Of a stretch of 64,000 nucleotides of DNA, positions 1 through 64,000 are shown one piece after another. A program made the position numbers and the translations under genes. The stretch comes from an uncultured Holophagales bacterium (GTDB lineage Bacteria; Acidobacteriota; Thermoanaerobaculia; Multivoradales; UBA5704). The notes beneath the pieces were generated by a model. That model saw only the letters and a list, made by a program, of their open reading frames with translations. It ran no database searches and was not told the origin of the DNA. The stretch lies in contig CAWJGT010000001.1 in NCBI GenBank assembly GCA_963842525.1, positions 448,001 to 512,000 of the forward strand. Direction: 5' to 3'. Positions within the stretch are counted from its first letter, which is position 1; each line of letters starts with the position of its first letter.

Positions 1-2965
1 CCTTGCCGAGCGCCGTCTCGCAGGCGGACAGGACGACGAGATCGGCGTCGAGCTCGAGGTTGTAGATCTCCTGGAGACGCAGGAAACCATCCTCCAGGGG
101 TTTGCCCTGCTGGTCGAACTGCGAGAGCGCGAGCTTCGACAGCTCCGGATGCTCGGTGTTGAGAACGCCATGCGTGGCGAAGTGGACGAAACGGTAATCC
201 TTGAGCCGGCCGCCGATGGCATTGGCTACGGAAGCATCGGCGCCGAGCGCTTTCCAGTGCTCGGTCGGGTCCGGGACCAGACTGGCGATCTTTTCGCCCT
301 CAATCCTCGAGAAGGGGAGATAGTCGAGGTCGTAGGGATCGGCTTCGCTCTGCGACACGGCCCCGCGGCCCGGAACGCCGCGGTGGGCGGCGCCCGCGGT
401 TTTCCTGGCCTCGGCGCGGAGATTTGGGAGGTCCGGGTGGCCCTCGAACAGCGGATCCGCAAAGACGGCCAGGGTTTTCGGGGCGGCTCGCCGGCCAGCC
501 AGCTCGCGCCGCTGCACGGCGAGCATCGAGGCGGACGGAAGGACCACCACCTCGTTCTGGACGAGCTCCTTGGGAGAGGTTGGGAGGGGCAGGGCCGCGA
601 AGGGGACGTACTGAAGCATGCCGTCCCCCACGACGAGCAGCAAGCGGTCGCCCAGAAGCGGCTCGACTTGATCGAGGATGAGTTTGCTCAGCGCCAGGGC
701 GGCGGCTTCGGCCTGCTGGTCGGAACGTCCGGCCTGAGCGTTGTCGCGTGTGGTCACGGCCTGGTAGAACGACACCGCAGGCTCTTCGATCGCCTTGCGC
801 CCTGGCAGCTCGAAGCTCTGGAGGGAGGTCGACGTGACGGCCCAGAGATAGCTCTTCTCCTTGCCGAGGGCATATTCGAGGAGGAGGGTCCTCTCGCCCA
901 GGACCTGCTGCTGGATCTCGGCAGCGCTCAGGGGCTCGGGCTGGGTGAGCGAGGCATACCGTCCACTCGCCCGCAGGTCCGCCTGGACCTGTTCGTAATC
1001 GTCCAGGGCTTCCTGGAGATTGCGTTTCGCCTCCGCGATCTGCTCAGGGTCCGCCCCCTGATGGATGAGCTCGAGGTGGCGCCGGTCGCGGGTCCTCACC
1101 GTGGCCCGGCGGTCGCGTTCGAGCTGGATCAGCTTCGGATCGGCGCCTTTCTGGATGTCGGCACCTGCCTCGCTCAAGAGATCGAGAAGGCTGCGGGCGC
1201 GCGCCCGCTCGCTCACCTGCAGGGCGCGAGCGTCGAACCCCATGCCGGGCTGGCGCGCATGGAGCGACATCAGGACGTCGATCGCCAGCTCGTAGTATTC
1301 CTGGCGGGAGGCGAGGAACAGAGCGCTGAGATCCGGGCTCGCGACCCGGCTCCGGAGCGACTCGATCAGGTCGAGCGCTGCCTCCGCGGTCTCGGCGGCG
1401 GCCGCCAAGTCTCCCTGCTTTTTTTGAATCCTGGCAAGCTGCACAGCAAGCTCTGCCTCCCAGGCTGTCGCGCTCCGGCTCTGTGCGATCCGCCGGGCGC
1501 GCTCCAGCGTCGCCCGGGCTGTGGCGAGCTCGCCTTTTTCCCTCTGTGCTGAGGCCTGGGCCTGCAACGAACGAAGCTCCATGTCCTGGGTTCCACCCGC
1601 GAGTCCCGCCACCTGCTCCCACTGGCGGATCGCCTCGTCGCGCCGGCCCATCCGGAGGTACAGGGAGCCGAGGTTGAGGAGCACGCTCACCTGGACCTCG
1701 CGATGGTCCGTCTTCCGAGCGAGCTCCCCGGCCTTTTCATAGGCCTGGAGCGCCCTGTCGTGCTGCTCCAGCTTCTGATAGACCAGGGCGAGGTTGTTGA
1801 GAGTGGCCGCCTCGGACCGGCGGTCCTCGGAGGTGCGGTTCAGCTCGAGGGCCCGGGTGTAGTACTTGGCGGCCTCGTCCCAATTACCCAGTGCGTCATG
1901 GGTGACACCGAGGTTGTTCAGGGAAGCGGCCCGGTCGGCAGGGAGGGTGCGCTCGTCTTCGAGTGCCTCCTTGTAGAAGTCGAAAGCCCGGTCCGGCTCG
2001 CCGAGGCGTTCGAAGGCGGATCCGAGATTGACCAAAATGCTCCCCGGGTAGTCGCCGGTCTTTCGGGTCAGGCGGAGAGCTTCCTCGAGGTCCTGGCGCG
2101 CGGCAGGGGCCTCTCCGAGGTTGTTGAGGAGATGGCCCCGGTTGTTCAGGACCTTGCCTTGGAGCTCGAGGTCACCCTTTTCGCGGGCGAGGCTAAGAGC
2201 GGTCCCGAGAGTCTGGAGCGCTTCCTCGGACCGGGTCAAAAGACTCAGGATGCGGCCGAGCTCGTTCAGGGCAAACATCCGCTTTGCCGGGCTCTGCACC
2301 GCCTGCCACAGGTCGGCGGCTTTGCGGTGCAGGTCTGCTGCCTGATCGAGCTGGCCCAACTCGTTCTTGAGAATGCCGATCTGGTAGAGCTCCTCCGCTT
2401 CCCGTCCCTGGTCCCCGACCTTCTGCCACAGCGCGAGCGCCCGCCCACGGGTTGCGAGTTGATGCTGCAACGGAGCTTTGTCCACGATTTCCTGGATGGC
2501 TGCTTGCGTGGCTAGGACGGCTTCCATGCGGAGCCGGTCCGGCTCGCCGGCTACACGCAGGGGCTGCAGACGGATGCGATAGTGACCTGTCAGCGGGTGC
2601 TTCGAGGCGACGGACACCCTGATCTCATAGGCGCCGGGTTGGTCCGCCACGATCGCGAGCTCTTCGACGTCCCGCGTTGCATTCGGACTGTCGATGCAGA
2701 CCACGACCTTTCCGCTGGGATCGAGCAGCTCGATCTGGATGTCTACGCCCTGTTCAACGGTCGCGTCGAGGAACTGTCCAGCAGCAAGCTCGACGGGATA
2801 GCTGTGGACCTCCCCCGTCCGGATCTCCCGCTCCAGGGAGCTGCCGGGGTGGAGAGGCAGGTCTGCGGCGGGGGTGACCGGGCCCAGCGACAGGGCTGCC
2901 AAGGCGAGGCAGGACAGGCCCCAGGATGCTCTCGGTGTCCGGCTCGGGAGGCGGCTGAAACTCAT
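1..2965 (-). CDS. CHAT (caspase-like) domain protein with signal peptide, PPC-like domain and TPR repeats; 3' end outside window
   Basis: Not in the ORF track (runs off the edge). Translated by hand from ATG 2965: MSFSRLPSRTPRASWGLSCLALAALSLG...LEREIRTGEVHSYPVEL. The same frame at the window edge reads HFATHG and DGFLRLQEIYNLELDADLVVLSACETALGK (CHAT His/Cys motifs). Confidence 0.9.
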   Translation of the reverse strand, partial: MSFSRLPSRTPRASWGLSCLALAALSLGPVTPAADLPLHPGSSLEREIRTGEVHSYPVELAAGQFLDATVEQGVDIQIELLDPSGKVVVCIDSPNATRDVEELAIVADQPGAYEIRVSVASKHPLTGHYRIRLQPLRVAGEPDRLRMEAVLATQAAIQEIVDKAPLQHQLATRGRALALWQKVGDQGREAEELYQIGILKNELGQLDQAADLHRKAADLWQAVQSPAKRMFALNELGRILSLLTRSEEALQTLGTALSLAREKGDLELQGKVLNNRGHLLNNLGEAPAARQDLEEALRLTRKTGDYPGSILVNLGSAFERLGEPDRAFDFYKEALEDERTLPADRAASLNNLGVTHDALGNWDEAAKYYTRALELNRTSEDRRSEAATLNNLALVYQKLEQHDRALQAYEKAGELARKTDHREVQVSVLLNLGSLYLRMGRRDEAIRQWEQVAGLAGGTQDMELRSLQAQASAQREKGELATARATLERARRIAQSRSATAWEAELAVQLARIQKKQGDLAAAAETAEAALDLIESLRSRVASPDLSALFLASRQEYYELAIDVLMSLHARQPGMGFDARALQVSERARARSLLDLLSEAGADIQKGADPKLIQLERDRRATVRTRDRRHLELIHQGADPEQIAEAKRNLQEALDDYEQVQADLRASGRYASLTQPEPLSAAEIQQQVLGERTLLLEYALGKEKSYLWAVTSTSLQSFELPGRKAIEEPAVSFYQAVTTRDNAQAGRSDQQAEAAALALSKLILDQVEPLLGDRLLLVVGDGMLQYVPFAALPLPTSPKELVQNEVVVLPSASMLAVQRRELAGRRAAPKTLAVFADPLFEGHPDLPNLRAEARKTAGAAHRGVPGRGAVSQSEADPYDLDYLPFSRIEGEKIASLVPDPTEHWKALGADASVANAIGGRLKDYRFVHFATHGVLNTEHPELSKLALSQFDQQGKPLEDGFLRLQEIYNLELDADLVVLSACETALGK

Positions 2966-3128
2966 CTGATCCTTCGATCCGACCCGGGCTTTCCTCGATC
3001 CCCGGGCCGTGCGCCAGCTCAAGACGTCATGGTTCCGCAACCGGCAGGAGTCTGGTCGCCTTATATTCTATCGTTTCATCCAGATCAGCTTCCAGGCAAT
3101 GGTCCTCCGCCTGCGCTAAGCTGATGCC

Positions 3129-4238
3129 GTGCGCGTAAGCCCGGCGGAAGAATCGCCTGCGAGCCCGTCCCCCGAGACCCGGCGGGTCCTCCATTGCGAT
3201 ATGGACTGCTTCTATGCGGCCGTGCACATGCGGGACGATCCGTCCCTGCGCGGCAAGCCGGTGATCATCGGCGGACGGCCGGAAAGCCGGGGCGTCGTCG
3301 CGGCGGCGAGCTACGAGGTCCGCAAATACGGCGTGCATTCGGCCATGCCGTCGTCGCGGGCCAAGCGGCTCTGCCCGCATGCCATCTTCATTCCGCCCGA
3401 CTTCCGCCGCTACAGCCGCGAGTCCGAGAAGATCTTCGCCATCTACCGCGAGATCACGCCGCTCGTCCAGGCGGTGTCGATCGACGAAGCCTATCTCGAC
3501 GTGACGGACCATCTGGGGGAGGCCGGGAGCGCGACCGCCATCGCGCGCGAGGTCCGGCGGAGGGTGCGCGAGGAACGGGAGCTGACGGTGAGCGTCGGGG
3601 TGGGGCCGAACCGGCTGATCGCCAAGATCGCCTCGGACTTCCACAAGCCGGACGGCCTGACCGTGGTGCCGCCGCACCGGGTGCAGGAGTTCCTCGCTCC
3701 GCTGCCGGTGCGGCGCCTCAATGGCGTTGGTCCCGCGACCGAGAAGGTCCTTGTCGAGATGGGCATCCAGACCATCGCGGATCTGCGGGCGCGGGAGATC
3801 GAGGACCTGACCGACCGCTTCGGCGGCAAGCACAGCCGCCTGCTCTGGGAGTTCGCACGGGGGATCGACGACCGGCCGGTGGAGATCCACAGCGAGCGCA
3901 AGAGCCTGGGAACCGAGAACACCTACGCAGTGGACCTGGCCGACCTCGCGGAGATGGACGGCGAGATCCACCGCATGTCCGAGGAGGTGTCGGACGCCCT
4001 GATCAAGCGCGGTCTCACCGCCTGCACGGTGACGGTCAAGGTGCGCTACGCCGACTTCACCACCGTCACCCGCTCGCGGACCTTTCCCGTGCCGCTGCAC
4101 GATATCGCCTCGATCGCCGCCTGCGCCCGCGACCTCCTGCGGCGCACCGAGGCCCCCCGCCGGCCCATCCGCCTCCTCGGCGTCACCGCCTCCAACCTGC
4201 TGCACGGCAAGATGGTCCAGCTCCTGCTGTTTGAGTAG
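3129..4238 (+). CDS. dinB: DNA polymerase IV (Y-family)
   Basis: HCDMDCFYAAV, VVAAASYEVRKYGVHSAM, SIDEAYLD, IAKIASDFHKPDG motifs. Confidence 0.96.
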   Translation: MRVSPAEESPASPSPETRRVLHCDMDCFYAAVHMRDDPSLRGKPVIIGGRPESRGVVAAASYEVRKYGVHSAMPSSRAKRLCPHAIFIPPDFRRYSRESEKIFAIYREITPLVQAVSIDEAYLDVTDHLGEAGSATAIAREVRRRVREERELTVSVGVGPNRLIAKIASDFHKPDGLTVVPPHRVQEFLAPLPVRRLNGVGPATEKVLVEMGIQTIADLRAREIEDLTDRFGGKHSRLLWEFARGIDDRPVEIHSERKSLGTENTYAVDLADLAEMDGEIHRMSEEVSDALIKRGLTACTVTVKVRYADFTTVTRSRTFPVPLHDIASIAACARDLLRRTEAPRRPIRLLGVTASNLLHGKMVQLLLFE

Positions 4239-4255
4239 AGCGTCAGCGGGCGTGA

Positions 4256-4293
4256 AATCCATTCACGGCGTGGATGATTCGCACGAGCCGAGC
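4256..4293. repeat. Degenerate ~37-nt direct repeat, copy 1 (copy 2 at 5024-5060)
   Basis: aatccattcacggcgtggatgattcgcacgagccgagc vs aatccattcatgacgtgaatgattcgcaaagccgagc; the two copies flank the MNT-HEPN module. Confidence 0.7.
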
Positions 4294-4340
4294 AACTGAG
4301 AACAAGCCGAATCGAAGGCTACGTTAGACTGAACGGTGCC

Positions 4341-4535
4341 ATGTGCACGGTATCTCCCCGCGAGTACCACGCCCGGCGTGATGCGGAGCTGCGGCGCCAG
4401 CGGGAGGAGCTGCGTCTGGAGGTCCTGGAGAAGGCACGATCCGCAATCCGGCGGTTTGCCCCGGAGTTTCCACCGATCCAGGCGGTGGAGGGCTTCGGAG
4501 AGCTCTGCCATGAACGAAAGATACCTGGTTCTTGA
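4341..4535 (+). pseudogene. Internally deleted nucleotidyltransferase (MNT) antitoxin remnant
   Basis: Helical N-terminus ending FAPEFPPIQAV, the point where YLFGS...SDxD should follow. The catalytic core is absent. Lies directly upstream of a HEPN gene. Confidence 0.55.
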
Positions 4536-4971
4536 GCGGAGCATCCAGGCCGACCTGGGGATGATCGCACGCCTCTATGAGGCGCTCGGCGAGACGGATC
4601 TGAAGGGGGCCGAGCCCCAGGAGGTTCTCATCGTCATCGCCTACCGTCTCCACAGCCTCTACTCTGCCTTCGAGAACATCTTCCGCAACATTGCCACGGC
4701 GTTCGAGAACCAGCTCGATCCGGTAGGCTGGGATCGTCAGCTCTTGCAGCGGATGCGGCTGGATCTCCTCCCGATCCGCCCGGCCGTCATCGACGACAAG
4801 GCCTATGGGAGCCTGGACGAAATGCTCCGCTTCCGCCATGTCTTTCTGACCATGTACGGGATCGAGCTCGATGCCTCGCGTCTGCAGGTTGCCCTTCAGA
4901 AAACGCTGGCCCTCAAGCCCCTCTATCAGCCGCAGATCGAGAAGTTCCTGGAGTTCCTGAGAAGCCTTTGA
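4510..4971 (+). CDS. HEPN/HepT-like ribonuclease toxin family protein
   Basis: LHSLYSAFENIFRNIA, W..QLL.RM, LDEMLRFRHVF..MYG motifs; ATG at 4510. Confidence 0.8.
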   Translation: MNERYLVLERSIQADLGMIARLYEALGETDLKGAEPQEVLIVIAYRLHSLYSAFENIFRNIATAFENQLDPVGWDRQLLQRMRLDLLPIRPAVIDDKAYGSLDEMLRFRHVFLTMYGIELDASRLQVALQKTLALKPLYQPQIEKFLEFLRSL

Positions 4972-4993
4972 GCGCTGGGCGGCGCTGGGCCTC

Positions 4994-6307
4994 TCAGAGG
5001 ACCCGCCACCATGGCGAACGGGCAATCCATTCATGACGTGAATGATTCGCAAAGCCGAGCGCCTCCAGCGGATGAATCCCGCCGTTGTGCCACAGGGCGT
5101 CCGGGGATTGGAGGTCGCCGGGCGGAGCGCAACGGGAAATGCCGAGGCTGGTCAGCGCCGGCTCCAGGCTCCAGGCGTCGTCTCCGGCCAGAGCGGCTCC
5201 CTGGAGACGGTCCTGCCAGGGTGTGAGCAGGTCTGGCACGCGGGAGATGTCTGGCAGCGGATGGACCCGGACGGTCCGCAGGCCCGGAGTGGGACGGAAT
5301 TGCGGGTCGGTATCTAAGAGGACGGTCCCGGCGGCCAGGGGGAGGCAGGTCGGGCGCTGCCCTCGCATCTCCGCTTCCAGCCGCGCCTGCTGGACGGCGG
5401 CCTGGTCCGCGGGGTCGGGCGGACCGGGCGGCCAGGTTTGGGCCAGGACGCGGAGCTCGTCCTCTAGATAGGTGGCGAGCTCTTCCGCATCTCCAGCCGT
5501 GTAGACCGCCGCCACCGAAAGGCAGCCCCGTTGGTCGAACAGGGCGATGTCACGCGCCAGCCCCGGAGCCACCTGCTCGGGACGTGCCTCTCTCCCGATC
5601 ACGGCCAGGCTGGTCCTGGGGCCGTAGCCGACGACCTTGCCCGGCGCCCGGCGCTCCAGGTCTGCGAGCGCCGGCGCATCGCCGTAGGCGAGCACCGTGC
5701 CGGCACCCGCCAGGACAGGCGCTTCCAGCTCCTCGTTCCCGCCCGGCCAAGCGACGGCGGCGACGGAGCCCGCAAGCCTTGGCTCGCGACGGATCAGAGC
5801 GCGCAGAAAGGCGGGAGCGAACAGCGGCTCCGCCGAGGGGGATTTGAGAAGCACCGGCCGCCGGAGCGCAAGGGCCGGCAGCAGCGGCTGCACTGCCAGC
5901 GCCGGCAGGTTCGCGGCGAGCACCACGAGGACCGGCCCGGCGGGTGCGGAAGGTACGCGCGCTTCGGCCTCGGCCAGCAGGACCGCCGCGGGCTCCTTCC
6001 GCACGCCTCCGAGCACCGCTTCGAGGCCGGCTTGGAGCCCCTCCGTGGAGAGGCGGCAGAGGCGGGCCCACTCGGAATCGAGCGCCTGGCGTTCCGGCGA
6101 GCGGCGGGAGCGGAAGGCCTCGACCGTGCCGGTCCAGGCGGCCAGCAGGTCCGCCGTCGGGATGGCACGGAGAGCCTCCTCCCCCCGCCGGAGCTCGGCC
6201 ACGAGCCGGTCCAGGTCCGCCGGCGTCCACGGACAGGCGAGCCAGTGCAGGCCTTGCCGCGCGCTGGGCGGCGGGAGGCCCGGAGGCAGGTAGGCGTCGC
6301 GCAGCAT
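4994..6307 (-). CDS. LuxC-like acyl-CoA reductase (ALDH fold)
   Basis: LAANLP, LLKSPSAEP, GYGPRTS, DIALFDQRGCLS; ATG 6307 immediately follows the luxE-like stop. Confidence 0.85.
   Translation of the reverse strand: MLRDAYLPPGLPPPSARQGLHWLACPWTPADLDRLVAELRRGEEALRAIPTADLLAAWTGTVEAFRSRRSPERQALDSEWARLCRLSTEGLQAGLEAVLGGVRKEPAAVLLAEAEARVPSAPAGPVLVVLAANLPALAVQPLLPALALRRPVLLKSPSAEPLFAPAFLRALIRREPRLAGSVAAVAWPGGNEELEAPVLAGAGTVLAYGDAPALADLERRAPGKVVGYGPRTSLAVIGREARPEQVAPGLARDIALFDQRGCLSVAAVYTAGDAEELATYLEDELRVLAQTWPPGPPDPADQAAVQQARLEAEMRGQRPTCLPLAAGTVLLDTDPQFRPTPGLRTVRVHPLPDISRVPDLLTPWQDRLQGAALAGDDAWSLEPALTSLGISRCAPPGDLQSPDALWHNGGIHPLEALGFANHSRHEWIARSPWWRVL
5024..5060. repeat. Degenerate direct repeat, copy 2, inside the luxC-like 3' end
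   Basis: Aligns with 4256-4293 with 4 mismatches and 1 indel. Confidence 0.7.
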
Positions 6308-6309
6308 GC

Positions 6310-7380
6310 CTAGCCCGCGCGCAGCTTCTCGACCACCAGGGAGCAGCCGCGCAGCTCGGCCCCGGCGGCGCGGCCGAGGAGGCGGAAGCCGTCCCCTTCG
6401 GCGACCCCCAGGTCTTCGGTCAACAGGTGGACGGCCGAGCCGACGTTCGCTAGGTCGAAGACGGAGATCAGCCCGGTCGTCCCTGGCGGCGCCTCCTCCA
6501 GCGTCTCGGGGTCCAGGATGCGGACCCGCGTCCAGGCCGGGGCCACGAAGAGGTCGAGGTCGCCGCCGAGGAGCACCCGCGTGTAACACTGGCTGGTGAG
6601 CTCGGTCATGCCGTACTCGCGGACCACCTGCTCCGGCGGCACCCCCAGCCGGTCTCCCACCCGCTGCAGCAGCTCGGCGCGGGTCAGCTCGGCGGTGCGC
6701 CCCTTGAAGCCGCCCGTCTCGAACAGGACGGACCCCGCCGGCAGCCGGAAACGGAGGTCCATCCGGTCCAGCCCGTCGAGCCACTGAGCCAGGGCAAAGG
6801 CGGTCGCCAGGACTAGGACGGGCCGGCCCTCGCGCTGGCGGGACCCGGTCCAGGAGCGGGCGCGCGCCGTCTCCACCCCGCGCGGTCCGAACGCCGTGGC
6901 GCTCTCCGGCGAGCCCCAGCGGGTGAGGATGTGGTCCACCATGAAGGAGAGGCTGGAGTCGGGGAGCTGCTCGCGGGTCGGGATCAGCGACAGGACCGGC
7001 AGGCGGGCCGCGGGGCCGAACAGCGGCAGGCAGAAAGGTGGGAACGAGGAGTCGATCACCTGCCGGTAGAGGTCCGGATAGGGATGGTGATGGACGCTCT
7101 GGGTCTCTCCGCCCCCTCCACTCCCTGAAGTCGTGCCGCTGCTGCGGAAGACCTCGACGGCTGGCGCCGTAGCCAGCTCCAGGCTCTTGAAGGCGGCGGA
7201 CGGCACCGGCGGCACCTGCCGCCAGTCCGTGACCGTGTCCGGGGTGACCCCACGTCCCAGGCAGAGGCGGCCGAAGGGCTCGATCCGCTCGAATTGGAAG
7301 GCGAACGCCCCAAGCGCCAGCTCCTCGAACGAGCCGTTCCGCGGATCGGTCACATAGCGGGAGATCCGGTCGACGATCAC
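6310..7380 (-). CDS. LuxE-like acyl-protein synthetase
   Basis: FRSSGTT, ETGGFKGR, EYGMTELTSQ, LGRAAGAELRGCS. Confidence 0.9.
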   Translation of the reverse strand: MIVDRISRYVTDPRNGSFEELALGAFAFQFERIEPFGRLCLGRGVTPDTVTDWRQVPPVPSAAFKSLELATAPAVEVFRSSGTTSGSGGGGETQSVHHHPYPDLYRQVIDSSFPPFCLPLFGPAARLPVLSLIPTREQLPDSSLSFMVDHILTRWGSPESATAFGPRGVETARARSWTGSRQREGRPVLVLATAFALAQWLDGLDRMDLRFRLPAGSVLFETGGFKGRTAELTRAELLQRVGDRLGVPPEQVVREYGMTELTSQCYTRVLLGGDLDLFVAPAWTRVRILDPETLEEAPPGTTGLISVFDLANVGSAVHLLTEDLGVAEGDGFRLLGRAAGAELRGCSLVVEKLRAG

Positions 7381-7453
7381 GGCCGGATTCTGTCACGGCC
7401 CCGGGACGTCCGCCGCCGGTTTTCTGCTACAGTACGGCCCGGAGGCCGGTCCT

Positions 7454-7828
7454 ATGCCCGAAGCGTTTCCTTATCCGAAGAAGATCGAGGTCGACAAGCC
7501 GCCGCGTGCCAAGGCGCCCAAGCAGTTGGCGGTGATCGACCAGACGGGCTGCACGGGCTGCGAGGCCTGCATTTCCTTCTGCCCGGTCGACTGCATCGAG
7601 ATCGTGCCAGGGCCCGAGTTCCGCGACTTCATGAAGCTCGTCGAGGTCGACCTGGAGCGGTGCATCGGCTGTCAGCTCTGCGCCCGCTACTGCCCCTGGG
7701 AGACGATCGATATGTGGGGTTATGAAGAAGGGGTCGCCGTCGCGCCCCAGCTTACGGTGCGCTCCCTGATCTACGACTACGATCCCGAGACCATGCACGA
7801 GGCGGCGGAGGCGCGGAGTGCCTCCTGA
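7454..7828 (+). CDS. 2x[4Fe-4S] ferredoxin
   Basis: Two CxxCxxCxxxCP motifs (CTGCEACISFCP, CIGCQLCARYCP). Confidence 0.92.
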   Translation: MPEAFPYPKKIEVDKPPRAKAPKQLAVIDQTGCTGCEACISFCPVDCIEIVPGPEFRDFMKLVEVDLERCIGCQLCARYCPWETIDMWGYEEGVAVAPQLTVRSLIYDYDPETMHEAAEARSAS

Positions 7829-8021
7829 GGCGCACGACCCCGAGCTCCAGGCCGCCCTGCAACAGGTCCTGCAGGTCATCTACAAAGACCACCCCCTCAA
7901 GGCCAACCAGATCCTGGTGCTCGCCGCCGAGCTGCAGCGGCTCGGCGTCCACCGCCTGGTGGAAGAGCACCTCTCCAAGTTCCAGCTCCAGCTCGACCGC
8001 ACCGTCCGCCCAGCCTCGTAG
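7818..8021 (+). CDS. Small hypothetical protein (67 aa)
   Basis: Overlaps the ferredoxin stop, has GC-rich third positions, and fills the gap before the sigma gene. Confidence 0.55.
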   Translation: MPPEAHDPELQAALQQVLQVIYKDHPLKANQILVLAAELQRLGVHRLVEEHLSKFQLQLDRTVRPAS

Positions 8022-8059
8022 CGCAGGCTTTCCCTCGGCCGGGTGTTCCAGGAGGTGAG

Positions 8060-8680
8060 GTGGGCACGGAACGCGCAGCGGCGGCGAGCGTGGATCCGGG
8101 CTGGCAGGTGCTGGCCCGGGTGGCCGCAGGGGACACCGATGCGTTCGCCCGACTCGTCGAGAGCCATCAGGACCGGTTACTCCGGTTGTGTGAGCGCTTG
8201 CTCGGCGATGTGGAGGAGGCCCGCGACGCCGTCCAGGAGGTCTTCCTCAAGGCCTACCGCAAGGCCGGCGAGCTCCGGCCCCAGGGGCAGGTGTACACCT
8301 GGCTGTACCGCATCGCGGTCAACCATTGCCTGAACAAGCTCCGGCGGCGCAAGCTGGTCCGCTTCCTCCGCTTCGAGGACCCGGCGGACGAGGACGCGCC
8401 GCGGTTCGAGCCGCCGGACGGCGCTCCCGACCCCATCGCGGCACTGGAGTCGCGCCGGCGCTGGCAGGCCACCCGGCGGGCGATCGCCGGGCTGCCGGCG
8501 GGACAGCGGACGGTCCTCGTGCTGGCGCGCTTCGAAGGGCTTTCGTATCGTCAGATCGCCGAGGTCCTGGGCATCACCGAAGGCGCGGTGGAGAGCCGAC
8601 TCTTCCGGGCCATGCGCAGGGTCGAGGCCGCGCAGGAAGCGGAGGCCTCGGGGGTTTCAAAGAGAAAGGGCAGACCATGA
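8060..8680 (+). CDS. ECF sigma-70 factor
   Basis: DAVQEVFLKAY, TWLYRIAVNHC, GLSYRQIAEVLGITEGAVESRLFRA. Confidence 0.95.
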   Translation: MGTERAAAASVDPGWQVLARVAAGDTDAFARLVESHQDRLLRLCERLLGDVEEARDAVQEVFLKAYRKAGELRPQGQVYTWLYRIAVNHCLNKLRRRKLVRFLRFEDPADEDAPRFEPPDGAPDPIAALESRRRWQATRRAIAGLPAGQRTVLVLARFEGLSYRQIAEVLGITEGAVESRLFRAMRRVEAAQEAEASGVSKRKGRP

Positions 8681-9132
8681 GACGCACCACGGACATCGAG
8701 CTCATGCGGCTCCTCCACGGCGAGCTGCCGGCCGACCAGGCGCGCGGGCTGCGCGCCCGGATGGAGCGGGAGCCCGAGCTGGCCGCCGCCTACGCGCGGC
8801 TGGAGCGGACCTGGACCGGCCTGGAGCTGCCGCCGGCCGCTGCCGCCCCTCCAGGCTTCGGGCAGCGCATCCTGGCGCAGGCCCGCCCGGAAGGCCCGGG
8901 AGGGGCGCTCTCCTGGTCCGCGGCCCCGGTCTGGGTGCGGGCGACCGCCGCTGCGGCCCTGGTCTTCGGATTGGTGGTCGGCGCAGGGGTCGGGAGCTGG
9001 ACAGGGCCGCCGGCCGCCTTGGATGTTGAATCGGTCGGATCGGACGGATCGGACGGATCTGAGGAGATCGAGCCCAGCTTTGCCGAGGCGTACTGGGACG
9101 CTCTGGGCGAGCTCGACGAGGTCGGGCTGTGA
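8677..9132 (+). CDS. Putative transmembrane anti-sigma factor
   Basis: ATGA overlap with the sigma gene; L..GEL N-terminal motif and one TM helix (AAAALVFGLVVGAGVG). Confidence 0.8.
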   Translation: MRRTTDIELMRLLHGELPADQARGLRARMEREPELAAAYARLERTWTGLELPPAAAAPPGFGQRILAQARPEGPGGALSWSAAPVWVRATAAAALVFGLVVGAGVGSWTGPPAALDVESVGSDGSDGSEEIEPSFAEAYWDALGELDEVGL

Positions 9133-9755
9133 AGCGCTGGTGGCTGGTCATCGTGCTCCTGCTGTCGCTGGGGGTGAACGCGGGGATCCTGGCGACCCTG
9201 GCCGTCCATCGCCTGTCGAAGCCCGGCAGGGAGGGGCCGCCGCCAGATCGTGGACCGATCCCTGAAGAGGTCCTCCCCGATCCGAACCCGGAGGGGCCGC
9301 CCCCGCGGGTGACCCGGCTGGCCGACCGGCTGGGGCTCGAAGGGGAGCAGCGCCGGCGCTTCATCGCCCTCCAACTGCGCTTCTTCGCGGACACCGTCCG
9401 CCTGCGCACCCAGCAGGTGGAGGTCTACCGTGCGCTGCGCCGCGAGCTGACAGCCCGGGAGCCCGACCAGGGGCGGATCGAGTCTTTGCTCCAGGAGGCG
9501 GCCCGCCTGCACCTCGCCCTCGAGCAGGCCATGACCCGCAACGTGATCGACAGCCGGGCGGTCCTCGATCCCGAGCAGGAGCGGCTCTACCGCCAGATCC
9601 TCTCCCGCCTGCGGCCCCCCGGCCTCCGTCCGGGAGGAGGCCTGGGCGATCAGCCTCCCCGAGCCCAACGCCGCCCCAGGCGGCAGAGGGCCCCCTGGAA
9701 CCGTCCCTCCCGCCCCGGCCCGCCTGGAGACGAGCAGGAGCCCTTTATCCCCTGA
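9129..9755 (+). CDS. Periplasmic heavy-metal sensor / Spy-CpxP-like protein
   Basis: LLSLGVNAG signal anchor; LGLEGEQ and VLDPEQ (LTxxQ-like) motifs; third gene of the ECF cassette. Confidence 0.8.
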   Translation: MKRWWLVIVLLLSLGVNAGILATLAVHRLSKPGREGPPPDRGPIPEEVLPDPNPEGPPPRVTRLADRLGLEGEQRRRFIALQLRFFADTVRLRTQQVEVYRALRRELTAREPDQGRIESLLQEAARLHLALEQAMTRNVIDSRAVLDPEQERLYRQILSRLRPPGLRPGGGLGDQPPRAQRRPRRQRAPWNRPSRPGPPGDEQEPFIP

Positions 9756-9767
9756 CCCCGCGGCGCC

Positions 9768-9856
9768 AAAAAAAGACCCCGCTTCGTGCGGGGTTTCGGA
9801 GGAGGGAGGTTGGAGAGGAGACTTTGCCTCGCTGCCTTCGTCTGTCTCCATCTCCA
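9768..9856 (-). ncRNA. Candidate small RNA with CU-rich tract and intrinsic terminator
   Basis: Minus strand: 12-bp stem TGGAGA(T)GGAGAC/GTCTCCTCTCCA, then CCTCCCTCCTCC, then hairpin ACCCCGC/GCGGGGT plus T7. Both flanking genes are on the + strand. Confidence 0.5.
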
Positions 9857-9929
9857 TATACGGACCATCCTCGGCGAGCGTTTGGTCGCCTGGTTGCCGG
9901 CAGGATCGATTCGTCGTGTAATTGCGCTT

Positions 9930-10694
9930 GTGAAGATCGCCACCTGGAACGTCAATTCCATCCGTTCGCGCCTTGACCGGGTCCTCGACTGGACGCAGCG
10001 GGAACTGCCGGACGTCCTCTGCATGCAGGAAATCAAGACGGTCGACGATCTCTTTCCCGCGGCTCCGTTCGTGGACCTGGGCTACCGGGTCGAGACCTAC
10101 GGGCAGCCGACCTACAACGGCGTCGCCATCCTCGCGCGCCGGCCATTGTCCAAGGTGGTCCGCGGGCTCCCGGGCGACGGCCCCGAAGCCCACCGGCGCC
10201 TCCTCGCGGCGACCGTCGGCCGGGTCCGCTTCGTGAACGTCTACGTCCCCAACGGGCAGTCGCCGGAGAGCGAAAAGTTCGTCTACAAGATGGAATGGCT
10301 CGACCGGCTGCGCGCCTTCCTCGAAGAGTCGGCCTCTCCTGGGGACCCGCTGGTGCTCCTGGGCGACTTCAACATCGCGCCGGACGAGCGGGACGTCCGC
10401 TATCCGGAGCAGTGGCGCGGCAAGATCCACTTCCACCCCAAGGAGCACGCGGCCCTGGCCCGGATCACCACGTGGGGGCTCTTCGACCTCTTCCGCAAGC
10501 ACCACGAGGAGGGTGGCTTCTACTCCTGGTGGGACTACCGGCGGCTCGCCTTCCAGCGCAACGACGGCCTGCGGATCGACCTGGTCCTGGGCACCGCTCC
10601 GATCCTGAAGCGCTGCAAGGAGAGCCGGATCGACCGCGAGGAGCGCAAGGGGGAGCACCCCTCGGACCACGTGCCGGTGGTGGTCGAGATCTGA
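9930..10694 (+). CDS. xth: Exodeoxyribonuclease III
   Basis: KIATWNVNSIR, QEIK, YNGVAI, GDFNIAP, GLRID, SDHVPV; GTG start at 9930. Confidence 0.96.
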   Translation: MKIATWNVNSIRSRLDRVLDWTQRELPDVLCMQEIKTVDDLFPAAPFVDLGYRVETYGQPTYNGVAILARRPLSKVVRGLPGDGPEAHRRLLAATVGRVRFVNVYVPNGQSPESEKFVYKMEWLDRLRAFLEESASPGDPLVLLGDFNIAPDERDVRYPEQWRGKIHFHPKEHAALARITTWGLFDLFRKHHEEGGFYSWWDYRRLAFQRNDGLRIDLVLGTAPILKRCKESRIDREERKGEHPSDHVPVVVEI

Positions 10695-10698
10695 CGGC

Positions 10699-11337
10699 CT
10701 ACCGCATCCAGCGCGCCGTCTCCCAGCCGAGGTGGCTGTGGTCGTTGAAGAGGCGGACGACGGGCTGGTCTCCCCAGTCGACGACGCTCAGGGTGGCGGA
10801 ATCGAGGAACATGCGCCGGGCGGTGGCGAGGGGGGCTCCCAGTGCGGCGCAGAGCAGCGCCTTGATAGGGCCGACGTGGCTCACCAGGGCGATCCAGGCG
10901 CCGGGATGGCCCTGCGCCAGCTCTCCGGCGAGGTCGAGCATCCTTTCCTGGACCGTGCGCAGCGACTCGCCGCCCGGCGGTGGCTCTCCCAGGTCGGCCT
11001 CCCAGCGCAGGAGCGGCTCGCTGTCGCCCCTCTCGATCACCTCCGCGCGGGTCATCTTCTCCCAGTCGCCGAAGCACTGCTCGCGCAGGCGCGGCTCGAT
11101 CCCGAGCTCGACGCCCCGCGCGGCCGCGATCTTCCGGCCGGTCTCCCTGGCACGGGCGAGCGGGCTCGCATAGACGAGATCGACCGGGAGCGGAGCCAGG
11201 GCGGCGGCGATCCTTTCGGCCTGCTCGACCCCGGCCTCGGAGAGGGGCTCGTCGCTGGAGCCGAGATAGCGCATCTCCCGGTTCGAAAGGGTCTCGCCGT
11301 GGCGGACCAGCAGGAGGCGGACATCGGGAGGTCTCAT
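10699..11337 (-). CDS. Histidine phosphatase family protein
   Basis: LVRHGET, SPLARARET, REQCFGDWE, VSHVG. Confidence 0.92.
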   Translation of the reverse strand: MRPPDVRLLLVRHGETLSNREMRYLGSSDEPLSEAGVEQAERIAAALAPLPVDLVYASPLARARETGRKIAAARGVELGIEPRLREQCFGDWEKMTRAEVIERGDSEPLLRWEADLGEPPPGGESLRTVQERMLDLAGELAQGHPGAWIALVSHVGPIKALLCAALGAPLATARRMFLDSATLSVVDWGDQPVVRLFNDHSHLGWETARWMR

Positions 11338-11418
11338 GGCAGGCCACAAAGAAGACTATCGCAATCAGGGCCGGAGGGTCTTGCCCAGGGAGGCGGGTAA
11401 CTGTATCGTCAAGAGTCC

Positions 11419-11773
11419 ATGTGCAGGACTCTGTGCAGCGCCGCTGCCCTGGCCTGGCTGGCCTGGACAGGCTCGGCCCTCCCGGCCGTTGCGGGCCCGG
11501 CGGTCGCCGGCCTCGATCCGGCCCGGGTGGTCCTCGGGCGTGGCGAGCCATACGGGGACCTCGATCGCCGAGAGCCATGGCGAGGCGGCGGTGTCGCCTC
11601 CGGACTTCGGCCCCGAGGCCGAGGCCGAAATCCTGGAGCCGGAGACGGCCAAGACCTATGAGGTGGGGGCCAAGGGCCGGCACCTCGGCGGCCGGTTCGA
11701 GTGGGAGCTCAGCCTCTTCAACATGGAGGAGACGCGCAGTACTACCGTCTGCCGCCGCGCAGCTTCCGGCTGA
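11419..11773 (+). pseudogene. TonB-dependent receptor remnant
   Basis: Signal-peptide-like start (MCRTLCSAAALAWLAW) and, in another frame, LEPETAKTYEVGAKG...FEWELSLFNM, typical of a TBDR barrel segment; only ~350 nt remain. Confidence 0.6.
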
Positions 11774-11804
11774 GCTGGGCCGCGCGGTTCTGAGAGCGGA
11801 AGGG

Positions 11805-11813
11805 TGCTAAAAT
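11805..11813 (+). promoter_or_regulatory. Extended -10 element (TGnTAAAAT)
   Basis: tgctaaaat lies 4 nt upstream of the 184-nt structured RNA. Confidence 0.55.
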
Positions 11814-11817
11814 AAAA

Positions 11818-12001
11818 GTGGGTGGCTCGGTTGCATTTCCGCACCGAAACGTGCGTGAGCCGTGAGATCTGCAAACACGACCGGCCCTCCTCGCTGAGGT
11901 GAACCGGCAACGGGAATGAGGTACCGCCAAGAAGGTTGGCCGGCTGGCAGCTGGTCAGCCGTATTGAGCTACTCAAACCTGCATGTAACCGGGCCGCCCA
12001 C
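11818..12001 (+). ncRNA. ssrS: Probable 6S RNA
   Basis: 184 nt. The 5' gtgggtggctcggttgcat pairs with the 3' atgtaaccgggccgcccac (19 bp, 3 G-U). An inner gaccggc/gctggtc stem follows an unpaired stretch. There is an upstream -10 and no credible ORF. Confidence 0.62.
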
Positions 12002-12018
12002 TGATCAGAAGGTCGCCC

Positions 12019-12942
12019 TCAGGGGCGCTCGCGAAGTCTTTTCACCACCCGGCTGATCGCTTCGGCGGCACTGTTGAGCCCGGCTTCGTGAGGTTTGTAG
12101 AGGGTGACGGCTTTCTCCGGAACGGTTTGAAGGCTCGCGAACGGCGTTTCTTGCCAGTTGATGACCTGCCGCAGAAGCACTGGAACGACTGTCGCCGTCC
12201 CTTCCTTGGACCGCTCGAGGGCGCGCTTCATCTCCTTACCCCAAGAATAATCGGAAGCCACGAACAAGGGGCTGATCAGGAGGAGGATGAGATCGGCCTT
12301 CTCCAGGTTTTCGCTGATCTTGTCCTCCCAAGGCTCGCCGGCCATGATCCGATGATCGCTCCAGACCTCGATGAAGCCCTTTCGTTGCAGCACGCCCAGT
12401 TGCCGGTCGAGGGCCAGCCGCAGCTTTTCGTCCTTGTGGGCATAGCAACAGAAAATCCGGACCTTGCGGGCCGGCGATTCGCCCGCGGAGGTGCTCGGTA
12501 GGTCCTCATCCAGGTCTTCGGGATACGGGAAGAGCGGCTCAATCCCGCGGATCCTCCGCATCTGCTCCCGCAGGTCCGCGATCTCCCTGGGAGGCCCCGG
12601 GCCCGTTTTTTCGACCAGCCAGCGTTCCACCTGGTCCAGGCGCTGCCGGAGCACCGCAGGCCGGACAGGGTTGCTGTAGGTCCAGACGTCCCGCGCGAAC
12701 CTATTGACGACTGGAACGGGGTAGATCGTTCGCAGGAACCCGAGAGAGGAGATCGCCTGCATGACCTGGAGCATGTTCTCGACCAGCCGGGCGCGGCGCC
12801 GCGCGCTCGGATCGCGGATCGCCCTGAGGAGGGTCTGAGATCGGACGCTCTCGGGCCTGGTCAACAGGTCGACCATCTGGAAGAGCTGCGAGATGGCGAT
12901 CTGGACCACCCGGACGTCGGGCAGCACGGAGGGGGCTTCCAT
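12019..12942 (-). CDS. TIR-domain protein (C-terminal TIR, unknown N-terminus)
   Basis: IFCCYAHKD, WSDHRIMAGEPW, LLISPLFVASDYSWGKEM, VVPVLLR. Confidence 0.88.
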   Translation of the reverse strand: MEAPSVLPDVRVVQIAISQLFQMVDLLTRPESVRSQTLLRAIRDPSARRRARLVENMLQVMQAISSLGFLRTIYPVPVVNRFARDVWTYSNPVRPAVLRQRLDQVERWLVEKTGPGPPREIADLREQMRRIRGIEPLFPYPEDLDEDLPSTSAGESPARKVRIFCCYAHKDEKLRLALDRQLGVLQRKGFIEVWSDHRIMAGEPWEDKISENLEKADLILLLISPLFVASDYSWGKEMKRALERSKEGTATVVPVLLRQVINWQETPFASLQTVPEKAVTLYKPHEAGLNSAAEAISRVVKRLRERP

Positions 12943-12951
12943 ATTCTGATT

Positions 12952-13926
12952 TTATAGAACGGCTGCGGCCCCCGCGGCTTCCGGCAGCTCGGTCGCTGTC
13001 GAAGGCAGCGGGGAGGCCCCGTTCAGCTTGCTCTTGAGGGCGGCGTACTTGCCGTCCAACACCTCGAAGACGGCGGCGATCTGCTCCAGCCGCTGGTCGA
13101 GGTCCACGGTCCAATGCTCGTTCTTGACCGGCTCAAGCTTCAGGCCGTTCAAGCGGTAGGAGAGGGCGTCGAGGCGCATCGGATAGGTACCGACGTGGAT
13201 CTTGGCGGTCAGGATCTCGGCCCCCTCCTCCAGGTAGCGGAAGAGCTCGTCGAGCACGGCGCCGGTCAGGGACACCTTGGCTTCGCGGGTGGCGAGCCGG
13301 ACGCTGCCGGTCTCCGGCTCGACCATGACCTCGGGCTCCTCCAGGAGGGCGCGCAGGAACCGGCAGCCGAGGACCGACTGGCCGGGCTCCTTGGGGATCA
13401 CGACATCGCTCGCCTCGTCGGCCTCCGGGGCTTCGTCGAGCCAGGGGGCTTTGAAGTCGGCCTCCACCCCGGCCTGGCGGAGCAGCGTGAGGACGGTCCC
13501 CAGCCAGGTCTTGGCGGTGCTGGCCACATAGAGGATCGGCCCGTCGATGCAGCACTCGATGATCTTCGTCCGCGGCGCCTGGCGCGAGCAGAGCTCCGCT
13601 TCGGCCAGCTCCTTGAGCTTCTTGCGGGTTTTCGAGCCGACGAAGGGCTTGCCCGTCGCCTCGATCTCGGCCTTGACCAGCTCCTTGAGCCGCTCGTTGG
13701 CTCCTGTGGCGTCCGGCCGGATGCGGTCGATCCGCACGCGGAAGGCCCAGCGGCCCTGGGCGGCCTCATAGGGCGCCTCGATCTCGAACGGGATGAGCCC
13801 GATCCGTTCGCGCACCTCGGACCCCGGCTCGATGGCCCAGAACTGCGCGCGCTCGAAGTCCGGCCCCTCCGGCGGGACGGCGACGTTGAAGCGGGTAATG
13901 CTGACGGTACTGCTCAGAAGCCCCAT
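12952..13926 (-). CDS. RdgC-like (recombination-associated) protein
   Basis: MGLLSSTVSITRF start, ERIG, FRVRIDR, K.RKKLKE..EAEL pattern resembling RdgC-family proteins. Confidence 0.6.
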   Translation of the reverse strand: MGLLSSTVSITRFNVAVPPEGPDFERAQFWAIEPGSEVRERIGLIPFEIEAPYEAAQGRWAFRVRIDRIRPDATGANERLKELVKAEIEATGKPFVGSKTRKKLKELAEAELCSRQAPRTKIIECCIDGPILYVASTAKTWLGTVLTLLRQAGVEADFKAPWLDEAPEADEASDVVIPKEPGQSVLGCRFLRALLEEPEVMVEPETGSVRLATREAKVSLTGAVLDELFRYLEEGAEILTAKIHVGTYPMRLDALSYRLNGLKLEPVKNEHWTVDLDQRLEQIAAVFEVLDGKYAALKSKLNGASPLPSTATELPEAAGAAAVL

Positions 13927-13989
13927 GCTGCGGATCCTCCTCGACCTGGGTGGAGGAGGGATCTTAGCCCATTCGGAAGGTGGAGGCGT

Positions 13990-15339
13990 TTACGGATGCA
14001 ATCCAGGTGACGTCAAAGTCCGTGGCGGCCCGGGCGGGACCTCACCCCCTGTCCCCCTCTCCCATCTCCCTTCCATCCCCCGCCGGGAGAGGGGGGACGT
14101 GGCTGGGGAGTCGGTGGCGAGTCCGATGTCAGAAGATTTCGACGCACCGGGCTCTGGCCTCGTCTCGACCGCATCAACTGCGTTCCCCCTCTCCCGGGGG
14201 TGGACGGGTGGGAGATGGGAGAGGGGGACAGGGGGTGAGGTCTGCTCCGGCTGGCCCTCGGCCGTGGCCTCCCCGGGCTCGACCGGTGCCGCTTCGAGGC
14301 TCTCTGCCTCCACAGCCTCTTCACCCTCCAGGACGATCTCGTCTTCCATCTCTTCGAAGGCGACCTCTTCGTCTCCGGACGGCTCGTCGGCGAAAGGCTC
14401 TAACGTCTCCGGTCCCTCGAAGACCAGGACCTGGCCGGCCTGGATCTCGTCGGGCTCCGGGGCGAAGCCCTCGCCGGCGATCTCCTGGGTGAGCTCGGTT
14501 TCCTCCTCGACGAAGTCCCAATTCTGGACCGGCCCCGAGTCCAGCTCGCCCGAGAAGACGAAGCCGACGCTCTCGTCGGTATAGATCTCCTCGACCGTAT
14601 CGTCGGCCTGGACCCAGTCCGCCTGCGCCGTCGGATTCGCGGCACGCGTGCCGTACCACTCGCCCCGGATGGTGTCGCTGAGCACCGAGGATTCGAGGTA
14701 GTCGTCGAGAGTGAGCGGCGCCTGGGCGATGCTCTGCGCCTGCACGATGAGCTGGCCGAGCTGCGCGGCGGTCGTCTTATCTCCTGTTGCAGCGGCGTGA
14801 TCGCGGAGGGGCTCCAGCCGGCCGGCCAGGCGGGCCTGCTCGGCACGCATCCGCTCGAACCGCCGCCGCTCCTCGTCGTTGAGCGGCTTGCCGGTGCGGA
14901 AGCGCACCCATTCCGGGCCATAGCGGTTCCTGAGCTGCCGGTAGGCGGCCGAGAGCGTCCGCATCTCCTGGTCCATCTGATCCATGCGGGGGTCGCGGTC
15001 GCCGATCCGCGCCCAGACCGTCCCGAGCTGCGCCAGCGCCACGCTGCCGGACCGCAGGGCCCGGAAGAACGACAGGTCCCGCCGTGTCAGCGAGGTGCCC
15101 ACGTCGAAGAGGGACGCCTGCATCCGGTCCATCGACATCCAGAAGGCGCCGCCGCGAGGGTCGCGCCGGTCGAGCTTGCCATGGGCCGCCCGGGCGGTCT
15201 GTGACCAGGCCCGCTCCGCAATCCGGACCAGCTTCCTCGCATTGACCCGAGGAGCCTTTTGCGCGCCGGCAGCGGGCGTCAGGCCCACGGCGAGCAGGCA
15301 CAGGCAGCACAGGATGCGCGAAGCTCTCGAACGGAACAT
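13990..15339 (-). CDS. Secreted hypothetical protein with acidic tail; C-terminus reads through a palindromic repeat
   Basis: Signal peptide MFRSRASRILCCLCLLAVGLTPAAGA; E-rich region; residues near the C-terminus are encoded by repeat 14040-14240. Confidence 0.75.
   Translation of the reverse strand: MFRSRASRILCCLCLLAVGLTPAAGAQKAPRVNARKLVRIAERAWSQTARAAHGKLDRRDPRGGAFWMSMDRMQASLFDVGTSLTRRDLSFFRALRSGSVALAQLGTVWARIGDRDPRMDQMDQEMRTLSAAYRQLRNRYGPEWVRFRTGKPLNDEERRRFERMRAEQARLAGRLEPLRDHAAATGDKTTAAQLGQLIVQAQSIAQAPLTLDDYLESSVLSDTIRGEWYGTRAANPTAQADWVQADDTVEEIYTDESVGFVFSGELDSGPVQNWDFVEEETELTQEIAGEGFAPEPDEIQAGQVLVFEGPETLEPFADEPSGDEEVAFEEMEDEIVLEGEEAVEAESLEAAPVEPGEATAEGQPEQTSPPVPLSHLPPVHPRERGNAVDAVETRPEPGASKSSDIGLATDSPATSPLSRRGMEGRWERGTGGEVPPGPPRTLTSPGLHP
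14040..14240. repeat. ~200-nt palindromic MITE/REP-like element (full copy)
   Basis: 31-nt terminal inverted repeat cctcaccccctgtccccctctcccatctccc; interior similar to the reverse complement of the 38556 and 58307 copies. Confidence 0.9.
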
Positions 15340-15440
15340 GCCTAAAGATCTCCCAGAGATCTGGACACAGCCTCTCTGTCCATCATACGGATCAGGGTAG
15401 CACGGCGTTGGATGGGATGAGGAGCAGGAGCACGGTCCGG

Positions 15441-15482
15441 AAAACGAACGACGGCGCCGGTGCGGGATCACCGGCGCCGTCG
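15441..15482 (-). terminator. Intrinsic terminator downstream of tonB-like gene
   Basis: Perfect 14-bp stem cgacggcgccggtg/caccggcgccgtcg followed on the minus strand by TTCGTTTT. Confidence 0.75.
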
Positions 15483-15586
15483 ATCAAACTCAAAATAGGA
15501 GAAAGACCATGCGCGCGGAATACTACCCGGTCGGCCCCGCTTTGGGAAGCCCCCTTTCGCGGCGGGCCGCACGCCAGGGCGGGGGC

Positions 15587-16627
15587 TCAGCGGCTCGCGC
15601 CCGGCTCGGCGAACTCGAACATCATCTCGGTCCACATCTTGACCGGCGTGTCGCCGCGGGTGGCCGGCTGGAACTTGACCCGGCGGGCCGCGGCCAGGGC
15701 GGTCTCATTGAACCCGAGGCCGGAGTCGTCCCCCTCGCTCACGACCGCCTCCAGGACGCGGCCCCGTTCGTCGACCAGCAGGTCGACCCGCACCAGGACT
15801 TCTTCCAGGGACTGCCCGCGGGCGGCATCCGGATACCGGTAGTTCGGGATGTCCAGAGGGATCGGCGGGGACACCCCGGGCCCGGGCCGGACTCCGCCCT
15901 CCCGCACGAGCGGAGGCCGGTATGCCGGGACGGAGCGGGCAACCTTCGTGCCCGGCTCCTCGCGCACTTCGCGGTCGACCGGCGCGGCAGGTTGCGACGA
16001 CGGAGGGGTGGTAGGGAGCGCGGCCCTCGGCGGCTCGGCGCGCACCGGAGGTGGAGGCTCCGGCTCGCCGCCGGTGATTTCTTCGACCAGGGTCGGCTCC
16101 ATGGGCGCCGAGGCCTCCAGGTCAGGATCCGCCTCGTCCCCGGCCGGCTCTCCCTCCTCCACGAGCACCGGTTCGGACAGATCCTCGGACGCCCCCTCGT
16201 CCACCGGCAGGGAAGATGGCTCCTCGATGACGATCTCTTCGGAAGAGTCCCGCCCGGAGCCTGCCAGCCGGAAATCCGAAGTCACCGCGTACAGGCCGAC
16301 CAGACCCAGGATGACGGCCAGGCAGACCCCTGCCAGGAGGAACAGGGCGACCTTCCCGCCGGGGCGTGGAGCTGCTGAAGGCGGTGGTGGCTCCGGCTCG
16401 GGCGTCCGGGCGTCTTCGGGGAGGGGATCGTAGAGCATCCGTCCGCGCTCTCGCTTGGGGGCGTCCCAGGCGCCCTGGTCGGTCCCACCGCGCCCTTCCG
16501 GGGGCCGGAGGAAGAGCTCCGGCTCGCGGTCCGGCTGCTGGCGCGGTCGGACGTCCGGCGCGGAATCCCCGCGGGACGGCTTCTTGTAGAAGGGCTCCTG
16601 GTGCTCGTCGTCCTCGTCGAACCGCAT
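15587..16627 (-). CDS. Energy transducer TonB family protein
   Basis: TM helix, Pro/Glu-rich linker, YPDAAR...VDLLVDERGRV...FNETALAAARRVKFQPA. Confidence 0.88.
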   Translation of the reverse strand: MRFDEDDEHQEPFYKKPSRGDSAPDVRPRQQPDREPELFLRPPEGRGGTDQGAWDAPKRERGRMLYDPLPEDARTPEPEPPPPSAAPRPGGKVALFLLAGVCLAVILGLVGLYAVTSDFRLAGSGRDSSEEIVIEEPSSLPVDEGASEDLSEPVLVEEGEPAGDEADPDLEASAPMEPTLVEEITGGEPEPPPPVRAEPPRAALPTTPPSSQPAAPVDREVREEPGTKVARSVPAYRPPLVREGGVRPGPGVSPPIPLDIPNYRYPDAARGQSLEEVLVRVDLLVDERGRVLEAVVSEGDDSGLGFNETALAAARRVKFQPATRGDTPVKMWTEMMFEFAEPGASR

Positions 16628-16730
16628 GCGCCACCTCCAGGGTCCAGGATAGACCCCGTTTTGGGAAATCTCAAGCGGCTCAAGGACTTGCCGCAGGGCT
16701 CCGTCAACGTCGGTGGTGGCTTGGGCGTGA

Positions 16731-16925
16731 CCTCACCCCCTGTCCCCCTCTCCCATCTCCCTCCCTTCCCCCGGGAGAGGGGGAACGTCGCTGAGGCGGT
16801 ATGCGCGAGTCCCTGGCAAACCTATCTGTGGAATGTTCGCCTCGACCTCGCCTCGAACGCTCCGCCTGCGTCCCCCCTCTCCCGGTCGGGGGGAGGGAGA
16901 TGGGAGAGGGGGACAGGGGGTGAGG
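16731..16925. repeat. Palindromic MITE/REP-like element (full copy)
   Basis: Same 31-nt terminal inverted repeats, downstream of the metH stop. Confidence 0.9.
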
Positions 16926-16939
16926 TTCCGCCGGCGCCC

Positions 16940-19900
16940 CTACACCCCGAAATACCGCGCGTCCGGATGGTGGAAGACCAGCGCGGAGACGCTCGCCTCG
17001 GGGTCCATCATGTCGCCTTCGGTCAGCTCGACGCCGATCTCCTCAGGCCGCAGAGCTTCGAAGAGGCCGCGCTGGAATGCCAGATCAGGACAGGCCGGAT
17101 AGCCGAAGCTGTAGCGCTTGCCGCGATAGCGGGCGGCGAGCTTGTCTTCGAACGGCATGTCCGCCGGGTCGGGGAAGCCCCAGTCGGCGCGCAGCCGGGC
17201 ATGGAGGTACTCGGCGGCGGCCTCGGCGGTCTCCAGGGCCAGGGCGGCAAAGGCATGGCTCTTCAGGTACTCGCCCTTGTGCTTCCACTCCTCGACCCTT
17301 TCGCGGATGCCGTCGCCGGCCGTGGTGACGAACAGGGCGACGTGGTCCTCCGGCAGGACGAAGTCGGTCAGGCAGAGGCCGCCGTTGCGGCTCTGGCGCG
17401 GGAAGTCCCAGCCGGTGATCGGCCGGCCGGTCCCGGGGCAGATCAGGGTCAGACGGTCCCCCTGCGCCTGGGCGGGGAAGAAGCGCCAGACGGCCCGGGC
17501 GGTCATGGCTCCGTCGCGGGCGAGGTCCTTGAGCTCCTCGATCACCGCTTCCAGCTTGGCGAGCTTGGGATCGCCTTCCTCCTTGAGCCTGCGCACCGAG
17601 CCCTTGAGGCCCAGGTGCTTGCCGTAGACCATCTGCGGATTGAGGTAGGCCCAGACCTCGTCGAGGTTCAGCTCCTCGGTGTGCCGGAGGACGTCCGGCG
17701 GCTGCGGCACGGGGAGGTCTCTCCGCACGGTGTGGATCGCGGGCGCTACGCCTTCGGACGGTTCGGCGGCCCCGGTGCCGGCTTCCACGGTGTCGGTCGC
17801 GATCAGGCCGGCGACCTCCTGCTCCAGGTCGGAGCGGACCGCCGGGTCGAGCAGGCGCTCGACGAGCTTCAGGCCGTGCATCGCGTCCCGGGCGTAGGTG
17901 CAGAGGCTGCCGTAGGCCGGGGCGATCTTGCGGTGGGTGAAACGCCGGGTCAGGGCCGCACCGCCGACGAGCAGAGGAATGGCGATCCCCGCCGCCGCGA
18001 GGTCGCTCGCCGTGAGCACCATCTGCTGGGCGCTCTTGACCAGCAGGCCCGAGAGGCCGATCACGTCCGGCTTGTGCTCCCAGACCGCCTGGATCAGCCG
18101 CTCCGACGGGACCTTGATCCCCAGGTTGACCACCTGGAAGCCGTTGTTCGAGAGGACGATGTCCACCAGGTTCTTGCCGATGTCGTGGACGTCTCCCTTG
18201 ACCGTGGCGAGGATCACCCGGCCGCGCCCCGCGTCGCCGGCCTTCTCCATGTGCGGCTCGAGCTGGGAGACCGCCGCCTTCATCACCTCGGCGCTCTGCA
18301 GCACCTCGGCGACGATGAGCTGGTTCTCGTTGAAGAGGCGGCCGACCTCGGACATGCCGGCCATGAGCGGCCCGTTGATGATGTCGAGCGGCGCCGGCCA
18401 GCGCGGATCGGCGAGGGCCTCGTCGAGGTCCTTCTCCAGCCCCACCTTGCTCCCCTCGACCACGGCGCGGGCGAGGCGCTCGTCGAGCGGCAGATCGGCC
18501 CGCGGCTTCGCGCCAATCCCAGACGCCCTGCCCCGGAAGTGGGCGGTGAAGGCCTCGACGGCCTGGTTGCCCGCTTCGATATCCCCTACCGGCAGGTAGA
18601 TCAGGGCCTCGGCCAGGTCTCGCTCCTCCTGCGGGATCTCGGAGTAGCGCGCCAGCTTCTCGGTGTTGACGATCGCCGCGTCGAGCCCGGCCTTGGTGCA
18701 GTGGTAGAGGAAGACCGAGTTGAGGACCTCGCGGCCGGCGTTGGGCAGGCCGAAGCTGACGTTCGAGACGCCCAGGATCGTCTTGGTGTCGGGGAAGATC
18801 TCCTTGACGCTGCGCACCCCTTCGATGGTCTGCGCCGCCGAGCCGAGATAGGCGGCGTCGCCCGTGCCGCAGGGGAAGACCAGGGCGTCCCACCAGATGT
18901 CCTCGGGAGCGATCCCCATCTCCTCGACCAGGATCTGGTAGCTGCGGCGGGCGACCTCGATCTTGCGCTCGACGGTGACGGCCATCCCCTTTTCGTCGAT
19001 CAGGCCCACGATCAGGGCGGCGCCGAAGCGCTTGGCCAGCGGGACGACCTTCTCGAAGCGGCTGCGGCCGTCCTCCAGGTTGATCGAGTTGAGGACCGCC
19101 TTGCCCTGGCAATAGGTAAGGGCACGCTCCATGACCGCGGCATCGGTCGAATCGATCATCAGCGGGGCCTTGACCATGCGGATCAGGCGGTCGAGGAAGG
19201 CCTCGACGTCGGCCGTCTCGTCGCGGTCCGGGTCCTGGAGGCAGACGTCGAGCACCTGCGCCTGGGCGCGCACCTGGGCGCGGCCCACCTCGGCGGCGGC
19301 CTCGTAGTTCCCGTCCGCGATAAGCCGCTTGAACTTGCGGCTTCCGAGGACGTTGGTGCGCTCGCCGACCAGAAGCGGCCGGTTGTCCGGCGTCAGCTCG
19401 ACCGCCTCCAGACCCGAGACCAGAGAGCGGTGGTGGTGGGGGATGCGGCGCGGCGGCAGGCCCTTGACCAGCTCGGCCAGGGCGGTCACATGGGCTGCCG
19501 TGGTGCCGCAACAGCCGCCCACCAGGTTGAGCCAGCCGGCGTCGAGGAAGCGGGAGAAGACCTTGACGAAGGTGTCCGGGCCCTCGTGATAACGCCCATC
19601 CTCGTCCGGCAGGCCGGCGTTGGGGACGCAGGCGGTGCGGGTGCGGCAGATCTCCGACAGGGTCCGCAGATGGTCGGCCATCAGGTCCGGACCGGTGGCG
19701 CAATTGAGGCCCACGTAGAGGAGATCGGCGTGCAGCAGCGAGACGGCGAGCGCCTCGGCGTCCTGGCCGCCGAGCATGGTGCCGGTGGTCTCGATGGTGA
19801 CCGAGACGGCGACCGGAATTTTCCAACCCGCCTGGGCGAAGGCCCTCTCGAGGCCGATCAGGCCGGCCTTGACGTTGCGCGTGTCCTGCTGGGTCTCGAG

Positions 19901-20440
19901 CAGCAGATAGTCGGAGCCGCCGGCCATCAGCCCCAGGGCCTGGACGCGGAAGTGCTCGATCAGCTCCTCGAAGGTGATGCCGCCGGTCACCGAGATGGCC
20001 TTGGTGGTCGGTCCCATGGAGCCGCAGACGAAGCGGATGCGCTCCGGCGTGTCGTGCCGGGCGCAGGCGGCGCGGGCGATGCGGGCCGAGGCGGCGTTGA
20101 GCTCGTAGGCCTCGTGCGCCAAATCGTATTCGGCGAGCACCAGCGGCGTGCCGCCGAACGAGTTGGTCTCGACGACGTCGCAGCCAGCGGAGAGGTATCC
20201 CTCGTGCACGCCGTCGACCACGTCGGGCCGCGTGGCGTTGAGGTTCTCATTGCACCCTTCGAGGTCCGGCCCGCCGAAGTCCTCGGCGGTCAGGTGGACG
20301 CCCTGGAGCGCAGTGCCGGTGGCGCCGTCGAGGACAAGGATGCGCTGCTCCAGCGCCGCGAGCAGGGCCGACGTCCGCGCCTCGAGGTCGGCGGGCCGAG
20401 AGGGAATGGGGGTGTCGAAGATCGAATCGCTCGCAGCCAT
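16940..20440 (-). CDS. metH: Cobalamin-dependent methionine synthase
   Basis: LDGATGT, GLNCATGP, GGCCGTT, GERTNVLGSRKF, ATVKGDVHDIGKNLV, RYSFGYPACPDL. Confidence 0.98.
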   Translation of the reverse strand: MAASDSIFDTPIPSRPADLEARTSALLAALEQRILVLDGATGTALQGVHLTAEDFGGPDLEGCNENLNATRPDVVDGVHEGYLSAGCDVVETNSFGGTPLVLAEYDLAHEAYELNAASARIARAACARHDTPERIRFVCGSMGPTTKAISVTGGITFEELIEHFRVQALGLMAGGSDYLLLETQQDTRNVKAGLIGLERAFAQAGWKIPVAVSVTIETTGTMLGGQDAEALAVSLLHADLLYVGLNCATGPDLMADHLRTLSEICRTRTACVPNAGLPDEDGRYHEGPDTFVKVFSRFLDAGWLNLVGGCCGTTAAHVTALAELVKGLPPRRIPHHHRSLVSGLEAVELTPDNRPLLVGERTNVLGSRKFKRLIADGNYEAAAEVGRAQVRAQAQVLDVCLQDPDRDETADVEAFLDRLIRMVKAPLMIDSTDAAVMERALTYCQGKAVLNSINLEDGRSRFEKVVPLAKRFGAALIVGLIDEKGMAVTVERKIEVARRSYQILVEEMGIAPEDIWWDALVFPCGTGDAAYLGSAAQTIEGVRSVKEIFPDTKTILGVSNVSFGLPNAGREVLNSVFLYHCTKAGLDAAIVNTEKLARYSEIPQEERDLAEALIYLPVGDIEAGNQAVEAFTAHFRGRASGIGAKPRADLPLDERLARAVVEGSKVGLEKDLDEALADPRWPAPLDIINGPLMAGMSEVGRLFNENQLIVAEVLQSAEVMKAAVSQLEPHMEKAGDAGRGRVILATVKGDVHDIGKNLVDIVLSNNGFQVVNLGIKVPSERLIQAVWEHKPDVIGLSGLLVKSAQQMVLTASDLAAAGIAIPLLVGGAALTRRFTHRKIAPAYGSLCTYARDAMHGLKLVERLLDPAVRSDLEQEVAGLIATDTVEAGTGAAEPSEGVAPAIHTVRRDLPVPQPPDVLRHTEELNLDEVWAYLNPQMVYGKHLGLKGSVRRLKEEGDPKLAKLEAVIEELKDLARDGAMTARAVWRFFPAQAQGDRLTLICPGTGRPITGWDFPRQSRNGGLCLTDFVLPEDHVALFVTTAGDGIRERVEEWKHKGEYLKSHAFAALALETAEAAAEYLHARLRADWGFPDPADMPFEDKLAARYRGKRYSFGYPACPDLAFQRGLFEALRPEEIGVELTEGDMMDPEASVSALVFHHPDARYFGV

Positions 20441-20464
20441 CTCTGTCTTTGTCTCCCGGAAATG

Positions 20465-20500
20465 AAAAACCCGCCTCGTTTTGCATTACGAGAGCGGGTC
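20465..20500 (-). terminator. Riboswitch expression-platform terminator
   Basis: Minus strand CCCGCTCTCGT-aatgcaaa-ACGAGGCGGG-TTTTT; its CTCGTAATGC is complementary to the aptamer 5' GCATTACGAG. Confidence 0.75.
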
Positions 20501-20544
20501 TTCCCACCGGACATTTGATTGCCGCCCCTGTCGGAAGGGAGGCC

Positions 20545-20642
20545 GCATCCTCGCGCATTCGCGCGAGAGGGCACCTTGGGTGTCCGCCCCAGGTTGCCGA
20601 GCCCGGTTCTCTTCCCATCAGAAGCCGGGCCGCTCGTAATGC
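20545..20642 (-). promoter_or_regulatory. SAM riboswitch (SAM-I clan, probably SAM-I/IV variant)
   Basis: GCATTACGAG...GGCAACC-tgggcggacaccca-AGGTGCC...GGATGC core upstream of metH. Confidence 0.8.
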
Positions 20643-20674
20643 GAGAAGCAGCGTAGATCAGGCGGCTGTGGATG

Positions 20675-21088
20675 TCAACGGCGGGTCTTCGACTGATCAG
20701 GCGTTATCAGATGGTCCCGAATCCACCCCGCCAGATCCTGCTCGGTCAACCGACCCTCTGCCAGACGGAGGAAGGTGAGGTATTTATCCTCTTGGGGCGC
20801 GTCGAGATCTTGTCCGTTCAGCTTCAGAAAGGTGCGGCAGACCACATAGGCCGTGCGCTTGTTGCCGTCTACGAAGGGATGGTTCCGGACGAGCCCCCAG
20901 GCGTACGAAGCAGCCAACAGGGCGACATCCGGCTCTTCCGCGGAGTACGCAAGGAGGTTCTTCGGCCGCGCCAGAGCAGAATCCAGGAGGCCTGGATCGC
21001 GAATGCCCTCGCTGCCACCGTGCTCGGCCAGTTGGCGGCGATGGATGGCCAGCACCACGTCATCGCGGACCCAGACCGGCTCGTCCAT
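20675..21088 (-). CDS. doc: Doc/Fic family toxin
   Basis: GIRDPGLLDSALARP, HPFVDGNKRT. Confidence 0.93.
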   Translation of the reverse strand: MDEPVWVRDDVVLAIHRRQLAEHGGSEGIRDPGLLDSALARPKNLLAYSAEEPDVALLAASYAWGLVRNHPFVDGNKRTAYVVCRTFLKLNGQDLDAPQEDKYLTFLRLAEGRLTEQDLAGWIRDHLITPDQSKTRR

Positions 21089-21093
21089 GAGGG

Positions 21094-21315
21094 CTATTCG
21101 GCGAGCTTCCGCAGCACGTTGCGGTCTTCGCGCATCACGCGCTCGGCTATCTCCATCTGGGCTGCGAATTCCGGGTCATAGGGAGTCAGCTCGATGCCGG
21201 TAGGTGTCTCGATGACATAGAGCGTATCCCCACGATCCACTCGCAGGTGCTGCAGAATCTCCTTCGGCAGGACAACGCCCGTTGAATTGCCAATCGTGGT
21301 GAGCTTCAGGGTCAT
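21094..21315 (-). CDS. AbrB/MazE family antitoxin
   Basis: LKLTTIGNSTGVVLPKEIL..L.V..GD; directly upstream of doc. Confidence 0.92.
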   Translation of the reverse strand: MTLKLTTIGNSTGVVLPKEILQHLRVDRGDTLYVIETPTGIELTPYDPEFAAQMEIAERVMREDRNVLRKLAE

Positions 21316-21337
21316 TGCGCGCCTCCTCGAAGCAGGA

Positions 21338-21356
21338 TTATAACAGAAGTTATAAC
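21338..21356. promoter_or_regulatory. Palindromic operator / -10 region of the abrB-doc operon
   Basis: TTATAAC-agaa-GTTATAAC, AT-rich, 22 nt upstream of the antitoxin start. Confidence 0.65.
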
Positions 21357-21398
21357 CGTCTTGGAACCGAAATCCGCGCGATCGGGGCCGGCCGACGT

Positions 21399-21650
21399 GT
21401 GACCGGGAGCGCGGTCTGCGTCACCGGTCTCGCGGTCCCTATGATGCGGACCGCGAAACACGTTGCCGACCTGCGGCCCCAGTCACAGGGACCGCGGTCC
21501 GTGTGACTGGGATCATGATCGCTGTGACTGGACTCATGGTCCGCCTGACTGGACGCATAGTCCCCGTCACAGGGACCGGAAGACAGCAACAGGTCTTGCG
21601 ATCCGGATCACAGGGACCGCGAAGCCAGCGACAGGGACCGCAGTCCGCGG
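21399..21650. repeat. Degenerate 21-nt-period tract with imperfect inverted arms
   Basis: Units such as tgactgggatcatgatcgctg / tgactggactcatggtccgcc / tcacagggaccggaagacagc; 21409-21466 is an imperfect inverse of 21586-21643. Confidence 0.65.
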
Positions 21651-21741
21651 AGGGGTGATTCCAGGTCCTGGCGGCTCGACGTGCCGAGAGCGACGGCGGC
21701 TCGCGAGACAGGACGCTGGGGCGGCCGGTCCGGAAGCAAGG

Positions 21742-21812
21742 CTATTCGGCGAGCCTCCGCAGCACGTCACGGTCTTCGCGCATCACGCGCTCGGCCACTT
21801 CGAACTGGCGGC
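21742..21812 (-). pseudogene. 3' remnant of a second AbrB antitoxin
   Basis: Encodes QFEVAERVMREDRDVLRRLAE*, close to the end of the 21094-21315 protein (QMEIAERVMREDRNVLRKLAE*). Confidence 0.8.
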
Positions 21813-22190
21813 GTAGAGAGCTTTGGCATCGACGAGGGATTGAGTCGGGAGGAGATCTCTACTTTCCGCAGAGAAAAGAATTTGCGGACACGCTGGAATG
21901 CGCGAACTGGGGCTGGGCGAACGCGCCAGGCAGAGCGCCAGGTGCAGAGCCGGCGGAATGTCGTCGTTGAACAACTCCAGCCAGGACCGGCTCGGCCCGG
22001 CTTTCGATGGCGTAGCCGAGCAGGCCCGGCTTCATGCCGGGATCGCGAGCCCAACCCACGATCCAGCCCCGGAGGGGCGGCACGCTCAATAAGAGCCCTG
22101 TGACCCGAAGGAGGAACGCAGGTTTCCGCTTGTCGTTACCTTCGCCATCGAGAAGCGCGCTACACTCGCCAGGAGCGAACGAGGGCTGCG

Positions 22191-22432
22191 ATGGTCAAAG
22201 GCATAGAAGAAGCGGTGGCGAAGCTCAGAGCAGATCCCGGGCACCCGGTGACGGCCGAGATCGACGGACTTGTCGTCGAGGTCCGCTACAAGGGCCGGCG
22301 TACTGCCGCCGACCTCTTCCGAGAAATCGAGCCCCTGGACGACACATCCGCAGAAGAGATGCTGCGGGCCATACGGGAATCCAGGGATCAATCCAGAAAG
22401 CTCGAAGCTACCCAGATCCGCCTGAGCTTTGA
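22191..22432 (+). CDS. Putative VapB-like antitoxin (probably frameshifted near 22390-22410)
   Basis: Small gene upstream of the PIN toxin. The alternative frame ...SYPDPPEL* ends at 22432 with a TTGA overlap on the toxin start; the primary frame runs on to 22601. Confidence 0.6.
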
Positions 22433-22833
22433 CCTGCGTACTCGACTCAAATATCTTCATCGCCGGGCTCAACGGCAATGCTGCGGTGCTACGTCGCCTC
22501 GCCGCATTGAATCCGGAGGACATCATTCTCTGCGCTCCCGTACTCGCCGAGCTCGAATACGGAGCCCGCTTCTCCGGTCAGGAGGAGAAAAATCTCAATA
22601 AGATCAAGTCTCTCTCAAGCCGGACGCGCTTCCAGGTCTTTGGTGACGTTGCGGCGCGGCGCTTTGGATTCTTGAAGGCGGAGCTGCGGCGGCGCGGAGC
22701 GCCCAAGGCGGATTTCGACTTGTCCATTGCTGCTATTGCTTTTGATCTTGAGGCAACTCTGGTCTCCGACGACCATGCTTTCCACGACGATCCAATTCCT
22801 GGCCTTGAGGTCGAGAACTGGCTGACAGCCTAA
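22429..22833 (+). CDS. vapC: PIN-domain (VapC) toxin
   Basis: VLDSNIFI, LAELEYGA, DFDLSIAAIA, LVSDD..F, GLEVENW. Confidence 0.92.
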   Translation: MTCVLDSNIFIAGLNGNAAVLRRLAALNPEDIILCAPVLAELEYGARFSGQEEKNLNKIKSLSSRTRFQVFGDVAARRFGFLKAELRRRGAPKADFDLSIAAIAFDLEATLVSDDHAFHDDPIPGLEVENWLTA

Positions 22834-22918
22834 GACCCGCCAGCACCGCGACGCAGTCGGACCACGCCGCATGGGAAGAAGGCCGGCAGGGATGTCGGCG
22901 CTCCGTGCAAGTCACCTC

Positions 22919-23869
22919 TCACACCTTCAGCTTCGCCATCAGCTTCTTGATCGCATTGGCGCTCTGCATGACGTAGAAGTGGAGGGAGGGGATGCCGTGG
23001 GCGAGGAGCTCTTCGCTCTGTTGCAAGGCCCATTCGACTCCGATGTCCACCACCTGCTCGGGCTTGGCCGCGAGGACCTCGTCGGCCAGCTCGGGGGGGA
23101 TCTCGACGTGGAAGTTGCTCGGGATCGTGGTGAGCTGCTTGACCCCGGTCAGGATCTTGAGCCCGGGGAGGATCGGCACCGTGATCCCGTGCTCCCGGCA
23201 GGCCTCGACGAACCGGAAGTAGTGGGCGTTGTTGAAGAACATCTGGGTGACGACGTAGTGCGCCCCCTCGTCGACCTTCTCCTTGACCCGGCGGACGTCG
23301 AGCGGCAGGTTCGGCGCCTCGAAGTGCTTCTCGGGATAGCCGCCGACGCCGATGCAGAAGGTCGAGGGCTCGGCGTCGAGCAGGTCCTGCTCCAGGTACT
23401 TCCCGCGGTTCATCGCCGCGATCTGGCGGACCAGGTCGCAGGCGTATGGGTTGGCGCTGCGGCCGTATTGCAACGGCTTCTGGAAGCCGCTGTCGTCCCC
23501 GCGCACGGCGAGGACGTTGTCGATCCCCAGGTACTTCAGCTCGATGAGGAAGTCCTCGGTCTCCTCGCGGGTGAAGCCGCGGCAGAGGATGTGGGGGACG
23601 GCGTCGATCTGGTACTTGTTCTGGAGCAGGGCGCAGACGCCCAGGGTGCCGGGTCGCTTGCGCTTGACCCGGCGCTGGAGGCCCTGCGGCGTCTCCTCGT
23701 ACATGACCTCGGCCGCGTGGCTGGTGATGTCGATGAACGGCGGCCGGTACTTGACCAGGTCGTCGATCAGGGCGAGGAGCTGCTGGACGTTGCCGCCGCG
23801 CAGGGGCGGGATGATCTCGAAGCTGATCAGCGGCCGGTCGGCGCGGGCCAGGTGCTCGGTGACTTTCAT
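22919..23869 (-). CDS. metF: Methylenetetrahydrofolate reductase
   Basis: ISFEIIPP, VPHILCRG, VLAVRGD, GGYPEKH, VTQMFF, LHFY; ATG at 23869. Confidence 0.95.
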   Translation of the reverse strand: MKVTEHLARADRPLISFEIIPPLRGGNVQQLLALIDDLVKYRPPFIDITSHAAEVMYEETPQGLQRRVKRKRPGTLGVCALLQNKYQIDAVPHILCRGFTREETEDFLIELKYLGIDNVLAVRGDDSGFQKPLQYGRSANPYACDLVRQIAAMNRGKYLEQDLLDAEPSTFCIGVGGYPEKHFEAPNLPLDVRRVKEKVDEGAHYVVTQMFFNNAHYFRFVEACREHGITVPILPGLKILTGVKQLTTIPSNFHVEIPPELADEVLAAKPEQVVDIGVEWALQQSEELLAHGIPSLHFYVMQSANAIKKLMAKLKV

Positions 23870-23983
23870 GTTCCTGGGGCCGGCAGCGTATCCCGGGGTC
23901 CCGCGGGGGTCAAGATGGAGGCAGGAGGGTTTTTCCGGTTCGTATAAAGTCCCGGCCATGAGTCTTTTTGCCACGGGCGCGCG

Positions 23984-25390
23984 ATGAGCCACTGGACCGG
24001 GGAGACCGCCTCCCGCCAGGCCCTGCGCGTCCTCGGCGACGGGCTCGCCGCGCTGACCGCCCTGGCCGGAGCGTTCCTCGTCCGCATCCACCTGCCGCTG
24101 CCCTTCACGGAAGGGCTCCTGCCGAGCGACCGGCTGGTCTTCCTGGCCCTCGAATGGCCGGCGGTGCTCGTGCTCCAGCTCGCCAGCCTCTATTTCTTCG
24201 GCTTCTACGACCCACCGCGTCCGCGCAGCCGGACCGAGGTCGCCCGTCGCCTGTCGGCGGCCGTGGTCGCCCAGGCGCTGGTCCTGATGGGTTATTACTT
24301 TCTCGGTAACCGCGGCTTCCCCCGCTCGGTGCTGCTGCTCTATCTCGCCCTCGACTTCCTGCTCGTCCTGGCTTGGCGGCTGGCGCTCGACCGCACGGAG
24401 CGCCGCCTCGAGCGGCGGGTGGCGATCGTGGGCAGCGGCCAGGCGGCGCGCGAGATCGCCCAGGCGCTACGCATCCACCCTTGGCACGGCCTGCGGGTGG
24501 TGGGCTACGTGCCCCTCCCGCACGAGGCGATGCCCTCTGCGGAAGGCACCGTGGATCCCGAGCTCGGGCCGTGCCTGGGCACGCCGGAGGACCTGCCCCG
24601 GCTGCTCGCCGACGGCGCCATCGAAGACATCGTCCTCGCCGACAGCGGCGATTCCTGGCAGACGCGGCTCATCGACAGCCTGGCGGGCACCCGGCCGGAC
24701 CACACCAACGTGCTCCTCCTGCCCGGCCCCTTCGAGAGCCTGATCGGGCGGATGCGCTATCGCTGGGTGCACGACCTGCCGCTGATCGAGGTCGTCCGCG
24801 AATCGGAGTGGCGGATCAACCGGCCGCTCAAGCGCCTGCTCGACCTGGCGGCCGGCTCGGTCCTCTTCCTTCTCGCCCTGCCGGTCCTCGCCGTGTGCGC
24901 CATGGCGGTCCGGACGACCTCTCCGGGGCCCGTCTTCTACCGCCAGAGGCGGGTCGGCCGCGGGCGGCGGCCCTTCACCCTGCTCAAGCTCCGCACCATG
25001 CGGGTCGACGCCGAGGCCGAAGCGGTGGAGGTGCTGGCCCAGCCGGGCGATCCGCGCCTGACGCCGATCGGGGCGTTCCTGCGCCGGTTCCGGCTGGACG
25101 AGATCCCGCAGCTCCTGAACGTCCTCCAGGGGGCGATGAGCCTGGTCGGCCCGCGGCCCGAGCGGCCGGGCTTCGTGCAGCGCTATCTCCAGGAGGTGCC
25201 CGGCTACGCCGAGCGCTTCTCCCTCGCCCCGGGGCTGACCGGCCTGGCGCAGGTCAACGGCGACTACAACTCCAGCCCGCAGAACAAGCTGCGCTACGAG
25301 CTCGCCTACATGGCCAACTGGAGCCTCTGGCTCGACCTGTCGATCCTGCTGCGCACGGTGAAGATCGTCCTGACGTCGCGCGGAGTCTGA
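23984..25390 (+). CDS. Polyprenyl-phosphate sugar phosphotransferase (WcaJ-like)
   Basis: Four N-terminal TMs, KRLLD, GPVFYRQRRVG, KLRTM, RLDEIPQL.NV..G.MSLVGPRPE, PGLTGLAQV. Confidence 0.95.
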   Translation: MSHWTGETASRQALRVLGDGLAALTALAGAFLVRIHLPLPFTEGLLPSDRLVFLALEWPAVLVLQLASLYFFGFYDPPRPRSRTEVARRLSAAVVAQALVLMGYYFLGNRGFPRSVLLLYLALDFLLVLAWRLALDRTERRLERRVAIVGSGQAAREIAQALRIHPWHGLRVVGYVPLPHEAMPSAEGTVDPELGPCLGTPEDLPRLLADGAIEDIVLADSGDSWQTRLIDSLAGTRPDHTNVLLLPGPFESLIGRMRYRWVHDLPLIEVVRESEWRINRPLKRLLDLAAGSVLFLLALPVLAVCAMAVRTTSPGPVFYRQRRVGRGRRPFTLLKLRTMRVDAEAEAVEVLAQPGDPRLTPIGAFLRRFRLDEIPQLLNVLQGAMSLVGPRPERPGFVQRYLQEVPGYAERFSLAPGLTGLAQVNGDYNSSPQNKLRYELAYMANWSLWLDLSILLRTVKIVLTSRGV

Positions 25391-25496
25391 ACCGGAGCGC
25401 GCTTTCCGGGGACCCACGAAAAGAAAGCTTGACTCGGTCAGAAGCCTGGCTTAGAATACGGATGGCTCTCCATCTATATTTTTGTTGAGGCTGCTT

Positions 25497-28400
25497 ATGT
25501 CCGGTCTATCTTTATCTTTTTGCCAGCGATCCTCTCTTTCCAGGTCAGCTCTCGGGCTCGTGTGCCTTCTGGGGCTTGCCGCGGGCGCCGGTACGCTGTT
25601 CGCCGCCTCGACCGGGACCAGCGCGCTCCACACCCCCCAGGGCAGCGGCGCCGGCACAGCCAACGGTGACTACATCACGGCCGATCCGGGCGGCCTCGAT
25701 ACCCTGTACCGCTACTTCATCGAGGTGCCTCCCGGGCTGTCCCGCCTGGTGGTGGAGATCTACGATCCGGACATCGGCCGCGGCGGCAACAACGACGAGA
25801 CCAACGGGCGCGACCGGGACAGGGACGGCTACGACACCCAGGTGGACTACGACCTCATCCGCCCCAACGGCAGCACCGCCGCCTCGCTCAACAACTGCAA
25901 CACCGGCAACAACTGCACCGACAACGGCTGGCATGCGATCCTCGACAGCACCTCGGCGGCCAACACCGCGGCCGGGCACTGGGAGCTGCGGATCGACATG
26001 AGCTCGAACGAGACCGACGGCAACGACATCAACGCCATCGGCATCCGGGCCCACGACAACAACTCCGGCTCGGGTGGGACGGAGCTGCGGGTCTATTACG
26101 ACTCGCACACCTCGGTCGGGGCCAACCCTCCCGGCAGCGGCACGCAGTCGCGCAGCTACGACCTCTATCCATACGTCACCTCGGGCTGCTCCGCGGGCAA
26201 GAACGATTTCGACTTCGACAGCAACCGGGGCAACACGGGCTCGGTGACGCTCGCGAGCCGGACGGGGAGCTTCACCCAGAGCTACGCCAGCACCTCCATG
26301 TCCGCCGACAACGTCTGGCGGCGGGACACCTTCAGCGGCTGGGCCTCCGACACCCAGGCGACCGATTATGGGATCTGGCACGCCGGTCTGACGATCAGCT
26401 CCTATCTCGTCGGCAGCACGCCGAACGGCAACTATGGGCACCTCTGGCTGTCCAACTTCCAGGCGGCGGCCAACCCGCCCGGGGCCAATCCGACGACGAA
26501 CGCCTTCCGGGTCTATCTGCCGACGGACGGCGGGGCGGCCCCGGTCAAGCCCTACGTCGAGCAGCTCCTGACCCACAAGAGCGGGCCCAACCCGCTGCCG
26601 GTGGGCCAGAGCGGGATCTATCAGGTCACCGTGCGGGTGGTGAACCCGACCGCGCAGTCGATCACCTTCTCGGCGTCGAACCTGGTGACGGCCAACGTCC
26701 CGGGCGGCGGCGCGGTCTACAACGGCAACGCCGCGGTCGGCCAGGGGTCGATCGTCAGCCAGCCGGCGGTCAACGGCACCGGCAACGTCACCTGGAACCC
26801 GGGCACGGTCACGGCCGGGACGACGACGATCCTCACCTACCAGGTGCGGGTGACCCCGGCCTCGGCGGGGCAGCGGATCCTGGTGACGGCGACCCCGGCC
26901 TCCGGCAACGGCACCCGCGCCCAGTACCGCGACGAGACCGACAACACGACCCAGGCGCGGGCCTTATACCTGTTCGGCCCGCTCTGCGAGCTGGCGGTCA
27001 CCCAGGGGGAGGTGCTGACCGAGGCGGTCGTCTCCTCCTTCCAGGCGGTCCGCGGCGAGCGCGGGGGCGTGCAGATCGAGTGGACGACGGCCTCGGAGGC
27101 GGGCACGGCGGGCTTCTACGTCTCGCGCTGGGACCCGCGGGCGCGGCGGTATCAGCGGGTGCACGACGGCCTGCTCGCCGGCCTGGTCCACGCTCCCCAG
27201 GGCGGGGCCTATCGCCTGCTCGACGAGGGTGCCTCGCCGCGCGAGCGGCAGGTCTACCTGCTGGAAGAGGTCGAGTCCGGAGGACGGAGGAAGGTCCATG
27301 GGCCGTTCCCCGTGACGGTGTCGTGGGAGCGGCGGGAGCGACCGGAGCGACCGGAACGAGCTGCGCTCGACGGGACCTTCGACCGGATCCCGCACCCGGC
27401 GGCAGGGAGGGCACGGGACCGGCAGGCGCTCGCGGCGGGCATTTCTCCGCCGCTGAAGCCGCCGCAGCCGGGGCAGGCCGCTCTCCACATCTCGGTGCGT
27501 GAGGCAGGCCTCCACTACCTCTCTTCCGGGACCCTCGCCGGGCTGCTCGGCGTCTCGCAGGCGAGCCTCGAGCAGCAGATCGCGAGCGGCATGCTGTTCC
27601 TCGCCCGCAGCGGCCAGGAGGTGGCCTGGCACCCGGACGAGGGAGGGGGTGGGCTCTTCTTCTACGGCGAGGCGCTGGACAGCCCCTATGGCGACACCGG
27701 GGTCTACAAGCTCCAGACCGGCGTCCCCGGCGTGCTCATGGAGGTCGCCGAGGTGGCCGATGCGCCGGCCGGCGCCGCGGGCGACACGTTCGCCGACGTC
27801 CGGCGCACCGAGCGGGACGCCTTCCCGGCCACGGTCCTGCCGCTCGATCCGGACTCGGACTACTGGTTCTGGGAGTTCCTGCAGGGCGGCGATCCGACCT
27901 TCGGGCAGAAGACCTTCGCCGTGGACGCGCCGGACGTGGACGCGGCCGGCGCCGCCTCGCTGGCCGTCGACCTCCAGGGAGCGACGGACAGCGGGACCGC
28001 GGACGAGCACCACGTCGCGGTCCGGCTCAACGGCACCCCCCTGGGCGAGGCGACCTGGCGCGGCCTCATGGCGCATCGGGCCGAGCTTCCCGGTCCCCCC
28101 CGGGCTGCTCCTCGCGAGCGGCAACCAGGTCGAAGTGACCGCGCAGGTGGGCGGCGGGGCTCCCTACAGCATCGTGTACGTGGAGGGCTTCGACCTCGCC
28201 TACCGGCGGCTCTTCCGGGCCGCGGGCGACGCCCTGGCCTTCGCGCCGGGCGGTGTTCCGAGCGGGGCCGGCGTCACCGTCTCCGGCTTCTCCGGAGAGG
28301 CGGTCCGGCTGCTCGACGTCAGCGATCCGCTGCTGCCGCGCTGGATCGAAGGGGCGGCGGTCGAGGCGGACCTCCCCGCGGCGCCCTCGGCATTCCGGCT

Positions 28401-29595
28401 GCGCTTCGCTCCGGACGCGGCGGGCCTCCATCTCGCCGCCGGCCCGGGAGCCGTCAAGGCGCCCGCGGCGGTGCGGCCCTGGAGCCCCCGCATCGTCCTC
28501 CTGAACCTGGGCCGGGCCGACTACCTGATCATCGCCCCGCCGGAGATGCAGGCGGCGGCGGAGCGGCTGGCAGACCTGCGGCGCTCTCAGGGGCTCTCGG
28601 CGCAGGTGATGGACCTGCAGCAGGTCTACGACGAATTCGGCAACGGCTTCCCCGGCCCCCAGGCGATCCGGAGCTTCCTGACCGAGGTCCGGGCGAGGTG
28701 GCGGAACCCTCCTCGGTACGTGGCGCTGGTGGGCGAGGGGACCCTCGACTACCGCAACCTCCTGGGGTACGGCGACAACGTGCTGCCGCCGCTGATGGTG
28801 CAGACCCCCCAGGGCCTCTTCCCTTCGGACAACCGCCTCGCCGACAGCGACGGCGACGGCATGCCCGAGACGGCCATCGGCCGCATCCCGGTGCTGACCG
28901 CGGCGGAGCTGGACGCCTACGTCGACAAGATCGAGGCCTACGAGGCGGCGGACCCGGCGGGCTGGGCCGGCAACGCCCTGCTCCTGGCCGACGCGCCGAG
29001 CGAGGGCACGGACTTCGGTGCGGACAGCCGGGCCCTGGCGGAGCAGATCCCGTCCACCTATACGACGGAGCAGGTCGACCTGACGACGACGACGCTCGCC
29101 GACGCCCGCACCCTCCTCTTCGACGCTCTCAACAGCGGCACCGCGCTGGTGAATTACCTCGGCCATGGCGGCCTCGACCGCCTGTCCGGCGGCGGGCTGC
29201 TCACCAGCGCCGACGTGCCGGACCTGAACAACGCCGACCGGCTGCCGGTCCTCACGGCCATGACCTGCACGGTCAACCGTTTCGCCGTCCCCGGCGTGCC
29301 CTCGCTTGGAGAGCTGCTGGTCAAGAAGCCGAACGGCGGCGCGGCGGCGGTGCTGGGCCCGTCCGGGTTGTCGATCCACCCGGACTCGCGCCTGCTGGCG
29401 GCGGGCTTCTATCGCCGGACCCCGGACCTCGCCGCGGCGCGCCTCGGGGACCTGGTCCTCGCCGCCTACCGGGAGGTCCGCGGCCTGGGCGGCGATCCCG
29501 TCCTGCTGGATATCTACAACCTGCTCGGGGACCCGGCGCTGCGCATCCCCCTGCCCCCGGTCGCGCCGGGCTCGGGAGGGACGAGCGGCGAGTAA
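25497..29595 (+). CDS. Large secreted C25 (gingipain-type) cysteine peptidase; +1 frameshift near 28081-28092
   Basis: Signal peptide, beta-rich domains and WTTASEAGTAGF in the first frame. The second frame has ADYLIIAP, VYDEF, LVGEGT.D, SDN..AD, IGRIP, NYLGHG (His), MTC (Cys), YNLLGDP. Removing one base gives AELPVPPGLL. Confidence 0.88.
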
Positions 29596-29608
29596 GGCCG
29601 CCGAGCCC

Positions 29609-29794
29609 ATGCCGGCGCACGAAAAGCAGGACGCCAGCGAGCCGCCCGATTACGGTGGCCGCGGCCGGCGGCCCTACGAGCCGCCGCGCATCCTCTGGCG
29701 GGAGCCGCTGGAGGCCATGGCGGCGGTTTGCGCGCCGTCGCCGCCGGCCAAGGGGAACCCGGGGTTCTGTCCCCAGGGACCGATTTCGTCGTAG
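29609..29794 (+). CDS. Putative RiPP precursor peptide (61 aa)
   Basis: ATG 13 nt after the C25 stop: MPAHEKQDASEPPDYGGRGRRPYEPPRILWREPLEAMAAVCAPSPPAKGNPGFCPQGPISS. Has a YxxP-type leader and a two-Cys core, and faces the rSAM/RRE operon. Confidence 0.8.
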   Translation: MPAHEKQDASEPPDYGGRGRRPYEPPRILWREPLEAMAAVCAPSPPAKGNPGFCPQGPISS

Positions 29795-29944
29795 GCCCCT
29801 CCCCCGACCCCTCCCCCGCGCGGCCGCCACACTCCCTCCCCGAGCGGGAGAGGGGCGCCTCCACCCGAGTTCTTCTGGTTTCCCCCTCTCCCGTTCGGGG
29901 CGGTGGGCGGGGGACGCACGGGAGAGGGGGCAGGGGGAGAGGGC
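29795..29944. repeat. Divergent CCCTCTCCC-type palindromic element
   Basis: gccctcccccgacccctcccccgcg...cgggagagggggcagggggagagggc between convergent stops. Confidence 0.7.
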
Positions 29945-31018
29945 TCACTCCACGATGGGCAACAGCGTCCGGCGCGCCGCCTGCGCCGCTTCCATCCGCA
30001 GCTCCGCCTCGGGATAGACGGCGAGCGGATCGCCCGTCCGCGTGACCGCCGAGCCCGGGCAGAAGCCCAGCAGCATCCCGTCGGAGCCGTAGGACGCGTC
30101 GAGCCTCCGCTTGACGTCGGCCGTCAGGGCGCGCACCTCGCCCAGGGCGGCGTTCCCGCTCCAGATCTCGCGGATCGACTGGTGGTGGAGGTTGCCCACC
30201 GGCCGGCGCCACTGCACGCAGGGGTAGACGTTGCCGTAGGGATCGATCGCCACGCCCGCCGAGCCGGCGCCGCAGTGCTTCTCGACCGGCACCGGCATGG
30301 TGCCATCGTCGCCTCCGCGGGCCAGGATGGGCACCGTGCCGGCCGCCCGGCGCGCCCGTTGCGTCTGCACCGCGAACAGCCGTGCGACCCCGTCGCGGGT
30401 CGGCGCGATCGAGAGCGGCTCGCGGTCGCCGTCGTCGCGCGGCGTCACCTCGGGGTCGATCTGCAGGAGGACGCCCAGGGAGTCGGCGAGGTCGAGCATC
30501 CCTTCGACCTCGTCCTGGTTCCACACGGTCAGGGTGCTGTTGAGCTTGATCCGCAGCCCCAGGCCCTGCGCCTCGCGCAGGTTGGCCAGGAGCCGGTCGA
30601 AGCTGCCCGGGACGCGGGTCTGCCGGTCGTGGGTGGCCGCGGTCGCGCCGTGCAGGCTGGACTCGACCAGGAAGGGATCGACCTCGTCGCGCAGGCGGCG
30701 CGCCATCTCGCCGCGCAGGGCGTGCCCGTTCGTCTTGACGCGCACGACGAACCCGAGCTCGCGCGCGCGGCCTCCCAGGCGCAGGAAGTCCGGGTGGGCG
30801 AGCGGCTCGCCGCCCGAGAGGGTGAGGTGGAGGACGCCGAGGTCCGCCAGCTCCTGGAAGAGGTCGAGGTACTGCCCGGTGCGCAACGGCTCGCCGCGCA
30901 GGCCCAGGTCGTTGTAGCAAAAGAAGCAGTCGAGGTTGCAGCGGTAGGTCAGCTCGACGAGGACCGAGAACAGGCGGTTCTCGCGCCAGGTCTTTTGCAG
31001 GACGTCCTCGAACCGCAT
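29945..31018 (-). CDS. Radical SAM peptide maturase with reduced SPASM/twitch domain
   Basis: ELTYRCNLDCFFCY, SGGEPL, KTNG, SLHGA...HD; C-terminal CGAG...IDPYGNVYPC...GNL and FCPG. Confidence 0.93.
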   Translation of the reverse strand: MRFEDVLQKTWRENRLFSVLVELTYRCNLDCFFCYNDLGLRGEPLRTGQYLDLFQELADLGVLHLTLSGGEPLAHPDFLRLGGRARELGFVVRVKTNGHALRGEMARRLRDEVDPFLVESSLHGATAATHDRQTRVPGSFDRLLANLREAQGLGLRIKLNSTLTVWNQDEVEGMLDLADSLGVLLQIDPEVTPRDDGDREPLSIAPTRDGVARLFAVQTQRARRAAGTVPILARGGDDGTMPVPVEKHCGAGSAGVAIDPYGNVYPCVQWRRPVGNLHHQSIREIWSGNAALGEVRALTADVKRRLDASYGSDGMLLGFCPGSAVTRTGDPLAVYPEAELRMEAAQAARRTLLPIVE

Positions 31019-31022
31019 CGAA

Positions 31023-31301
31023 TCACGCTACCAGCATGCCCTCGGCCGCCAGCTCGGCGGCGAAGGCGATCACGTCCCGCTCCAGGCAGTCGGGGTCGGC
31101 GTCATACTCGCCGGCCAGCACCTCCAGCCAGCCGCGCACGGAGCTGCTGCCATCCGCCAGCTCCAGGAGACGGGCCGCCAGGTCGTTGAAGACCAGGACC
31201 TCCGCCGCGCTCTGGCGGACGACCACGGCCTCGCCGTCGATGCGGCGGAAGCGCAGATCGGGAGCACGTCTCAGGATGCTGCCTACTTCGACGGGAACCA
31301 T
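31023..31301 (-). CDS. PqqD family RiPP recognition element
   Basis: RRIDGEAVVV, FNDLAARLLELADG, L..EYD.D...ERDV..F..EL..EGML; ATG at 31301. Confidence 0.9.
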   Translation of the reverse strand: MVPVEVGSILRRAPDLRFRRIDGEAVVVRQSAAEVLVFNDLAARLLELADGSSSVRGWLEVLAGEYDADPDCLERDVIAFAAELAAEGMLVA

Positions 31302-32218
31302 TTGTCGTGCAGTATAGACCAGAAGCCTCCGCGCAGAGAGACCTCCAGGGCCCAGGCGGGCGGAGCCTCTCCTGCCGGAAGGAGCCGGAGCAGGCCGGCG
31401 AGCAGGGCCTCGCGCCGGTGCGGATCGGCGTTGACGAACGGCGAGCAGGAGAGGAGCAGCGCCGTGGCCTCGGCGCGGCCGAGCGGGCGGAGCGCGTCGT
31501 GGGGGCTCTTTTCGAGGCGGAAGAGCGCGCCGAGAGGCAGCGGGGGAGCCGGCTCCCCCGCATCCCCCAGGTCGCCGGTGAACGGCAGCGGCTCCACCAC
31601 CGGCCGGCCTGCCGCCAGCCGCAGGGCGTTCAAGTCGTCGGAGAGCACCGTGGCGCCGCGCTCCAGCGCCATCCGGGAGAGGGTAGTCTTGCCCGCGCCC
31701 GAGCGGCCGAGGAAGAGGAAGCCGAGGCCATGGACTGCAATTCCGGCGGCGTGCAGGACCGCGCCGCCCTGCTCGTGCAGGCGGTAGGCGACGAGGACGC
31801 GGAAGAAGTTCTCGAACATCCCTGCAAAGGCTTCGCCTTCGTCCGCCGTCCACAGCGCGCCGGCGAGGTCGGGCCGCCAGTCGAGCCTCCCCACCAGGCG
31901 GATGCCCGCCAGACGCACCGACGCGGGCGTGAAGTCGAAATCGAGCCCGTACTCCCAGCCGCGCACGTCGACCTCGCGGAACTCTTCCTTGGAGATGCGG
32001 AAGAGGACGGTCTCGACGGCCTTCTCGGGCCAGGGCGGGGACAGGAGCCAGCCGCCGAAGCGGTGCCGCACCGCCTCCTCCTGGAGGGCGCTCAGCCCGG
32101 CGCAGCGGTAGGGGCCGCCGGGCAGGGCGAGGGCCACCTCGCGGTCGCCCCAGGGCTCGCCGCTCCGCCGGGCCGGGAACAGGTCGGGGTTGACCAGGAA
32201 GGCGGCGCCGAAGCTCAT
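31283..32218 (-). CDS. HprK-related P-loop kinase (ScmC-like)
   Basis: LHAAGI, FLFLGRSGAGKTT (Walker A), LSDD, LPFTGD. Confidence 0.8.
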   Translation of the reverse strand: MSFGAAFLVNPDLFPARRSGEPWGDREVALALPGGPYRCAGLSALQEEAVRHRFGGWLLSPPWPEKAVETVLFRISKEEFREVDVRGWEYGLDFDFTPASVRLAGIRLVGRLDWRPDLAGALWTADEGEAFAGMFENFFRVLVAYRLHEQGGAVLHAAGIAVHGLGFLFLGRSGAGKTTLSRMALERGATVLSDDLNALRLAAGRPVVEPLPFTGDLGDAGEPAPPLPLGALFRLEKSPHDALRPLGRAEATALLLSCSPFVNADPHRREALLAGLLRLLPAGEAPPAWALEVSLRGGFWSILHDKWFPSK

Positions 32219-32231
32219 CCGGTCCCAGGGG

Positions 32232-32636
32232 TCAGTGGGCAGTCAGGCGGCGGAGGGCGTGCCGAAGGTACTCCAGGGCGGCCCGCAGGCGCAGGACCGG
32301 GCCGGCGCCGGGTCCGGCCACCCGGCCGAGCACCCCGTCGAGCGGCACGGGGAAGTCGCGGCACGCGCAGCCGTCTCCCCGCGTGACACAGGCGAGCCGG
32401 CCTGCGTGCAGCCGGTAGCCGAGGAACCGGTGCACCCGCAGCCGTCCGTCGGAGGACCGGAAGACGAGGACGTCGCCCGGCCAGTAGAGCCGGGCCGGCG
32501 CCACCTCGACGCGGTCGCCGTCCGCCAGGCGGGGGGCCATGCAGCCGCCCCGGACCGTCACCTCGACCGGCCGCTCGCGCGCCATCGCGCGGAGCGTGGC
32601 GAAGACCTCGGGCGAGTCCGGGATTCCGGAGCGCAT
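32232..32636 (-). CDS. S24/S26-family peptidase with Cys at the catalytic Ser position
   Basis: VRGGCMAPRL.DGD.V.V, GDVLVF, VHR, TRGD. Confidence 0.8.
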   Translation of the reverse strand: MRSGIPDSPEVFATLRAMARERPVEVTVRGGCMAPRLADGDRVEVAPARLYWPGDVLVFRSSDGRLRVHRFLGYRLHAGRLACVTRGDGCACRDFPVPLDGVLGRVAGPGAGPVLRLRAALEYLRHALRRLTAH

Positions 32637-32674
32637 GGATGCATTGTAAACGGCGGGCCGGATCTCGCGGACGC

Positions 32675-33130
32675 TCACGGCGCGCGGAATTCTTCGGGTA
32701 TGGAAGGGGCGAGGCGCGGGTCGAGCCGCAGGGCGAGCCCGTAATTGTGGACGGCTTCCTCGGTCCGGCCCTGGCGGGCGTAGGCATGGCCGAGGCCGAG
32801 GTAGATCTCCGGCCGGGGCTCGATCGCCTCGGCCTCCCGGTAGGCTTCGGCGGCAGCCTCGTAGTTGCGGAACAGGAGCTGGAGCTCGCCGCGCGCCATC
32901 GGGATCTTGACCTCCACCGGATCGAGCTCCTGCGCACCGCGGAGGGCCTGGAGCCCGCCCGCCAGCAGCGCGAGGGGAGCCCGGCCCCGGCTGGACGCCG
33001 CGACGGCTAGCTGCTCTACCCCCCGGAGCTGGCGGCTCGCCGCCATGGCGGACCGCCAGCGGACGGTCTGTGCGGCGAGGGCCGCCGCCAGGACGATCAG
33101 GGCGATCCAGGCCAGGGTCCGGCCCTTCAT
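32675..33130 (-). CDS. Membrane-anchored TPR protein
   Basis: N-terminal TM; AQELDP, YREAEAIEP, LGLGHAY, ALRLDP. Confidence 0.82.
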   Translation of the reverse strand: MKGRTLAWIALIVLAAALAAQTVRWRSAMAASRQLRGVEQLAVAASSRGRAPLALLAGGLQALRGAQELDPVEVKIPMARGELQLLFRNYEAAAEAYREAEAIEPRPEIYLGLGHAYARQGRTEEAVHNYGLALRLDPRLAPSIPEEFRAP

Positions 33131-34524
33131 GCCTCCTCCTCCTCGCGGTCGCCCCGGCGGAAGACCCAGCTCAGGAAGAGCAGCGCGGGGAACGCGATCA
33201 GCGCGACCCGGAAGGGAAAATGCACCAGGCAGAGCACGGCGAGAGCCGCCGTGCCGGACCATGCGAGCGCGCTGTCATTGCGGCGGCGGTCCGGGGCGCG
33301 CGCTCCGCGGCGCAGCGCGACGAGGAGCGTCCAGAGCCCCCAGCCCAGGGCGGCGAGGCCGGGGATCCCCCACTCCGCGGCCACCTCCAGCGCCTCGTTG
33401 TGGGCGTTGGCGAACACGGGCTGCACCTGGCGGGTGAAGAACGGGGCCCCGCGGTCGAGCAGGGCCAGCTTGGCGGGCACGAACTCGGGGAGGTAGGCGC
33501 CGTGGCCGACGCCGGTCCAGGGATGCTCGCGGAACATCCAGACCGCCGCCCGCCAGCCGTCGAGCCGTCCGGTGAGCACCGCGTCCCAGCTCCCCTCCCG
33601 GGCCTGCTGCACCTTGACGGCGATGCGGCTGCGCAGCGGCGCCACGGCGAGCACCAGGACGAGCGCCAGGGCGGCGCCGCTGCCGAAGACCGCGACGGCC
33701 CAACGGCGTGGCAGGATCAGGGCCCAGAGGAGGGCGCTCCCCAGGGCGAGGGCGGCCAGCGCCGCCAGGGTCTGGGTGAGGGCGATGGCATAGACGCAGA
33801 GCGCCAGCGCCACGACAGTCCCCCAACGCGCCTTGCCCATCGCGCCGCGGGCCAGAGACCATTGAGCGATCAGCGCCGGGAGCACCAGGTAGGCCGCCAG
33901 GTCGCCCGGGTTGCCCGCCAGCGACGTGACGGACAGCCGCGGGTCATAGGCGACCCCTACCAGCTCCAGCGGTTGGAACAGCCGGTGGAACTGGAGGATG
34001 CCCAGGAGCCCCAGGGCCGCGGCCGGCCAGAGCAGGACGCGCAGCAGGCGCTCCAGCCGGTCCTCGTCCAGCGCCAGGCTCCAACCCACCAGTGCGACAG
34101 CGCCGATCCAGAGGTCGGCCAGCGCTTCGCGCACGTGGAGCGGGTGGTCGCTGGTCCACCACCCCAGCGAGGCGACCAGCAGCGCCGGCACGACCGCCCG
34201 CACGGCGCCGTGGCGCCAGACGTCGGCCAGGCGGACCTCCGCTGCCTTGCGCAGGCGCCAGCTCAGGAGGAGGACCGAGGCCAGCGCCAGCCATTCGCTG
34301 ACCATCAGCTTGGGGAGGCGGAACGACTCGTCGGCGGTCGGCGCCAGCAGGAACGGCGGCACCAGGATCGTCAGCCAGACCGCCAGCACGCCCAGCCGCT
34401 CGAGCCGCGACGTCCGGAGCTCGGGGACCGGCCGCGGGGCCGCGCCCGTCCGGTGTCCTCGGGAGGGTTTCACGGCAGTCTGTGCGGTGGCGGCGCGCCG
34501 GGCGGGCTTGCGAGACGGCTTCAC
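33127..34524 (-). CDS. O-antigen ligase / O-oligosaccharyltransferase (Wzy_C) family protein
   Basis: Multi-TM; SLAGNPG, R...W..A..MF..HPWTGVG.G, NAHNEALEVAAEWGIPG; start uncertain (34524 or 34557). Confidence 0.9.
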   Translation of the reverse strand: MKPSRKPARRAATAQTAVKPSRGHRTGAAPRPVPELRTSRLERLGVLAVWLTILVPPFLLAPTADESFRLPKLMVSEWLALASVLLLSWRLRKAAEVRLADVWRHGAVRAVVPALLVASLGWWTSDHPLHVREALADLWIGAVALVGWSLALDEDRLERLLRVLLWPAAALGLLGILQFHRLFQPLELVGVAYDPRLSVTSLAGNPGDLAAYLVLPALIAQWSLARGAMGKARWGTVVALALCVYAIALTQTLAALAALALGSALLWALILPRRWAVAVFGSGAALALVLVLAVAPLRSRIAVKVQQAREGSWDAVLTGRLDGWRAAVWMFREHPWTGVGHGAYLPEFVPAKLALLDRGAPFFTRQVQPVFANAHNEALEVAAEWGIPGLAALGWGLWTLLVALRRGARAPDRRRNDSALAWSGTAALAVLCLVHFPFRVALIAFPALLFLSWVFRRGDREEEEA

Positions 34525-34601
34525 AGCGGGGGGAGTATATCCCGGCCCCCTCGGCAACCGCGGTTGGGCGTGGTCGAACGAGGGGGCCGGGCGGGAGGGC
34601 G

Positions 34602-35177
34602 TTACGGCTGCGGCGGGCGCCGATATCCGTCCCGGTCGTGATCGTCGTCCCGGTCGCGGTCGTAGCGGCCGTCATACCGTCCATTCCGGCCGCCGCGGTA
34701 GCGGCCTCCCCGGCGCGAGTAGTCGTCATAGCGGCCGTAATAGCGGGTCAGCTCGGAGAGGATGCCTCCGATCTGGTCGAGGCCGCGCTCGACGTAGCTC
34801 CTGCGCCCGGTGTAGCGCAGCGACTCCTCGGCCGCGTAAAAGGCGTCGAGCAGGCGCTGGAAGTCGCGTTCGGTGCTGCGGGGGTCACGGCCGTAACCAT
34901 CCACCTGACCGCGAAAGCGGTCCGCCTGCCGCTCGAGCTCGTGCAGGCGGATGGCCACCCGCTCCTCGTTGCGGTCCGGCCGCCGGTTGTTACGTTCGAA
35001 CTCCCGGTGGACATAGGTCGTGGTGTGCTCGAGCTGAGAGGCGAGCTCGGCCACGCGCCTCATGTCCGTGCGGCCCGGATAGCGTCCATACCGGTCATCC
35101 TGGCGGTCGGCGCTCCAGGCGGCCGGGGGCAGGGTGAAAGCGAGAAGTGCGGAGGTCAACAAAATCGTACGTCTCAT
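34602..35177 (-). CDS. Secreted Arg/Asp/Tyr-rich hypothetical protein
   Basis: AAGGAG RBS; signal peptide MRRTILLTSALLAFTLPPAAWSA. Confidence 0.8.
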   Translation of the reverse strand: MRRTILLTSALLAFTLPPAAWSADRQDDRYGRYPGRTDMRRVAELASQLEHTTTYVHREFERNNRRPDRNEERVAIRLHELERQADRFRGQVDGYGRDPRSTERDFQRLLDAFYAAEESLRYTGRRSYVERGLDQIGGILSELTRYYGRYDDYSRRGGRYRGGRNGRYDGRYDRDRDDDHDRDGYRRPPQP

Positions 35178-35700
35178 GGGTTTTCTCCTTGGTTGAAGCC
35201 TCGGAGCCTCTCCTAAGGCAAAGCGGATGCCATATCGCAGGATGCTTGAAAACAAAAGAGTTACCGGGATGGAGCGTGCGCGCGGGGGTGGCTGTTGTCT
35301 CCTGGAAAGGACGGTTTGACCTCCGCGCGCATCTGGACTGCTAGGCTCCCGCGCCCGGCAGCCGTAACAGACCTGGGAAGGGCATACGCGCTAACTTTGC
35401 TCTGGGTGTGGAGGGAGCCGCCGACCGCTGAAGCGGGCGGGCGCGATCCTCGACAGCCGCTTCCCGAAACCATCCTCCTGACCGTCTGAAATGCTGGGGA
35501 GACCCGTCCTCTGAGCTGGGGGAGCGGGCTCTGAGTTGGGGGAGGCCCGCCCCAGACAGACACGGGGCGCCGGCTCTGAGTTGGGGGTGAGCCCCCCTGC
35601 CTGGGGGAGCGTTCCCCCAGGCCAGATGCGCTCCCCCCCAACCCGGCCGTGTGCTGTCCCTGCGGTGTGGCCTTTCGACTCAGGTAGAATTCCTTCATCC

Positions 35701-38464
35701 ATGCCTGGAGCCAAGACCTTCGACGTCTTTCTCAGCCACAACAGCAAGGACAAGACCGCCGTCCTCGAGCTGGCGGAGTCACTGCGGCGCCGGAAGCTGA
35801 AGGTCTGGTTGGACGTGTGGGAGCTGCGGCCTGGGCAGCTCTGGCAGAAGGCCCTGGAAGCGGCCATCGCGAGCATCCGTTCGGCCGCCATCCTCGTTGG
35901 GAAGGACGGTCTGGGTCCCTGGGAAGACCAGGAGATGGATGCATTTCTGCGGAGGTTCGTGAAACGCACTGCCGACAGCGTCATTCCCGTTCTGCTGCCC
36001 GGCGCCCCGGAAAGGGTCGAGCTGCCACTGTTCCTTGAAGGCTTCACCTGGGTCGACCTCAGAGAGGGCCTGATTCCCGCGAAGCTGGACACATTGGTCT
36101 GGGGGATCACCGGCCGCAAACCAAAGCCGCTCCGCGTTGGTCTTCCTCCCCCCTCTCCCGGTGGACGGGGGGGCGATGGGAGAGGGGGGGCAGGGGGGTG
36201 AGGATCCCGACCTCGCCGCCTACCGGGCCTGGGCACTGGACCGCTATCGCGGCCTGAGCCTGATCGGCCTCGGGGCGGCCGACGTCCGGATGCGTTTCGA
36301 GGTGGTCTACGTACCGCTGCGGATCGCCCGCCGGCCGGGCCGCTTCGAGATGGAAGTCGAGACCGGAAAGCGGCCCGGCCGCGGCCTGGGAGCGGCGGGC
36401 TCCGACGAGATCGAGATCGAAGAGATCTTCGCGACCGGCGTGCCGCACTCGCTGGTTCTTGGCCACCCGGGAGCCGGCAAGACGACGTCGCTCCTGAAGC
36501 TCCTCCACCTCTGTCTCGCCGAGGGTCCGAAGCCTCGGAGCTTGGCAGAGGGCACCGTGCCGGTTCTCCTCCGGCTGCGGCACCTCACCGCCGCGGACCT
36601 TGACCGCCCGCTGGCCGATTTCGCCGAGCGCGAGCTGGCCGAGACTTCCGGCGGCGCTCTGCCGGCCGGACTCGGCACCCGCCTATGGGACCGGGGGCGC
36701 CTGCTCCTGCTGCTCGATGGGTTGGACGAGATCGCGGACGAGGCGCTACGCACCCGCGTCTGCGGCTTTCTGGACTTCGCGCTCACCGGCGCCGAGCGGC
36801 GGCACATTCGTGCCATTCTCTCTTGCCGCTTCGCAGGCTATGGGGGGAGGTCCGGTTCGGCGAGCATCCAGGAGTACCTGACGGCGCTCCACATCGCCAG
36901 CCAGGGGGCCGAGTTGCTCGGCGAGCCGTGCGCCCGCTGCGGCGACGAGTGGTGGCACGAAGTCCTGTTGCTGGTGGTGGGGCTGCCAGGCCGGCGGCTC
37001 TTCGGTCCCTTGATGGAGCGGCTGCTCGCCGTGACGGACCTCCCGCAGCGGGAAGACCTGCTGCGCGCCTGCCTCGACGAGGCCGCGGAGGTGGACCTCG
37101 AACCTTTGCTGTCCCGGCTCGTTCCGGAAGAGCCACCGCAGCGTCTGGCCGTGGTATTGCGTCTCCTGCGCGGCCGCTCTGATCCGCGGCTCTTGGAACG
37201 GGTCACACCGCTCATCGAAAGCACGGACGCCGGGGTGGCTGCACTCGCGCGACAGATCGCCGCCGAGCTGAGCCGGCCGGCGGCGGTGGCCAGGCCGGTC
37301 TGCGACCTCTTCGTCGTCCACCACCCGGCCGATGGGGAGAGCGCCTTCGAGTTGGTGCGGGTCCTGCGCCGGGCGGGGCGGCACGTCCTCGTGGCCGGGG
37401 AGGACCCGCTCTCGGAAAACATCGCGGAAGGAACCACTGCTGTGGCCGTGTTGGCCGGCCCGAGCGGTCGTCCACCCTGGGAAGTGAAGGACCTCTACCG
37501 GACCCTTCGCCTCTTCACCCGGCGCCGGAGGCCCCTCGTGCCGGTGCGGCTGCCGGGTGCCGGAACGTTCCCTGCGCCGCCGGGTGACCTCCCGGCTCTG
37601 GACTGGGTCGATCTCCGCCAGGGGTTGGCGCGAGCGGCCGAGGCGTTGGAGCTCGCCCTGGAAAAGAAGCCGGCCATCTTGACGGCACCACCGGCCGGCC
37701 AGCCTTCGGCCGAGCCCGGCCGCACCTGGATCGAGCCGGTCACCGGTATTCGTTTCCTCTGGATTCCGGGTGGGCGGTTCCAGATGGGAGGAAACCGGTT
37801 CCCCGACGAACAGCCTGTTCACTGGGTTCGGGTCTCCCCCTTCTGGCTGGGGGAGACGCCGGTGACCAACCAGCAGTATGCGCTGTTTCTCGATCAGACC
37901 CGCTATCGAGAGCCCGATTTCTGGCGGGACCGGCGCTTCTCCGCCCCGGAGCAGCCGGTGGTCGGCGTGAGCTGGGAGGACGCAGAGGTTTTTTGCGCGT
38001 GGCTCGCGCGCGTTTCTGGCAAGGCCGTGGTCCTGCCCAGCGAGGCGCAGTGGGAATTCGCAGCACGGGGGCCGGACGCACGGGAGTATCCCTGGGGCAA
38101 CGCCGCGCCGGGTGAGACACTGGCCTGTTTCGATCTCGACTTTGAGAAAGGTCAGCCAGCGCCGGTCGGCTCATACCCGGAGGGCCGGGGGCCTTTTGGC
38201 ACGCTGGACCAGGCAGGCAACGTCTGGGAGTGGTGCCTGGACGTTTGGGACGAGAAGGCATATCAGAAGCGCGCAAAGGGAAGGGAGCCCTTGGATCCAG
38301 TGGTCAGTGGCGAAGGGGAAGGGCGGGTGCTTCGGGGCGGCGGCTGTTTCAGCCCCGCGGAGAATCTGCGGGCCGCTTACCGCGACGGGTCCCGCGCCAG
38401 GTTCCGGGACGACGATGTCGGCTTCCGCGTCGCCGCCGCGCCCGCGAGCACCTTGAAGCCTTGA
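35701..38464 (+). CDS. TIR-NACHT-TIR-FGE(C-type lectin) protein, DGR target; frameshift at ~36195 and apparent internal deletion at ~36860
   Basis: TIR (FDVFLSHNSKDK..WLD..PWEDQEM), Walker A GHPGAGKTT, Walker B LLLLDGLDE, degenerate TIR (DLFVVHH..PLVPVRLP..WVDLR), FGE (F.MG, PVTNQQY, PVVGVSW, LPSEAQWE.AAR, GNVWEW, RGG, GFRV). Confidence 0.85.
36148..36203. repeat. Half palindromic element inside the TIR-NACHT linker
   Basis: cccccctctcccggtggacggggggcgatgggagagggggggcaggggggtgagg. Confidence 0.8.
38330..38449 (+). other. DGR variable region + IMH, copy 1
   Basis: Differs from 38801-38920(-) at 18/120 nt, 17 of them at codon positions 1-2; no synonymous changes. Confidence 0.85.
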
Positions 38465-38480
38465 TTCTTGTTTTGGGGGT

Positions 38481-38499
38481 CCAGGGGCGGAGCCCCTGG
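38481..38499 (+). other. DGR-type GC hairpin downstream of IMH, copy 1
   Basis: CCAGGGGC-GGA-GCCCCTGG. Confidence 0.8.
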
Positions 38500-38555
38500 T
38501 CGCTGCACGACCGGGAGAGAGGGTCTTCCGAGAGAGGGGTAGAGGCGGCTTGGGT

Positions 38556-38752
38556 CCTCACCCCCTGTCCCCCTCTCCCATCTCCCACCCTTCCACCCCC
38601 GGGAGAGGGGGGACGCGGTTGATGCACCTGAAGCGAGGCCGGAGCTCGCTTCGGGCGTGTTGACATCGGGCTCGCCGCGGAGGCGCCAGCTACGTCCCCC
38701 CTCTCCCGGCGGGGGGTGGAAGGGAGATGGGAGAGGGGGACAGGGGGTGAGG
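38556..38752. repeat. Palindromic MITE/REP-like element (full copy)
   Basis: 31-nt terminal inverted repeats; preceded by GGGGTAGAGGCGGCTTGGGT. Confidence 0.9.
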
Positions 38753-38753
38753 A

Positions 38754-38772
38754 CCAGGGGCTCCGCCCCTGG
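38754..38772 (-). other. DGR-type GC hairpin, copy 2
   Basis: Reverse complement is CCAGGGGC-GGA-GCCCCTGG. Confidence 0.8.
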
Positions 38773-38794
38773 ACCCCAAACAAAACCCAAAGAA

Positions 38795-39235
38795 TCAAGG
38801 GCTCGCGGGCGCGGCGGCGACGCGGAAGCCGACAAGGTCGCTCCGGTCCCAGGCGTGGCTCCCGAAGCGGAAAGCGGCCCGCAGATTCCCCGCGGGGAGG
38901 ACCCAGCCGCCGCCCCGAAGCGGCCGTATCGCGTCATCTGCTTTTGTCAGTCCAAGGTCATCCTTGCACCACTCCCAGACGTTGCCTGCCAGATCGCAGT
39001 GACCGGACCAGCCATTTCCTGCCGGATAGATTCCCACCGGCGTCGGGCGGCCTACAGTACCGTCGAAATTCGCATGCTCAGGATCGGGTTCTTCCGCGCC
39101 CCAGGGGTACTCGCCCACCACCGGAGCCGCCGCCTTCTCCCATTCGGCCTCGGTGGGGAGGCGCAGCGGCATTCCTTTCTGCTCGCTCAGCCAGCGGCAA
39201 TAGGCGTCCGCCTCATACCAGGAGACCTCGGTCAC
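38795..39235 (-). pseudogene. 5'-truncated FGE-sulfatase/C-type-lectin DGR target gene
   Basis: Begins mid-domain (VTEVSWYEADAYC), LPTEAEWE, GNVWEW, GFRVAAAPAS; joined upstream to a broken hairpin. Confidence 0.85.
38801..38920 (-). other. DGR variable region + IMH, copy 2
   Basis: LRGGGWVLPAGNLRAAFRFGSHAWDRSDLVGFRVAAAPAS; 28 of 40 codons identical to copy 1. Confidence 0.85.
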
Positions 39236-39237
39236 CG

Positions 39238-39312
39238 CGCCCCTGGACCCCAGACGAAAGCCAAAAAAATCAAAGAATCAAGGGCTCGCGGGCGCGGCGG
39301 CGACGCGGAAGC
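39238..39312 (-). repeat. Third IMH/stop/partial-hairpin remnant
   Basis: gcttccgcgtcgccgccgcgcccgcgagcccttgattctttg...ggggtccagggcg; the VR proper is missing. Confidence 0.8.
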
Positions 39313-39742
39313 GGCAAGAAAACCGTCTTCGACCTTGAGGATGGGGCGGTCGCCGTCGATCCCGTCGACCATGGCGAGGGCGAGGCGGGCGAAGGCGTTC
39401 CAGGCAAAGCGGTCGGTGAAGCCTTCCTTCTCCCGCAGCGCGGTCCGCGAGGCGATCAGCCATTTGATGACTGCCCTGTAGACGCGCGACCGCCCTTCCG
39501 GCAGGTGGCCCTCGTTCCAATGCACCACGCAGAGGCAGGTGAGCATCACCGGGTTGGTGGCGAGCCGGCGGACCCGCGGCAGGTCGCAGATCGCGGAGAC
39601 CAGGTCCGCCCGGTAGCGTTCGGCCTCGCCGCGCAGGGCTTGCGGGTCTTCCGCCGCATGGAGGCCCGCAACCCAGTGATCGAGGAAGGTACGGATCTCA
39701 GCTTCCCCGAAAGGATCGATGACGGCGGTGTGAAACCCCATC
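39313..39742 (-). pseudogene. NACHT helical-domain fragment
   Basis: IDPFGEAEIRTFLDHW, LATNPVMLTCLC, LPEGRSRVY, LALAM. Confidence 0.8.
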
Positions 39743-39856
39743 CGCGTCCTGCCAGTGGGAAGCAGCCATGAACTCTTCGTGGCCGACTGTGACGTAGCTC
39801 TCGATTTTCGCAACGGCATCGAGAATATGCCGCAGGTAAGGCTCGTCTCGGCTCAC
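39743..39856 (-). pseudogene. Truncated HepT/DUF86 toxin
   Basis: GTG overlaps the MNT stop; reads MSRDEPYLRHILDAVAKIESYVTVGHEEFMAASHWQDA, then joins the NACHT fragment. Confidence 0.8.
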
Positions 39857-40140
39857 AGCGGGACGGCTTCAGAGAGAACTTGCTGCCGCAGGTAGGGGGA
39901 CAGGGATTGCTCCGTGACGACGTCCACCGGACGATGAACGAGATCCTCCAGATCCTGCTTCAGTCCAATCAGGTCAAGGAGCGAGCGTTCGTGCCCAAGA
40001 GTCACGAGCAGATCGAGGTCGCTGCCCTCGCGGCCTTCGCCCCTGGCCAGGGAGCCGAACACGCGCACATTGCTGGCCCCATGGCGCTTTGCCAGATCAA
40101 GGATTTTCGCGCGGTAGTCCCGGAGAAGAAAGGCACTCAT
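39853..40140 (-). CDS. MNT (MntA-like) nucleotidyltransferase antitoxin
   Basis: VRVFGSLARGE...SDLDLLV, LEDL....VDVVT. Confidence 0.93.
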   Translation of the reverse strand: MSAFLLRDYRAKILDLAKRHGASNVRVFGSLARGEGREGSDLDLLVTLGHERSLLDLIGLKQDLEDLVHRPVDVVTEQSLSPYLRQQVLSEAVPL

Positions 40141-40235
40141 GAGGAGATCAGTCTAACACCCGGCTGCGCATCGACCCGCTACGCTTGGCGACACAGCCAC
40201 GCCCAGGTCCCCCTCGGCCGGCGGGGGGTGAGGGC

Positions 40236-41762
40236 TCACTCCCTTTCCGGCCGGATCCGCACGAGCTGCGCGTTCGAGTCGACGCCGTCCTTGGTGACGA
40301 CCCAGACGAGGGCGCAGCCGTCGTGGAGGCCGCTGGTGGGGAGGGTGGCGGTGATCTGCTGGGGCGATTCCTGCCAGCGGGGGTCGCCCTTGGCGCGCAG
40401 CTCGACGAGGACGTTCGGGTCGTCGCGGTTCCGGTCGTGGGCCTGTAGGACCAGGACCCTGTTGCCGCGGCGGCCGAACCCCTCGCCGGAGACCGTGACC
40501 GGACCACCCGGATGAAGGAAGAGGCTCCCGGCCTCGGGGGTGTCGACGACTCCCTGGGGCCCGATCGAGGGGCAGCCGGGGGGCAGGGTCGCCGGCTGGC
40601 CGCGGAGGAGAGACTGCAGGACCGATCCCGAGAGCGTCATCTCGGCGGTGCGGCCACGGAAGAGGCCGTAGAGGAGCCAGTCGATCTGGCCTTCAGGGTC
40701 TCCCTCGTCCCGGAGATCCCCCACGCACGGCGTGCGCCGCCCACCGCGCCAGCCGTTGTCCAGCGCCTGCCAATGGATGACATAGGAGACCTGGAAGGCG
40801 CCGGGGTCCTCCAGGGCGAGGACCAGCTCCCGCACGTAGCGCGCCGCCAGGCACTCGCTGTAGATGGAGCGGGCGAAGCCGAGCTCCCCGAGGATGAAGT
40901 TCTCCTCCCCGACGTCCCGCCGGCGGCGGCGGACCTGCTGCAGAGCAAAACCGAGGTCGTTCTTCAGTGTCTTCGCCAGGCTCGCCTCCGGCCGCTCGCG
41001 TTTCACGTTGAGGCTCTGCCAGGCGGAATAGGAGTAGTAGTCCACGCTGACCCGCGGCGCCACGGTGTCAATGATGCAGAGCACCTCGCCGTCGCCGCAA
41101 CGCACGCCGTCGCGCTCGACGAGGTTGAACTCCAGCCCGGAGTAGAGCTGGGCCGAGCTGCCGGGCCGGCGGGCGCGGGCTTCCCGGACCCCCTGGGCCC
41201 GCGCTTCGGTGCGGCTGATGAATTCGTCCCATTCCGGCGAGCCCGGAGGCTCCGGCCCCACCGCGTTGTCGCCTTCCCAGTTGAGGAGGATGAAGGTCTT
41301 GCCCGCATAGGCCGGCTCGCCGAGGAGGTGCTCACCCAGCCGGGCGATCTGGCGCCGCACCGCCGCGAAGCCGTTCGGCTCATTGCTCGAGATGGACACG
41401 GTGATCAGGTAAGTGCGGAAACGCGGGTCGCCGAAGAGGGCGTCGTAGGCCGGGCTGGCGGCGATCCGTTGCAGGTACCGGTCGCCGGACGCGTTGATCG
41501 GCGGGTTCACCTGGTAGGAATCCGCCGGGCCCATGTAGATGCGGATGGTCCGGCTGCCGATCGCGGCCACCTTGTCGGCGCCCCAGGCGAGGCGGTTCGG
41601 CACGCCGGGCCAGGCGGAGATGTCGGCGCTCCAGTGATAGACGCCGAAGCGGTCGGCCCGCGCCGTGGGCGGGTCCGGCACGGCTCGGGCCGCAGCGGCG
41701 CCCAGGGCCAGGAGGGGGAGGGTGAGGAGCACGGGGAGGATCGAGGGCGAGCGGACAGGCAT
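40236..41762 (-). CDS. Secreted protein, possible clan GH-A-like barrel + Ig-like domain (paralog 1)
   Basis: Signal peptide; ILLNWEGDN, DYYSYSAW, ILGELG; highly similar to the 41808-43379 protein. Confidence 0.75.
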   Translation of the reverse strand: MPVRSPSILPVLLTLPLLALGAAAARAVPDPPTARADRFGVYHWSADISAWPGVPNRLAWGADKVAAIGSRTIRIYMGPADSYQVNPPINASGDRYLQRIAASPAYDALFGDPRFRTYLITVSISSNEPNGFAAVRRQIARLGEHLLGEPAYAGKTFILLNWEGDNAVGPEPPGSPEWDEFISRTEARAQGVREARARRPGSSAQLYSGLEFNLVERDGVRCGDGEVLCIIDTVAPRVSVDYYSYSAWQSLNVKRERPEASLAKTLKNDLGFALQQVRRRRRDVGEENFILGELGFARSIYSECLAARYVRELVLALEDPGAFQVSYVIHWQALDNGWRGGRRTPCVGDLRDEGDPEGQIDWLLYGLFRGRTAEMTLSGSVLQSLLRGQPATLPPGCPSIGPQGVVDTPEAGSLFLHPGGPVTVSGEGFGRRGNRVLVLQAHDRNRDDPNVLVELRAKGDPRWQESPQQITATLPTSGLHDGCALVWVVTKDGVDSNAQLVRIRPERE

Positions 41763-41807
41763 GATGATCTCCTCGCCGACAGAGACGACGAGAATAGGAT
41801 ATCCGGT

Positions 41808-43379
41808 TCAGTGCCCGGGCGGTGCCGGGCGAATACGGACGAGGAGGGCGTTGGACTCGATCTTGTCGTCGCGAGAGACCCAGACCAGGGCACAGCCGTC
41901 GCGGGGGTCGTTCGCGGGAAGGGTGGCTTTGATCTGCTGCGGCGACTCGAACCACAAGGGATCCGACGCTGACTTCTCGAGGTCGTGGATCACGTTGGCA
42001 ATGGGCGGCCGGATGCTCCGGCGATCGTGACCTCGGAGGATCAGCACGTGATTGCCTTGGGGTCCGAAGTTGTCACCGGAGAGGGTGAGGGGACCGCCCG
42101 CTTGGAAGAGCGGCTCACCTTCCGGGGCAACGATCCTCGGGCATTTCTGCGGCACGGTTGCCGGCTGGCCGCGGAGCAGGTCGCGCAGGACCTTGCCCAA
42201 GACGGTCATCCCGGCGTCGCGCCCGCGGAAAAGGCCGTAGAACAGCCAATCGACGGAGCCTTCCCCCGCACAGGGCGTGCGCTTCCCGGTGCGCCAGCGG
42301 TTGTCCAGCAACTGCCAGAAGATGGCGTAGGAGAGGCGGAACGCGCCGGGAGCGTCGAGGGCCTCCGCGACCTCGCGGAGGTAGTCCGCCGCCAGGCACT
42401 CGCCGAACTGCGAGCGGGCGAAACCGAATTCGCCGAGGAGGAAGCTCTTTTCCTCCACGTCGGGCCGCCGGCTCCGCACCTTGGCCAGCGCGAAGCGGAG
42501 ATCGCTGTCGAATTTCTCCTTCAAGCTGCCTGGCGGCTCGTCGAGCTTCACGTTGAGGGTCTGCCAGGAAGAGTAGGAATAATAGTCGACCGTGACCCGT
42601 GGCGCGACGGAATCGATCACGCAGCGTACCTGCCCGTCGCCGCAGCGCACGCCGTCGCGCTCGACGAGGTTGAACTCAAGCCCTGAGTAGAGCTGAGCAG
42701 AGCTGTTGGGACGGCGGGAGCGGGCGAGCCGGACGCCGTCGGCCCGCGACTGGATCCAACGAGTGAAGCCCTCCGTCGCTGTCGCTGGCGGGGCTGGGGT
42801 TGGGCCGGGGGCTGGGCGCAGGGCGTTGTCCCCTTCCCAGTTCAGGAGGATGAAGGTCTTGCCCGCGTAGGCCGCCCGTGTGAGCAGGTATTCGCCGAGC
42901 CGCAGGATCTGGGTCTTCGAATCCCGGTACTCGGTCGAGCTGAAACCGTCCTGCCAGCCGCCTCCTTGCTCGACCGGGGCGTAGGTGTAGACGGTGAGCA
43001 GGTAGGTACGGAAGCGGGGATCCCGGAAGAGGGCGTCGTATTCCGGGCTGGCGGCGATCCGCCGCAGGTACAGGTCGTCTTTCGGGTTCGTTTTCGGGTT
43101 CGCTCCGTAGGAGTCGGACGGTCCCAGGTAGACGCGGATCGTCCGGCTGCCGATCTCTGCCACCTTGTCGGCGCCCCAGCGCAGGAGCTTCGGCTGGCAC
43201 GAGGGCGGGGCGCCCAGCGGGCACGGCGCGGCAGTGTCGTCGGCGGCCCAGTGATAGATCCCGAAGCGGTCCGTCCGCAGCGCCGGCGGAGCGGGGACGG
43301 CCTGAGCCGGAACGGCGATCAAGCCGCTCAGAAGCACCGCCGGCAGGGCCGGCAGGATCGCCGAGGACCAGCGAGACAT
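41808..43379 (-). CDS. Secreted protein, possible clan GH-A-like barrel + Ig-like domain (paralog 2)
   Basis: Signal peptide; ILLNWEGDN, DYYSYSSW, LLGEFG. Confidence 0.75.
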   Translation of the reverse strand: MSRWSSAILPALPAVLLSGLIAVPAQAVPAPPALRTDRFGIYHWAADDTAAPCPLGAPPSCQPKLLRWGADKVAEIGSRTIRVYLGPSDSYGANPKTNPKDDLYLRRIAASPEYDALFRDPRFRTYLLTVYTYAPVEQGGGWQDGFSSTEYRDSKTQILRLGEYLLTRAAYAGKTFILLNWEGDNALRPAPGPTPAPPATATEGFTRWIQSRADGVRLARSRRPNSSAQLYSGLEFNLVERDGVRCGDGQVRCVIDSVAPRVTVDYYSYSSWQTLNVKLDEPPGSLKEKFDSDLRFALAKVRSRRPDVEEKSFLLGEFGFARSQFGECLAADYLREVAEALDAPGAFRLSYAIFWQLLDNRWRTGKRTPCAGEGSVDWLFYGLFRGRDAGMTVLGKVLRDLLRGQPATVPQKCPRIVAPEGEPLFQAGGPLTLSGDNFGPQGNHVLILRGHDRRSIRPPIANVIHDLEKSASDPLWFESPQQIKATLPANDPRDGCALVWVSRDDKIESNALLVRIRPAPPGH

Positions 43380-43419
43380 GGTTGTCTCTATTGTAAAGCA
43401 AAAACGGCTGCGGAGCTCC

Positions 43420-43803
43420 TCAGTTCACCGCGTTCGGCACCGCCAGCCCGAACGGCGCGATGGCGGCGTCGAAGCTGTCGCCGTCGGGGGTGACCATGCG
43501 GTAGGAGCCGTGCATGGTGCCGACGGCGGTGGGAAGCGGACAGAAGCTCATGTATTCGTAGGCATCGCCGGGGGAGAGGACCGGCTGGTCTCCCACCACG
43601 CCCGGCCCCTGCACGCGCTGCTCCTCGCCGTTGCCGTCCGTGATGATCCACTCGCGGCTGACGAGCTGGGCCGTCTCCGTGCCCTGGTTCGTGATGCGGA
43701 CCTGGTAGGCGAAGAAGAAGTAGCTCTCCTCGGGGGCGCTGCGCTCCGGATCGTAGAAGCTCTGGACCTGCACCCGGATCCCCCGGGTCGTGATGTCGCT
43801 CAT
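43420..43803 (-). CDS. apaG: ApaG protein
   Basis: FAYQVRITN, QLVSREWIITD, GPGVVGDQP, GTMHGSY. Confidence 0.95.
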   Translation of the reverse strand: MSDITTRGIRVQVQSFYDPERSAPEESYFFFAYQVRITNQGTETAQLVSREWIITDGNGEEQRVQGPGVVGDQPVLSPGDAYEYMSFCPLPTAVGTMHGSYRMVTPDGDSFDAAIAPFGLAVPNAVN

Positions 43804-43886
43804 GGCCGCTTCATTATGCCACCGGCGCTCGGCCCGGAGTTGCGCGGCGCTGGGATAGAATCCGGCGCGACGAGAGGAGGCCCGCA

Positions 43887-44657
43887 ATGGAGTGGCTGAG
43901 CAACCCGGAGAGCTGGATCGCACTGCTGACGCTGACGGTGCTCGAGATCGTGCTGGGCATCGACAATGTGATCTTCATCTCGATTCTGGCCGGCAAGCTT
44001 CCCAAGGACGAGCAGGGGAAGGCCCGGAAGGTCGGTTTGGCCCTTGCCATGTTCATCCGCCTCGCGCTGCTCGCCTCGATCGCCTGGATCGCCCGGCTGA
44101 CCTCGCCGCTGTTCACGGCGCTCGGCCAGGAGATCTCCGGCCGCGACCTCATCCTCCTGGTCGGCGGCCTCTTCCTGCTCGCCAAGGCGACGCACGAGAT
44201 CCATGAAAAGCTGGAGGGAGAGGACGGCACGGCCACCGCCAAGGTGCGCGCCTCGTTCACCGGCGTGATCATCCAGATCCTGCTGCTGGACATCGTGTTC
44301 TCGCTCGACTCTGTGATCACCGCCGTTGGCATGGCGAACGAGCTGCCGGTCATGATGACCGCCGTGGTCATCTCGGTCCTCGTGATGCTCGTCGCCGCCG
44401 GTTCGATCAGCGACTTCGTCTCCCGCCATCCCACGGTCAAGATGCTGGCCCTGAGCTTCCTGCTGCTGATCGGCATGTCGCTGGTCGCCGAGGGGCTCGG
44501 CCAGCACATCTCCAAGGGCTACATCTACTTCGCAATGGGCTTCTCGGTCTTCGTCGAGATGCTCAACCTGCGGCTGCAGAAGAAGAGCAAGCCGGTCCAC
44601 CTGCACGAGCCGTACGGCCCGGCGGAGGAGCCGCCGGGCGCCGCTCCGACCGCCTGA
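43887..44657 (+). CDS. TerC family membrane protein
   Basis: LEIVLGIDNVIFI, DIVFSLDSVITAVG, KGYIYFAM. Confidence 0.95.
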   Translation: MEWLSNPESWIALLTLTVLEIVLGIDNVIFISILAGKLPKDEQGKARKVGLALAMFIRLALLASIAWIARLTSPLFTALGQEISGRDLILLVGGLFLLAKATHEIHEKLEGEDGTATAKVRASFTGVIIQILLLDIVFSLDSVITAVGMANELPVMMTAVVISVLVMLVAAGSISDFVSRHPTVKMLALSFLLLIGMSLVAEGLGQHISKGYIYFAMGFSVFVEMLNLRLQKKSKPVHLHEPYGPAEEPPGAAPTA

Positions 44658-44663
44658 TCTTTT

Positions 44664-44720
44664 CCCCCTCTCCCGGGGTGGGGGGGAGGGGTGGCGGGAG
44701 AGGGGGTCAGGGGGTGAGGG
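44664..44720. repeat. Half palindromic element
   Basis: ccccctctcccggg...cgggagagggggtcagggggtgaggg between convergent genes. Confidence 0.8.
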
Positions 44721-44722
44721 GC

Positions 44723-46402
<1,680 letters not shown>

Positions 46403-46517
46403 GGTTGTGTTCCTTCCAGAGGGCGATACCTGAGCAGGCACCTGCCGCCAAGGGAAGCAACGCCCATTGCCGCAGACGCGGGCCCAAACAAAAAAGGCTT
46501 CTGTAACGTAGGAGACG

Positions 46518-46547
46518 TTGACGGAGCCTGACCCTGAGGGCTACACT
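46518..46547 (+). promoter_or_regulatory. Sigma-70-type promoter
   Basis: TTGACG-18 nt-TACACT. Confidence 0.55.
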
Positions 46548-46651
46548 ATCACTCCAACGTTTCCTGAAAGGGGTATAGGTCCCCGTTGCGCCCTCGGAGG
46601 GTGCAGCCGTTGGCTCTCGCTGTCGATACGAGTCAGAAGGACGGGGTTGTC

Positions 46652-46822
46652 ATGATCACATTCGTAAGCATCCTTTTGGTCGGAGCGGTCTCGGGCTGGG
46701 CGCTCGAGCAGAGCTTTGGACGCAACCTGCTCCGCTGGACCCGCCAGAAGAGGATGCAGATGCGTGTCCTGCGCCGGCAAGGGGGCAATCCCTTGCGCGT
46801 CTGGCTGCAGGAAGAGGATTAG
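46652..46822 (+). CDS. Small hydrophobic/basic protein (56 aa)
   Basis: MITFVSILLVGAVSGWALEQSFGRNLLRWTRQKRMQMRVLRR...; AAGGA upstream; promoter ~100 nt upstream. Confidence 0.5.
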   Translation: MITFVSILLVGAVSGWALEQSFGRNLLRWTRQKRMQMRVLRRQGGNPLRVWLQEED

Positions 46823-46875
46823 CCCCCCTGATTCCCTCTCTCCCGATCCGGGGGAGAGGGCTAGGGAGAGGGGGG
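46823..46875. repeat. Short palindromic element variant
   Basis: ccctctctcccgatccgggggagagggctagggagagggg. Confidence 0.7.
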
Positions 46876-46881
46876 ATGGGA

Positions 46882-47970
46882 TCAACCCGTGGTCACCGAG
46901 ACGCGGTGCCAGGCGTTGTTCATATAGCCTTTGAAGTTCCAGACATGGGCTGGGCTCTCGGGCTGCGTCTGGGCCGCCGTATCCCAGGCCCGGCAGACGA
47001 GCTCGTGGCGGCCCGGCGCGAGCTCGACCCGGGCCGCCCACAGCCGCCAGGCCCAGGGCGAGCGCGCCGACGACAGATCCGCCACGGTCCAGCTCGTTCC
47101 GCCGTCCACCGAGAGATCCACCCTTTCGACGCGCCGCTCTCCCGCGAAGGCCCAGCCGCGGACGGTCACCGGCCCCGCCGGCAGGGCCTCGCCCTCGGCC
47201 GGCGAGCAGATCACCGACGACACGTTCATCGGCCCGAGCATCAACCCCTTGTCCCAGTCGACCGTCTCCGGCCCCACGCCCGGGGGGAAGAGCCGGTAGG
47301 CCCTGGCCTGGAAGTAGCTCGCGGACGGCTCCTCCTGGACCGTGACGTGGCTCAGCCACTTGACGCTGCGGGCGCCGATCCAGCCCGGCACCACGACCCG
47401 CAGGGGGCCTCCGTGCACTGGTGGGAGGGGTTGCCCGTTCATCTCGTAGGCGAGCAGCACCTCGGGCCGCAGGGCCTTGTCGAGCGGGATCGAGCCGCCG
47501 AAGCAGAAGCGGTGGCCGTGGCGCTCGGTCTCGTCCAGGCCGGTGAAGGCGACGTGGTGCGCCGCGGCGTCCGGCTCGGCTGCGGTGAGCACCTCGCGCA
47601 GCGGCACGCCGCCCCATTCGGCCGTGCTGATCGCCTCGGTCCCCCAGCCCAGCTCGTTCGGAATGGGGGCGACGGCCATCATCTCCTCGCGGCGGTTGCC
47701 GGCGCACTGGAGAGTTGCGGCCACGGTGACCCGGGACAGGCGTTGCAGCTCTTCGAGCGAGATGCGGAACGGCCGCCGCACCCGGCCTTCGACGGTCAGC
47801 CGCCATGCCCGGGGATCGACGTCCGGCACCGCGCCGTGGTTGCGCACGAAGAACAGATCGCGGGGCGTCAGGTCGCTGCCGTGGAGACGGCTGGGAGGGG
47901 GGCCGGCATTGAAGGGATCCTCTTGCCGGACGAGAAAATCCGGCACCTTGTCGAACCTGGTCCGGATCAT
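46882..47970 (-). CDS. Sulfite oxidase family molybdoenzyme (no signal peptide seen)
   Basis: FFVRNHG, LQCAGNRR, LAYEMNG.PL...HG.PLR.VVPG.IGARSVKWL, WNFKGYMNN. Confidence 0.93.
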   Translation of the reverse strand: MIRTRFDKVPDFLVRQEDPFNAGPPPSRLHGSDLTPRDLFFVRNHGAVPDVDPRAWRLTVEGRVRRPFRISLEELQRLSRVTVAATLQCAGNRREEMMAVAPIPNELGWGTEAISTAEWGGVPLREVLTAAEPDAAAHHVAFTGLDETERHGHRFCFGGSIPLDKALRPEVLLAYEMNGQPLPPVHGGPLRVVVPGWIGARSVKWLSHVTVQEEPSASYFQARAYRLFPPGVGPETVDWDKGLMLGPMNVSSVICSPAEGEALPAGPVTVRGWAFAGERRVERVDLSVDGGTSWTVADLSSARSPWAWRLWAARVELAPGRHELVCRAWDTAAQTQPESPAHVWNFKGYMNNAWHRVSVTTG

Positions 47971-48566
47971 TCCGTGTATTCCAGGGCCTTGGTGGCCTGG
48001 CGATACAGGCCGTCGCGCCCCTCGCGACCCGAGCGGTCATCGCCGACGGGCTCGAAGACCGAGCAGTGGTCCATGTCCCCGCCGTAGACGTGGAGGGTGA
48101 GGGAGGTCTTGTCCGGCCGCGAGTTCGCCAGGATGTGGTGCTCGAAGGGCGGGATCAGCGCTCCCGCCGAGCCCGCCCGGGCGTGCACGCTGTCGCGCTC
48201 GACGAAGCGGAAGAGGCCGTCCCCCAGGTCCTCGACCAGCTCGAAGCGGCAGACCTCCATCTCCCCTTCGATCACCCCTTCGACGCACCAGATGCCGGCG
48301 TGGTCGTGGAGCATGGTGCGCTGGCCCGGTCCCCAGGTCATGACCACGGCGGTGAAGCCGAGGTCCGGGTCGCTGTAGAGGAGACGGCGGGAGTAGCAGT
48401 CCGGCCGCGGCGTCCGGAACTTTTCCGGCAGCCGGAGCCCTTCTTCGGGGATGAAGGACTCCAGGTCGCTCTTGATCCGCTCGGCGATGGCGGTCACGTC
48501 GCCCAGCCGCACCGCGTCGCGCAGCCTGTCGATCAGGGGATCGACCACCGTGTGCGTCGTCAGCAT
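47967..48566 (-). CDS. Cysteine/thiol dioxygenase family cupin
   Basis: YSRRLL, MTWGPGQ.T.LHDH, H.L.N, LHVYG. Confidence 0.88.
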   Translation of the reverse strand: MLTTHTVVDPLIDRLRDAVRLGDVTAIAERIKSDLESFIPEEGLRLPEKFRTPRPDCYSRRLLYSDPDLGFTAVVMTWGPGQRTMLHDHAGIWCVEGVIEGEMEVCRFELVEDLGDGLFRFVERDSVHARAGSAGALIPPFEHHILANSRPDKTSLTLHVYGGDMDHCSVFEPVGDDRSGREGRDGLYRQATKALEYTE

Positions 48567-48578
48567 CGAAGACCCTCC

Positions 48579-50498
<1,920 letters not shown>

Positions 50499-50601
50499 CG
50501 CGGGTGGTGGTGCCTCCAGGCTTGTCGGGGTTTTTGTTGTCTGCGGATCGAACGGCGGCACAAAGCCGCAGGGCACTTTAACACGAACCCCCCTGCTGAC
50601 T

Positions 50602-51339
50602 TCACGGCACCACCCGCGCGCCCCGGCGGGTGGTGAACAGGAACAGGTGCTGGGTGGGGAGGTCCTCGATCGTCTTTTCCAGCGTGAAGCCGGCCGGGGT
50701 CCATTCGGCGAGCACCTGCTCGACCGACATCCGGTGCTCCGCGGAGATGTGCGCCGCACTGTCCCCTTCGGCCCGGTATTCCACCAAAGCCACCCGGCCG
50801 TTGGGCTTCAGGCTCTGGCGGATCTTCGCGAGCATGGGCTGCGGGTCCTGGAATTCGTGATAGACGTCGACCAGGAGGACCCAATCCATCTCCCGCTGCG
50901 GCAGGTTCGGATCGGTCTCGGTGCCGAGCACGGGGACGATGTTGGTGATCCCCTCCCCGGCGGCGCTTTCTTTCAGCCGCTCCAGCATCTCGGGCTGGAT
51001 GTCCTCGGCGTAGACCTTGCCGGTGGGCGCCACCGCCCGGGCCAGCCGGCGGCTGTAGAAGCCGGTACCTGCTCCGATGTCGGCCACGACCTGGCCGTCC
51101 CGCAGGTTCATGGCCTGGATCACGATTTCCGGCTTTTCGAGCTCCGCCCGCCCTTCCCGTTCGAGCCAGTCCGCCCCGCCGCGCCAGGACAGGACATTGG
51201 CCGGCTTGCGCGGCTGCACGTCGGGAAGCGCCGGCTTCTGCCGGGCCGCGGGCGGAGCCGGCGAGCAGGCGAGGCTCAGGAAGAGGGCCAGGACGAGGGA
51301 CAGAACGAGCAGCGGCTTCGCGGTCTTCGGCATCCTCAT
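50602..51339 (-). CDS. Class I SAM-dependent methyltransferase (lipoprotein-like signal)
   Basis: VADIGAGTGF, VYAEDIQ, VDVYHE; LSLAC lipobox-like motif. Confidence 0.9.
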   Translation of the reverse strand: MRMPKTAKPLLVLSLVLALFLSLACSPAPPAARQKPALPDVQPRKPANVLSWRGGADWLEREGRAELEKPEIVIQAMNLRDGQVVADIGAGTGFYSRRLARAVAPTGKVYAEDIQPEMLERLKESAAGEGITNIVPVLGTETDPNLPQREMDWVLLVDVYHEFQDPQPMLAKIRQSLKPNGRVALVEYRAEGDSAAHISAEHRMSVEQVLAEWTPAGFTLEKTIEDLPTQHLFLFTTRRGARVVP

Positions 51340-51353
51340 CGGTGCGCCTCTCC

Positions 51354-53045
51354 TCAGCGCTCCACCGCACGGCAGGGCGCTGCCGGCGTGCCCTGGCAGA
51401 TCCGGCCGTCGGCCTCCGGTGCGATGCCGCCGGGCTCCGCGGCGGCCAAACCCTCGACGACGAGCTCCTTCAGGTCCTTGCCGTCCGCGGCGCAGTCCTT
51501 CACCACCTGATCGGGTTTGAGCATCGTGTAGCCGTCCTGGTCCCCGGCCTGCGGGTTGACCAGGTAGTCGCCGACGACGAGCAGGAGGGGCTCGGCCGGA
51601 TCCACCGGACGGGCTCCGCCGCGCGCGAGCAGGGTGAGGTCCCGGGCGTCGCGGCTCTCCTGGTCGTGGGTGTAGGCGAAGCCGGAGATCTGCAGCCAGC
51701 TCCCGCTGCCCGGCCAGCCGCGCACCGCCTGGTCCGCCACCTTCTCCAGGATCGAGCCGTCGATGCGCACGAGGTGGATGGGCGTCGGATAGGCGAACAG
51801 CTCCTCGATGCTCTGCTGGGTGATCGCGCCGGGCGCCAGGTCCTGGTTCAGGCGGAGCGAGCCCGAGTTGATGAACGCCCCCTGGGCGCCGCAGGCGGCG
51901 AAGGCCGCTGTCATGCGGTCGGCGATCCAGTCGCCGAGGTTGGTCTCGCTGCCGCGGATCTTGTTCTCCTCGGCGTCGAGCTGGACGCGGCTGTGCCCCA
52001 CGACCTTCTCGAGGCAACCCATGGGCTCGCCCTGCTTGCCGCAGAACATCTTCTCGTGTTTTTCGAGCCAGCCGTCCACCCGCGCTTGCACCGCAGGGTC
52101 CGGCGTCAGCCCGGCCGCGTCGGTGAGCGGGCGAAGCTCGTGGCGGACCGCCAGCCGGCCGTCCGCCGGCAGGGTCAGGTGGACCACCACGGCGGTGCGG
52201 GCATCGGCGTCCGCCTTGAAGAGCCAGCGTCCGCCGGCCTCGATCGCCATGGCCTCGTGGTCGTGGCCGCCGAGGATCAGGTCGGGTCCGTCGGCGCCCA
52301 GGCTTTCGAGGAGGTCCTTGTCCTCCGCCACGTTCAGATGGGTCAGGCCGATGACCACCTCGGCGCCGCGGGCCCGCAGGTCGGCGGCGAGCTTCCTGGC
52401 GGTTTCGATCGGGCCGAGGATCTCGGTCGCGTATTCCGGCTGCTTGACGCCCACGGTCAGACCGAAGATCCCGATGCGGATGCCGCCGCTCTCCACGATC
52501 CAGGTCGGCGCCAGGTTGTCCGCCGCGACCACGGGTTTGCCGTCGGCGCCGTTGGCGAAGACCACGGTGCCGTTGAGCCAGCGGAACTGCGACTGCTCGA
52601 CCCGCTGGTCGAGGAGCGGCGCGTCCTTCGCCTTGTCTTTGTCGAACTCGTGGTTGCCGAAGACCGCGAACATCCGGTTGTCGAAGGCGGCCGGGTCACC
52701 GTCCAGGTTGTTCAGGACGTCGATCATCTGCTCGCCGTTGTAGGTGCGGCTGAGGAAGGACGGAAAGAGGATGTCGCCGCCGTGGGACACCAGGAGGTCG
52801 GGGGCCTCGCGCTCCAGCTCCTCGCGCAGGGTGCGCAGCCGGGCGAGATCGCCGACGGTGCCTCCCTCGACGCCCTCGATCCTGTAGACGTCGTTGATGT
52901 GGAGGAGGACGGCTGTGCGCTCGCCGCGGGCCGTGGCCGGTCCGGCCGCAGGCGGGCGGTTCGCGGCGCAGCCGGCGCCGCAGAGGGCGACGAGGAGGAG
53001 CCCCGCGAGCGGAGCGCCGAGGCGTGGGAACAGAGATCGGGTCAT
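51354..53045 (-). CDS. 5'-nucleotidase / metallophosphoesterase lipoprotein
   Basis: LHINDVY, GGD, GNHEFD, LTH, GGHDH, ETNLGD, NSGSLR. Confidence 0.92.
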   Translation of the reverse strand: MTRSLFPRLGAPLAGLLLVALCGAGCAANRPPAAGPATARGERTAVLLHINDVYRIEGVEGGTVGDLARLRTLREELEREAPDLLVSHGGDILFPSFLSRTYNGEQMIDVLNNLDGDPAAFDNRMFAVFGNHEFDKDKAKDAPLLDQRVEQSQFRWLNGTVVFANGADGKPVVAADNLAPTWIVESGGIRIGIFGLTVGVKQPEYATEILGPIETARKLAADLRARGAEVVIGLTHLNVAEDKDLLESLGADGPDLILGGHDHEAMAIEAGGRWLFKADADARTAVVVHLTLPADGRLAVRHELRPLTDAAGLTPDPAVQARVDGWLEKHEKMFCGKQGEPMGCLEKVVGHSRVQLDAEENKIRGSETNLGDWIADRMTAAFAACGAQGAFINSGSLRLNQDLAPGAITQQSIEELFAYPTPIHLVRIDGSILEKVADQAVRGWPGSGSWLQISGFAYTHDQESRDARDLTLLARGGARPVDPAEPLLLVVGDYLVNPQAGDQDGYTMLKPDQVVKDCAADGKDLKELVVEGLAAAEPGGIAPEADGRICQGTPAAPCRAVER

Positions 53046-53443
53046 CAGTGGTCTTCCCGGGGGAGAGGGTGCTCCAGAATCATATAGTCACGGACCGGCT
53101 CGCCGCCGAGCAGGTGCTCCTGGATGATGCGCTCCAGGACGGGCGGATCGCAGTGGCCATACCAGATCCCGTCGGGGTAGACGACCGCGATCGGGCCGCC
53201 GCAGCAGATGTCGAGGCAGTTGGCGCGGGTGGTGTAGACACCGCCTTTGCCGAAGAGCTTCAGCTCCCGGAGCCGTTGGCGGAGGTACTTCCACGCCCGG
53301 ATCGACCGCTTGCGGCTGCAGCACTTGGCCTCCGTCGGGTCGCAGCAGAGGAAGATGTGGCGCTCGACCTTGGCGATCCGAAGCTTCTCGGCCGTGCGCC
53401 GCTGCTTCTTGAGCAATTCCTTGGGGGGTACGTCGTCGCCCAT
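53045..53443 (-). CDS. Thioredoxin-like [2Fe-2S] ferredoxin
   Basis: HIFLC, CLDIC..GP..VVYPDG.WY, IIQEHL. Confidence 0.9.
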
Positions 53444-53516
53444 GGCAGCCGTCTACTGTACCAGGCGGCGTTCCGATGCATAAGATTCCACACGGACGAC
53501 CCGGAGGACACCTCGC

Positions 53517-54506
53517 ATGCGCAACGGCTATCCCCTGGTGGAGCTGCACCGGCATCTCGACGGCAACGTGCGGATCGAGACCATCCTCGATCTGGCGCGG
53601 CGGCATGGGATCGACCTGCCGGCGTGGACGCTCGAGGAGCTGCGGCCGTACGTCCAGATCACGGGGAGCGTGCCGAGCCTGGCGGACTTCCTGGAGAAGT
53701 TCGCCCTGCTGCGGCGGGTCATGGTGGACTACGATGCGGTGCGGCGGATCGTGCGCGAGAACTTGGAGGACGCGGCGCGTGAGGGGATCGATTACATCGA
53801 GCTGCGCTTCAGCCCCTATTTCATGGCCGAGGAGCACGGGCTCGACACGTTCGCGGTCGCCGAGGCGGTCTGCGATGCGCTGGAGGAAGCCCGGGGGACG
53901 ATCCCCGTCCAGGCGAAGCTGATCGGCATCCTCTCCCGCCACTACGGGCCGGAAGTGGCCTGGCTGGAGCTGGACGCGGCGGTCCGCCACCGCCACCGCG
54001 GCATTGTCGCCCTCGACCTCGCCGGGGACGAAGCGCTCTTCCCCGGCGAGCTGTTCGTCGAGCACTTCCGCGCCGCCCGGGAGGCCGGTCTCCGCACCAT
54101 TGCCCATGCCGGCGAGGCGGCCGGGCCGGAGAGCGTCCGCCAGGCGGTGCTCGGCCTCGGGGCCGAGCGGATCGGCCACGGCGTGCGCTCCATCGAAGAC
54201 CCCGCGGTCCTCGATCTCCTGGCCGATCGCGGCATCGTCCTGGAGGTCTGCCCGACGACCAACCTGCACACCAGCACCTGCGCTGACTACCTGTCCCATC
54301 CCCTCCCCCGGCTGCTGGAGCGGGGCCTGCGGTGCACCCTGAACACCGACGACCCGATCATCAGCGGGATCGATCTCGCCCACGAGTACCGGGTCGCCAA
54401 AGAGGAGATGGGCCTCCCCGAGGCCGACCTGCGCCGGATGCAGGAGACCTCCCTCGCCGCCGCCTTCCTCACGGACGAGGAGCGCTCGGCCCTGCGGGGC
54501 GATTGA
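53517..54506 (+). CDS. add: Adenosine deaminase
   Basis: ELHRHLDG, DLAGDE, HAGE, RIGHG, EVCPTTN, NTDDP. Confidence 0.93.
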   Translation: MRNGYPLVELHRHLDGNVRIETILDLARRHGIDLPAWTLEELRPYVQITGSVPSLADFLEKFALLRRVMVDYDAVRRIVRENLEDAAREGIDYIELRFSPYFMAEEHGLDTFAVAEAVCDALEEARGTIPVQAKLIGILSRHYGPEVAWLELDAAVRHRHRGIVALDLAGDEALFPGELFVEHFRAAREAGLRTIAHAGEAAGPESVRQAVLGLGAERIGHGVRSIEDPAVLDLLADRGIVLEVCPTTNLHTSTCADYLSHPLPRLLERGLRCTLNTDDPIISGIDLAHEYRVAKEEMGLPEADLRRMQETSLAAAFLTDEERSALRGD

Positions 54507-54561
54507 TCCGCGTCCGGCCTCCGCTATACTCCCGCCCCGTTCTGTCAGGAGGGTCTCGAGA

Positions 54562-54900
54562 ATGGCGAAGTCGAACGGCATCGATCTGTCCAAGCTGTCC
54601 ATCGAGGAGTTGGAGAACCTCGTCCGCGACGCCCAGGCGGAGATCGTCAACCGCAAGGAGGCCGAGAGGCAGCGGGTGCTCGATCAGATCCGCGAGCTGG
54701 CGGCGAGCATCGGTACGACGCCGGAGGCGCTGCTGAAACAGCAGGCCGGCGGCCGGGGCGGCGGCGGCGCCAAGGTCGAGGCGAAGTACCGCAATCCGGA
54801 CGATCCTTCGCAGACCTGGTCGGGCCGCGGCAAGCGGCCGCAGTGGATCAACGAAGCCCTCGCCGCGGGCAAGACGCTCGAGGATCTGGCTGTCGAGTGA
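54562..54900 (+). CDS. H-NS family nucleoid protein
   Basis: AKYRNP...QTWSGRGKRPQW. Confidence 0.92.
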   Translation: MAKSNGIDLSKLSIEELENLVRDAQAEIVNRKEAERQRVLDQIRELAASIGTTPEALLKQQAGGRGGGGAKVEAKYRNPDDPSQTWSGRGKRPQWINEALAAGKTLEDLAVE

Positions 54901-54970
54901 AGCCACCGCTCCCTCTCTCCATGTTTCCTGTAACATCTTTAGAAGATGGAGAGCTTCAAGGAGGTGAGCC

Positions 54971-55312
54971 ATGGAGTCCAGGAAGATCGCGAAGCAGGCG
55001 CTCCGGTTGCTCGGTCTGATGCTGGTCGTCGCCGCTCTGCCGGGTTGCCCGGCCGACAAGGGCGGTGACGGCGAGGTCTGCGGCGGCATCCAGGGTCTGC
55101 AGTGCCCCGAAGGGCAGTTCTGCGACCTGCCGGCCGGGAACTGCCAGGGAGCGGACATCCAGGGGACCTGCGTCGAGCGTCCCGAGGCGTGCACGCGCGA
55201 GTTTCGGCCGGTGTGCGGCTGCGATGGCAAGACCTACTCCAACGATTGCGAGCGGCGTCGCGCCGGAGCCCAGAAGGACCACGACGGCGAGTGCACGGCA
55301 AGCTCCCCCTAG
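54971..55312 (+). CDS. Kazal-domain lipoprotein
   Basis: LPGC lipobox; CTREFRPVCGCDGKTYSNDC; GGAGG RBS. Confidence 0.9.
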   Translation: MESRKIAKQALRLLGLMLVVAALPGCPADKGGDGEVCGGIQGLQCPEGQFCDLPAGNCQGADIQGTCVERPEACTREFRPVCGCDGKTYSNDCERRRAGAQKDHDGECTASSP

Positions 55313-55321
55313 GAGCCCGGT

Positions 55322-56893
55322 CTATCCCGTGTAGGAATCGTCCTGCTCGATCTTCGAGAGGACCCAGTCGAACTCGCCGCTGGTGATCTTGGCGCCGCAG
55401 TGCTGGCACTGGCCGGCCATGTTGGTGTCCAGGGCGGCGCCGCAGTTGGGGCAGCTCTTGTCGGTCCGCGGCGCGCCGCGCACGCCTGCGCCGCGGATCA
55501 GGGTCCAGTACTCGGAGTAGTAGCGGTCGGCGCGCGGGTTGCCCGCCACCACGTCGCCCGTGGCCTGGCGGACGGTGGAGTCGCGGCCCGCTCCCCAGAC
55601 GCGGAAGGTGACCGCGTCGAACCAGCGGTCGCGGACGATCTTGACCAGGGTGATCTCGGTGATCCGCATGCCTTCGAGGACGTTGCGCAGCCCCTGGCGC
55701 CGGTAGGCGTCGATCCAGTACTGGAGGTAGTCGAAGAGGCCGTCCGAGACGTAGGGCCGGACCGGCGACAGGTCCAGGGCCGTCCAGGCGGCGTTGAGCT
55801 GGTCGTAGATCAGCCGCACGCGGGCGGCCAGCGCCTCCTCAGTTGCCGCCGGATCGTCCCGCAGCAGCTCGGCCCGGCGCGCCGGCAGGTCCGGCTGGAA
55901 GATCGTCGACCAGCTCGTGCCGACCTCCTGGACCGTCGAGGTCAGGGCCGGCGGGCGCTCCTTCAGGCGGAGGAGCTCGATCGACTCGGCACTCCAGTCG
56001 AACCGGCCGCCGGAGACGACCTCGCCGCAGTACTCGCAGCGGTTGCCCTTGGCCGCGCCCGCCGGATCGAACGGGGCGCCGCAGTTGGGGCAGTGGAAGC
56101 TCTTGGCCTGCTCCGGCGGCTTGGTCCGCGCTCCCGCGGCGCGGACCAGGAGCCAGCGCTCGCGGACGTACTGGGTCCGCTCGCTCCCGGCCTCCCCGAC
56201 CGTCACATTGGCCTCGAAGTCCAGGCCGACCTCGACCCGCTCTTGAGGTTGGCCGGCAGCCGGCACGGAGAGACGGACGACGCGCAGAGCGCCGACCACC
56301 ACCGCCGTGACCGGCACGCCGGCGGGCGGGCGTTGTTGGAGCTGGGCCCGCGCCTCCTCGCTCAGGTAGGGCGCCAGGGCGTCGAGGTCTCGCTGGCTCG
56401 CCCGCGCCTGGTGGGCCCGGGCATAGAGGGCGTAGACGAAGTCCTCGAACAGCACCGCCGAGAAGTCGGGGTCGAGCTGCCGGATCGCTTCGAGGTCCTG
56501 CGAGCGGGCCTGCCCGGCCGACAGCGCCGGGACCGGCGGCGGAGGCGGCGCCGAGTCCCAGCTCTGGGCCGCCCCCTTCTTCATCCTGCTCCGGAAGCGC
56601 ACGACGACGACGATGACCACGATCGTCAGCGGAATGCCGACGGCGGGGTAGCGGATCACCAGCTCGAACCAGATCCGGATCAGGAAGAAGATCAGCTCGC
56701 CGCCTCCACCCCCACCCCCTCCACCACCGTCACCGCCGCCCGAGTAGCCCTCGCCGCCCCCGGGCCGGGCCAGGACGGCGACCGGCATCAAGAGAAGGAG
56801 GAGAACGACGAAGGCGAGCGCGGCCCTCACCCCCTGGCCCCCTCTCCCGGAAACCGGGAGAGGGGGGACGCGACGGTGTCGCCGGGTCTTCAC
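55322..56893 (-). CDS. TIM44-like domain membrane protein with zinc ribbons
   Basis: ARPGGG Gly-rich start, DPDFS..F, CPNCGA twice, CEYCG, YSEYWT, DWVLSKIEQ. Confidence 0.85.
   Translation of the reverse strand: MKTRRHRRVPPLPVSGRGGQGVRAALAFVVLLLLLMPVAVLARPGGGEGYSGGGDGGGGGGGGGGELIFFLIRIWFELVIRYPAVGIPLTIVVIVVVVRFRSRMKKGAAQSWDSAPPPPPVPALSAGQARSQDLEAIRQLDPDFSAVLFEDFVYALYARAHQARASQRDLDALAPYLSEEARAQLQQRPPAGVPVTAVVVGALRVVRLSVPAAGQPQERVEVGLDFEANVTVGEAGSERTQYVRERWLLVRAAGARTKPPEQAKSFHCPNCGAPFDPAGAAKGNRCEYCGEVVSGGRFDWSAESIELLRLKERPPALTSTVQEVGTSWSTIFQPDLPARRAELLRDDPAATEEALAARVRLIYDQLNAAWTALDLSPVRPYVSDGLFDYLQYWIDAYRRQGLRNVLEGMRITEITLVKIVRDRWFDAVTFRVWGAGRDSTVRQATGDVVAGNPRADRYYSEYWTLIRGAGVRGAPRTDKSCPNCGAALDTNMAGQCQHCGAKITSGEFDWVLSKIEQDDSYTG
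56824..56868. repeat. Half palindromic element within the TIM44-like 5' coding region
   Basis: ccctcaccccctggccccctctcccggaaaccgggagaggggg; translates as PPLPVSGRGGQGVRA. Confidence 0.75.
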
Positions 56894-57516
56894 CTTTCGT
56901 GGACCTCGTCAGCCAATTCGTCCACGTCCTGGGCGCTGCGGACGAGGGCGGGAGACAGGATCGGCGCCAGGGCCTTCACCCTCTCGGCCACCGCGACGCC
57001 GTCCTGCCCGCTCCGCACCGCCTCCAGAATCTCCTCCACCGCGTGGCGCCAACCCTCGGTCTGCGCCAGCGTCTCGACGCCGAGGTCGACCACCAACGCC
57101 GCCTCCCGTTCGAGCAGCGAGACGTAGAGGAGCATGCCGGTCCGCCCAGCCGTGCGATGGATGCGCCTGGCGAGGAATTCAGCCGCGGCTGCCTGGTCGA
57201 CCCAGTGGATGCGGTCGCGGCGCCGGGTAAGGAGCCGCCGGAGGATGACCGAGCGCGAGGTGACCAGTCCCGCCAGAACCCCGGCGAAAAGGGGGTCGAG
57301 GACGAACCAGACCAGCCGGAACTCCCAGGGAGAGAAGAGCAGGAAGACCAGGACAGCGAGGGCGCCGACGATCCCGCCGATCAGGCCGGCATGCAGGTAG
57401 GAGCCCGACCGGGGCCGGACCGACACCACCAACTCGGCGCTGCTGTGGGCCTCGACCGTCCGCACCGCCTCGAGCAGCGCCCGCTTTGCCTGGTCGGTGA
57501 GAAAGGGTCGCGGCAT
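56890..57516 (-). CDS. TPM-domain (DUF477-like) membrane protein
   Basis: AVRTVEAHSSAELVV, two TMs, IHRTAGRTGMLLYVSLLER. Confidence 0.85.
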   Translation of the reverse strand: MPRPFLTDQAKRALLEAVRTVEAHSSAELVVSVRPRSGSYLHAGLIGGIVGALAVLVFLLFSPWEFRLVWFVLDPLFAGVLAGLVTSRSVILRRLLTRRRDRIHWVDQAAAAEFLARRIHRTAGRTGMLLYVSLLEREAALVVDLGVETLAQTEGWRHAVEEILEAVRSGQDGVAVAERVKALAPILSPALVRSAQDVDELADEVHER

Positions 57517-57629
57517 GGCTGGAAGGGAGTCTATCGCAGGCGGTCTCCTGTCCCTGAGAGCGCCGGCGTCTCGCCGGCCCACGAGATTGCGCGCAACGAG
57601 GAGGCCGAGGGGGTAGAGGTGGCTTGAGT

Positions 57630-57686
57630 CCTCACCCCCTGTCCCCCTCTCCCATCTCCCTTCCACCCCCCGCCGGGAGAGGGGGG
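57630..57686. repeat. Palindromic element, left half
   Basis: 31-nt arm plus hairpin; preceded by GGGGTAGAGGTGGCTTGAGT. Confidence 0.85.
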
Positions 57687-57729
57687 ACGCGGCTGAGGCG
57701 TCTGTGGCGAGAGCTGTTGTCGAACGCCG

Positions 57730-57927
57730 ATGCGGCGAAATGGAGAGAGGATCTGGCCTGATCCAAACTGGATGAGGAGAAATTCGGAGAAGATCTTTGG
57801 AGATCCATTTCGGATCAGGCCTGGTCGTCCGAAGATGAGGACAGGAAGAAGAAAGATCAGGACAGATCCAAGGAGGATCAGGACAGATCCAAGGAGGATC
57901 AGGACAGATCGGAATCAGATGTCCTGA
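57730..57927. repeat. 21-nt-period purine-rich tandem tract
   Basis: gatcaggacagatccaaggag exact at 57855 and 57876, partial at 57897, degenerate upstream. Confidence 0.75.
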
Positions 57928-58084
57928 AATTTCCTCTCCCCCAGGTCATCCAGAGAGGTCCTCGACGGGCCCGCGGTCCCAGGATTCTCTCCGGTTCAAA
58001 GTTAGCGCGTATGGGACAGGGGGCGAGGTCTTTCCCCGCGGCCGATCCGCCTGCTACAGCGCCCTCGGCACAACTTTTCCTGCT

Positions 58085-58293
58085 CGAAGGAGATCTCGCC
58101 TGCCAAGTTTCACCTACTGGCGCGCTCGCGAATTGCGAAAGGCGATGACGCCTGCCGAGGAGAAGCTTGCTGCCGCGGATACACAGTGCTTCGCTTTTCA
58201 AACCGGGAACTCTTCGAGCAACCCGAGGAGGTTCTCGATCGGATTGTCGAGGTGGTCGCGGAGATTGCACGCAACAAGGAGGCGGCGGGGTAG
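58085..58293 (+). pseudogene. DUF559/Vsr-like endonuclease remnant (internal deletion)
   Basis: RELRKAMTPAEEKL joined out of frame to RGYTVLRFSNRELFEQPEEVLDRIVEVV...*; the middle of the domain is missing. Confidence 0.75.
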
Positions 58294-58306
58294 AGGCGGC
58301 TTGAGT

Positions 58307-58506
58307 CCTCACCCCCTGTCCCCCTCTCCCATCTCCCACCCGCCCATCCCCGGGAGAGGGGGGACGCAGTTGGTGCATCCGAGACGAGGCCGGAGCCCTG
58401 TGCCTCGGGGCGTGTGATCTCGGGCTCGCCACGGACGCCTCAGCTACGTCCCCCCTCTCCCGGCGGGGGGTGGAAGGGAGATGGGAGAGGGGGACAGGGG
58501 GTGAGG
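58307..58506. repeat. Palindromic MITE/REP-like element (full copy)
   Basis: 31-nt terminal inverted repeats; interior similar to the 38556 copy. Confidence 0.9.
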
Positions 58507-58679
58507 ACACGGCTCCGCCCCGCCCCTCCGGAGCCGGAAAGCCCTCCTGCCGTATGGATGCAGAGTCATCCGACAAGCATCCAGCGCCATCTGTATAGGT
58601 ACAGACTCACCCGATAGGCATACAGATCGCTCTGGATCGATCCCTATAGGGCCAGGAGGCGGGGTTACAATCCGCCGCC

Positions 58680-59321
58680 ATGACCGACCCCCTCCCCCGC
58701 TGGTGGGTGCCCAGGTTCGCGGGCTCCTGGGACGCGCTTCCCGCCCTGCCGCCTCTGGTCCTCGCGGCCGACGGCGGGCCGGCCGAGCTGCCGACCGTCG
58801 TGCGGGTCGGCTGGGACGACGAGGCGCTGCATGTCCGTTTCGACTGCACCGACGACCATGCCTGGGGGACCTACCACCGGCGCGACGCTCCCCTCTATGA
58901 AGAGGAAGCGGTCGAGGTCTTCCTCGCCCCTGGCGAGACGGACCCGGTCGACTACTTCGAGCTGGAGGTGAGCCCCCTTGGCGCGCTGTTCGATTCGCGC
59001 ATCCACAACCCCACCTCGCTGCGGGCGAACCTGGTGGCGGACGTCGGATGGGACTGCCCCGGCGTCCTCTGGGAGGCCGGCCGGACCGGGGCGCGGCAGG
59101 ACTGGTGGGCCACCCTGGCGATCCCCTGGAAAGGAATTGCGCCGGAGGGCCCTATTCCGGGACAAATTCCGGAGGTCTGGCGCGCCAACTTCTATCGCAT
59201 CGAGAGGCCGGCGGACGGGCCGGCCGAATTCTCCTGCTGGTCCCCCACGCTGACCCGGCCGGCGGACTTCCACAAGCCGGCGCGTTTCGGGCTGCTCGAG
59301 CTGTCGCCGCGGAGACGGTAG
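58680..59321 (+). CDS. Carbohydrate-binding family 9-like protein
   Basis: WDDEALHVRF, EAVEVFL, YFELEVSPLG, WRANFYR, WSPT...DFH.P..FG. Confidence 0.88.
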   Translation: MTDPLPRWWVPRFAGSWDALPALPPLVLAADGGPAELPTVVRVGWDDEALHVRFDCTDDHAWGTYHRRDAPLYEEEAVEVFLAPGETDPVDYFELEVSPLGALFDSRIHNPTSLRANLVADVGWDCPGVLWEAGRTGARQDWWATLAIPWKGIAPEGPIPGQIPEVWRANFYRIERPADGPAEFSCWSPTLTRPADFHKPARFGLLELSPRRR

Positions 59322-61259
59322 ACCCGGACCCAGCGCTCCTGGTACACCAGGTCCACCTCCCGGTCCGGTCCGGTCGCCAGCTCCAGCTCGAACTGGCGGA
59401 AATCGCGGAGTTGCCCGCTCCTGCGCAGGTCTTCGAGGTGGAAGACGAGATGGGAGACCCACATGTCGCGCAGCAGGTCGAGCCCCGCGCGGTCGGGTGC
59501 GAAGCGCATCCGTTGGATGAGGGCCACATGGCTGCGCGGCTCGTAGCCGCTGTAGCCGTTGGCGATCGGCTTCCAGTGCAGGATGGAGTAGTACATGTAG
59601 GTGTTCTCCCGCCAGTTCAGCCGGATCGGAAACTCGACGAGCGCCTTCACATCATCCTGGCGGGCGATCCACCGGTAGACCGGAGGGAACCGCTCCTCGC
59701 GCAGCATCGGCACCCAATGGACTTCCTGGGGGGCCAGCTCGACCGCCAGCCCCAGGATCAGCGCGCCGGCCAGGGCGAGGCGGGCCGGCCGGCTGCGGAG
59801 CCGTTCGAGCCACAGGTCCACGCCCCGGGCGGCGAACCAGACGACGGTCAGCGACACGAAAGCGTAGAAGCGGGCGGGCACGCGCATGCCGTCGAGCCCG
59901 GGGACCACCTGCGCCAGGGGGACGTAGACGAGCGGGTGCGTGAGCGCGAAGCAGAGCAGACCCGAGAACGCCAGCCCCCGCTCCCAGACGTCCATGCCGG
60001 CCGTGTCCAGGAGGGGACCTCGCCACCGGCGGCGCAGGGCCCACCAGAGGCCCAGGGAGAGGCCGAGCAGCAGGGCCGGAGCGTACCAGTCCCAGGCGCC
60101 CAGCCCAAGCGGCAACCCGGGCCGGAGCCGCGGCCGGGTCAGCGTCAGCAGGTCGCCCCAGGCATAGGCGGCGAGGGCGAAGAGGAGAAGCGTCCAGAGC
60201 GCAGCCCGTTGCCCCGAGCGCAGCTCTCTTTTTTCGCGAGCCCGGTGTCGGCGCAGCCAGCTCCCGAGGCCGCAGAGGAAGAGGATGGTCGGCAGGAAGC
60301 CGGCGAAGAGGGCATTTTCGGTGCGGAAGAAGGCCTCGACACGGGAGCCGAGCTGTGAGCGGAAGAAGGCCTTCTTCGGCGCCCACCAGTAGAGATTGGT
60401 CGGCGCCGGGCTGAGATAGCTCGCGAAGGTCGCCCCGAAATGGCCGATCTCCGTCTCGTCGCGGACCAGGTCGAGCCGGCGCGAGGTCTTCAGATAAGGA
60501 AGGAAGAACGCCGCGAGCACCAACGCGGCCACCAAGCCGACCGGGACGAGGATCCGCAGCGAGCGGAGCGAGAGGAGCTTCCCGGCCCTGGACGAAAGCC
60601 CGGTTGACCAGCAGCACCAGCATCGGGAAATGGATCATGTAGGCCAGGTAGCTGCCGCCGGTCACGTGCAGCAGATAGAAGAGCAGGAAGAGAGCCGCGT
60701 GCCGGGGCCGCCGTTCGGCGAGCAGACGGTCCCAGAACCAGAGCGTCAGCGGGATCCACTGGGCGATGAGGATCTGGATGTGGTTGAAGTGCTGCAGCCG
60801 GAACGGCGAAAAGGCGAACATCCAGCCGGCCAGCAGGGCTGCGAGCCAGGACCGGCCGCCGCCCTGGCGCACCACCCACGCGGTCGCCAGGGCGCTCGCC
60901 ACGAACGAGGTGAAGAAGAGGACGTTGTAGCCGGCGACGGCGTTCGGCACGACCTCCAGGAAAGCCGCGAGCTGGAGGGCCGGCCCGAACAGGTGGTCCG
61001 AGAGAGCGAGGGTGCCGCGGGTGGGCCAGAAGATGTTGGCGTCCCAGAAGTGCGGCAGGCCCAACCTTATTTGATGGACGCCCCATTTGAGCACCCAGAG
61101 GTTGAAGACCGGGTCCTCGGGCACCGGCGCGATGTGGTCCCCCCCGACCCGCCAGATGGGGCGGAGGTAGACCAGGGTGAGCAGCGTGGTCGCGGCAAGG
61201 CCGGCCAGGGCCGGGAGCCACATCCTCCCCCCCGCCGCGGGGACCTCCTTCCTCTCCAT
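59192..61259 (-). CDS. GT-C-type/YfhO-like membrane protein; frameshift near 60579
   Basis: DPVFNLWVL.W, WDANIFWP...LALSD, FAFSPFRL.H; second frame MRVPARF, ANGYSG. Removing one A gives GRELLSLRSLRILV. Confidence 0.78.
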
Positions 61260-61298
61260 GATGGCGGAGAGTATCCTTCCGCGGCGTCCTGAGCCACC

Positions 61299-62675
61299 AT
61301 GCCTCCCACCCTCTCCGACCGTACCGCCGTCCGCCTGATCTGGGGCGCCTTCGCGCTCGGCCTGCTGCTGTCGGCGGTCCTGGTGGTCCGCAGCCAGGTG
61401 GCCGGTGACCAACTCAACCTGCTGGCGCGCGGCTGGCTTCTGCTGGATGAAGGGCGCTGGATCTCCTACGGCAACCCGATGTCCACCGGGGGGAAGACGC
61501 CGGGCGGCATCACCAGCCTGCTCGTCGGGCTGCCGCTCTTCGTCTGGCGGGACCACCGGGCGGCCACGCTCGTCGTCCTCGCCTTCCACGTCCTGGCCTG
61601 GCTGATCCTGGATGGGACGCTGAAGCGGCGTCTGTCTCCGCGCGGGCGGCTCCTCTTCGCCGTCGTCTACTGGCTCAACCCCTGGCGGCTGTACTTTTCG
61701 GGCTTTCTCTGGAACCCCAACTACCTCTTCCTGTTCGGCGCCCTCCACCTGTGGAGCTGCCTGGCGCAGCGCGATCGGGCGCGGTTCTGGCCCTCCTTCC
61801 TGCTCGGAGCCGGCCTGGTGCTGGCGTTCCAGATCCACGCCTCGGTCGTCCTGCTGGTGGCGGCCTCGGCCCTGCTGTGGCTGCGCGGGTATTTCAAGCC
61901 GCACTGGCTGGGCGGGATCGCCGGCGCCGCGCTCGCCGCGCTACCCCTGATCCCCTTCGTCCTCGACCTGTACGAGAACCCCGTTCTCGTCACCGAGGCG
62001 GAGAAGGGCTTCCCGGGACGCGGGCTGCTGCTGGTCTTCCCGCTCCTGCGCGGGCTGTCGTACTGGCTGCGCTATCCCTCGCTCCACCTTCCGGGAAAGG
62101 CGGTCCGCTTCGACTTTTCCGACGTGCTCGGATCAGACCCCTGGCTCGGCGTGGGCCTGACGTGGATCTCCCAGGTCCTGTTGGCGCTCACCGTCCTCGT
62201 TCCGATCGCGGCCAACGTCTGGCTGTGGCGCCGCAACCGCCATCGCCTCCGGCGGCGGTTGCCGCCGGACGCTTCCGACCGGATCTGGCTGCAAGGGTAC
62301 GTGCTCTGGTGTTTCGTAGCGGCGGTGATCGTCTATTCCCTGGCCCCCACCACGGTCATGTACTGGCAGGGGGTGCTCCTCTTCCACGCCTGCGTGCTGC
62401 CGCTGGTCTTCTGGGCCGGAGCGCTCTGGCGCACCCGTCACGCCGCCCGCGTCACCCGGGGCGTCCAGCTCTGGGCGGCCTCGGCGGTCCTGCTGACGCT
62501 CGCCCTGGCCTTCGGCGGCCCGCAGTACCGCTGCGGCGGCCGGGACGACCTCCACTTTCCCCTGTCCTCCCACTCTCCGATGTTCGACGAGCTGCACATC
62601 CAGCAGACCTGCCCCTGGCCCCTGGACCAGCCGGTGACGTGGTGGCCGGACGTGCTGCCCAGGGGCAAGGAGTAG
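61299..62675 (+). CDS. Polytopic membrane protein, possible GT-C glycosyltransferase
   Basis: GDQ loop after TM1, WLNPW, LWNPNY, QIH motifs, many TMs. Confidence 0.7.
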   Translation: MPPTLSDRTAVRLIWGAFALGLLLSAVLVVRSQVAGDQLNLLARGWLLLDEGRWISYGNPMSTGGKTPGGITSLLVGLPLFVWRDHRAATLVVLAFHVLAWLILDGTLKRRLSPRGRLLFAVVYWLNPWRLYFSGFLWNPNYLFLFGALHLWSCLAQRDRARFWPSFLLGAGLVLAFQIHASVVLLVAASALLWLRGYFKPHWLGGIAGAALAALPLIPFVLDLYENPVLVTEAEKGFPGRGLLLVFPLLRGLSYWLRYPSLHLPGKAVRFDFSDVLGSDPWLGVGLTWISQVLLALTVLVPIAANVWLWRRNRHRLRRRLPPDASDRIWLQGYVLWCFVAAVIVYSLAPTTVMYWQGVLLFHACVLPLVFWAGALWRTRHAARVTRGVQLWAASAVLLTLALAFGGPQYRCGGRDDLHFPLSSHSPMFDELHIQQTCPWPLDQPVTWWPDVLPRGKE

Positions 62676-62690
62676 CCGGACGCGAGCCGG

Positions 62691-63392
62691 TTACTTCTTC
62701 CGCGCTCCTTTCTCCCGTTCCTCGAAGTAGCCCTTGTAGAGCAGGCCGGCGAGGATGCCGCCGAGGGGGCAGCCGACCAGGTAGACCCAGATGTCCGAGA
62801 AGTTGCCGGTCATCAGGGCCGGGCCGATCGTGCGGGCGGGGTTCAGGCTCGCTCCGGTCAGCGGGCCGCCCATCAGGATGCAGAAGACCAGGGTGAAGCC
62901 GATCGCCAGGCCGCCGGGGATCGTCGCCTTGCCGCTGATCCCGGCATTCATCACCGCGTTGACCAGGAAGAAGGTCAGGATCGCCTCCACCACGAAGCCC
63001 TTGACCGGGTCCATGGCGAACGTGACGCCGCCGGCCGTGGTCACACTGCTGGCGACGGTCGTGGCGCCCAGCCCGGTCTCGGTGCCGCCGAACAGCCACC
63101 AGAGCGCGGTGGCGCCCAGGATGCCGCCTGCGATCTGGAAGACGATGTAGGAGACGGCGCGCTTGGTGTCGATCTTGCCGGCCGCCCAGACGCCGAGCGT
63201 CACCGCCGGGTTGATGTGCGTGCCCGAGATGTGGCCGTAGGAGTACGCGAAGCCGATGATGACGAGGCCGTGCGCGAAGGCCACTCCCACGAGCCCGCCG
63301 AGGCCCAGCGCCCCAGCCCCGGCGCCGATGAAGATCAGGGCGAAGGTGCCGATGAGCTCCGCTACCAGAGACGTCGAAAGCCTGTCGTACAT
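62691..63392 (-). CDS. MIP family channel (aquaporin)
   Basis: AELIGTF, SGTHINPAVT, GASLNPAR. Confidence 0.95.
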   Translation of the reverse strand: MYDRLSTSLVAELIGTFALIFIGAGAGALGLGGLVGVAFAHGLVIIGFAYSYGHISGTHINPAVTLGVWAAGKIDTKRAVSYIVFQIAGGILGATALWWLFGGTETGLGATTVASSVTTAGGVTFAMDPVKGFVVEAILTFFLVNAVMNAGISGKATIPGGLAIGFTLVFCILMGGPLTGASLNPARTIGPALMTGNFSDIWVYLVGCPLGGILAGLLYKGYFEEREKGARKK

Positions 63393-63459
63393 GCGAACCC
63401 TCCCTCTGAGAAATGAAGTCCGCGCCGGCGGGGGAACCGCTCTCCGGTCCCACCGGCGC

Positions 63460-64000
63460 TCACTGCTTGCGGATCACCACCTCGACGCGCCGGTTCCGCT
63501 GCCTGCCGGCTTCGTCGTCGTTGGACGCCACGGGACGCTTCTCCCCCCAGCCGCGGGTGGCGAGGCGGCCCGCTTCGATCGTCTCCTTGTCCACCAGCCA
63601 GCGTTTGACTGCTTCGGCCCGGCGCTCCGACAGCTTCCGGTTGTAGGCGTCGTCGCCCTTGGCGTCCGTGTGCCCGTCGAGTTGGACGTTCTCCGACGGG
63701 TAGGCGCGGATCACCGTTGCGAGCTGCGCCAGGGCCTGTGAGGCGTCCGGCCGGATCTGGGCCTTGTCGAAGTCGAAGAGGACGTCCGCGGGGAGCTCCA
63801 CCCGCACCTCGAGGTCCGTCTCCTGGGCGCCCAGTGCCCGCATCGCCTGGCGGACCTCCTGGACCGTGGCGACGATGCGGCTCCCCCCGCCGGCCACGCC
63901 CCCTTCGAGGCCCTGGATCTGCAGGACCGTGGGCCGGACGTCGAGAGCCCGCTTCGCTCCCAGGCGGGCGACCGCAGCCTCGGCCGCCGCTTCGGTCGCG
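63460..64000 (-). CDS. OmpA-family protein (5' end outside window)
   Basis: VLFDFDKA, GHTD, YN..LS.RRA.AV, GWGE..P, NRRVEV; frame is open to the window edge. Confidence 0.92.
   Translation of the reverse strand, partial: ATEAAAEAAVARLGAKRALDVRPTVLQIQGLEGGVAGGGSRIVATVQEVRQAMRALGAQETDLEVRVELPADVLFDFDKAQIRPDASQALAQLATVIRAYPSENVQLDGHTDAKGDDAYNRKLSERRAEAVKRWLVDKETIEAGRLATRGWGEKRPVASNDDEAGRQRNRRVEVVIRKQ

Follow-up and report, generated by a model that had tools for sequence, protein, structure and literature searches.

Gene content of the locus

The minus strand of the window, i.e., of the whole 64-kb stretch of DNA that was analysed, carries a run of tightly packed genes. At its head stands a polytopic membrane protein of the Wzy_C (O-antigen ligase-like) family (33127-34557; Wzy_C 1.4e-19), followed by a TPR-repeat protein with an N-terminal hydrophobic segment (32675-33262; TPR families), which probably starts at the ATG at 33130. 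Downstream are the genes for a soluble peptidase of 148 aa (32232-32678), by profiles, motifs and structural model of SEC11/SipW type (S26B-like) and a predicted leader peptidase, for a P-loop kinase of 311 aa with an HprK/PEPCK fold (31283-32218; profile matches, motifs and model), for a discrete PqqD-family RiPP recognition element (RRE) of 92 aa (31023-31301; PqqD 7.2e-11, above the cut-off) and for a radical SAM (rSAM) enzyme of 357 aa with a partial, twitch-like SPASM domain (29945-31018; Radical_SAM 3.6e-19, SPASM 7.9e-9). The end of the TPR gene overlaps the start of the peptidase gene by 4 nt, peptidase and kinase genes are separated by 13 nt, kinase and PqqD genes overlap by 19 nt, and 4 nt lie between the PqqD and rSAM genes. 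An earlier note on this DNA had recognised the tight order of peptidase, kinase, PqqD protein and rSAM enzyme, and this reading stood. The peptidase gene was placed rightly in the run, but the end assigned to it, 32636, is an internal ATG and the frame extends to 32678; translation may instead begin at this internal ATG.

The plus strand encodes a polyprenyl-phosphate sugar transferase (23984-25390; matches to Bac_transf and CoA_binding_3) and, downstream of it, a large secreted C25 (gingipain/PorU-type) cysteine peptidase (25482-29595; Peptidase_C25 1.6e-81). In this assembly the C25 gene is split by a frame change around 28045-28100, where a run of 7 C is found; in six relatives it is a single ORF of 1360-1400 aa. 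Its N-terminus resembles a signal peptide by eye, and no family matched the N-terminal ~870 aa. The precursor peptide gene of 61 aa (29609-29794, plus strand) begins with an ATG 13 nt past the C25 stop codon, is probably co-transcribed with the C25 gene and converges on the rSAM gene. The intergenic region between the convergent genes (29795-29944) folds as one long hairpin (-115.9 kcal/mol, z -5.6; none of 200 shuffles folded as stably) that may be a bidirectional terminator. A simple terminator scan called no terminator in this region, and the hairpin is not conserved, the same gap measuring just 10-60 nt in most relatives.

Conservation of the precursor gene and its neighbours

In the ORF list, the 61-aa frame has no entry of its own and forms the end of a TTG frame of 162 aa (29306-29794). 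The earlier note had nevertheless singled it out, and its coordinates, sequence, YxxP motif, two Cys and three Ser were confirmed; it also holds six Pro. Spurious long frames are common in DNA of 73 % G+C (59 ORFs of at least 40 aa were listed in 9 kb), and the peptide might be a chance product of such a frame. This is practically excluded and was refuted by a median dN/dS of 0.196 (2437 pairs, 72 orthologues), by amino acid conservation across phyla and by about 1261 gene-called protein clusters that match the peptide at E<=1e-3, all of them named "hypothetical". Differences among the orthologues amounted to 1758, 1558 and 2985 for codon positions 1, 2 and 3, with the third position dominant. 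The ORF is a real gene under purifying selection. Orthologues start mostly with an ATG 56-64 codons ahead of the stop, preceded by a purine-rich run. Of 20 related loci searched with tblastn, 16 yielded the ORF; in three of the remaining four it sits elsewhere on the same contig, and a contig end truncates the last one. It is encoded in 86 genomes of a species-level collection, and among 401 genomes sampled from the phylum, 50 carry the precursor at E<=1e-5, a tally that counts one unpublished genome (G193) used nowhere else.

The leader (residues 1-38) contains Y23-x-x-P26-x-I-L and ends in E-A-M-A38; the predicted core (A39-S61) has the invariant residues C41, K48, C54 and S61. Across 82 peptides the leader motif is [Y/W]xxP, with Y in 66, W in 16 and P in all 82, and thus of the RRE type previously proposed. 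Lys48, between the two Cys, is present in 82/82 peptides, and the C-terminal Ser61 in 82/82 and in 120/120. The spacing of seven in the C-terminal module C54-x2-G-P-x2-S61 is fixed in nearly all relatives; two members of the 82-peptide set (L120, L143) deviate in the position of the last Cys or in the C-terminal spacing, and one relative (L144) ends in Thr instead of Ser. A family-wide C-x12-C pattern, as expected in the earlier note, was not observed: distant relatives have C-x7-C.

Among 55 loci with at least 4.5 kb on both sides, an HprK-like kinase was found in 53, rSAM and PqqD genes in 52 each, the peptidase in 50, the TPR gene in 39, the Wzy_C gene in 37 and a C25 gene in 30. Of the 72 pattern-found loci with an rSAM match, 61 have the rSAM gene within 600 bp of the precursor; by this count and the tblastn recovery, the small ORF is conserved beside homologous clusters, as the earlier note had anticipated. 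Across phyla the gene set is constant and the gene order varies, and in some distant genomes the precursor is co-directional with the enzyme genes. A metagenome-assembled genome (MAG) labelled delta proteobacterium (L113) presents C25-precursor-peptidase-kinase-PqqD-rSAM on one strand, an Ectothiorhodospiraceae locus (L118) C25-precursor-kinase-PqqD-rSAM, a Sandaracinaceae locus (L099) kinase-PqqD-rSAM-precursor, and L136 PqqD-rSAM-precursor-C25 on one strand. A set of 17 distant Acidobacteriota loci codes for much shorter precursors, and HMM searches detected rSAM at 15 of these loci, PqqD at 14, C25 at 13, the kinase at 8 and the peptidase at 4; in four of five rechecked distant genomes, three of them without a kinase in the HMM search, kinase genes were located 8-12 kb upstream on the same strand. 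The gammaproteobacterial locus L117 has two precursors, kinase and peptidase, and a nitroreductase-family gene in place of the rSAM gene. A search of its genome, which may be incomplete, with an rSAM query yielded no orthologue; the rSAM enzyme is hence not necessarily what acts on the conserved Cys.

Enzymes and their relation to known systems

The cluster motif CX3CX2C of the rSAM enzyme is formed by C27, C31 and C34, and the only further invariant Cys are C249, C267 and C320; all six are invariant in 66/66 sequences and in 15-16 of 16 from distant loci. The SPASM match spans profile positions 1-52 of 67. A full SPASM domain contains seven Cys beyond the SAM cluster; the three in the window enzyme, a difference from PqqE and MftC, therefore suggest one auxiliary cluster. 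The enzyme reaches no NCBIfam family cut-off. Its closest relatives are peptide-modifying or PqqD-partnered (PqqE, MftC, StsB, SkfB), with PqqE as nearest solved relative (6c8v, 8.9e-19) and SkfB (6efn) and CteB (5wgg) among the five PDB matches. Like PqqE/PqqD and MftC/MftB, it pairs with a discrete PqqD-family peptide binder; the window system differs from these in its precursor and in having a leader peptidase and a kinase. With the sactipeptide and ranthipeptide maturases StsB, SkfB and CteB it would share the action on Cys-containing precursors through an RRE, which is a separate protein in the window and an N-terminal domain in those maturases; the StsB model scored 94.8 bits at a cut-off of 625. 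The enzyme is about as close to the cofactor-type PqqE, MftC and NirJ as to thioether synthases, so that the cross-link may also be of another type.

These affiliations and the discrete PqqD partner could indicate that the peptide gives rise to a small redox cofactor, as in the PQQ and mycofactocin pathways, instead of a peptide product. We regard this as very improbable: scores are far under the family cut-offs (PqqE 96.6 vs 381), the conserved neighbours include no conserved oxidoreductase or tailoring set, and the core conserves Cys, Lys, Cys, Gly-Pro and Ser, whereas the cofactor precursors have Glu/Tyr or Val-Tyr ends. The RRE, too, lies closer to lasso B1 proteins than it does to PqqD: its family profile ranked TbiB1 (1.2e-9) and TfuB1 (1.4e-8) before PqqD, PbaB1 (9x90, 5.3e-5) and LppB (9x8z, 2.6e-4). 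By these profile matches it is classed as a lasso-B1-like PqqD protein.

The kinase had weak HprK-family matches confined to the P-loop region. Its conserved motifs are G-R-S-G-A-G-K-T-T and L-S-D-D, with S173, G174, G176, K177, T179, S193 and D194 invariant, and the top folds for its model (pLDDT 90.9) were ATP-dependent PEPCK (E 8e-8). The peptidase matched archaeal-type signal peptidase I (1e-7, below the cut-off). Cys46 occupies the nucleophile position, and H83, D102 and D108 are invariant; of 57 sequences, 51 have Cys and 6 have Ser at the nucleophile position, and among the 150 best representatives it holds 113 Cys, 27 Ser and 1 Thr. In the peptidase profile, G-x-C-M-x-P, H-R and T-x-G-D...D align with the corresponding motifs of human SEC11A. 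As modelled (pLDDT 84; top folds SEC11C and SEC11A), the fold is of the SEC11/SipW rather than the LexA type.

The SynChlorMet cassette (ScmC/D/E/F; NCBIfam TIGR04249-04251), to which the earlier note had likened the locus, also unites rSAM/SPASM enzymes with a PqqD protein and an HprK-like protein. ScmC was the best NCBIfam match of the kinase (1.5e-6), and ScmE and ScmF were among the rSAM matches. Membership is extremely unlikely and was refuted at the curated cut-offs, none of which was reached by a component (ScmC 27.8 bits vs 125; ScmE 64.7 and ScmF 71.2 vs 400); the window has one rSAM gene instead of two, and the four RRE matches include no Scm-specific PqqD model. A full-text literature search found no mention of the SynChlorMet cassette.

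The closest characterised system is the Bacillota family of linear polyphosphorylated peptides (LPP; LppA/LppB/LppK/LppS; Popov et al., Nat Commun 2026, PMC13381572). According to the accessible text of that paper, the family combines an SpI-like peptidase, an RRE, an HprK kinase and a YxxP leader in polysaccharide loci and is restricted to Bacillota; S29, H68 and D93 of LppS are essential, the HprK homologue phosphorylates Ser3, and lasso and LPP RREs bind the [Y/W]xxP motif. The cognate leader peptidase and kinase proposed in the earlier note thus have a direct experimental precedent. Common to LPP, as far as described there, and the window system are a soluble leader peptidase of the archaeal/ER signal-peptidase-like type, a separate RRE, a kinase resembling HprK and a position among polysaccharide biosynthesis genes; a further common feature is a PF14907 nucleotidyltransferase, in an ORF cluster (one representative tested) that occurs in 23 of 80 related loci. 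The window itself has neither nucleotidyltransferase nor ABC exporter. Further differences from the published account are the rSAM enzyme (neither 'radical' nor 'Acidobacteri' occurs in the accessible LPP text), the peptidase nucleophile (Cys in the window, Ser in LPP), core position 3 (invariant Cys in the window family, phosphorylated Ser in LPP), the linked C25 peptidase and the hosts, which are Acidobacteriota, Myxococcota and Gammaproteobacteria instead of Bacillota. The window RRE is closer to TbiB1 and TfuB1 than it is to LppB, and the kinship with LPP may therefore reflect module sharing rather than descent. The smaller SSN clusters of PMC13381572 may hold relatives.

Phosphorylated lasso peptides of the paeninodin type, as described in the accessible part of a review (PMC8498205), likewise have an HprK-homologous kinase, which phosphorylates the C-terminal Ser of the precursor, a B1-type RRE and a [Y/W]xxP leader. 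The window differs in lacking a lasso cyclase and a B2 peptidase (0/7 Asn_synthase and 0/1 Transglut_core3 matches of the genome fall in it), and its core has no acidic residue able to form a macrolactam.

Proposed maturation pathway and product

Taken as a whole, the model of a ribosomal peptide maturation (RiPP-type) system is held with good confidence; the neighbouring enzymes most likely cross-link, phosphorylate and trim the 61-aa peptide. The leader motif Y23-x-x-P26-x-I-L would be bound by the discrete PqqD protein, which would present the peptide to three enzymes. The rSAM enzyme, with its putative single three-Cys auxiliary cluster, would most likely cross-link the core via the invariant Cys41 and Cys54, putatively by a thioether-type bond, and thereby enclose the invariant Lys48 in a loop. 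The kinase is expected to phosphorylate a serine, most likely the C-terminal Ser61; no other hydroxyl residue in the core is conserved. Some lanthipeptide synthetases work by phosphorylation followed by elimination. Dehydration of phospho-Ser61 to dehydroalanine and addition of Cys54 would similarly give a C-terminal lanthionine-like ring, and the fixed spacing of the C-terminal module fits such a ring. This is very improbable, as no lyase or cyclase domain was found among the conserved genes and the phosphates remain in both characterised HprK-type RiPP systems, as far as the accessible accounts go.

In the preferred pathway of cross-linking, phosphorylation and trimming, the soluble peptidase, with Cys46, His83 and Asp108 as its catalytic site, would then remove the leader. 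E-A-x-A agrees with the signal-peptidase rule of small residues at -3 and -1. The window leader can be aligned residue by residue with the LPP motif YxxPxVLxHQxIxFETxxS, its YxxPx[V/I]L being in register through the cleavage site, so that T(-1) of LPP falls on the invariant A38 and the phosphorylated S3 on the invariant C41 (accessible text of PMC13381572). Cleavage after Ala38 is therefore predicted, with a 23-residue core A39-S61. The spacing C46-H83-D108 (37/25) resembles S29-H68-D93 of LppS (39/25) as given in the same text.

The product would have a functional tie to the secreted C25 peptidase encoded upstream, and another to genes for cell-surface polysaccharides. The locus is embedded in polysaccharide genes: a Bac_transf-type ORF cluster (one representative tested, which is Bac_transf) occurs in 33 of 80 related loci, and Wzy_C at the loci, Wzz in L113 and Polysacc_synt in L118 were found in addition. 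Precursor and C25 genes occur together in Acidobacteriota, Sandaracinaceae (L111), the delta-labelled MAG (L113), Gammaproteobacteria (L117, L120) and Ectothiorhodospiraceae (L118). A possible, though rather unlikely, reading keeps the same biosynthesis and changes nothing but the role of the product, which would be a dedicated partner of the C25 peptidase instead of a free natural product. Either the Cys-bridged loop would present the invariant Lys48 to a Lys/Arg-directed gingipain-type enzyme and act as its substrate-like inhibitor or its chaperone, or a PorU-like transpeptidase would cleave the peptide and attach it to a surface glycan. The short distance between the two genes, their association across phyla and in most of the distant loci, the one-strand order in L136 and the recurrent polysaccharide genes are in line with such a partnership. 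The window protein shares with PorU and gingipains a C25 domain with invariant catalytic His and Cys (H355 and C389, n=43) and a signal-peptide-like N-terminus; the PorU sortase was its best specific model, below the cut-off (189.9 bits vs 420), and the unmatched N-terminal region is a further difference. The C25 linkage (within 8 kb in 30 of the 55 well-flanked loci) is looser than that of the rSAM gene, no export route was found for the peptide (0/9 ABC_membrane matches of the genome fall in the window), and neighbourhood alone does not show an interaction. A literature search found no C25 linkage to a RiPP-type cluster among the papers that it listed.

The cluster would represent a peptide-modification system of Acidobacteria that is widespread yet unstudied and that goes beyond LPP, as far as that family is described in the accessible text, by the rSAM enzyme, the Cys nucleophile of the peptidase and the linked secreted C25 cysteine peptidase.

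Locus organization and the precursor gene

The G+C content of the region is 73 %, and spurious long frames are plentiful. Family searches assigned to the minus strand genes for Wzy_C (33127-34557), a TPR protein (32675-33262), an S24/S26-like peptidase (32232-32678), an HprK-like protein (31283-32218), a PqqD protein (31023-31301) and a radical SAM/SPASM enzyme (rSAM, 29945-31018), a compact run whose overlaps and gaps measure 4-19 nt. The plus strand carries a sugar transferase gene (Bac_transf, 23984-25390; family search) and, after it, a large gene for a C25 peptidase (25482-29595); 13 nt past the stop of the latter starts the precursor ORF of 61 codons (29609-29794, plus strand), convergent with the rSAM gene across a spacer of 150 nt (29795-29944). 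The spacer folds along its whole length into a single G+C-rich hairpin (-115.9 kcal/mol, z -5.6), a feature without conservation, the spacers of relatives being 10-60 nt long. A promoter and terminator scan of 29400-30100 found none. No component reached the curated cut-off of a specific NCBIfam family, and the rSAM enzyme is single-copy in the genome at E<=1e-10. The C25 gene is one ORF of 1360-1400 aa in six relatives; in the window it carries a frame change at about 28045-28100, at a run of seven C; the cause may be a homopolymer error of the assembly or a genuine frameshift, the site being typical for an assembly error.

The surroundings present further genes. A B12-dependent methionine synthase (16940-20440, minus strand) and a methylenetetrahydrofolate reductase (22919-24091, minus strand) are encoded upstream of the locus; in L058, one of the related loci, a methionine synthase fragment is again found near the cluster. 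Upstream of Wzy_C on the same strand lies an ORF of 217 aa (34602-35255, minus strand) with no family match, a signal-peptide-like start and a C-terminal half rich in Arg, Asp and Tyr. A TIR-domain protein (35536-36201, plus strand) precedes a 775-aa protein (36137-38464, plus strand) that has NACHT and C-terminal FGE-sulfatase domains and matches TIR weakly (E 4.6e-5, 24.3 bits, under the 28-bit cut-off); the two look like a STAND-type defence or signalling pair.

The earlier note had picked out the small ORF as a precursor hidden opposite to the enzyme genes, and this observation was borne out: the ORF is conserved beside the rSAM gene, substitutions fall mostly at third codon positions, and the median dN/dS is 0.196 (72 orthologues, 2437 pairs). 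In most orthologues an ATG stands 56-64 codons ahead of the stop, after a purine-rich run. As the note had proposed, the ORF was sought beside homologous clusters. Of 41 related genomes, counting that of the window, 23 held strong relatives of the HprK-like protein (E<1e-40), and tblastn revealed the small ORF in 16 of 20 loci fetched around such relatives. A motif scan of the four missed loci detected no ORF adjoining the rSAM gene; in three of them the ORF lies on the same contig 4-13 kb off, and in the fourth the contig stops 217 bp beyond the rSAM gene. A pattern scan with one genome per species yielded 86 relatives. The small-ORF profile matched 1261 clusters of a large protein collection; every one is annotated as "hypothetical protein", none carries a Pfam domain, and most were called at 50-70 aa. 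When the phylum was sampled evenly, 50 of 401 genomes had a match at E<=1e-5, a tally that takes in one unpublished genome, G193, otherwise unused. A chance ORF was rejected on the dN/dS value, the conservation across phyla and the number of clusters. In the ESM Atlas the precursor peptide retrieved only its own unnamed Acidobacteriota clusters; named clusters, at 0.81 or below, were DUF5972 and Subterisin, a lead only.

Gene linkage across phyla

Eighty loci from the pattern scan were retained, and 55 of them extended at least 4.5 kb to both sides of the ORF. Among these the HprK-like kinase was present in 53, rSAM and PqqD in 52 each, the peptidase in 50, TPR in 39, Wzy_C in 37 and C25 in 30. 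The rSAM gene was less than 600 bp from the ORF in 61 of 72 loci holding an rSAM match; of these 72, the arrangement is convergent in 68 and co-directional in 4. The genomes of four rSAM-less loci were searched, and three of them encoded an orthologue on another contig. In other phyla the gene order varies and the gene set is kept: L113, from a metagenome-assembled genome (MAG) labelled delta proteobacterium, reads C25-precursor-peptidase-kinase-PqqD-rSAM on a single strand, L118 (Ectothiorhodospiraceae) C25-precursor-kinase-PqqD-rSAM, and L099 and L111 (Sandaracinaceae) kinase-(PqqD)-rSAM-precursor.

Other Acidobacteriota gave weaker peptide matches, which represent a second, shorter precursor form of about 38-45 aa, which shares the leader and the C...K...C...G-P-x-x-S end. 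HMM searches of 17 short-form loci detected rSAM in 15, PqqD in 14, C25 in 13, the kinase in 8 and the peptidase in 4. A recheck of five genomes, three of which had lacked a kinase, located kinase genes 8-12 kb upstream on the same strand in four. Taking the short-form loci into account, rSAM and the RRE thus accompany the precursor most constantly, C25 and the kinase more loosely.

Several loci depart from the common arrangement. In L129-L140, from distant Acidobacteriota, the short precursor is co-directional between the rSAM and C25 genes and has C-A-K straight after the cleavage motif. L136 carries an alpha/beta-hydrolase gene upstream on the same strand, with genes of ECF sigma factor and sulfatase/phosphodiesterase type nearby. 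L130 and L131 hold orphan short precursors, their enzyme genes undetected in the fetched flanks, L131 ending at a contig end. In L117 (8001-11232), from a Gammaproteobacteria MAG, two divergent precursor copies flank a nitroreductase-family gene, with kinase and peptidase present; the locus is without an rSAM gene, and none was found genome-wide with the rSAM query used. An ORF cluster occurs in 23 of the 80 loci, and its only tested representative (L087:2865-3962, minus strand) is a PF14907 nucleotidyltransferase. In some Thermoanaerobaculia loci these ORFs lie between the precursor and C25 genes, several such loci having a second PqqD-like match upstream, a combination that recalls the LppN/paeninodin tailoring set.

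Precursor residues, maturation enzymes and known systems

Residues were counted in 82 peptides, leaving aside the R-E-P-L-E stretch set by the search pattern. Pro26, Ala38, Cys41, Lys48 and the C-terminal Ser61 are invariant (82/82), Cys54 and Gly57 were found in 81 of 82, and position 23 is Tyr in 66 and Trp in 16 peptides. One distant relative ends with Thr. The spacing of Cys41 and Lys48 is variable, with 1-10 intervening residues; the distances from Lys48 to Cys54 and from Cys54 to Ser61 are almost fixed.

The family profile of the RRE had its best matches in the lasso B1 proteins TbiB1 and TfuB1, then in PqqD, PbaB1 and LppB, the match to LppB (2.6e-4) being weaker than those to the lasso B1 proteins. 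Entries 9x8z and 9x90 are LppB and PbaB1, respectively, according to PMC13381572. A complex prediction from RRE and precursor alignments scored 0.50 against 0.68 for the control and was counted neither way. The rSAM enzyme possesses the CX3CX2C motif and the C-terminal Cys-rich domain of the rSAM-SPASM peptide maturases. In addition to the motif, exactly three more Cys are invariant in 66 of 66 near relatives and kept in 15-16 of 16 distant ones; besides the Radical_SAM match, the SPASM model was matched over the first 52 of its 67 positions only. Judged from these sequence features, the partial match and the three extra Cys would fit a single auxiliary cluster with one free coordination site, twitch-like, rather than two. 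One auxiliary cluster with a free coordination site is known in thioether-forming and twitch-type enzymes. The nearest solved relatives were PqqE, BlsE, SkfB and CteB, and the enzyme is equally near to cofactor-type enzymes and thioether synthases. In the kinase the P-loop is invariant and an S-D-D motif is present; its model (pLDDT 90.9) had ATP-dependent PEPCK as best fold matches. PEPCK and HPr kinase belong to one superfamily.

Single-sequence PDB searches with kinase and peptidase gave nothing useful, whereas fold searches with both and a profile search with the peptidase were informative. The peptidase profile aligns to SEC11A, the catalytic subunit of the human signal peptidase complex: G-x-C-M-x-P corresponds to S-G-S-M-E-P, H-R to H-R, and T-x-G-D...D to T-K-G-D...D. 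The model (pLDDT 84) matched SEC11C and SEC11A first, then SpsB and LexA; by eye, the protein is without a membrane segment. At the nucleophile position, Cys46 in the window, 51 of 57 orthologues have Cys and 6 Ser. Among the best 150 representatives from a search of 1.84 billion cluster representatives, 113 have Cys, 27 Ser and one Thr, the strict motif is absent in 9, and 147 carry H-R-x-x-G. A natural Ser-to-Cys nucleophile swap in a signal-peptidase fold is indicated, both residues persisting among close relatives. A literature search gave no paper on a Cys-type S26 peptidase among those listed by title and abstract.

The closest parallels were the linear polyphosphorylated peptides (LPP) of Bacillota (Popov et al. 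2026). According to that study (PMC13381572), LPP clusters are restricted to Bacillota and embedded in capsule loci; they encode LppS, an archaeal-type signal-peptidase-like leader peptidase with essential S29, H68 and D93, the discrete RRE LppB, the HprK-like LppK that polyphosphorylates core Ser3, a nucleotidyltransferase and an MsbA-like exporter. The LPP leader motif as printed there, YxxPxVLxHQxIxFETxxS with the cut after T(-1), aligns with the window's leader position by position from Y23 to C41, so that T(-1) corresponds to the invariant A38 and Ser3 to C41, a Cys in all peptides. The catalytic spacing is 37/25 in the window's peptidase versus 39/25 in LppS as described. Set against the same description, the fold, His83 and Asp108 agree with LppS, and the residue at the nucleophile position is Cys46; a discrete PqqD-family RRE is present, as is the YxxP-type leader motif, which it is predicted to bind. 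The kinase is HprK-like by its P-loop and HprK-family matches and its PEPCK/HprK-type fold. From the leader register together with the peptidase spacing, cleavage after A38 is predicted, leaving a core of 23 residues.

The differences are considerable. The window encodes an rSAM enzyme, while the words "radical" and "Acidobacteri" do not occur in the text of the LPP paper (PMC13381572), and the linkage of a C25 peptidase is also unlike LPP. A nucleotidyltransferase is absent from the window, the PF14907 matches of the genome lying on other contigs, and none of the nine ABC_membrane matches of the genome, indicative of an ABC exporter, falls in the window. The invariant C-terminal Ser is a paeninodin-type likeness: it fits a review (PMC8498205) which records that HprK homologues of lasso clusters act on the precursor in its linear form and phosphorylate the Ser at its C-terminus. 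A lasso peptide was rejected, as neither an Asn_synthase cyclase nor a Transglut_core3 B2 peptidase was matched in the window. Outside the window but on the same contig (G000:C1), Transglut_core3 (15819-16166), a weak HprK-like match (16975-17169) and Asn_synthase (26335-27363) are close neighbours; the stretch 15819-27363 possibly represents a lasso peptide cluster of its own that includes a kinase.

The interpretation in the earlier note is supported in part, namely for the hidden precursor and the RiPP logic. Its likening of the genes to SynChlorMet cassettes fell on the curated scores, every one of which fails: ScmC (TIGR04249) gave 27.8 bits versus 125, ScmE 64.7 and ScmF 71.2 versus cut-offs of 400, and one rSAM gene is present, not two. 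Searches of the open literature, without subscription journals and supplements, found no description of the system.

Proposed maturation and cell-surface context

The system unites a radical SAM enzyme with a recognition, kinase and peptidase module of LPP/lasso type, and it further has a signal-peptidase-like protease with a Cys nucleophile and a linked C25 peptidase. In the proposed maturation, the RRE would present the precursor to the enzymes and the rSAM enzyme would cross-link the core through Cys41 and Cys54, with about an even chance that the bond is a thioether. The kinase would phosphorylate Ser61, again with about an even chance. Judging from register and fold, the Cys-type peptidase would remove the leader after Ala38. 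Several observations stand against this simple picture: L117 keeps two precursors, kinase and peptidase with a nitroreductase-family gene in the place of rSAM, the rSAM enzyme lies equally close to cofactor-type enzymes and thioether synthases, and no exporter was found.

The C25 domain is a strong match (PF01364, 1.6e-81), its catalytic H355 and C389 are invariant in 43 sequences, and the N-terminus is signal-peptide-like. In the ESM Atlas, the N-terminal region retrieved its own family only, at 0.83. Polysaccharide genes recur as well: Bac_transf, Wzy_C, Wzz in L113 and Polysacc_synt in L118. That the system is repeatedly paired with C25 and with polysaccharide genes suggests that the peptide product acts at the cell surface, where it may partner the C25 enzyme. 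A more far-reaching joint reading, which we hold to be rather improbable, sees an ancient core of precursor, RRE, an rSAM enzyme with one auxiliary cluster and secreted C25 in polysaccharide loci. A matured Cys-Lys-Cys loop peptide would serve C25, and the S24/S26 (signal peptidase/LexA) fold would have in the leader peptidase its first natural branch with a Cys nucleophile. The loop peptide could then be a Lys-presenting macrocyclic inhibitor or chaperone, or could be coupled to surface glycan by a PorU-like transpeptidase. If this C25-serving reading were true, the RiPP would be made for cell-envelope assembly, not antibiosis.

With the precursor, recognition motif, predicted cleavage site and four candidate target residues specified, the family is directly testable. 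The peptidase/RRE/kinase module, in print only since 2026 for Bacillota, is extended to three other phyla and appears here together with radical SAM chemistry. The 1261 clusters, and the presence in about one in eight sampled Acidobacteriota genomes, make this a large untouched family of ribosomal peptides.

What the first reader, a model, noticed from the sequence alone, without database searches (positions are those of the whole stretch)
38330..38920. Two convergent DGR variable regions with an adenine-mutagenesis signature and no retroelement in the window
Seen: the 3' blocks of two FGE/C-type-lectin genes (38330-38449 +, 38801-38920 -) share 28/40 identical codons, while sequence just upstream is clearly diverged. 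The 12 differing codons are TGT/TGG, TTC/GTC, AGC/CTC, GAG/GGG, TAC/TTC, GAC/TTC, TCC/AGC, CGC/CAC, AGG/TGG, TTC/GAC, GAC/AGC and GAT/CTT. That is 18 mismatches, 17 at positions 1-2, none synonymous, which is the reverse of ordinary paralog drift. The last 11 codons are invariant (IMH-like). Both copies are followed by CCAGGGGC-GGA-GCCCCTGG. Established: DGRs randomise template adenines (AAC->NNC) in CLec-fold C-termini and use an IMH plus a GC hairpin. Inference: both are remote targets of one template encoding roughly RGGGWNNPAxNLRAANRNxNHARNRNDNVGFRVAAAPAS.
Basis: partly seen in the sequence, partly recalled or inferred. Interest (0 to 1): 0.9.

Follow-up and report, generated by a model that had tools for sequence, protein, structure and literature searches.

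The report
DGR target pair missing its template
Two facing, partly broken immune-sensor-like genes carry the clear marks of a mutagenic retroelement (a DGR) that in a related genome sits between the same two genes, but is missing here; this is a known kind of system caught in decay.

Summary
Window 38330-38449(+) and 38801-38920(-) differ at 18 of 120 bases, 17 of them at codon positions 1-2. The last 33 bases are identical, and an identical 8-bp GC hairpin follows each block.

The DGR reading is right. In a same-order genome (G192), a homologous locus has the same two convergent NACHT-FGE/CLec genes and the same hairpins. Between them lie an HTH gene, an Avd-like ORF, a template repeat and a reverse transcriptase. 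That template has adenine at 16 of the 18 window-variable sites, against 8 of 102 invariant sites.

The "remote targets" reading is not supported. In the window only 254 bases separate the hairpins, and most of them are a genome-wide palindromic repeat. No cognate template exists in the 9.95-Mb assembly. The only DGR there (contig C3) has a different template and a frameshifted RT.

Both window genes are structurally damaged. Three more template-less VR families occur elsewhere in this genome.

Verdict: a hollowed-out, recently orphaned DGR locus. It is a new member of a known kind and of moderate interest.

The parts
35536..36201 (+). TIR-domain ORF (221 aa). It is the detached N-terminal effector part of the left target gene.
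   Evidence: PF13676 TIR_2, E = 7.5e-23. 55% identical to the TIR part of the 1184-aa ortholog in L056. It lies in a different frame from gene 1.
36147..36209 (.). Partial copy of the genome-wide repeat in the TIR-NACHT linker. It coincides with the frame break.
   Evidence: window 36147-36209 matches repeat copies in L054 and L055. The linker is about 61 nt longer than in L056.
36137..38464 (+). Left target gene (gene 1, 775 aa): truncated NACHT, an internal TIR-like region and FGE-sulfatase/CLec. It lacks about 190 residues relative to its ortholog.
   Evidence: Pfam: FGE-sulfatase 1.7e-50; NACHT profile positions 4-96 of 167 only; residues 12-238 align to L056 225-455 and residues 244-775 to L056 653-1184. 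Closest G192 gene is target 1 (44%). PDB: FGE enzymes, and TvpA 2y3c at 1.8e-10.
38330..38449 (+). VR1, with the invariant IMH-like end at 38417-38449.
38481..38499 (+). Target hairpin 1 (8-bp GC stem, loop GGA). It starts 16 nt after the stop codon and 31 nt after the VR block.
   Evidence: The same hairpin follows homologous VRs in G020, G037, G126, G142 and G192, but not their TRs.
38536..38754 (.). Copy of a palindromic repeat of about 220 nt. It fills the space between the hairpins where the G192 locus holds HTH, Avd-like ORF, TR and RT.
   Evidence: 940 blastn HSPs in the genome. The best other copy is C1:506287-506508 (89.7%).
38754..38772 (-). Target hairpin 2, identical to hairpin 1.
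   Evidence: z = -3.4.
38801..38920 (-). VR2, with the invariant end at 38801-38833.
38795..39235 (-). FGE/CLec fragment of the right target gene (gene 2, 146-aa ORF).
   Evidence: Pfam FGE-sulfatase profile positions 93-254 only. 78% identical to residues 1020-1164 of the intact 1164-aa Metallophos-NACHT-FGE ortholog in L054. Closest G192 gene is target 2 (54%).
39238..39312 (-). Internal duplicate of the gene's own 3' end: invariant end, stop codon, UTR and the left half of the hairpin. It ends in the hairpin loop.
39311..39359 (+). Inverted 49-nt piece of the same gene.
   Evidence: matches L054 6520-6472 in inverted orientation (89.8%). Junctions are shown.
39366..39746 (-). NACHT fragment of the right target gene. 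About 788 nt are missing between it and the FGE fragment, and the first ~611 codons are absent.
   Evidence: 92% nucleotide identity to L054 6530-6911; 84% amino-acid identity to L054 residues 612-758.

Best explanation
The window holds a hollowed-out DGR locus. Two convergent NLR-like genes (effector domain, NACHT NTPase, FGE/CLec sensor) were the two flanking targets of one diversity-generating retroelement.

Inferred mechanism, by homology to G192 and to the BPP-1 model:
- A cassette (HTH gene, Avd-like gene, template repeat, reverse transcriptase) lay between the two genes.
- Its RT copied the template RNA with errors at adenines.
- The cDNA replaced the last ~120 nt of each gene, guided by the invariant 3' end and by the GC hairpin downstream of each target.
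- This made the two blocks identical at non-adenine sites and randomised about 17 adenine sites, mostly AAC-type codons.

The cassette is now gone. Only 254 nt, mostly a palindromic repeat, separate the two hairpins, and both target genes have since been damaged. The VRs are therefore frozen relics of recent DGR activity, not remote targets of a live template in this genome.

Shown: the VR footprint, the hairpins, the absence of a cognate TR from the assembly, the homologous intact locus, and the gene damage.
Inferred: that a cassette once sat here and was deleted, and that no diversification happens now.
For: 1. Footprint. There are 18 differences in 120 nt, 17 at codon positions 1-2, and at most one difference at a non-adenine site, next to flanks that are only 54% identical. 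Adenine is confined to variable sites (11/36 against 8/204).

2. Homologous template. G192's TR has A at 16 of the 18 window-variable sites against 8 of 102 invariant sites (Fisher p = 3e-12). G142's TR has 13 of 18 against 11 of 102. G192's own TR/VR pairs differ at 13 and 19 places, all at TR adenines.

3. Architecture. In G192 (L097) the order is: target 1 (SIR2-NACHT-FGE, +), VR, hairpin 4870-4888, HTH_17 ORF, bAvd-like ORF, TR 6061-6180, RT 6309-7313 (RVT_1 3.8e-11), hairpin 7449-7467, VR, target 2 (-). That is 2560 nt between hairpins, against 254 nt in the window.

4. Same locus type. Window gene 1 is closest to G192 target 1 (44% against 37% to target 2). The gene 2 fragments are closest to target 2 (54% and 52%, against 45%).

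5. No cognate TR or RT in the genome.
- blastn (word size 7) of both VRs finds only the three window copies and one spurious 49-nt hit.
- tblastn with G192's RT and HTH finds only the C3 DGR at 40%.
- The C3 TR aligns poorly to the window VRs and has a different 3' end.

6. Gene damage.

7. A decay series in relatives.
- G142 has a TR but a degraded RT.
- G002 and G024 have convergent VR pairs flanking only an RT fragment.
- G020, G037 and G126 have a VR plus hairpin, a single copy where self-searched (G020 and G037), and no DGR-type RT hit.
- Two more convergent template-less VR pairs lie in this genome with only REP/IS200-like elements between them.
Against: - The VRs look fresh. Only one of 103 non-adenine sites differs between VR1 and VR2, although the closest ortholog (L054) is already 8% diverged in its NACHT part. 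The template was therefore present until recently and might still exist.
- The assembly is a 34-contig draft, 96.4% complete. A cassette on unassembled or unbinned DNA cannot be excluded.
- A soil metagenome (X2) holds two short contigs over 38366-38445. They differ from the window at 38402, 38403, 38408, 38412, 38414 and 38415, and 5 of these 6 are VR1/VR2 variable sites. This fits continuing diversification in related populations, though it rests on depth 2-3 and Logan contigs only.
- No remnant of the cassette is left between the hairpins, so the deletion is inferred from homology and not seen directly.
- Gene 1 still has an open 775-codon frame.
- Single frameshifts in this assembly are unreliable evidence of decay. 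Of about 7 RND-pump genes, 2 are split over two frames, and a third cluster is ambiguous.
Confidence: 0.68

Rival explanations
1. The two VRs are still being diversified. The cognate template and RT exist in this organism but lie on DNA missing from the draft assembly (an unbinned island, plasmid or strain-variable region) and act in trans.
For: - VR1 and VR2 are identical at all but one non-adenine site.
- The assembly is 96.4% complete in 34 contigs.
- Trans action on distant targets is documented (passages of PMC5758913) and is seen in this genome for the C3 DGR, whose remote VR lies about 430 kb away.
- X2 contigs vary at the same sites.
- Retrohoming needs only the VR end and the hairpin, not an intact gene (PMC3240598).
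Against: - In the homologous G192 locus the cassette sits between these very genes, and here that space is empty.
- Four VR families in this genome (10-11 VRs) all lack a template, so four cassettes would have to be missing from about 4% of the genome.
- No second DGR-type RT or Avd was found.
- Relatives show the same loss at intermediate stages.
Confidence: 0.18
2. Assembly artefact: the cassette is present in the real chromosome, but the assembler joined the two similar inverted VR/hairpin arms and dropped what lies between.
For: - The two arms form an imperfect inverted repeat of about 170 nt at 84% identity.
- The assembly shows apparent indel errors.
Against: - The sequence between the hairpins is a bona fide member of a repeat family, with its own flanks.
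- A dropped cassette would normally survive as a separate contig, yet no cognate TR or RT exists anywhere in the 34 contigs.
- Two other convergent pairs in the genome show the same emptiness.
Confidence: 0.04
3. The pattern is not DGR-made. The 3' ends of two paralogs were homogenised by gene conversion, and ligand-contact codons then diverged under diversifying selection.
For: Paralogous convergent genes with a shared 3' end could undergo conversion, and the variable codons lie in the sensor domain.
Against: - This does not predict that the variable sites coincide with adenines of a related template (16 of 18).
- It does not predict adenine depletion at invariant sites.
- It does not predict a DGR-type hairpin that is conserved at VRs and absent at TRs.
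Confidence: 0.03
4. The DGR on contig C3 of the same genome supplies the template or enzyme for the window VRs.
For: It is the only DGR-type RT/Avd in the assembly. It has the same gene order (target, HTH_17, bAvd-like, TR, RT) and it does have a remote target.
Against: - Its TR aligns poorly to the window VRs, and the invariant 3' end differs.
- blastn of its TR finds only its own two VRs.
- Its RT carries a +1 insertion relative to the G050 ortholog, although that could be an assembly error.
Confidence: 0.02

Closest known systems
DGR-diversified STAND/NACHT-CLec 'antigen sensor' loci of Thiohalocapsa PB-PSB1 and clade 5D DGRs (Dore et al. 2024, PMC10907252; abstract, section 5 and found passages read)
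   Same: - Targets combine an N-terminal effector (TIR, metallophosphatase), a NACHT/STAND NTPase and a C-terminal FGE-type CLec domain that bears the VR.
- There are commonly two targets per locus.
- Variable positions fall at codon positions 1-2.
- That genome also has 'degenerate' loci where machinery is missing or pseudogenised.
   Different: - Here the whole cassette, template included, is absent from the locus and from the assembly.
- The targets themselves are broken.
- The lineage is acidobacterial, judging by the record titles of relatives that carry the same 3' end.
- I could not see that paper's supplements, which may list template-less targets.
Homologous intact DGR locus in unnamed same-order genome G192 (locus L097)
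   Same: - The same two convergent target types.
- The same VR block: its TR agrees with the window at 86 of 102 invariant sites.
- The same CCAGGGGC-NNN-GCCCCTGG hairpin after each VR.
   Different: - G192 keeps HTH_17, a bAvd-like ORF, the TR and an RVT_1 RT between the hairpins (2560 nt).
- Target 1 carries SIR2 instead of TIR.
Bordetella phage BPP-1 DGR target recognition: IMH plus hairpin/cruciform (Guo et al. 2011, PMC3240598; abstract and found passages read)
   Same: A GC-rich invariant VR end, and a 7-10 bp GC-rich hairpin 4-34 bp downstream of the VR that is required for retrohoming. Here the stem is 8 bp, 28-31 nt after the VR block.
   Different: - The loop is 3 nt (GGA; GAA or AGA in relatives) rather than the 4-nt GRNA consensus.
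- The host is a cellular chromosome and the target is an intracellular NLR-like protein, not a phage tail fibre.
- Function was not tested here.
Treponema denticola variable protein TvpA (PDB 2y3c), an FGE-type CLec DGR variable protein
   Same: The FGE/CLec domain of gene 1 matches it by sequence (E = 1.8e-10). Query residues 88-231 align to the chain's C-terminal residues 157-294, with the VR at the C-terminal end.
   Different: TvpA is a stand-alone lipoprotein. Here the domain is fused to NACHT and effector domains. The closer PDB matches are true FGE enzymes and a kinase-linked FGE domain.

Membership tests
DGR variable region (target of a diversity-generating retroelement) | The VR lies at the C-terminal end of a CLec/FGE-fold domain. 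| tested here: met
   PF03781, E = 1.7e-50 (gene 1) and 1.8e-32 (gene 2 fragment). The VR is the last 40 codons of the domain. TvpA 2y3c match.
DGR variable region (target of a diversity-generating retroelement) | A cognate template repeat in the same genome that differs from the VR only at template adenines. | tested here: not met
   No further copy of the block is in the 9.95-Mb assembly (blastn word size 7; regex with up to 5 substitutions). The C3 TR is unrelated. The assembly is 96.4% complete, so absence from the organism is not proven.
DGR variable region (target of a diversity-generating retroelement) | Variable sites correspond to template adenines (tested with homologous templates from relatives). 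| tested here: met
   G192 TR: A at 16 of 18 variable sites against 8 of 102 invariant sites (p = 3e-12). G142 TR: 13 of 18 against 11 of 102. Internal test: A at 11/36 variable against 8/204 invariant letters.
DGR variable region (target of a diversity-generating retroelement) | An invariant GC-rich 3' end (IMH-like) and a GC-rich hairpin a few to 34 bp downstream, present at the VR but not at the TR. | tested here: met
   33 invariant nt. An 8-bp stem starts 28-31 nt downstream. The hairpin is present after the VRs and absent after the TRs of G192 and G142. The loop is 3 nt against the published 4-nt GRNA consensus (PMC3240598).
DGR variable region (target of a diversity-generating retroelement) | A DGR-type reverse transcriptase (with Avd) in cis or in trans. 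| tested here: not met
   There is none in the window. The only DGR-type RT/Avd in the assembly is on C3, is 40% identical to G192's RT, is paired with another TR and is frameshifted. The homologous G192 locus has one in cis.
DGR variable region (target of a diversity-generating retroelement) | Ongoing hypervariation of the VR within a population. | tested here: inconclusive
   Only Logan contigs of soil metagenomes were available. Two low-depth X2 contigs vary at 5 of the known variable sites plus one adenine. No reads of the source population were available.
Bacterial NLR-like STAND (NACHT) sensor | A complete NACHT NTPase module. | tested here: not met
   Gene 1 matches NACHT profile positions 4-96 of 167 only (28.4 bits) and lacks ortholog residues 456-652. 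Gene 2 keeps only a fragment equal to L054 residues 612-758. The intact orthologs L054 and L056 have full NACHT domains.
Bacterial NLR-like STAND (NACHT) sensor | An N-terminal effector and a C-terminal sensor domain on one polypeptide. | tested here: not met
   TIR is a separate ORF in another frame. Gene 2 lacks its first ~611 codons. The orthologs are TIR-NACHT-FGE (1184 aa) and Metallophos-NACHT-FGE (1164 aa). Anti-phage function is not testable with these tools.

The most novel reading that the evidence does not exclude
The cassette is not simply lost. It could be an excisable, possibly mobile module bounded by the two target hairpins.

What is seen: three convergent target pairs in this one genome (window; C14:203.8-205.1 kb; C3:1675.1-1675.9 kb) each lack exactly what should lie between their 3' ends. 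They carry REP, IS200-like or palindromic repeats there instead. Relatives show partial stages, and all four template-less VR families still look fresh.

On this reading one or more DGR cassettes persist episomally or on unassembled DNA. They would serve 10 or more chromosomal sensor genes in trans, or move between hairpin-flanked docking sites.
Probability: 0.1. Interest if true: 0.75.

Novelty: new member of a known kind. Interest (0 to 1): 0.42.

Why it matters
- **Detection.** DGR surveys start from the reverse transcriptase and the template. A locus like this one, and at least three more VR families in the same genome, would be invisible to them. Comparing VRs with each other, and then with templates from relatives, recovers a fossil record of hypermutation.
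- **Evolution.** The series runs from intact (G192), to degraded RT (G142), to RT fragment only (G002, G024), to empty (this window). It gives a concrete picture of how DGR-diversified NLR-like sensors are gained and abandoned in soil acidobacterial lineages, which bears on the cost and benefit of keeping a hypermutator.
- **Limits.** It does not reveal a new mechanism.

Tried and rejected
- **C3 DGR as the template source.** Rejected: its TR aligns poorly to the window VRs and has a different invariant end.
- **C11:41824-41872 blastn hit (49 nt, 79.6%).** It is an unrelated GC-rich stretch.
- **Hairpin copies in G052 (2).** They sit in another repeat context with no VR upstream.
- **First look at nine relatives' DGR loci with the window VRs.** No TR-like hit. 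Those loci turned out to belong to VR families C and D, with weaker matches to B.
- **G002 locus L034 and G024 locus L076.** No window-type TR.
- **Exact-pattern scans of public collections.**
  - Degenerate invariant-end pattern: 3 metagenome contigs, all VR-type with no TR within the locus; 3 GTDB contigs, also VR-type; 0 viral contigs.
  - N-masked VR patterns: 0 in genome contigs and 0 in viral contigs.
  - TR-type pattern from G192/G142: 0 in viral contigs.
  - Caveat found later: G192's TR ends ...GAAC where VRs have ...GAGC, and related TRs have adenines at sites that are fixed non-A in both window VRs. These exact patterns were therefore biased against templates, and their blanks are weak.
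- **The look-up of sequencing runs.** Only small-share soil-metagenome holders kept as Logan contigs; no RNA holder listed.
- **Read laying.** No record spans the whole stretch, and parts without cover say nothing.
- **The search of earlier findings.** Closed.
- **Supplements.** The supplements of papers could not be seen.
- **Literature.** Four searches found no paper describing template-less VR pairs as such. I read only listings, abstracts and the passages or sections cited.
- **Recalled, not tested.** The DGR RT sequence hallmark (an I/L-G-x-x-x-S-Q motif) is from memory.

Full report
**Observation.** The reverse complement of window 38801-38920 differs from 38330-38449 at 18 of 120 bases: 8 at codon position 1, 9 at position 2 and 1 at position 3. 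The last 33 bases are identical. The 105 aligned codons just upstream are only 48% identical in protein and 54% in DNA, with differences spread 36/47/61 over codon positions. CCAGGGGC-GGA-GCCCCTGG follows both blocks, at 38481-38499 and 38754-38772. It occurs nowhere else in the genome and folds as an 8-bp stem with a 3-nt loop. Adenine makes up 11 of 36 letters at variable sites but 8 of 204 at invariant sites.

There are three small corrections:
- TCC/AGC are both serine.
- The one third-position change (TGT against TGG) hits a Trp codon that is TGG in all aligned relatives and related templates.
- A third copy of the invariant end, UTR and half hairpin lies at 39238-39312.

**The genes.** Gene 1 (36137-38464, +) has a partial NACHT and a strong FGE-sulfatase/CLec domain, and an upstream ORF (35536-36201) has TIR. 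Against the 1184-aa TIR-NACHT-FGE ortholog in L056, gene 1 lacks residues 456-652. Its TIR part is in another frame, beside a 60-nt repeat insertion.

Gene 2 is in pieces. A NACHT fragment (39366-39746) and an FGE fragment (38795-39235) match residues 612-758 and 1020-1164 of an intact 1164-aa Metallophos-NACHT-FGE ortholog in L054. About 788 nt between them are replaced by an inverted 49-nt piece and a 75-nt duplicate of the gene's own 3' end that stops in the hairpin loop. The first ~611 codons are absent.

**Own genome.** No further copy of the VR block or its invariant end exists in the 9.95-Mb, 34-contig assembly. Of the 18 RVT_1 matches, most are multi-copy group-II-intron-like. One, on contig C3, is DGR-type.

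That C3 locus reads TIR/NACHT/FGE target, HTH_17 ORF, bAvd-like ORF, TR, RT. Its TR differs from the adjacent VR at 16 sites (15 at adenines) and from a remote VR at 10 sites (all at adenines) plus one inserted base. However, its TR aligns poorly to the window VRs and has a different 3' end.

The C3 RT has a +1 insertion relative to the G050 ortholog, and its targets run over several frames. Single frameshifts must be read with care here: of about 7 RND-pump genes, 2 are also split over two frames, and a third cluster is ambiguous.

**Relatives settle the nature of the blocks.** An order-wide search of 300 genomes with the VR block found matches in 18, own genome included. G192 and G142 each hold two same-strand copies. 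In each genome one copy is an adenine-rich template.
- G192's TR has A at 16 of the 18 window-variable sites against 8 of 102 invariant sites (Fisher p = 3e-12). G142's has 13 of 18 against 11 of 102.
- G192's TR differs from its own two VRs at 13 and 19 places, all at adenines.

**Architecture.** The G192 locus (L097) reads, in order:
- target 1 (SIR2-NACHT-FGE, +) with its VR;
- hairpin 4870-4888;
- HTH_17 ORF;
- bAvd-like ORF (26 bits, below the Pfam cut-off);
- TR 6061-6180;
- RT 6309-7313 (RVT_1 3.8e-11);
- hairpin 7449-7467;
- the VR of a convergent target 2.

Window gene 1 is closest to G192 target 1, and the gene 2 fragments are closest to target 2. The window is therefore the same two-target convergent locus. 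Where G192 has 2560 nt of cassette between the hairpins, the window has 254 nt, of which 38536-38754 is one copy of a palindromic repeat that gives 940 blastn HSPs in the genome. This is why I read the locus as hollowed out rather than as a pair of remote targets.

**Relic or live?**

For loss:
- The cassette's normal place is empty.
- No second DGR-type RT, Avd or HTH is in the assembly.
- Relatives show intermediate stages. G142 has a degraded RT. G002 and G024 have convergent VR pairs around an RT fragment. G020, G037 and G126 have a VR plus hairpin and no DGR-type RT hit, with a single VR copy where I self-searched (G020 and G037).

Against loss:
- VR1 and VR2 differ at only one non-adenine site, although the nearest ortholog is 8% diverged.
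- The assembly is a draft.
- Two low-depth contigs in soil metagenome X2 differ from the window at six places, five of which are VR1/VR2 variable sites.

I put loss at about 0.7 and a hidden live cassette at about 0.2.

**The window is not alone.** Comparing the 3' ends of all FGE-type genes in the genome (26 ends) showed three more VR families without a template:
- Family B: a convergent pair on C14 with an IS200-like ORF and REPs between, plus a copy on C28.
- Family C: a convergent pair at C3:1675 kb, plus a relative on C24.
- Family D: one copy on C4 and two on C9.

Their mismatches fall 11/8/1, 9/7/0 and 6/9/0 over codon positions, with adenine enriched at variable sites. Family D's cognate VR+TR+RT exists in G113 and G123, with AAC codons at the sites that vary in this genome.

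**Comparison with what is known.** DGR-diversified NACHT/STAND-CLec sensors with TIR or metallophosphatase effectors, two targets per locus and 'degenerate' loci are described for Thiohalocapsa PB-PSB1 and related DGRs (PMC10907252). The role of the invariant end and of a 7-10 bp GC hairpin 4-34 bp downstream is established for BPP-1 (PMC3240598). Remote targets are documented (PMC5758913). The window fits this kind. What is particular is complete loss of the cassette with fresh VRs, in an acidobacterial lineage (taxon from the record titles of relatives), and its recurrence at several loci in one genome.

**Limits.**
- No reads of the source population were available.
- Public-collection pattern scans were biased towards VRs (see Tried and rejected).
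- Supplements of papers were closed.

Noticed in passing
window 38536-38754; also about 14037-14240, 16715-16925, 57610-57711, 58287-58508, and a partial copy at 36147-36209: A palindromic, G/C-rich repeat family of about 200-220 nt gives 940 blastn HSPs across the genome. It is REP- or MITE-like. One copy fills the gap between the two target hairpins, and a partial copy coincides with the frame break between the TIR ORF and gene 1.
   Followed up: partly
window 39238-39366: Complex rearrangement inside gene 2. About 788 nt are deleted. The 49 nt next to the break are inverted. A 75-nt copy of the gene's own 3' end is inserted, with a junction in the hairpin loop and 2-4 nt microhomologies. 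It looks like replication template switching at the cruciform.
   Followed up: partly
G000:C3:956000-962000 (locus L013 3051-8960) and C3:1390965-1391112: A complete-looking DGR: TIR/NACHT/FGE target, HTH_17 ORF, bAvd-like ORF, TR, RT. It has an adjacent VR (15 of 16 mismatches at TR adenines) and a remote VR 430 kb away (10 of 10 at adenines). The RT has a +1 insertion, the targets run over several frames, and the remote VR has an inserted base.
   Followed up: yes
G000:C14:203777-205097, C28:6166-6346, C3:1675113-1675929, C24:129270-129401, C4:104957-105151, C9:1916695-1916889, C9:1920992-1921187: Three further families of FGE-type gene ends carry a DGR footprint and have no template in the assembly. 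Two of them are convergent pairs with only REP or IS200-like (PF01797) sequence between them. Cognate DGRs for family D are in G113 and G123. Relatives of family C flank RT fragments in G002 and G024.
   Followed up: partly
G000:C9:1269086-1272167 and C34:210854-213881: Two RND-pump genes (PF00873) are each split into two adjacent pieces in different frames, while four others are intact. Either the assembly has indel errors at roughly one per 7-10 kb of these genes, or the organism has many pseudogenes.
   Followed up: no
G000: C3, C6, C9, C11, C12, C19, C23, C25, C34 (loci L001-L012): At least 12 full-length copies of group-II-intron-like reverse transcriptases fall into three or four identical-score groups. 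One copy on C1 (132-134 kb) appears split by an insertion.
   Followed up: no
window 39853-40140 (-): An intact 95-aa nucleotidyltransferase (PF01909/PF18765, the MNT type of toxin-antitoxin pairs) directly abuts the truncated 5' end of gene 2. No partner gene was checked.
   Followed up: no
window 40236-41762 and 41808-43379 (-): Two tandem paralogous ORFs of 508 and 523 aa with signal-peptide-like N-termini and no Pfam match.
   Followed up: no
L097 7499-7640 (G192) and L098 1650-2290 (G142): Even in the relatives that keep the cassette there is wear. G192's second VR lacks one base relative to the TR, which puts the gene's last codons out of frame. G142's RT lacks residues 83-191 and runs over two frames.
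   Followed up: partly

Follow-up and report, generated by a model that had tools for sequence, protein, structure and literature searches.

Probable decay of a two-target DGR/STAND immune locus in an uncultured Holophagales bacterium

Introduction

Does a locus that spells out a TIR domain, a NACHT NTPase, a second TIR domain and an FGE-type lectin with a variable region (VR) encode a diversifying immune receptor, or does it preserve the remains of one? The question is posed by positions 35701-38464 of the 64,000-nucleotide stretch of an uncultured Holophagales genome analyzed here (hereafter, the window), in which an earlier note, made from the letters of the DNA, had proposed an NLR-like receptor with a hypermutable sensor. 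Proteins of this general kind are in print: DGR-diversified FGS/CLec sensors on NACHT proteins, with TIR effectors, are described in the available text of three reports (PMC10907252, PMC7159879, 10.1101/2022.07.19.500537). According to the accessible part of the last of these (Kibby et al.), the effectors of FGS-type bNACHT proteins are TIR, SIR2 and calcineurin-like phosphoesterase domains, a DGR reverse transcriptase (RT) is presumed to diversify the FGS domain, and none of the experimentally tested bNACHT proteins is of the FGS type. 'Degenerate' DGR loci, with machinery that is missing or pseudogenized, have also been reported, as far as the available text of Dore et al. 2024 (PMC10907252) goes. 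Our results indicate that the locus is probably what decay has left of a two-target DGR/STAND immune locus of this published type, and that the window copy belongs, in degenerate form, to the published class of DGR/NACHT-lectin receptors.

Results

All four domains attributed to 35701-38464 are present, in the following arrangement (evidence in brackets).

35701..36138, plus strand: TIR1 coding part, N-terminal effector domain (Pfam TIR_2; alignment to AbTIR, PdTIR and BtTir chains)
36139..36207, no strand: REP-like palindromic G/C-rich repeat in the TIR-NACHT linker (repeat family D5)
36200..36844, plus strand: pre-NACHT segment and first NACHT half (Pfam NACHT; motifs; alignment)
36845..36865, plus strand: deletion scar of seven codons, GRSGSAS (homologue alignment; same-genus DNA comparison)
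36866..37300, plus strand: end of the NACHT-associated helical region ('IQEYLTAL...') and helical spacer (alignment)
37301..37645, plus strand: TIR2, internal TIR-fold domain (Pfam, hhalign, fold model and Foldseek)
37748..38464, plus strand: FGE-sulfatase/C-type-lectin-fold sensor domain, stop codon included (Pfam E 1.7e-50)
38330..38449, plus strand: VR1, fossil variable region (comparison with VR2 and with relatives' templates)
38468..38501, plus strand: 3' flank common to VR1 and VR2 (inverted repeat I4)

TIR1 (Pfam TIR_2 E 7.5e-23, residues 64-178) is encoded by ORF A (35536-36201, plus strand), whose likely start, ATG 35701, agrees with the N-termini of homologues. The Glu that had been singled out in its PWEDQEM motif (35917-35937) is a candidate for the catalytic residue: the second Glu of the motif (codon 35932-35934) pairs in alignment with the 'YEL' Glu ('WTNYELDG') of AbTIR (8g83), which we take to be catalytic, and it is kept in 30 of 30 TIR1 sequences of the family. 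On the strength of its fold and of this conserved Glu, TIR1 is a predicted effector domain of the TIR NADase type.

Effector, NTPase and sensor share one polypeptide in homologues, and do not in the window copy. The TIR frame is terminated by TGA 36199-36201, within the repeat insertion, and the NACHT frame picks up at GAG 36200; 61 nt separate the last TIR-frame codon (36136-36138) from position 36200, a 3n+1 span that shifts the frame by +1. Homologues pass straight from 'GITGxK' to 'EDPxxxxYRAW', with no repeat. The element between TIR1 and NACHT, 57-69 nt long, belongs to a REP-like family of which the genome holds over 600 copies; its junction piece yields 645 blastn matches genome-wide, 635 of them at least 45 nt long, and the REP-like motif occurs 779 times in the genome, 12 of these in the window. 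TIR1 is uncoupled from NACHT because of this repeat insertion and its frameshift. The break is situated among G6-G7 runs (G7/G7/G6). A short-read contig, possibly from the same sample, matches 35772-36176, the first G7 run included, with zero differences, and among the public contigs searched (one DNA set and two runs of the same study) none spans the repeat or the deletion; with such runs and no public contig across either feature, an assembly error at the frameshift is conceivable.

The remaining domains of the plus strand lie in ORF B (36137-38464, 775 aa), in a frame different from that of ORF A; the gene caller predicts from it a 762-aa protein (P0001) starting at ATG 36176. Both Walker motifs attributed to the NACHT are there, GHPGAGKTT at 36461-36487 and LLLLDGLDE, of the hhhhDGLDE type, at 36704-36730, followed at 36821-36844 by the 'SCRFAGYG' of the first NACHT half. 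The Pfam NACHT match (E 1.7e-6) covers profile positions 4-96 of 167 only, which is consistent with a NACHT/STAND NTPase that retains Walker A and Walker B in an incomplete module. The scar holds 7 residues in an interval whose length across all 56 homologues ranges from 188 to 214 residues (median 199), so that about 192 NACHT codons have been lost, in-frame; comparison with the DNA of two same-genus orthologues (L104 and L105) likewise reveals about 580-600 nt absent from the window. The missing part is the second half of the NACHT, including its helical and winged-helix parts, which in STAND ATPases locks the switch in its closed state and forms the oligomer. The domain content of the proposed receptor stands, but it does not make up one open frame and its NACHT is short of the second half; a working NACHT-TIR switch is not borne out in the window copy, where the TIR lies in another frame.

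An ORF B open over 775 codons is, at about 70% G+C, a weak sign of function and no proof of decay either. PADLOC found no matching model for ORF B and matched ORF A by TIR models only, and a scan of 35200-39400 returned no promoter or terminator above shuffled expectation.

Recognition of the second, degenerate TIR required profile and fold methods. Its Pfam TIR_2 score (24.3 bits, E 4.6e-5) falls under the 28-bit cut-off, and a PDB search with the single TIR2 sequence gave no meaningful match. Profile-profile alignment to TIR1 with hhalign spans 124 columns (probability 99.85%, E 8.6e-31), and the predicted structure (pLDDT 91.2) has its best Foldseek PDB matches in Hydra TRR-2, C. elegans TIR-1, MyD88 and SARM1 (TMq 0.6-0.7). 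Judged by profile and model, TIR2 has a TIR fold, shared with the SARM1 TIR, with a shorter segment after the first helix. Unlike TIR NADases, and unlike TIR1 with its match to the AbTIR Glu, it carries Asp at the catalytic Glu position, which 55 family members occupy with Glu (28), Asp (10) or another residue (17). The TIR2 region is found in 55 of 56 homologues; the double-TIR layout, which the earlier note had thought possibly undescribed in this lineage, is not peculiar to this gene, being the standard chassis of the family.

The FGE-type lectin is likewise borne out. All invariant FGE columns are retained in the window, and Foldseek matches the domain model to PvdO (5hha, E 7.4e-19), to FGE and to the DGR target TvpA of Treponema denticola (2y3c, E 6.9e-15, TMt 0.73), in keeping with an FGE-sulfatase/C-type-lectin fold. 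Beyond the stop codon of this domain lie the remains of a second, convergent target gene.

38553..38755, no strand: inverted pair of REP-like elements (inverted repeat I2)
38795..39235, minus strand: fragment of convergent target 2, C-terminal half of the FGE domain and VR2
38801-38920, minus strand: VR2, within the target 2 FGE fragment
39236..39312, minus strand: third copy of the VR 3' tail, stop and flank, fused directly to the NACHT fragment (repeats D8, D19)
39313..39819, minus strand: middle piece of the target 2 NACHT module

The target 2 FGE fragment matches positions 93-254 of the Pfam FGE-sulfatase profile (E 1.8e-32). Its VR is 84% identical to VR1 at the DNA level, as against about 48% protein identity for the rest of the two FGE domains, and the jump in identity is confined exactly to the VR and its 3' flank. 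The 18 differences in 120 nt fall 8, 9 and 1 times on codon positions 1, 2 and 3, and 16 of the 18 coincide with adenines in the template repeat (TR) of L028 (Fisher p 5.5e-12), a related element whose TR is not cognate to the window VR. The VR alignment took in eight templates. The last 30 nt of VR1 (38420-38449) form a constant GC-rich 3' segment, identical in VR2 and in the third tail copy, and an 8-bp hairpin, CCAGGGGC-GGA-GCCCCTGG, lies in the 3' flank at 38481-38499, 17 nt past the stop; these are candidate IMH-type traits, a TR being needed to separate IMH from IMH*. We interpret the pattern of VR1 and VR2, as read from their sequences, as the footprint of past DGR hypermutation. In the window, the scaffold Trp after 'RGG[GS]' has become Cys through a TGG-to-TGT change at a non-adenine site, which reflects drift after homing had ended; of 16 homologues, 13 have Trp there and 3 have Phe. 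VR1 and VR2 were also considered as a TR/VR pair and rejected as such: both terminate coding FGE domains, and each has adenines where the other varies.

The machinery that would have produced this footprint is gone. Self-BLAST and profile searches found no RT, Avd or TR in the window, and the REP-like pair fills the spot where relatives with the L028 and L035 layout have Avd, TR and RT. A search for a TR across the 9.95 Mb assembly recovered the window's own three VR-type copies only. The genome's 18 RVT_1 matches, mostly multi-copy and group-II-like, come no nearer to the window than 316 kb; the sole DGR-type RT and Avd of the assembly (C3:960257-961942) accompany a TR unrelated in sequence, and that RT is split over two frames. 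The assembly, in 34 contigs, reaches 96% completeness, and a TR may lie in the unassembled part of the genome. As a DGR target, the window gene shows the VR footprint, with neither a cognate TR nor a nearby or intact RT and Avd. The hypermutable sensor of the earlier note holds as history, in its DGR footprint and in relatives that are real DGR targets; as a present-day property it does not, no cognate TR, RT or Avd having been found.

The minus-strand NACHT piece shares about 50% identity with the target-2 genes in seven related loci (L023, L024, L027, L028, L031, L032 and L034). We considered whether 39313-39819 could be the segment lost from ORF B and discarded the idea, given this identity to separate DGR target-2 genes and a sequence unlike that of the family over the lost region. 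The junction of the third tail with this piece (39312/39313), at the start of the adenine-free 3' segment, could, more speculatively, be the scar of an aberrant DGR retrohoming event; if true, retrohoming removed part of its own target.

The family to which the window copy belongs was delineated through its homologues, the nearest named relatives being Thermoanaerobaculia MAGs. A TIR1-like N-terminus is fused to NACHT-FGE in 29 of 56 long homologues, which places the gene in an NLR-like TIR-NACHT-TIR-FGE family and disposes of the objection that homologues might never combine these domains. The intact orthologs that the earlier note had called for exist: single-frame proteins of about 1080-1105 aa in TIR-NACHT-TIR-FGE order, among them P0002, P0003, P0008 and P0016 (1078-1105 aa, TIR-NACHT-(TIR2)-FGE). 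Two intact copies belong to the same genus (G004:C234, a 1222-aa open frame, and G002:C15, 1108 aa) and have no internal stops; in same-genus orthologues the gene alone matches the window (66-74% DNA identity), and the flanks do not. Clear TR/VR pairs whose mismatches fall on template adenines were present in 8 of the 40 homologue loci tested, and a DGR-type RT adjoins the gene in 16 of the loci examined; the homologues that are demonstrable DGR targets are 41-48% identical. The L035 and L028 loci read target 1 (plus), [HTH], bAvd, TR, RT and target 2 (minus). For the nearest intact orthologues, no TR or RT was found in their 20-kb loci or in their assemblies; the DGR may have been lost before the window copy decayed, or may never have been adjacent in that clade.

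Discussion

An improbable alternative to decay is a working split system, in which the gene, divided by the repeat insertion, would yield a separate TIR protein from 35701-36201 and, starting at ATG 36176, a shortened NACHT-TIR2-FGE protein that would go on sensing by way of a fixed lectin tip. Both frames are open, an in-frame ATG lies inside the repeat, the Walker motifs, TIR2 and the invariant FGE columns are preserved, and a 586-aa TIR-FGE open frame without any NACHT in a same-genus genome indicates that short forms may be viable. However, open frames are expected by chance at the G+C content of the window, the invariant-type Trp of the lectin tip is mutated, and the lost 188-214 residues, present in 56 of 56 homologues, belong to the STAND switch and oligomer part.

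There is little to recommend an intact single gene, interrupted by a homopolymer assembly error and diversified in trans by a DGR in the unassembled part of the genome. The G7/G7/G6 runs at the break, the incompleteness of the assembly, and DGRs that act in trans on distant targets, as described in the available text of PMC7159879, would all be compatible with it, but the NACHT deletion is independent of the frameshift, the 61-nt inter-frame span is what a 3n+1 insertion is expected to leave, the first G7 run is reproduced in the identical short-read contig (possibly of the same sample), the assembly yielded no TR, and target 2 is in pieces.

That there was no DGR history, VR1 and VR2 owing their likeness to paralogy or gene conversion at a fast-evolving surface, is very improbable: the present absence of an RT and TR for this VR, shared by the closest orthologues in the stretches and assemblies searched, is set against 17 of 18 differences at codon positions 1-2, the concentration on a related DGR's template adenines, an identity jump bounded exactly by the VR and 3' flank, and homologues that are demonstrable DGR targets.

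Under the reading as a decayed remnant, and by reference to relatives, the ancestral locus would have carried a plus-strand target 1 (effector-NACHT-TIR2-FGE lectin) followed by Avd, the template repeat, the reverse transcriptase and a convergent minus-strand target 2 (effector-NACHT-FGE). By analogy with bacterial NACHT/Avs proteins, the lectin tip of intact members, rewritten by the DGR at template adenines, would bind an invader molecule, upon which the NACHT ATPase would oligomerize and gather the N-terminal TIRs, which would consume NAD+ or make a signal and stop the infected cell. For TIR2, with its unconserved catalytic position, the role of a scaffold between NACHT and sensor would by the same analogy be more likely than that of an enzyme. 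In the present locus, the Avd-TR-RT core has been lost, with the REP-like pair instead, target 2 is in fragments, and target 1 combines the REP-like insertion and its +1 frame change with the in-frame NACHT loss. The loss of the core and the damage to both targets leave the variable regions frozen, and the receptor switch of the window copy is most likely dead; it is unlikely that the window allele constitutes a working or new immune mechanism.

Several known systems help to place this remnant. TvpA is a stand-alone surface lipoprotein; its sensor fold and the location of its variable residues at the C-terminal end are like those of the window lectin, which, unlike TvpA, is the sensor at one end of an NLR-like protein of cytoplasmic type. 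The bNACHT proteins with an 'antigen-receptor type' FGS have, in the available text of Kibby et al. (10.1101/2022.07.19.500537), the same tripartite effector-NACHT-FGS architecture, and the effector swaps among our homologues match theirs; unlike them, the window copy is without half its NACHT module. The clade 5D loci of Thiohalocapsa PB-PSB1 and its relatives, as far as the accessible part of PMC10907252 describes them, resemble the ancestral window locus in having two targets per locus, a central NACHT or nSTAND with a C-terminal CLec/FGE that holds the VR, some N-terminal TIR effectors, and variable sites in codon positions 1-2. They differ from the window in lineage, and the window is without their entire Avd-TR-RT core and has both targets damaged; an internal TIR2 is unmentioned in that part of the report. 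More generally, the available text of PMC10907252, PMC7159879 and 10.1101/2022.07.19.500537 makes no mention of an internal TIR-fold scaffold for bacterial NLRs. We tentatively put forward, as a possibility less likely than its contrary, that TIR2 is a fixed module of the whole NACHT-FGE clade, relaxed at its catalytic site and kept with any N-terminal effector (TIR, SIR2, metallophosphatase, SEFIR, DUF4062 or Mrr), and that it would serve as a scaffold linking the hypermutable lectin to NACHT oligomerization or would template effector assembly.

Conclusions

The family-wide TIR2 poses a concrete structural question for work on intact orthologues. The locus itself offers a natural example of how a DGR-coupled NLR-like locus decays: the core is lost, the VRs freeze, and repeat insertion and deletion trim the targets. 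Past DGR activity can be recognized from two orphan targets through their codon-position pattern and the template adenines of a relative, and this orphan-VR footprint is an aid in annotating MAGs.

Domain organization and degeneration of the receptor gene

The receptor region comprises two overlapping open frames on the forward strand instead of one, and the elements that the earlier note had claimed (a TIR, a NACHT with Walker A and B motifs, a second TIR and an FGE lectin domain) are all four borne out by Pfam matches, motifs and alignment.

Features of the receptor gene
35536-36201 (+): ORF A, TIR domain (TIR1; Pfam TIR_2, E 7.5e-23)
36137-38464 (+): ORF B, 775 aa, in the frame next to that of ORF A, with three Pfam matches
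36461-36487 (+): Walker A motif in ORF B
36704-36730 (+): Walker B motif in ORF B

The probable start of ORF A is the ATG at 35701, which aligns with the N-termini of homologues. Following the TIR literature, we take the Glu of 'PWEDQEM' (35932-35934) to be the catalytic residue of TIR1; its aligned counterpart in the NADase AbTIR (8g83) is the Glu within 'WTNYELDG', and all 30 of the family TIR1 sequences keep it. Within ORF B, the FGE-sulfatase match is strong (Pfam E 1.7e-50), the NACHT match is partial (profile positions 4-96 of 167, E 1.7e-6) and the internal second TIR (TIR2) yields a weak TIR_2 match (E 4.6e-5) that, at 24.3 bits, falls under the Pfam cut-off of 28 bits.

In homologues, TIR1 and NACHT are joined by 'GITGxK', a short linker and 'EDPxxxxYRAW'; in the window, this place is taken by a palindromic, G/C-rich element (~36139-36207). 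The TIR frame enters this element and ends at TGA 36199-36201, and the NACHT frame restarts at GAG 36200; the span from the last TIR-frame codon to this GAG is 61 nt, or 3n+1, which matches the observed frame change. The junction piece of the linker repeat yields 645 genomic BLAST matches, of which 635 span 45 nt or more; of the REP-like core motif CCCTCTCCC-N8-40-GGGAGAGGG, the genome has 779 copies and the window 12.

The REP-like palindromic family is present at ~78 copies per Mb genome-wide, often as inverted pairs, with one copy within the receptor coding region.

REP-like repeat copies in the window (core motif matches)
14055-14225, 16746-16910, 29884-29928, 36151-36186, 38571-38737, 44666-44704, 57645-58491

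The NACHT module is itself truncated. Only 7 residues separate 'SCRFAGYG' (36821-36844) from 'IQEYLTAL' (36866-36889) in the window, versus 188-214 (median 199) in 56 homologues, and the same-genus orthologues hold ~580-600 nt of extra DNA at this point. The deletion removes the second half of the module, including its helical and winged-helix parts; in STAND ATPases this half of the module is essential for the switch. Since the break in the linker sits among G6-G7 runs, an assembly error is a conceivable source of the frameshift. One public contig is identical to the window over 35772-36176, and none of the public contigs, the one public data type consulted, spans the linker repeat or the NACHT deletion. 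The deletion is independent of the frameshift question.

A second TIR domain conserved across the family

Searched as a single sequence against PDB, TIR2 returned nothing. A TIR2 profile built from 55 family members aligned with a TIR1 profile from 30 N-terminal domains over 124 columns (hhalign probability 99.85%, E 8.6e-31), and an AlphaFold2 model of TIR2 (window 37283-37675, 15 homologues used) reached a mean pLDDT of 91.2, its top Foldseek PDB matches being TIR domains (Hydra TRR-2, C. elegans TIR-1, MyD88, SARM1, RUN1 and SPARTA; TMq ~0.6-0.7). Profile-profile comparison and predicted model together confirm the assignment of TIR2 as a TIR domain. To call it degenerate, as had been done from sequence, is fair wording because TIR2 is shortened, by ~8 residues relative to TIR1 after the first helix-strand pair, and variable at the Glu position (of 55 sequences, 28 have Glu, 10 have Asp and 17 have some other residue), the window carrying Asp.

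The protein collection holds 124 relatives, of which the best (P0002, P0003, P0008 and P0016; 55-61% identity, 1078-1105 aa) are single-frame TIR-NACHT-TIR2-FGE proteins. Among the 56 proteins of at least 950 aa drawn from P0002-P0061, the TIR2 region is found in 55 and a TIR1-like N-terminus in 29. Alternative N-terminal domains among relatives include metallophosphatase, SIR2, SEFIR, DUF4062, Mrr and CHAT, a variety that constitutes effector swapping as usual for bacterial NLR-like proteins. The nearest relatives with a named source are Thermoanaerobaculia MAGs. Intact orthologues, which the earlier note had proposed to look for, do exist as full-length single-frame copies in relatives, two of them in same-genus genomes (G004:C234, a 1222-aa open frame, and G002:C15, 1108 aa); their DNA identity to the window gene is only 66-74%, and their flanks show no match.

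A single 586-aa open frame in a third same-genus genome (G003:C333:31249-32688, L106) links a TIR1-like domain to an FGE and lacks the intervening NACHT; it is a naturally occurring short version of the family protein. The window's own genome carries three paralogues that are DUF4062-like, by resemblance to P0041, followed by NACHT and FGE (C4:102128-105106, C34:146338-149391 and C23:396779-399803; 992 and 1017 aa), the one on C23 being split between two frames.

Fossil variable regions and the search for an active retroelement

A second, convergent FGE fragment lies downstream of ORF B.

Lectin-tip features
38330-38449 (+): variable region VR1, end of the ORF B FGE domain
38795-39235 (-): convergent FGE fragment (Pfam FGE-sulfatase E 1.8e-32, profile 93-254)
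38801-38920 (-): VR2, end of the convergent FGE fragment
39263-39312 (-): third VR tail, 50 nt, from a whole-genome search with the lectin tip

The two FGE domains share ~48% protein identity, and the last ~125-180 nt of both genes, including stop codon and 3' flank, share 84% DNA identity. VR1 and VR2 differ at 18 of 120 nt, distributed 8/9/1 over codon positions 1/2/3, the reverse of ordinary divergence. When aligned with the template repeats (TRs) of eight related diversity-generating retroelement (DGR) loci, the differing sites coincide with AAC/AAT-type codons of the templates; adenines of the L028 template fall at 16 of the 18 differing sites versus 8 of 98 identical sites (Fisher p 5.5e-12). 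One of the two exceptions is accounted for if the lost template carried AAC there, like the L018 TR. The other, TGG to TGT, alters the scaffold Trp after 'RGG[GS]', a position at which 13 of 16 homologues have Trp and 3 have Phe, Cys being found in the window alone; homing would have erased a substitution of this sort. Judging from these alignments, the window lectin sensor was once diversified by a DGR.

The third VR tail region (39236-39313, -) is joined straight onto a NACHT fragment where the adenine-free constant segment starts, and its flank jumps, within hairpin sequence, to mid-FGE domain; recombination or aberrant retrohoming are possible origins of the two junctions.

An RVT_1 search found no reverse transcriptase (RT) in the window. 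Genome-wide, RVT_1 matches number 18; the majority belong to identical multi-copy sets, and the nearest is 316 kb off. A DGR-type RT with an Avd match occurs only at C3:960257-961942.

Features of the DGR on contig C3
959151-959295: VR
960257-960571: Avd-like match
960646-960790: TR
960937-961942: RT, split between two frames

Nearly all core mismatches between this TR and VR lie at template adenines, a pattern that marks the locus as a real DGR; its TR sequence is unrelated to the window lectin tip. When the lectin tip served as query in sensitive genome-wide searches, only three copies appeared, all inside the window. Going by the assembly, the sensor is not hypermutable now: the hypermutability attributed to it earlier holds for the past, given the VR1/VR2 footprint, and not for the present, with no RT in the window and only three VR-type copies in the genome.

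The stretch G000:C3:958074-961942 is the only recognisable DGR of the genome, with a NACHT-like/FGE target. Another RVT_1 match (C14:162051-162407) is flanked by two long CRISPR-like arrays with a ~33-37 nt repeat and a ~76 nt period (C14:159753-165880).

Probable ancestral two-target layout

Eight of 40 tested homologue loci contain a clean TR/VR pair whose mismatches lie at template adenines, and L027 and L044 contain partial pairs; the other 30 yielded none within the locus stretch searched.

TR/VR mismatches at template adenines
L018 11/11, L023 13/13, L028 12/12, L031 12/12
L034 17/18, L035 10/10, L043 10/10, L050 23/25

A DGR-type RT adjoins the gene in 16 of the homologue loci examined. 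In L028 and in L035, the latter from an Acidobacteriota MAG, the order is target 1 (+), [HTH], bAvd, TR, RT, target 2 (-). The minus-strand NACHT fragment at 39313-39819 shows ~50% identity to the target-2 genes of 7 DGR loci, so the window retains both targets of such a locus. Where relatives carry ~2.6 kb of Avd-TR-RT, the window has a 330-nt gap between the two target stop codons, containing only shared 3' flanks and an inverted REP-like pair (38553-38755). What is left of target 2 is the middle of a NACHT, 77 nt of VR tail and flank, and one half of an FGE domain; on its upstream side, this remnant abuts a HepT-like frame that is truncated and the gene for an MNT nucleotidyltransferase. 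The examined flanks of the closest intact orthologues (L015, L016, L017, L019, L020, L104 and L105) contain no TR or RT, and neither G004 nor G002 yielded a TR at any other place; early in its history, the window gene's branch may have lost the retroelement or seen it move.

The MNT-type gene (39853-40140, -, in 39698-40140) matches Pfam NTP_transf_2 (E 4.1e-15) and PADLOC PDC-S09 (E 1.1e-35). Its downstream partner comprises the putative first ~37 codons of a HepT/DUF86-type toxin, severed where the NACHT fragment starts; this frame has no profile match and was called HepT by eye. Beyond lie tandem paralogous genes (40236-41762 and 41808-43379, -; 508 and 523 aa) with signal-peptide-like N-termini, 71-79% DNA identity over several blocks and no Pfam match.

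Discussion

The locus belongs, in degenerate form, to a known kind of DGR/NACHT-lectin receptor. The literature describes CLec/FGS sensors that DGRs diversify on NACHT or nSTAND proteins, at loci often with two targets, sometimes with TIR effectors and at times degenerate (Dore et al. 2024, PMC10907252); an FGS 'antigen-receptor type' of bacterial NACHT proteins with presumed DGR diversification (Kibby et al., preprint); FGS-DGR links within conflict systems (Kaur et al. 2020, PMC7159879); and STAND sensors of FGE type too (PMC13581612). A further preprint (10.64898/2026.10.19.760177) presents catalytically inactive TIRs of ParA systems as presumed multimerisation modules. In the parts of the DGR/bNACHT literature consulted we found no report of an experimental test of an FGS-type bNACHT. 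The internal TIR2 of the NACHT-FGE clade, for which we make no claim of unpublished status, was mentioned neither there nor in the results of literature searches.

The reading of a diversifying NLR-like receptor advanced in the earlier note thus stands for the family, with its single-frame homologues and TR/VR pairs, and falls for the window copy, which is broken. In intact members, by analogy with the tripartite bacterial NACHT/Avs proteins, ligand binding by the lectin tip would drive nucleotide-dependent oligomerisation of the NACHT module, bringing the N-terminal effectors into proximity; those of TIR type would then cleave NAD+ or make a signal, and infection would abort. The window allele is unlikely to run this chain because of the defects of its coding sequence. 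Two points are worth retaining from the locus: the clean signature of fossil variable regions and the family-wide internal TIR2.
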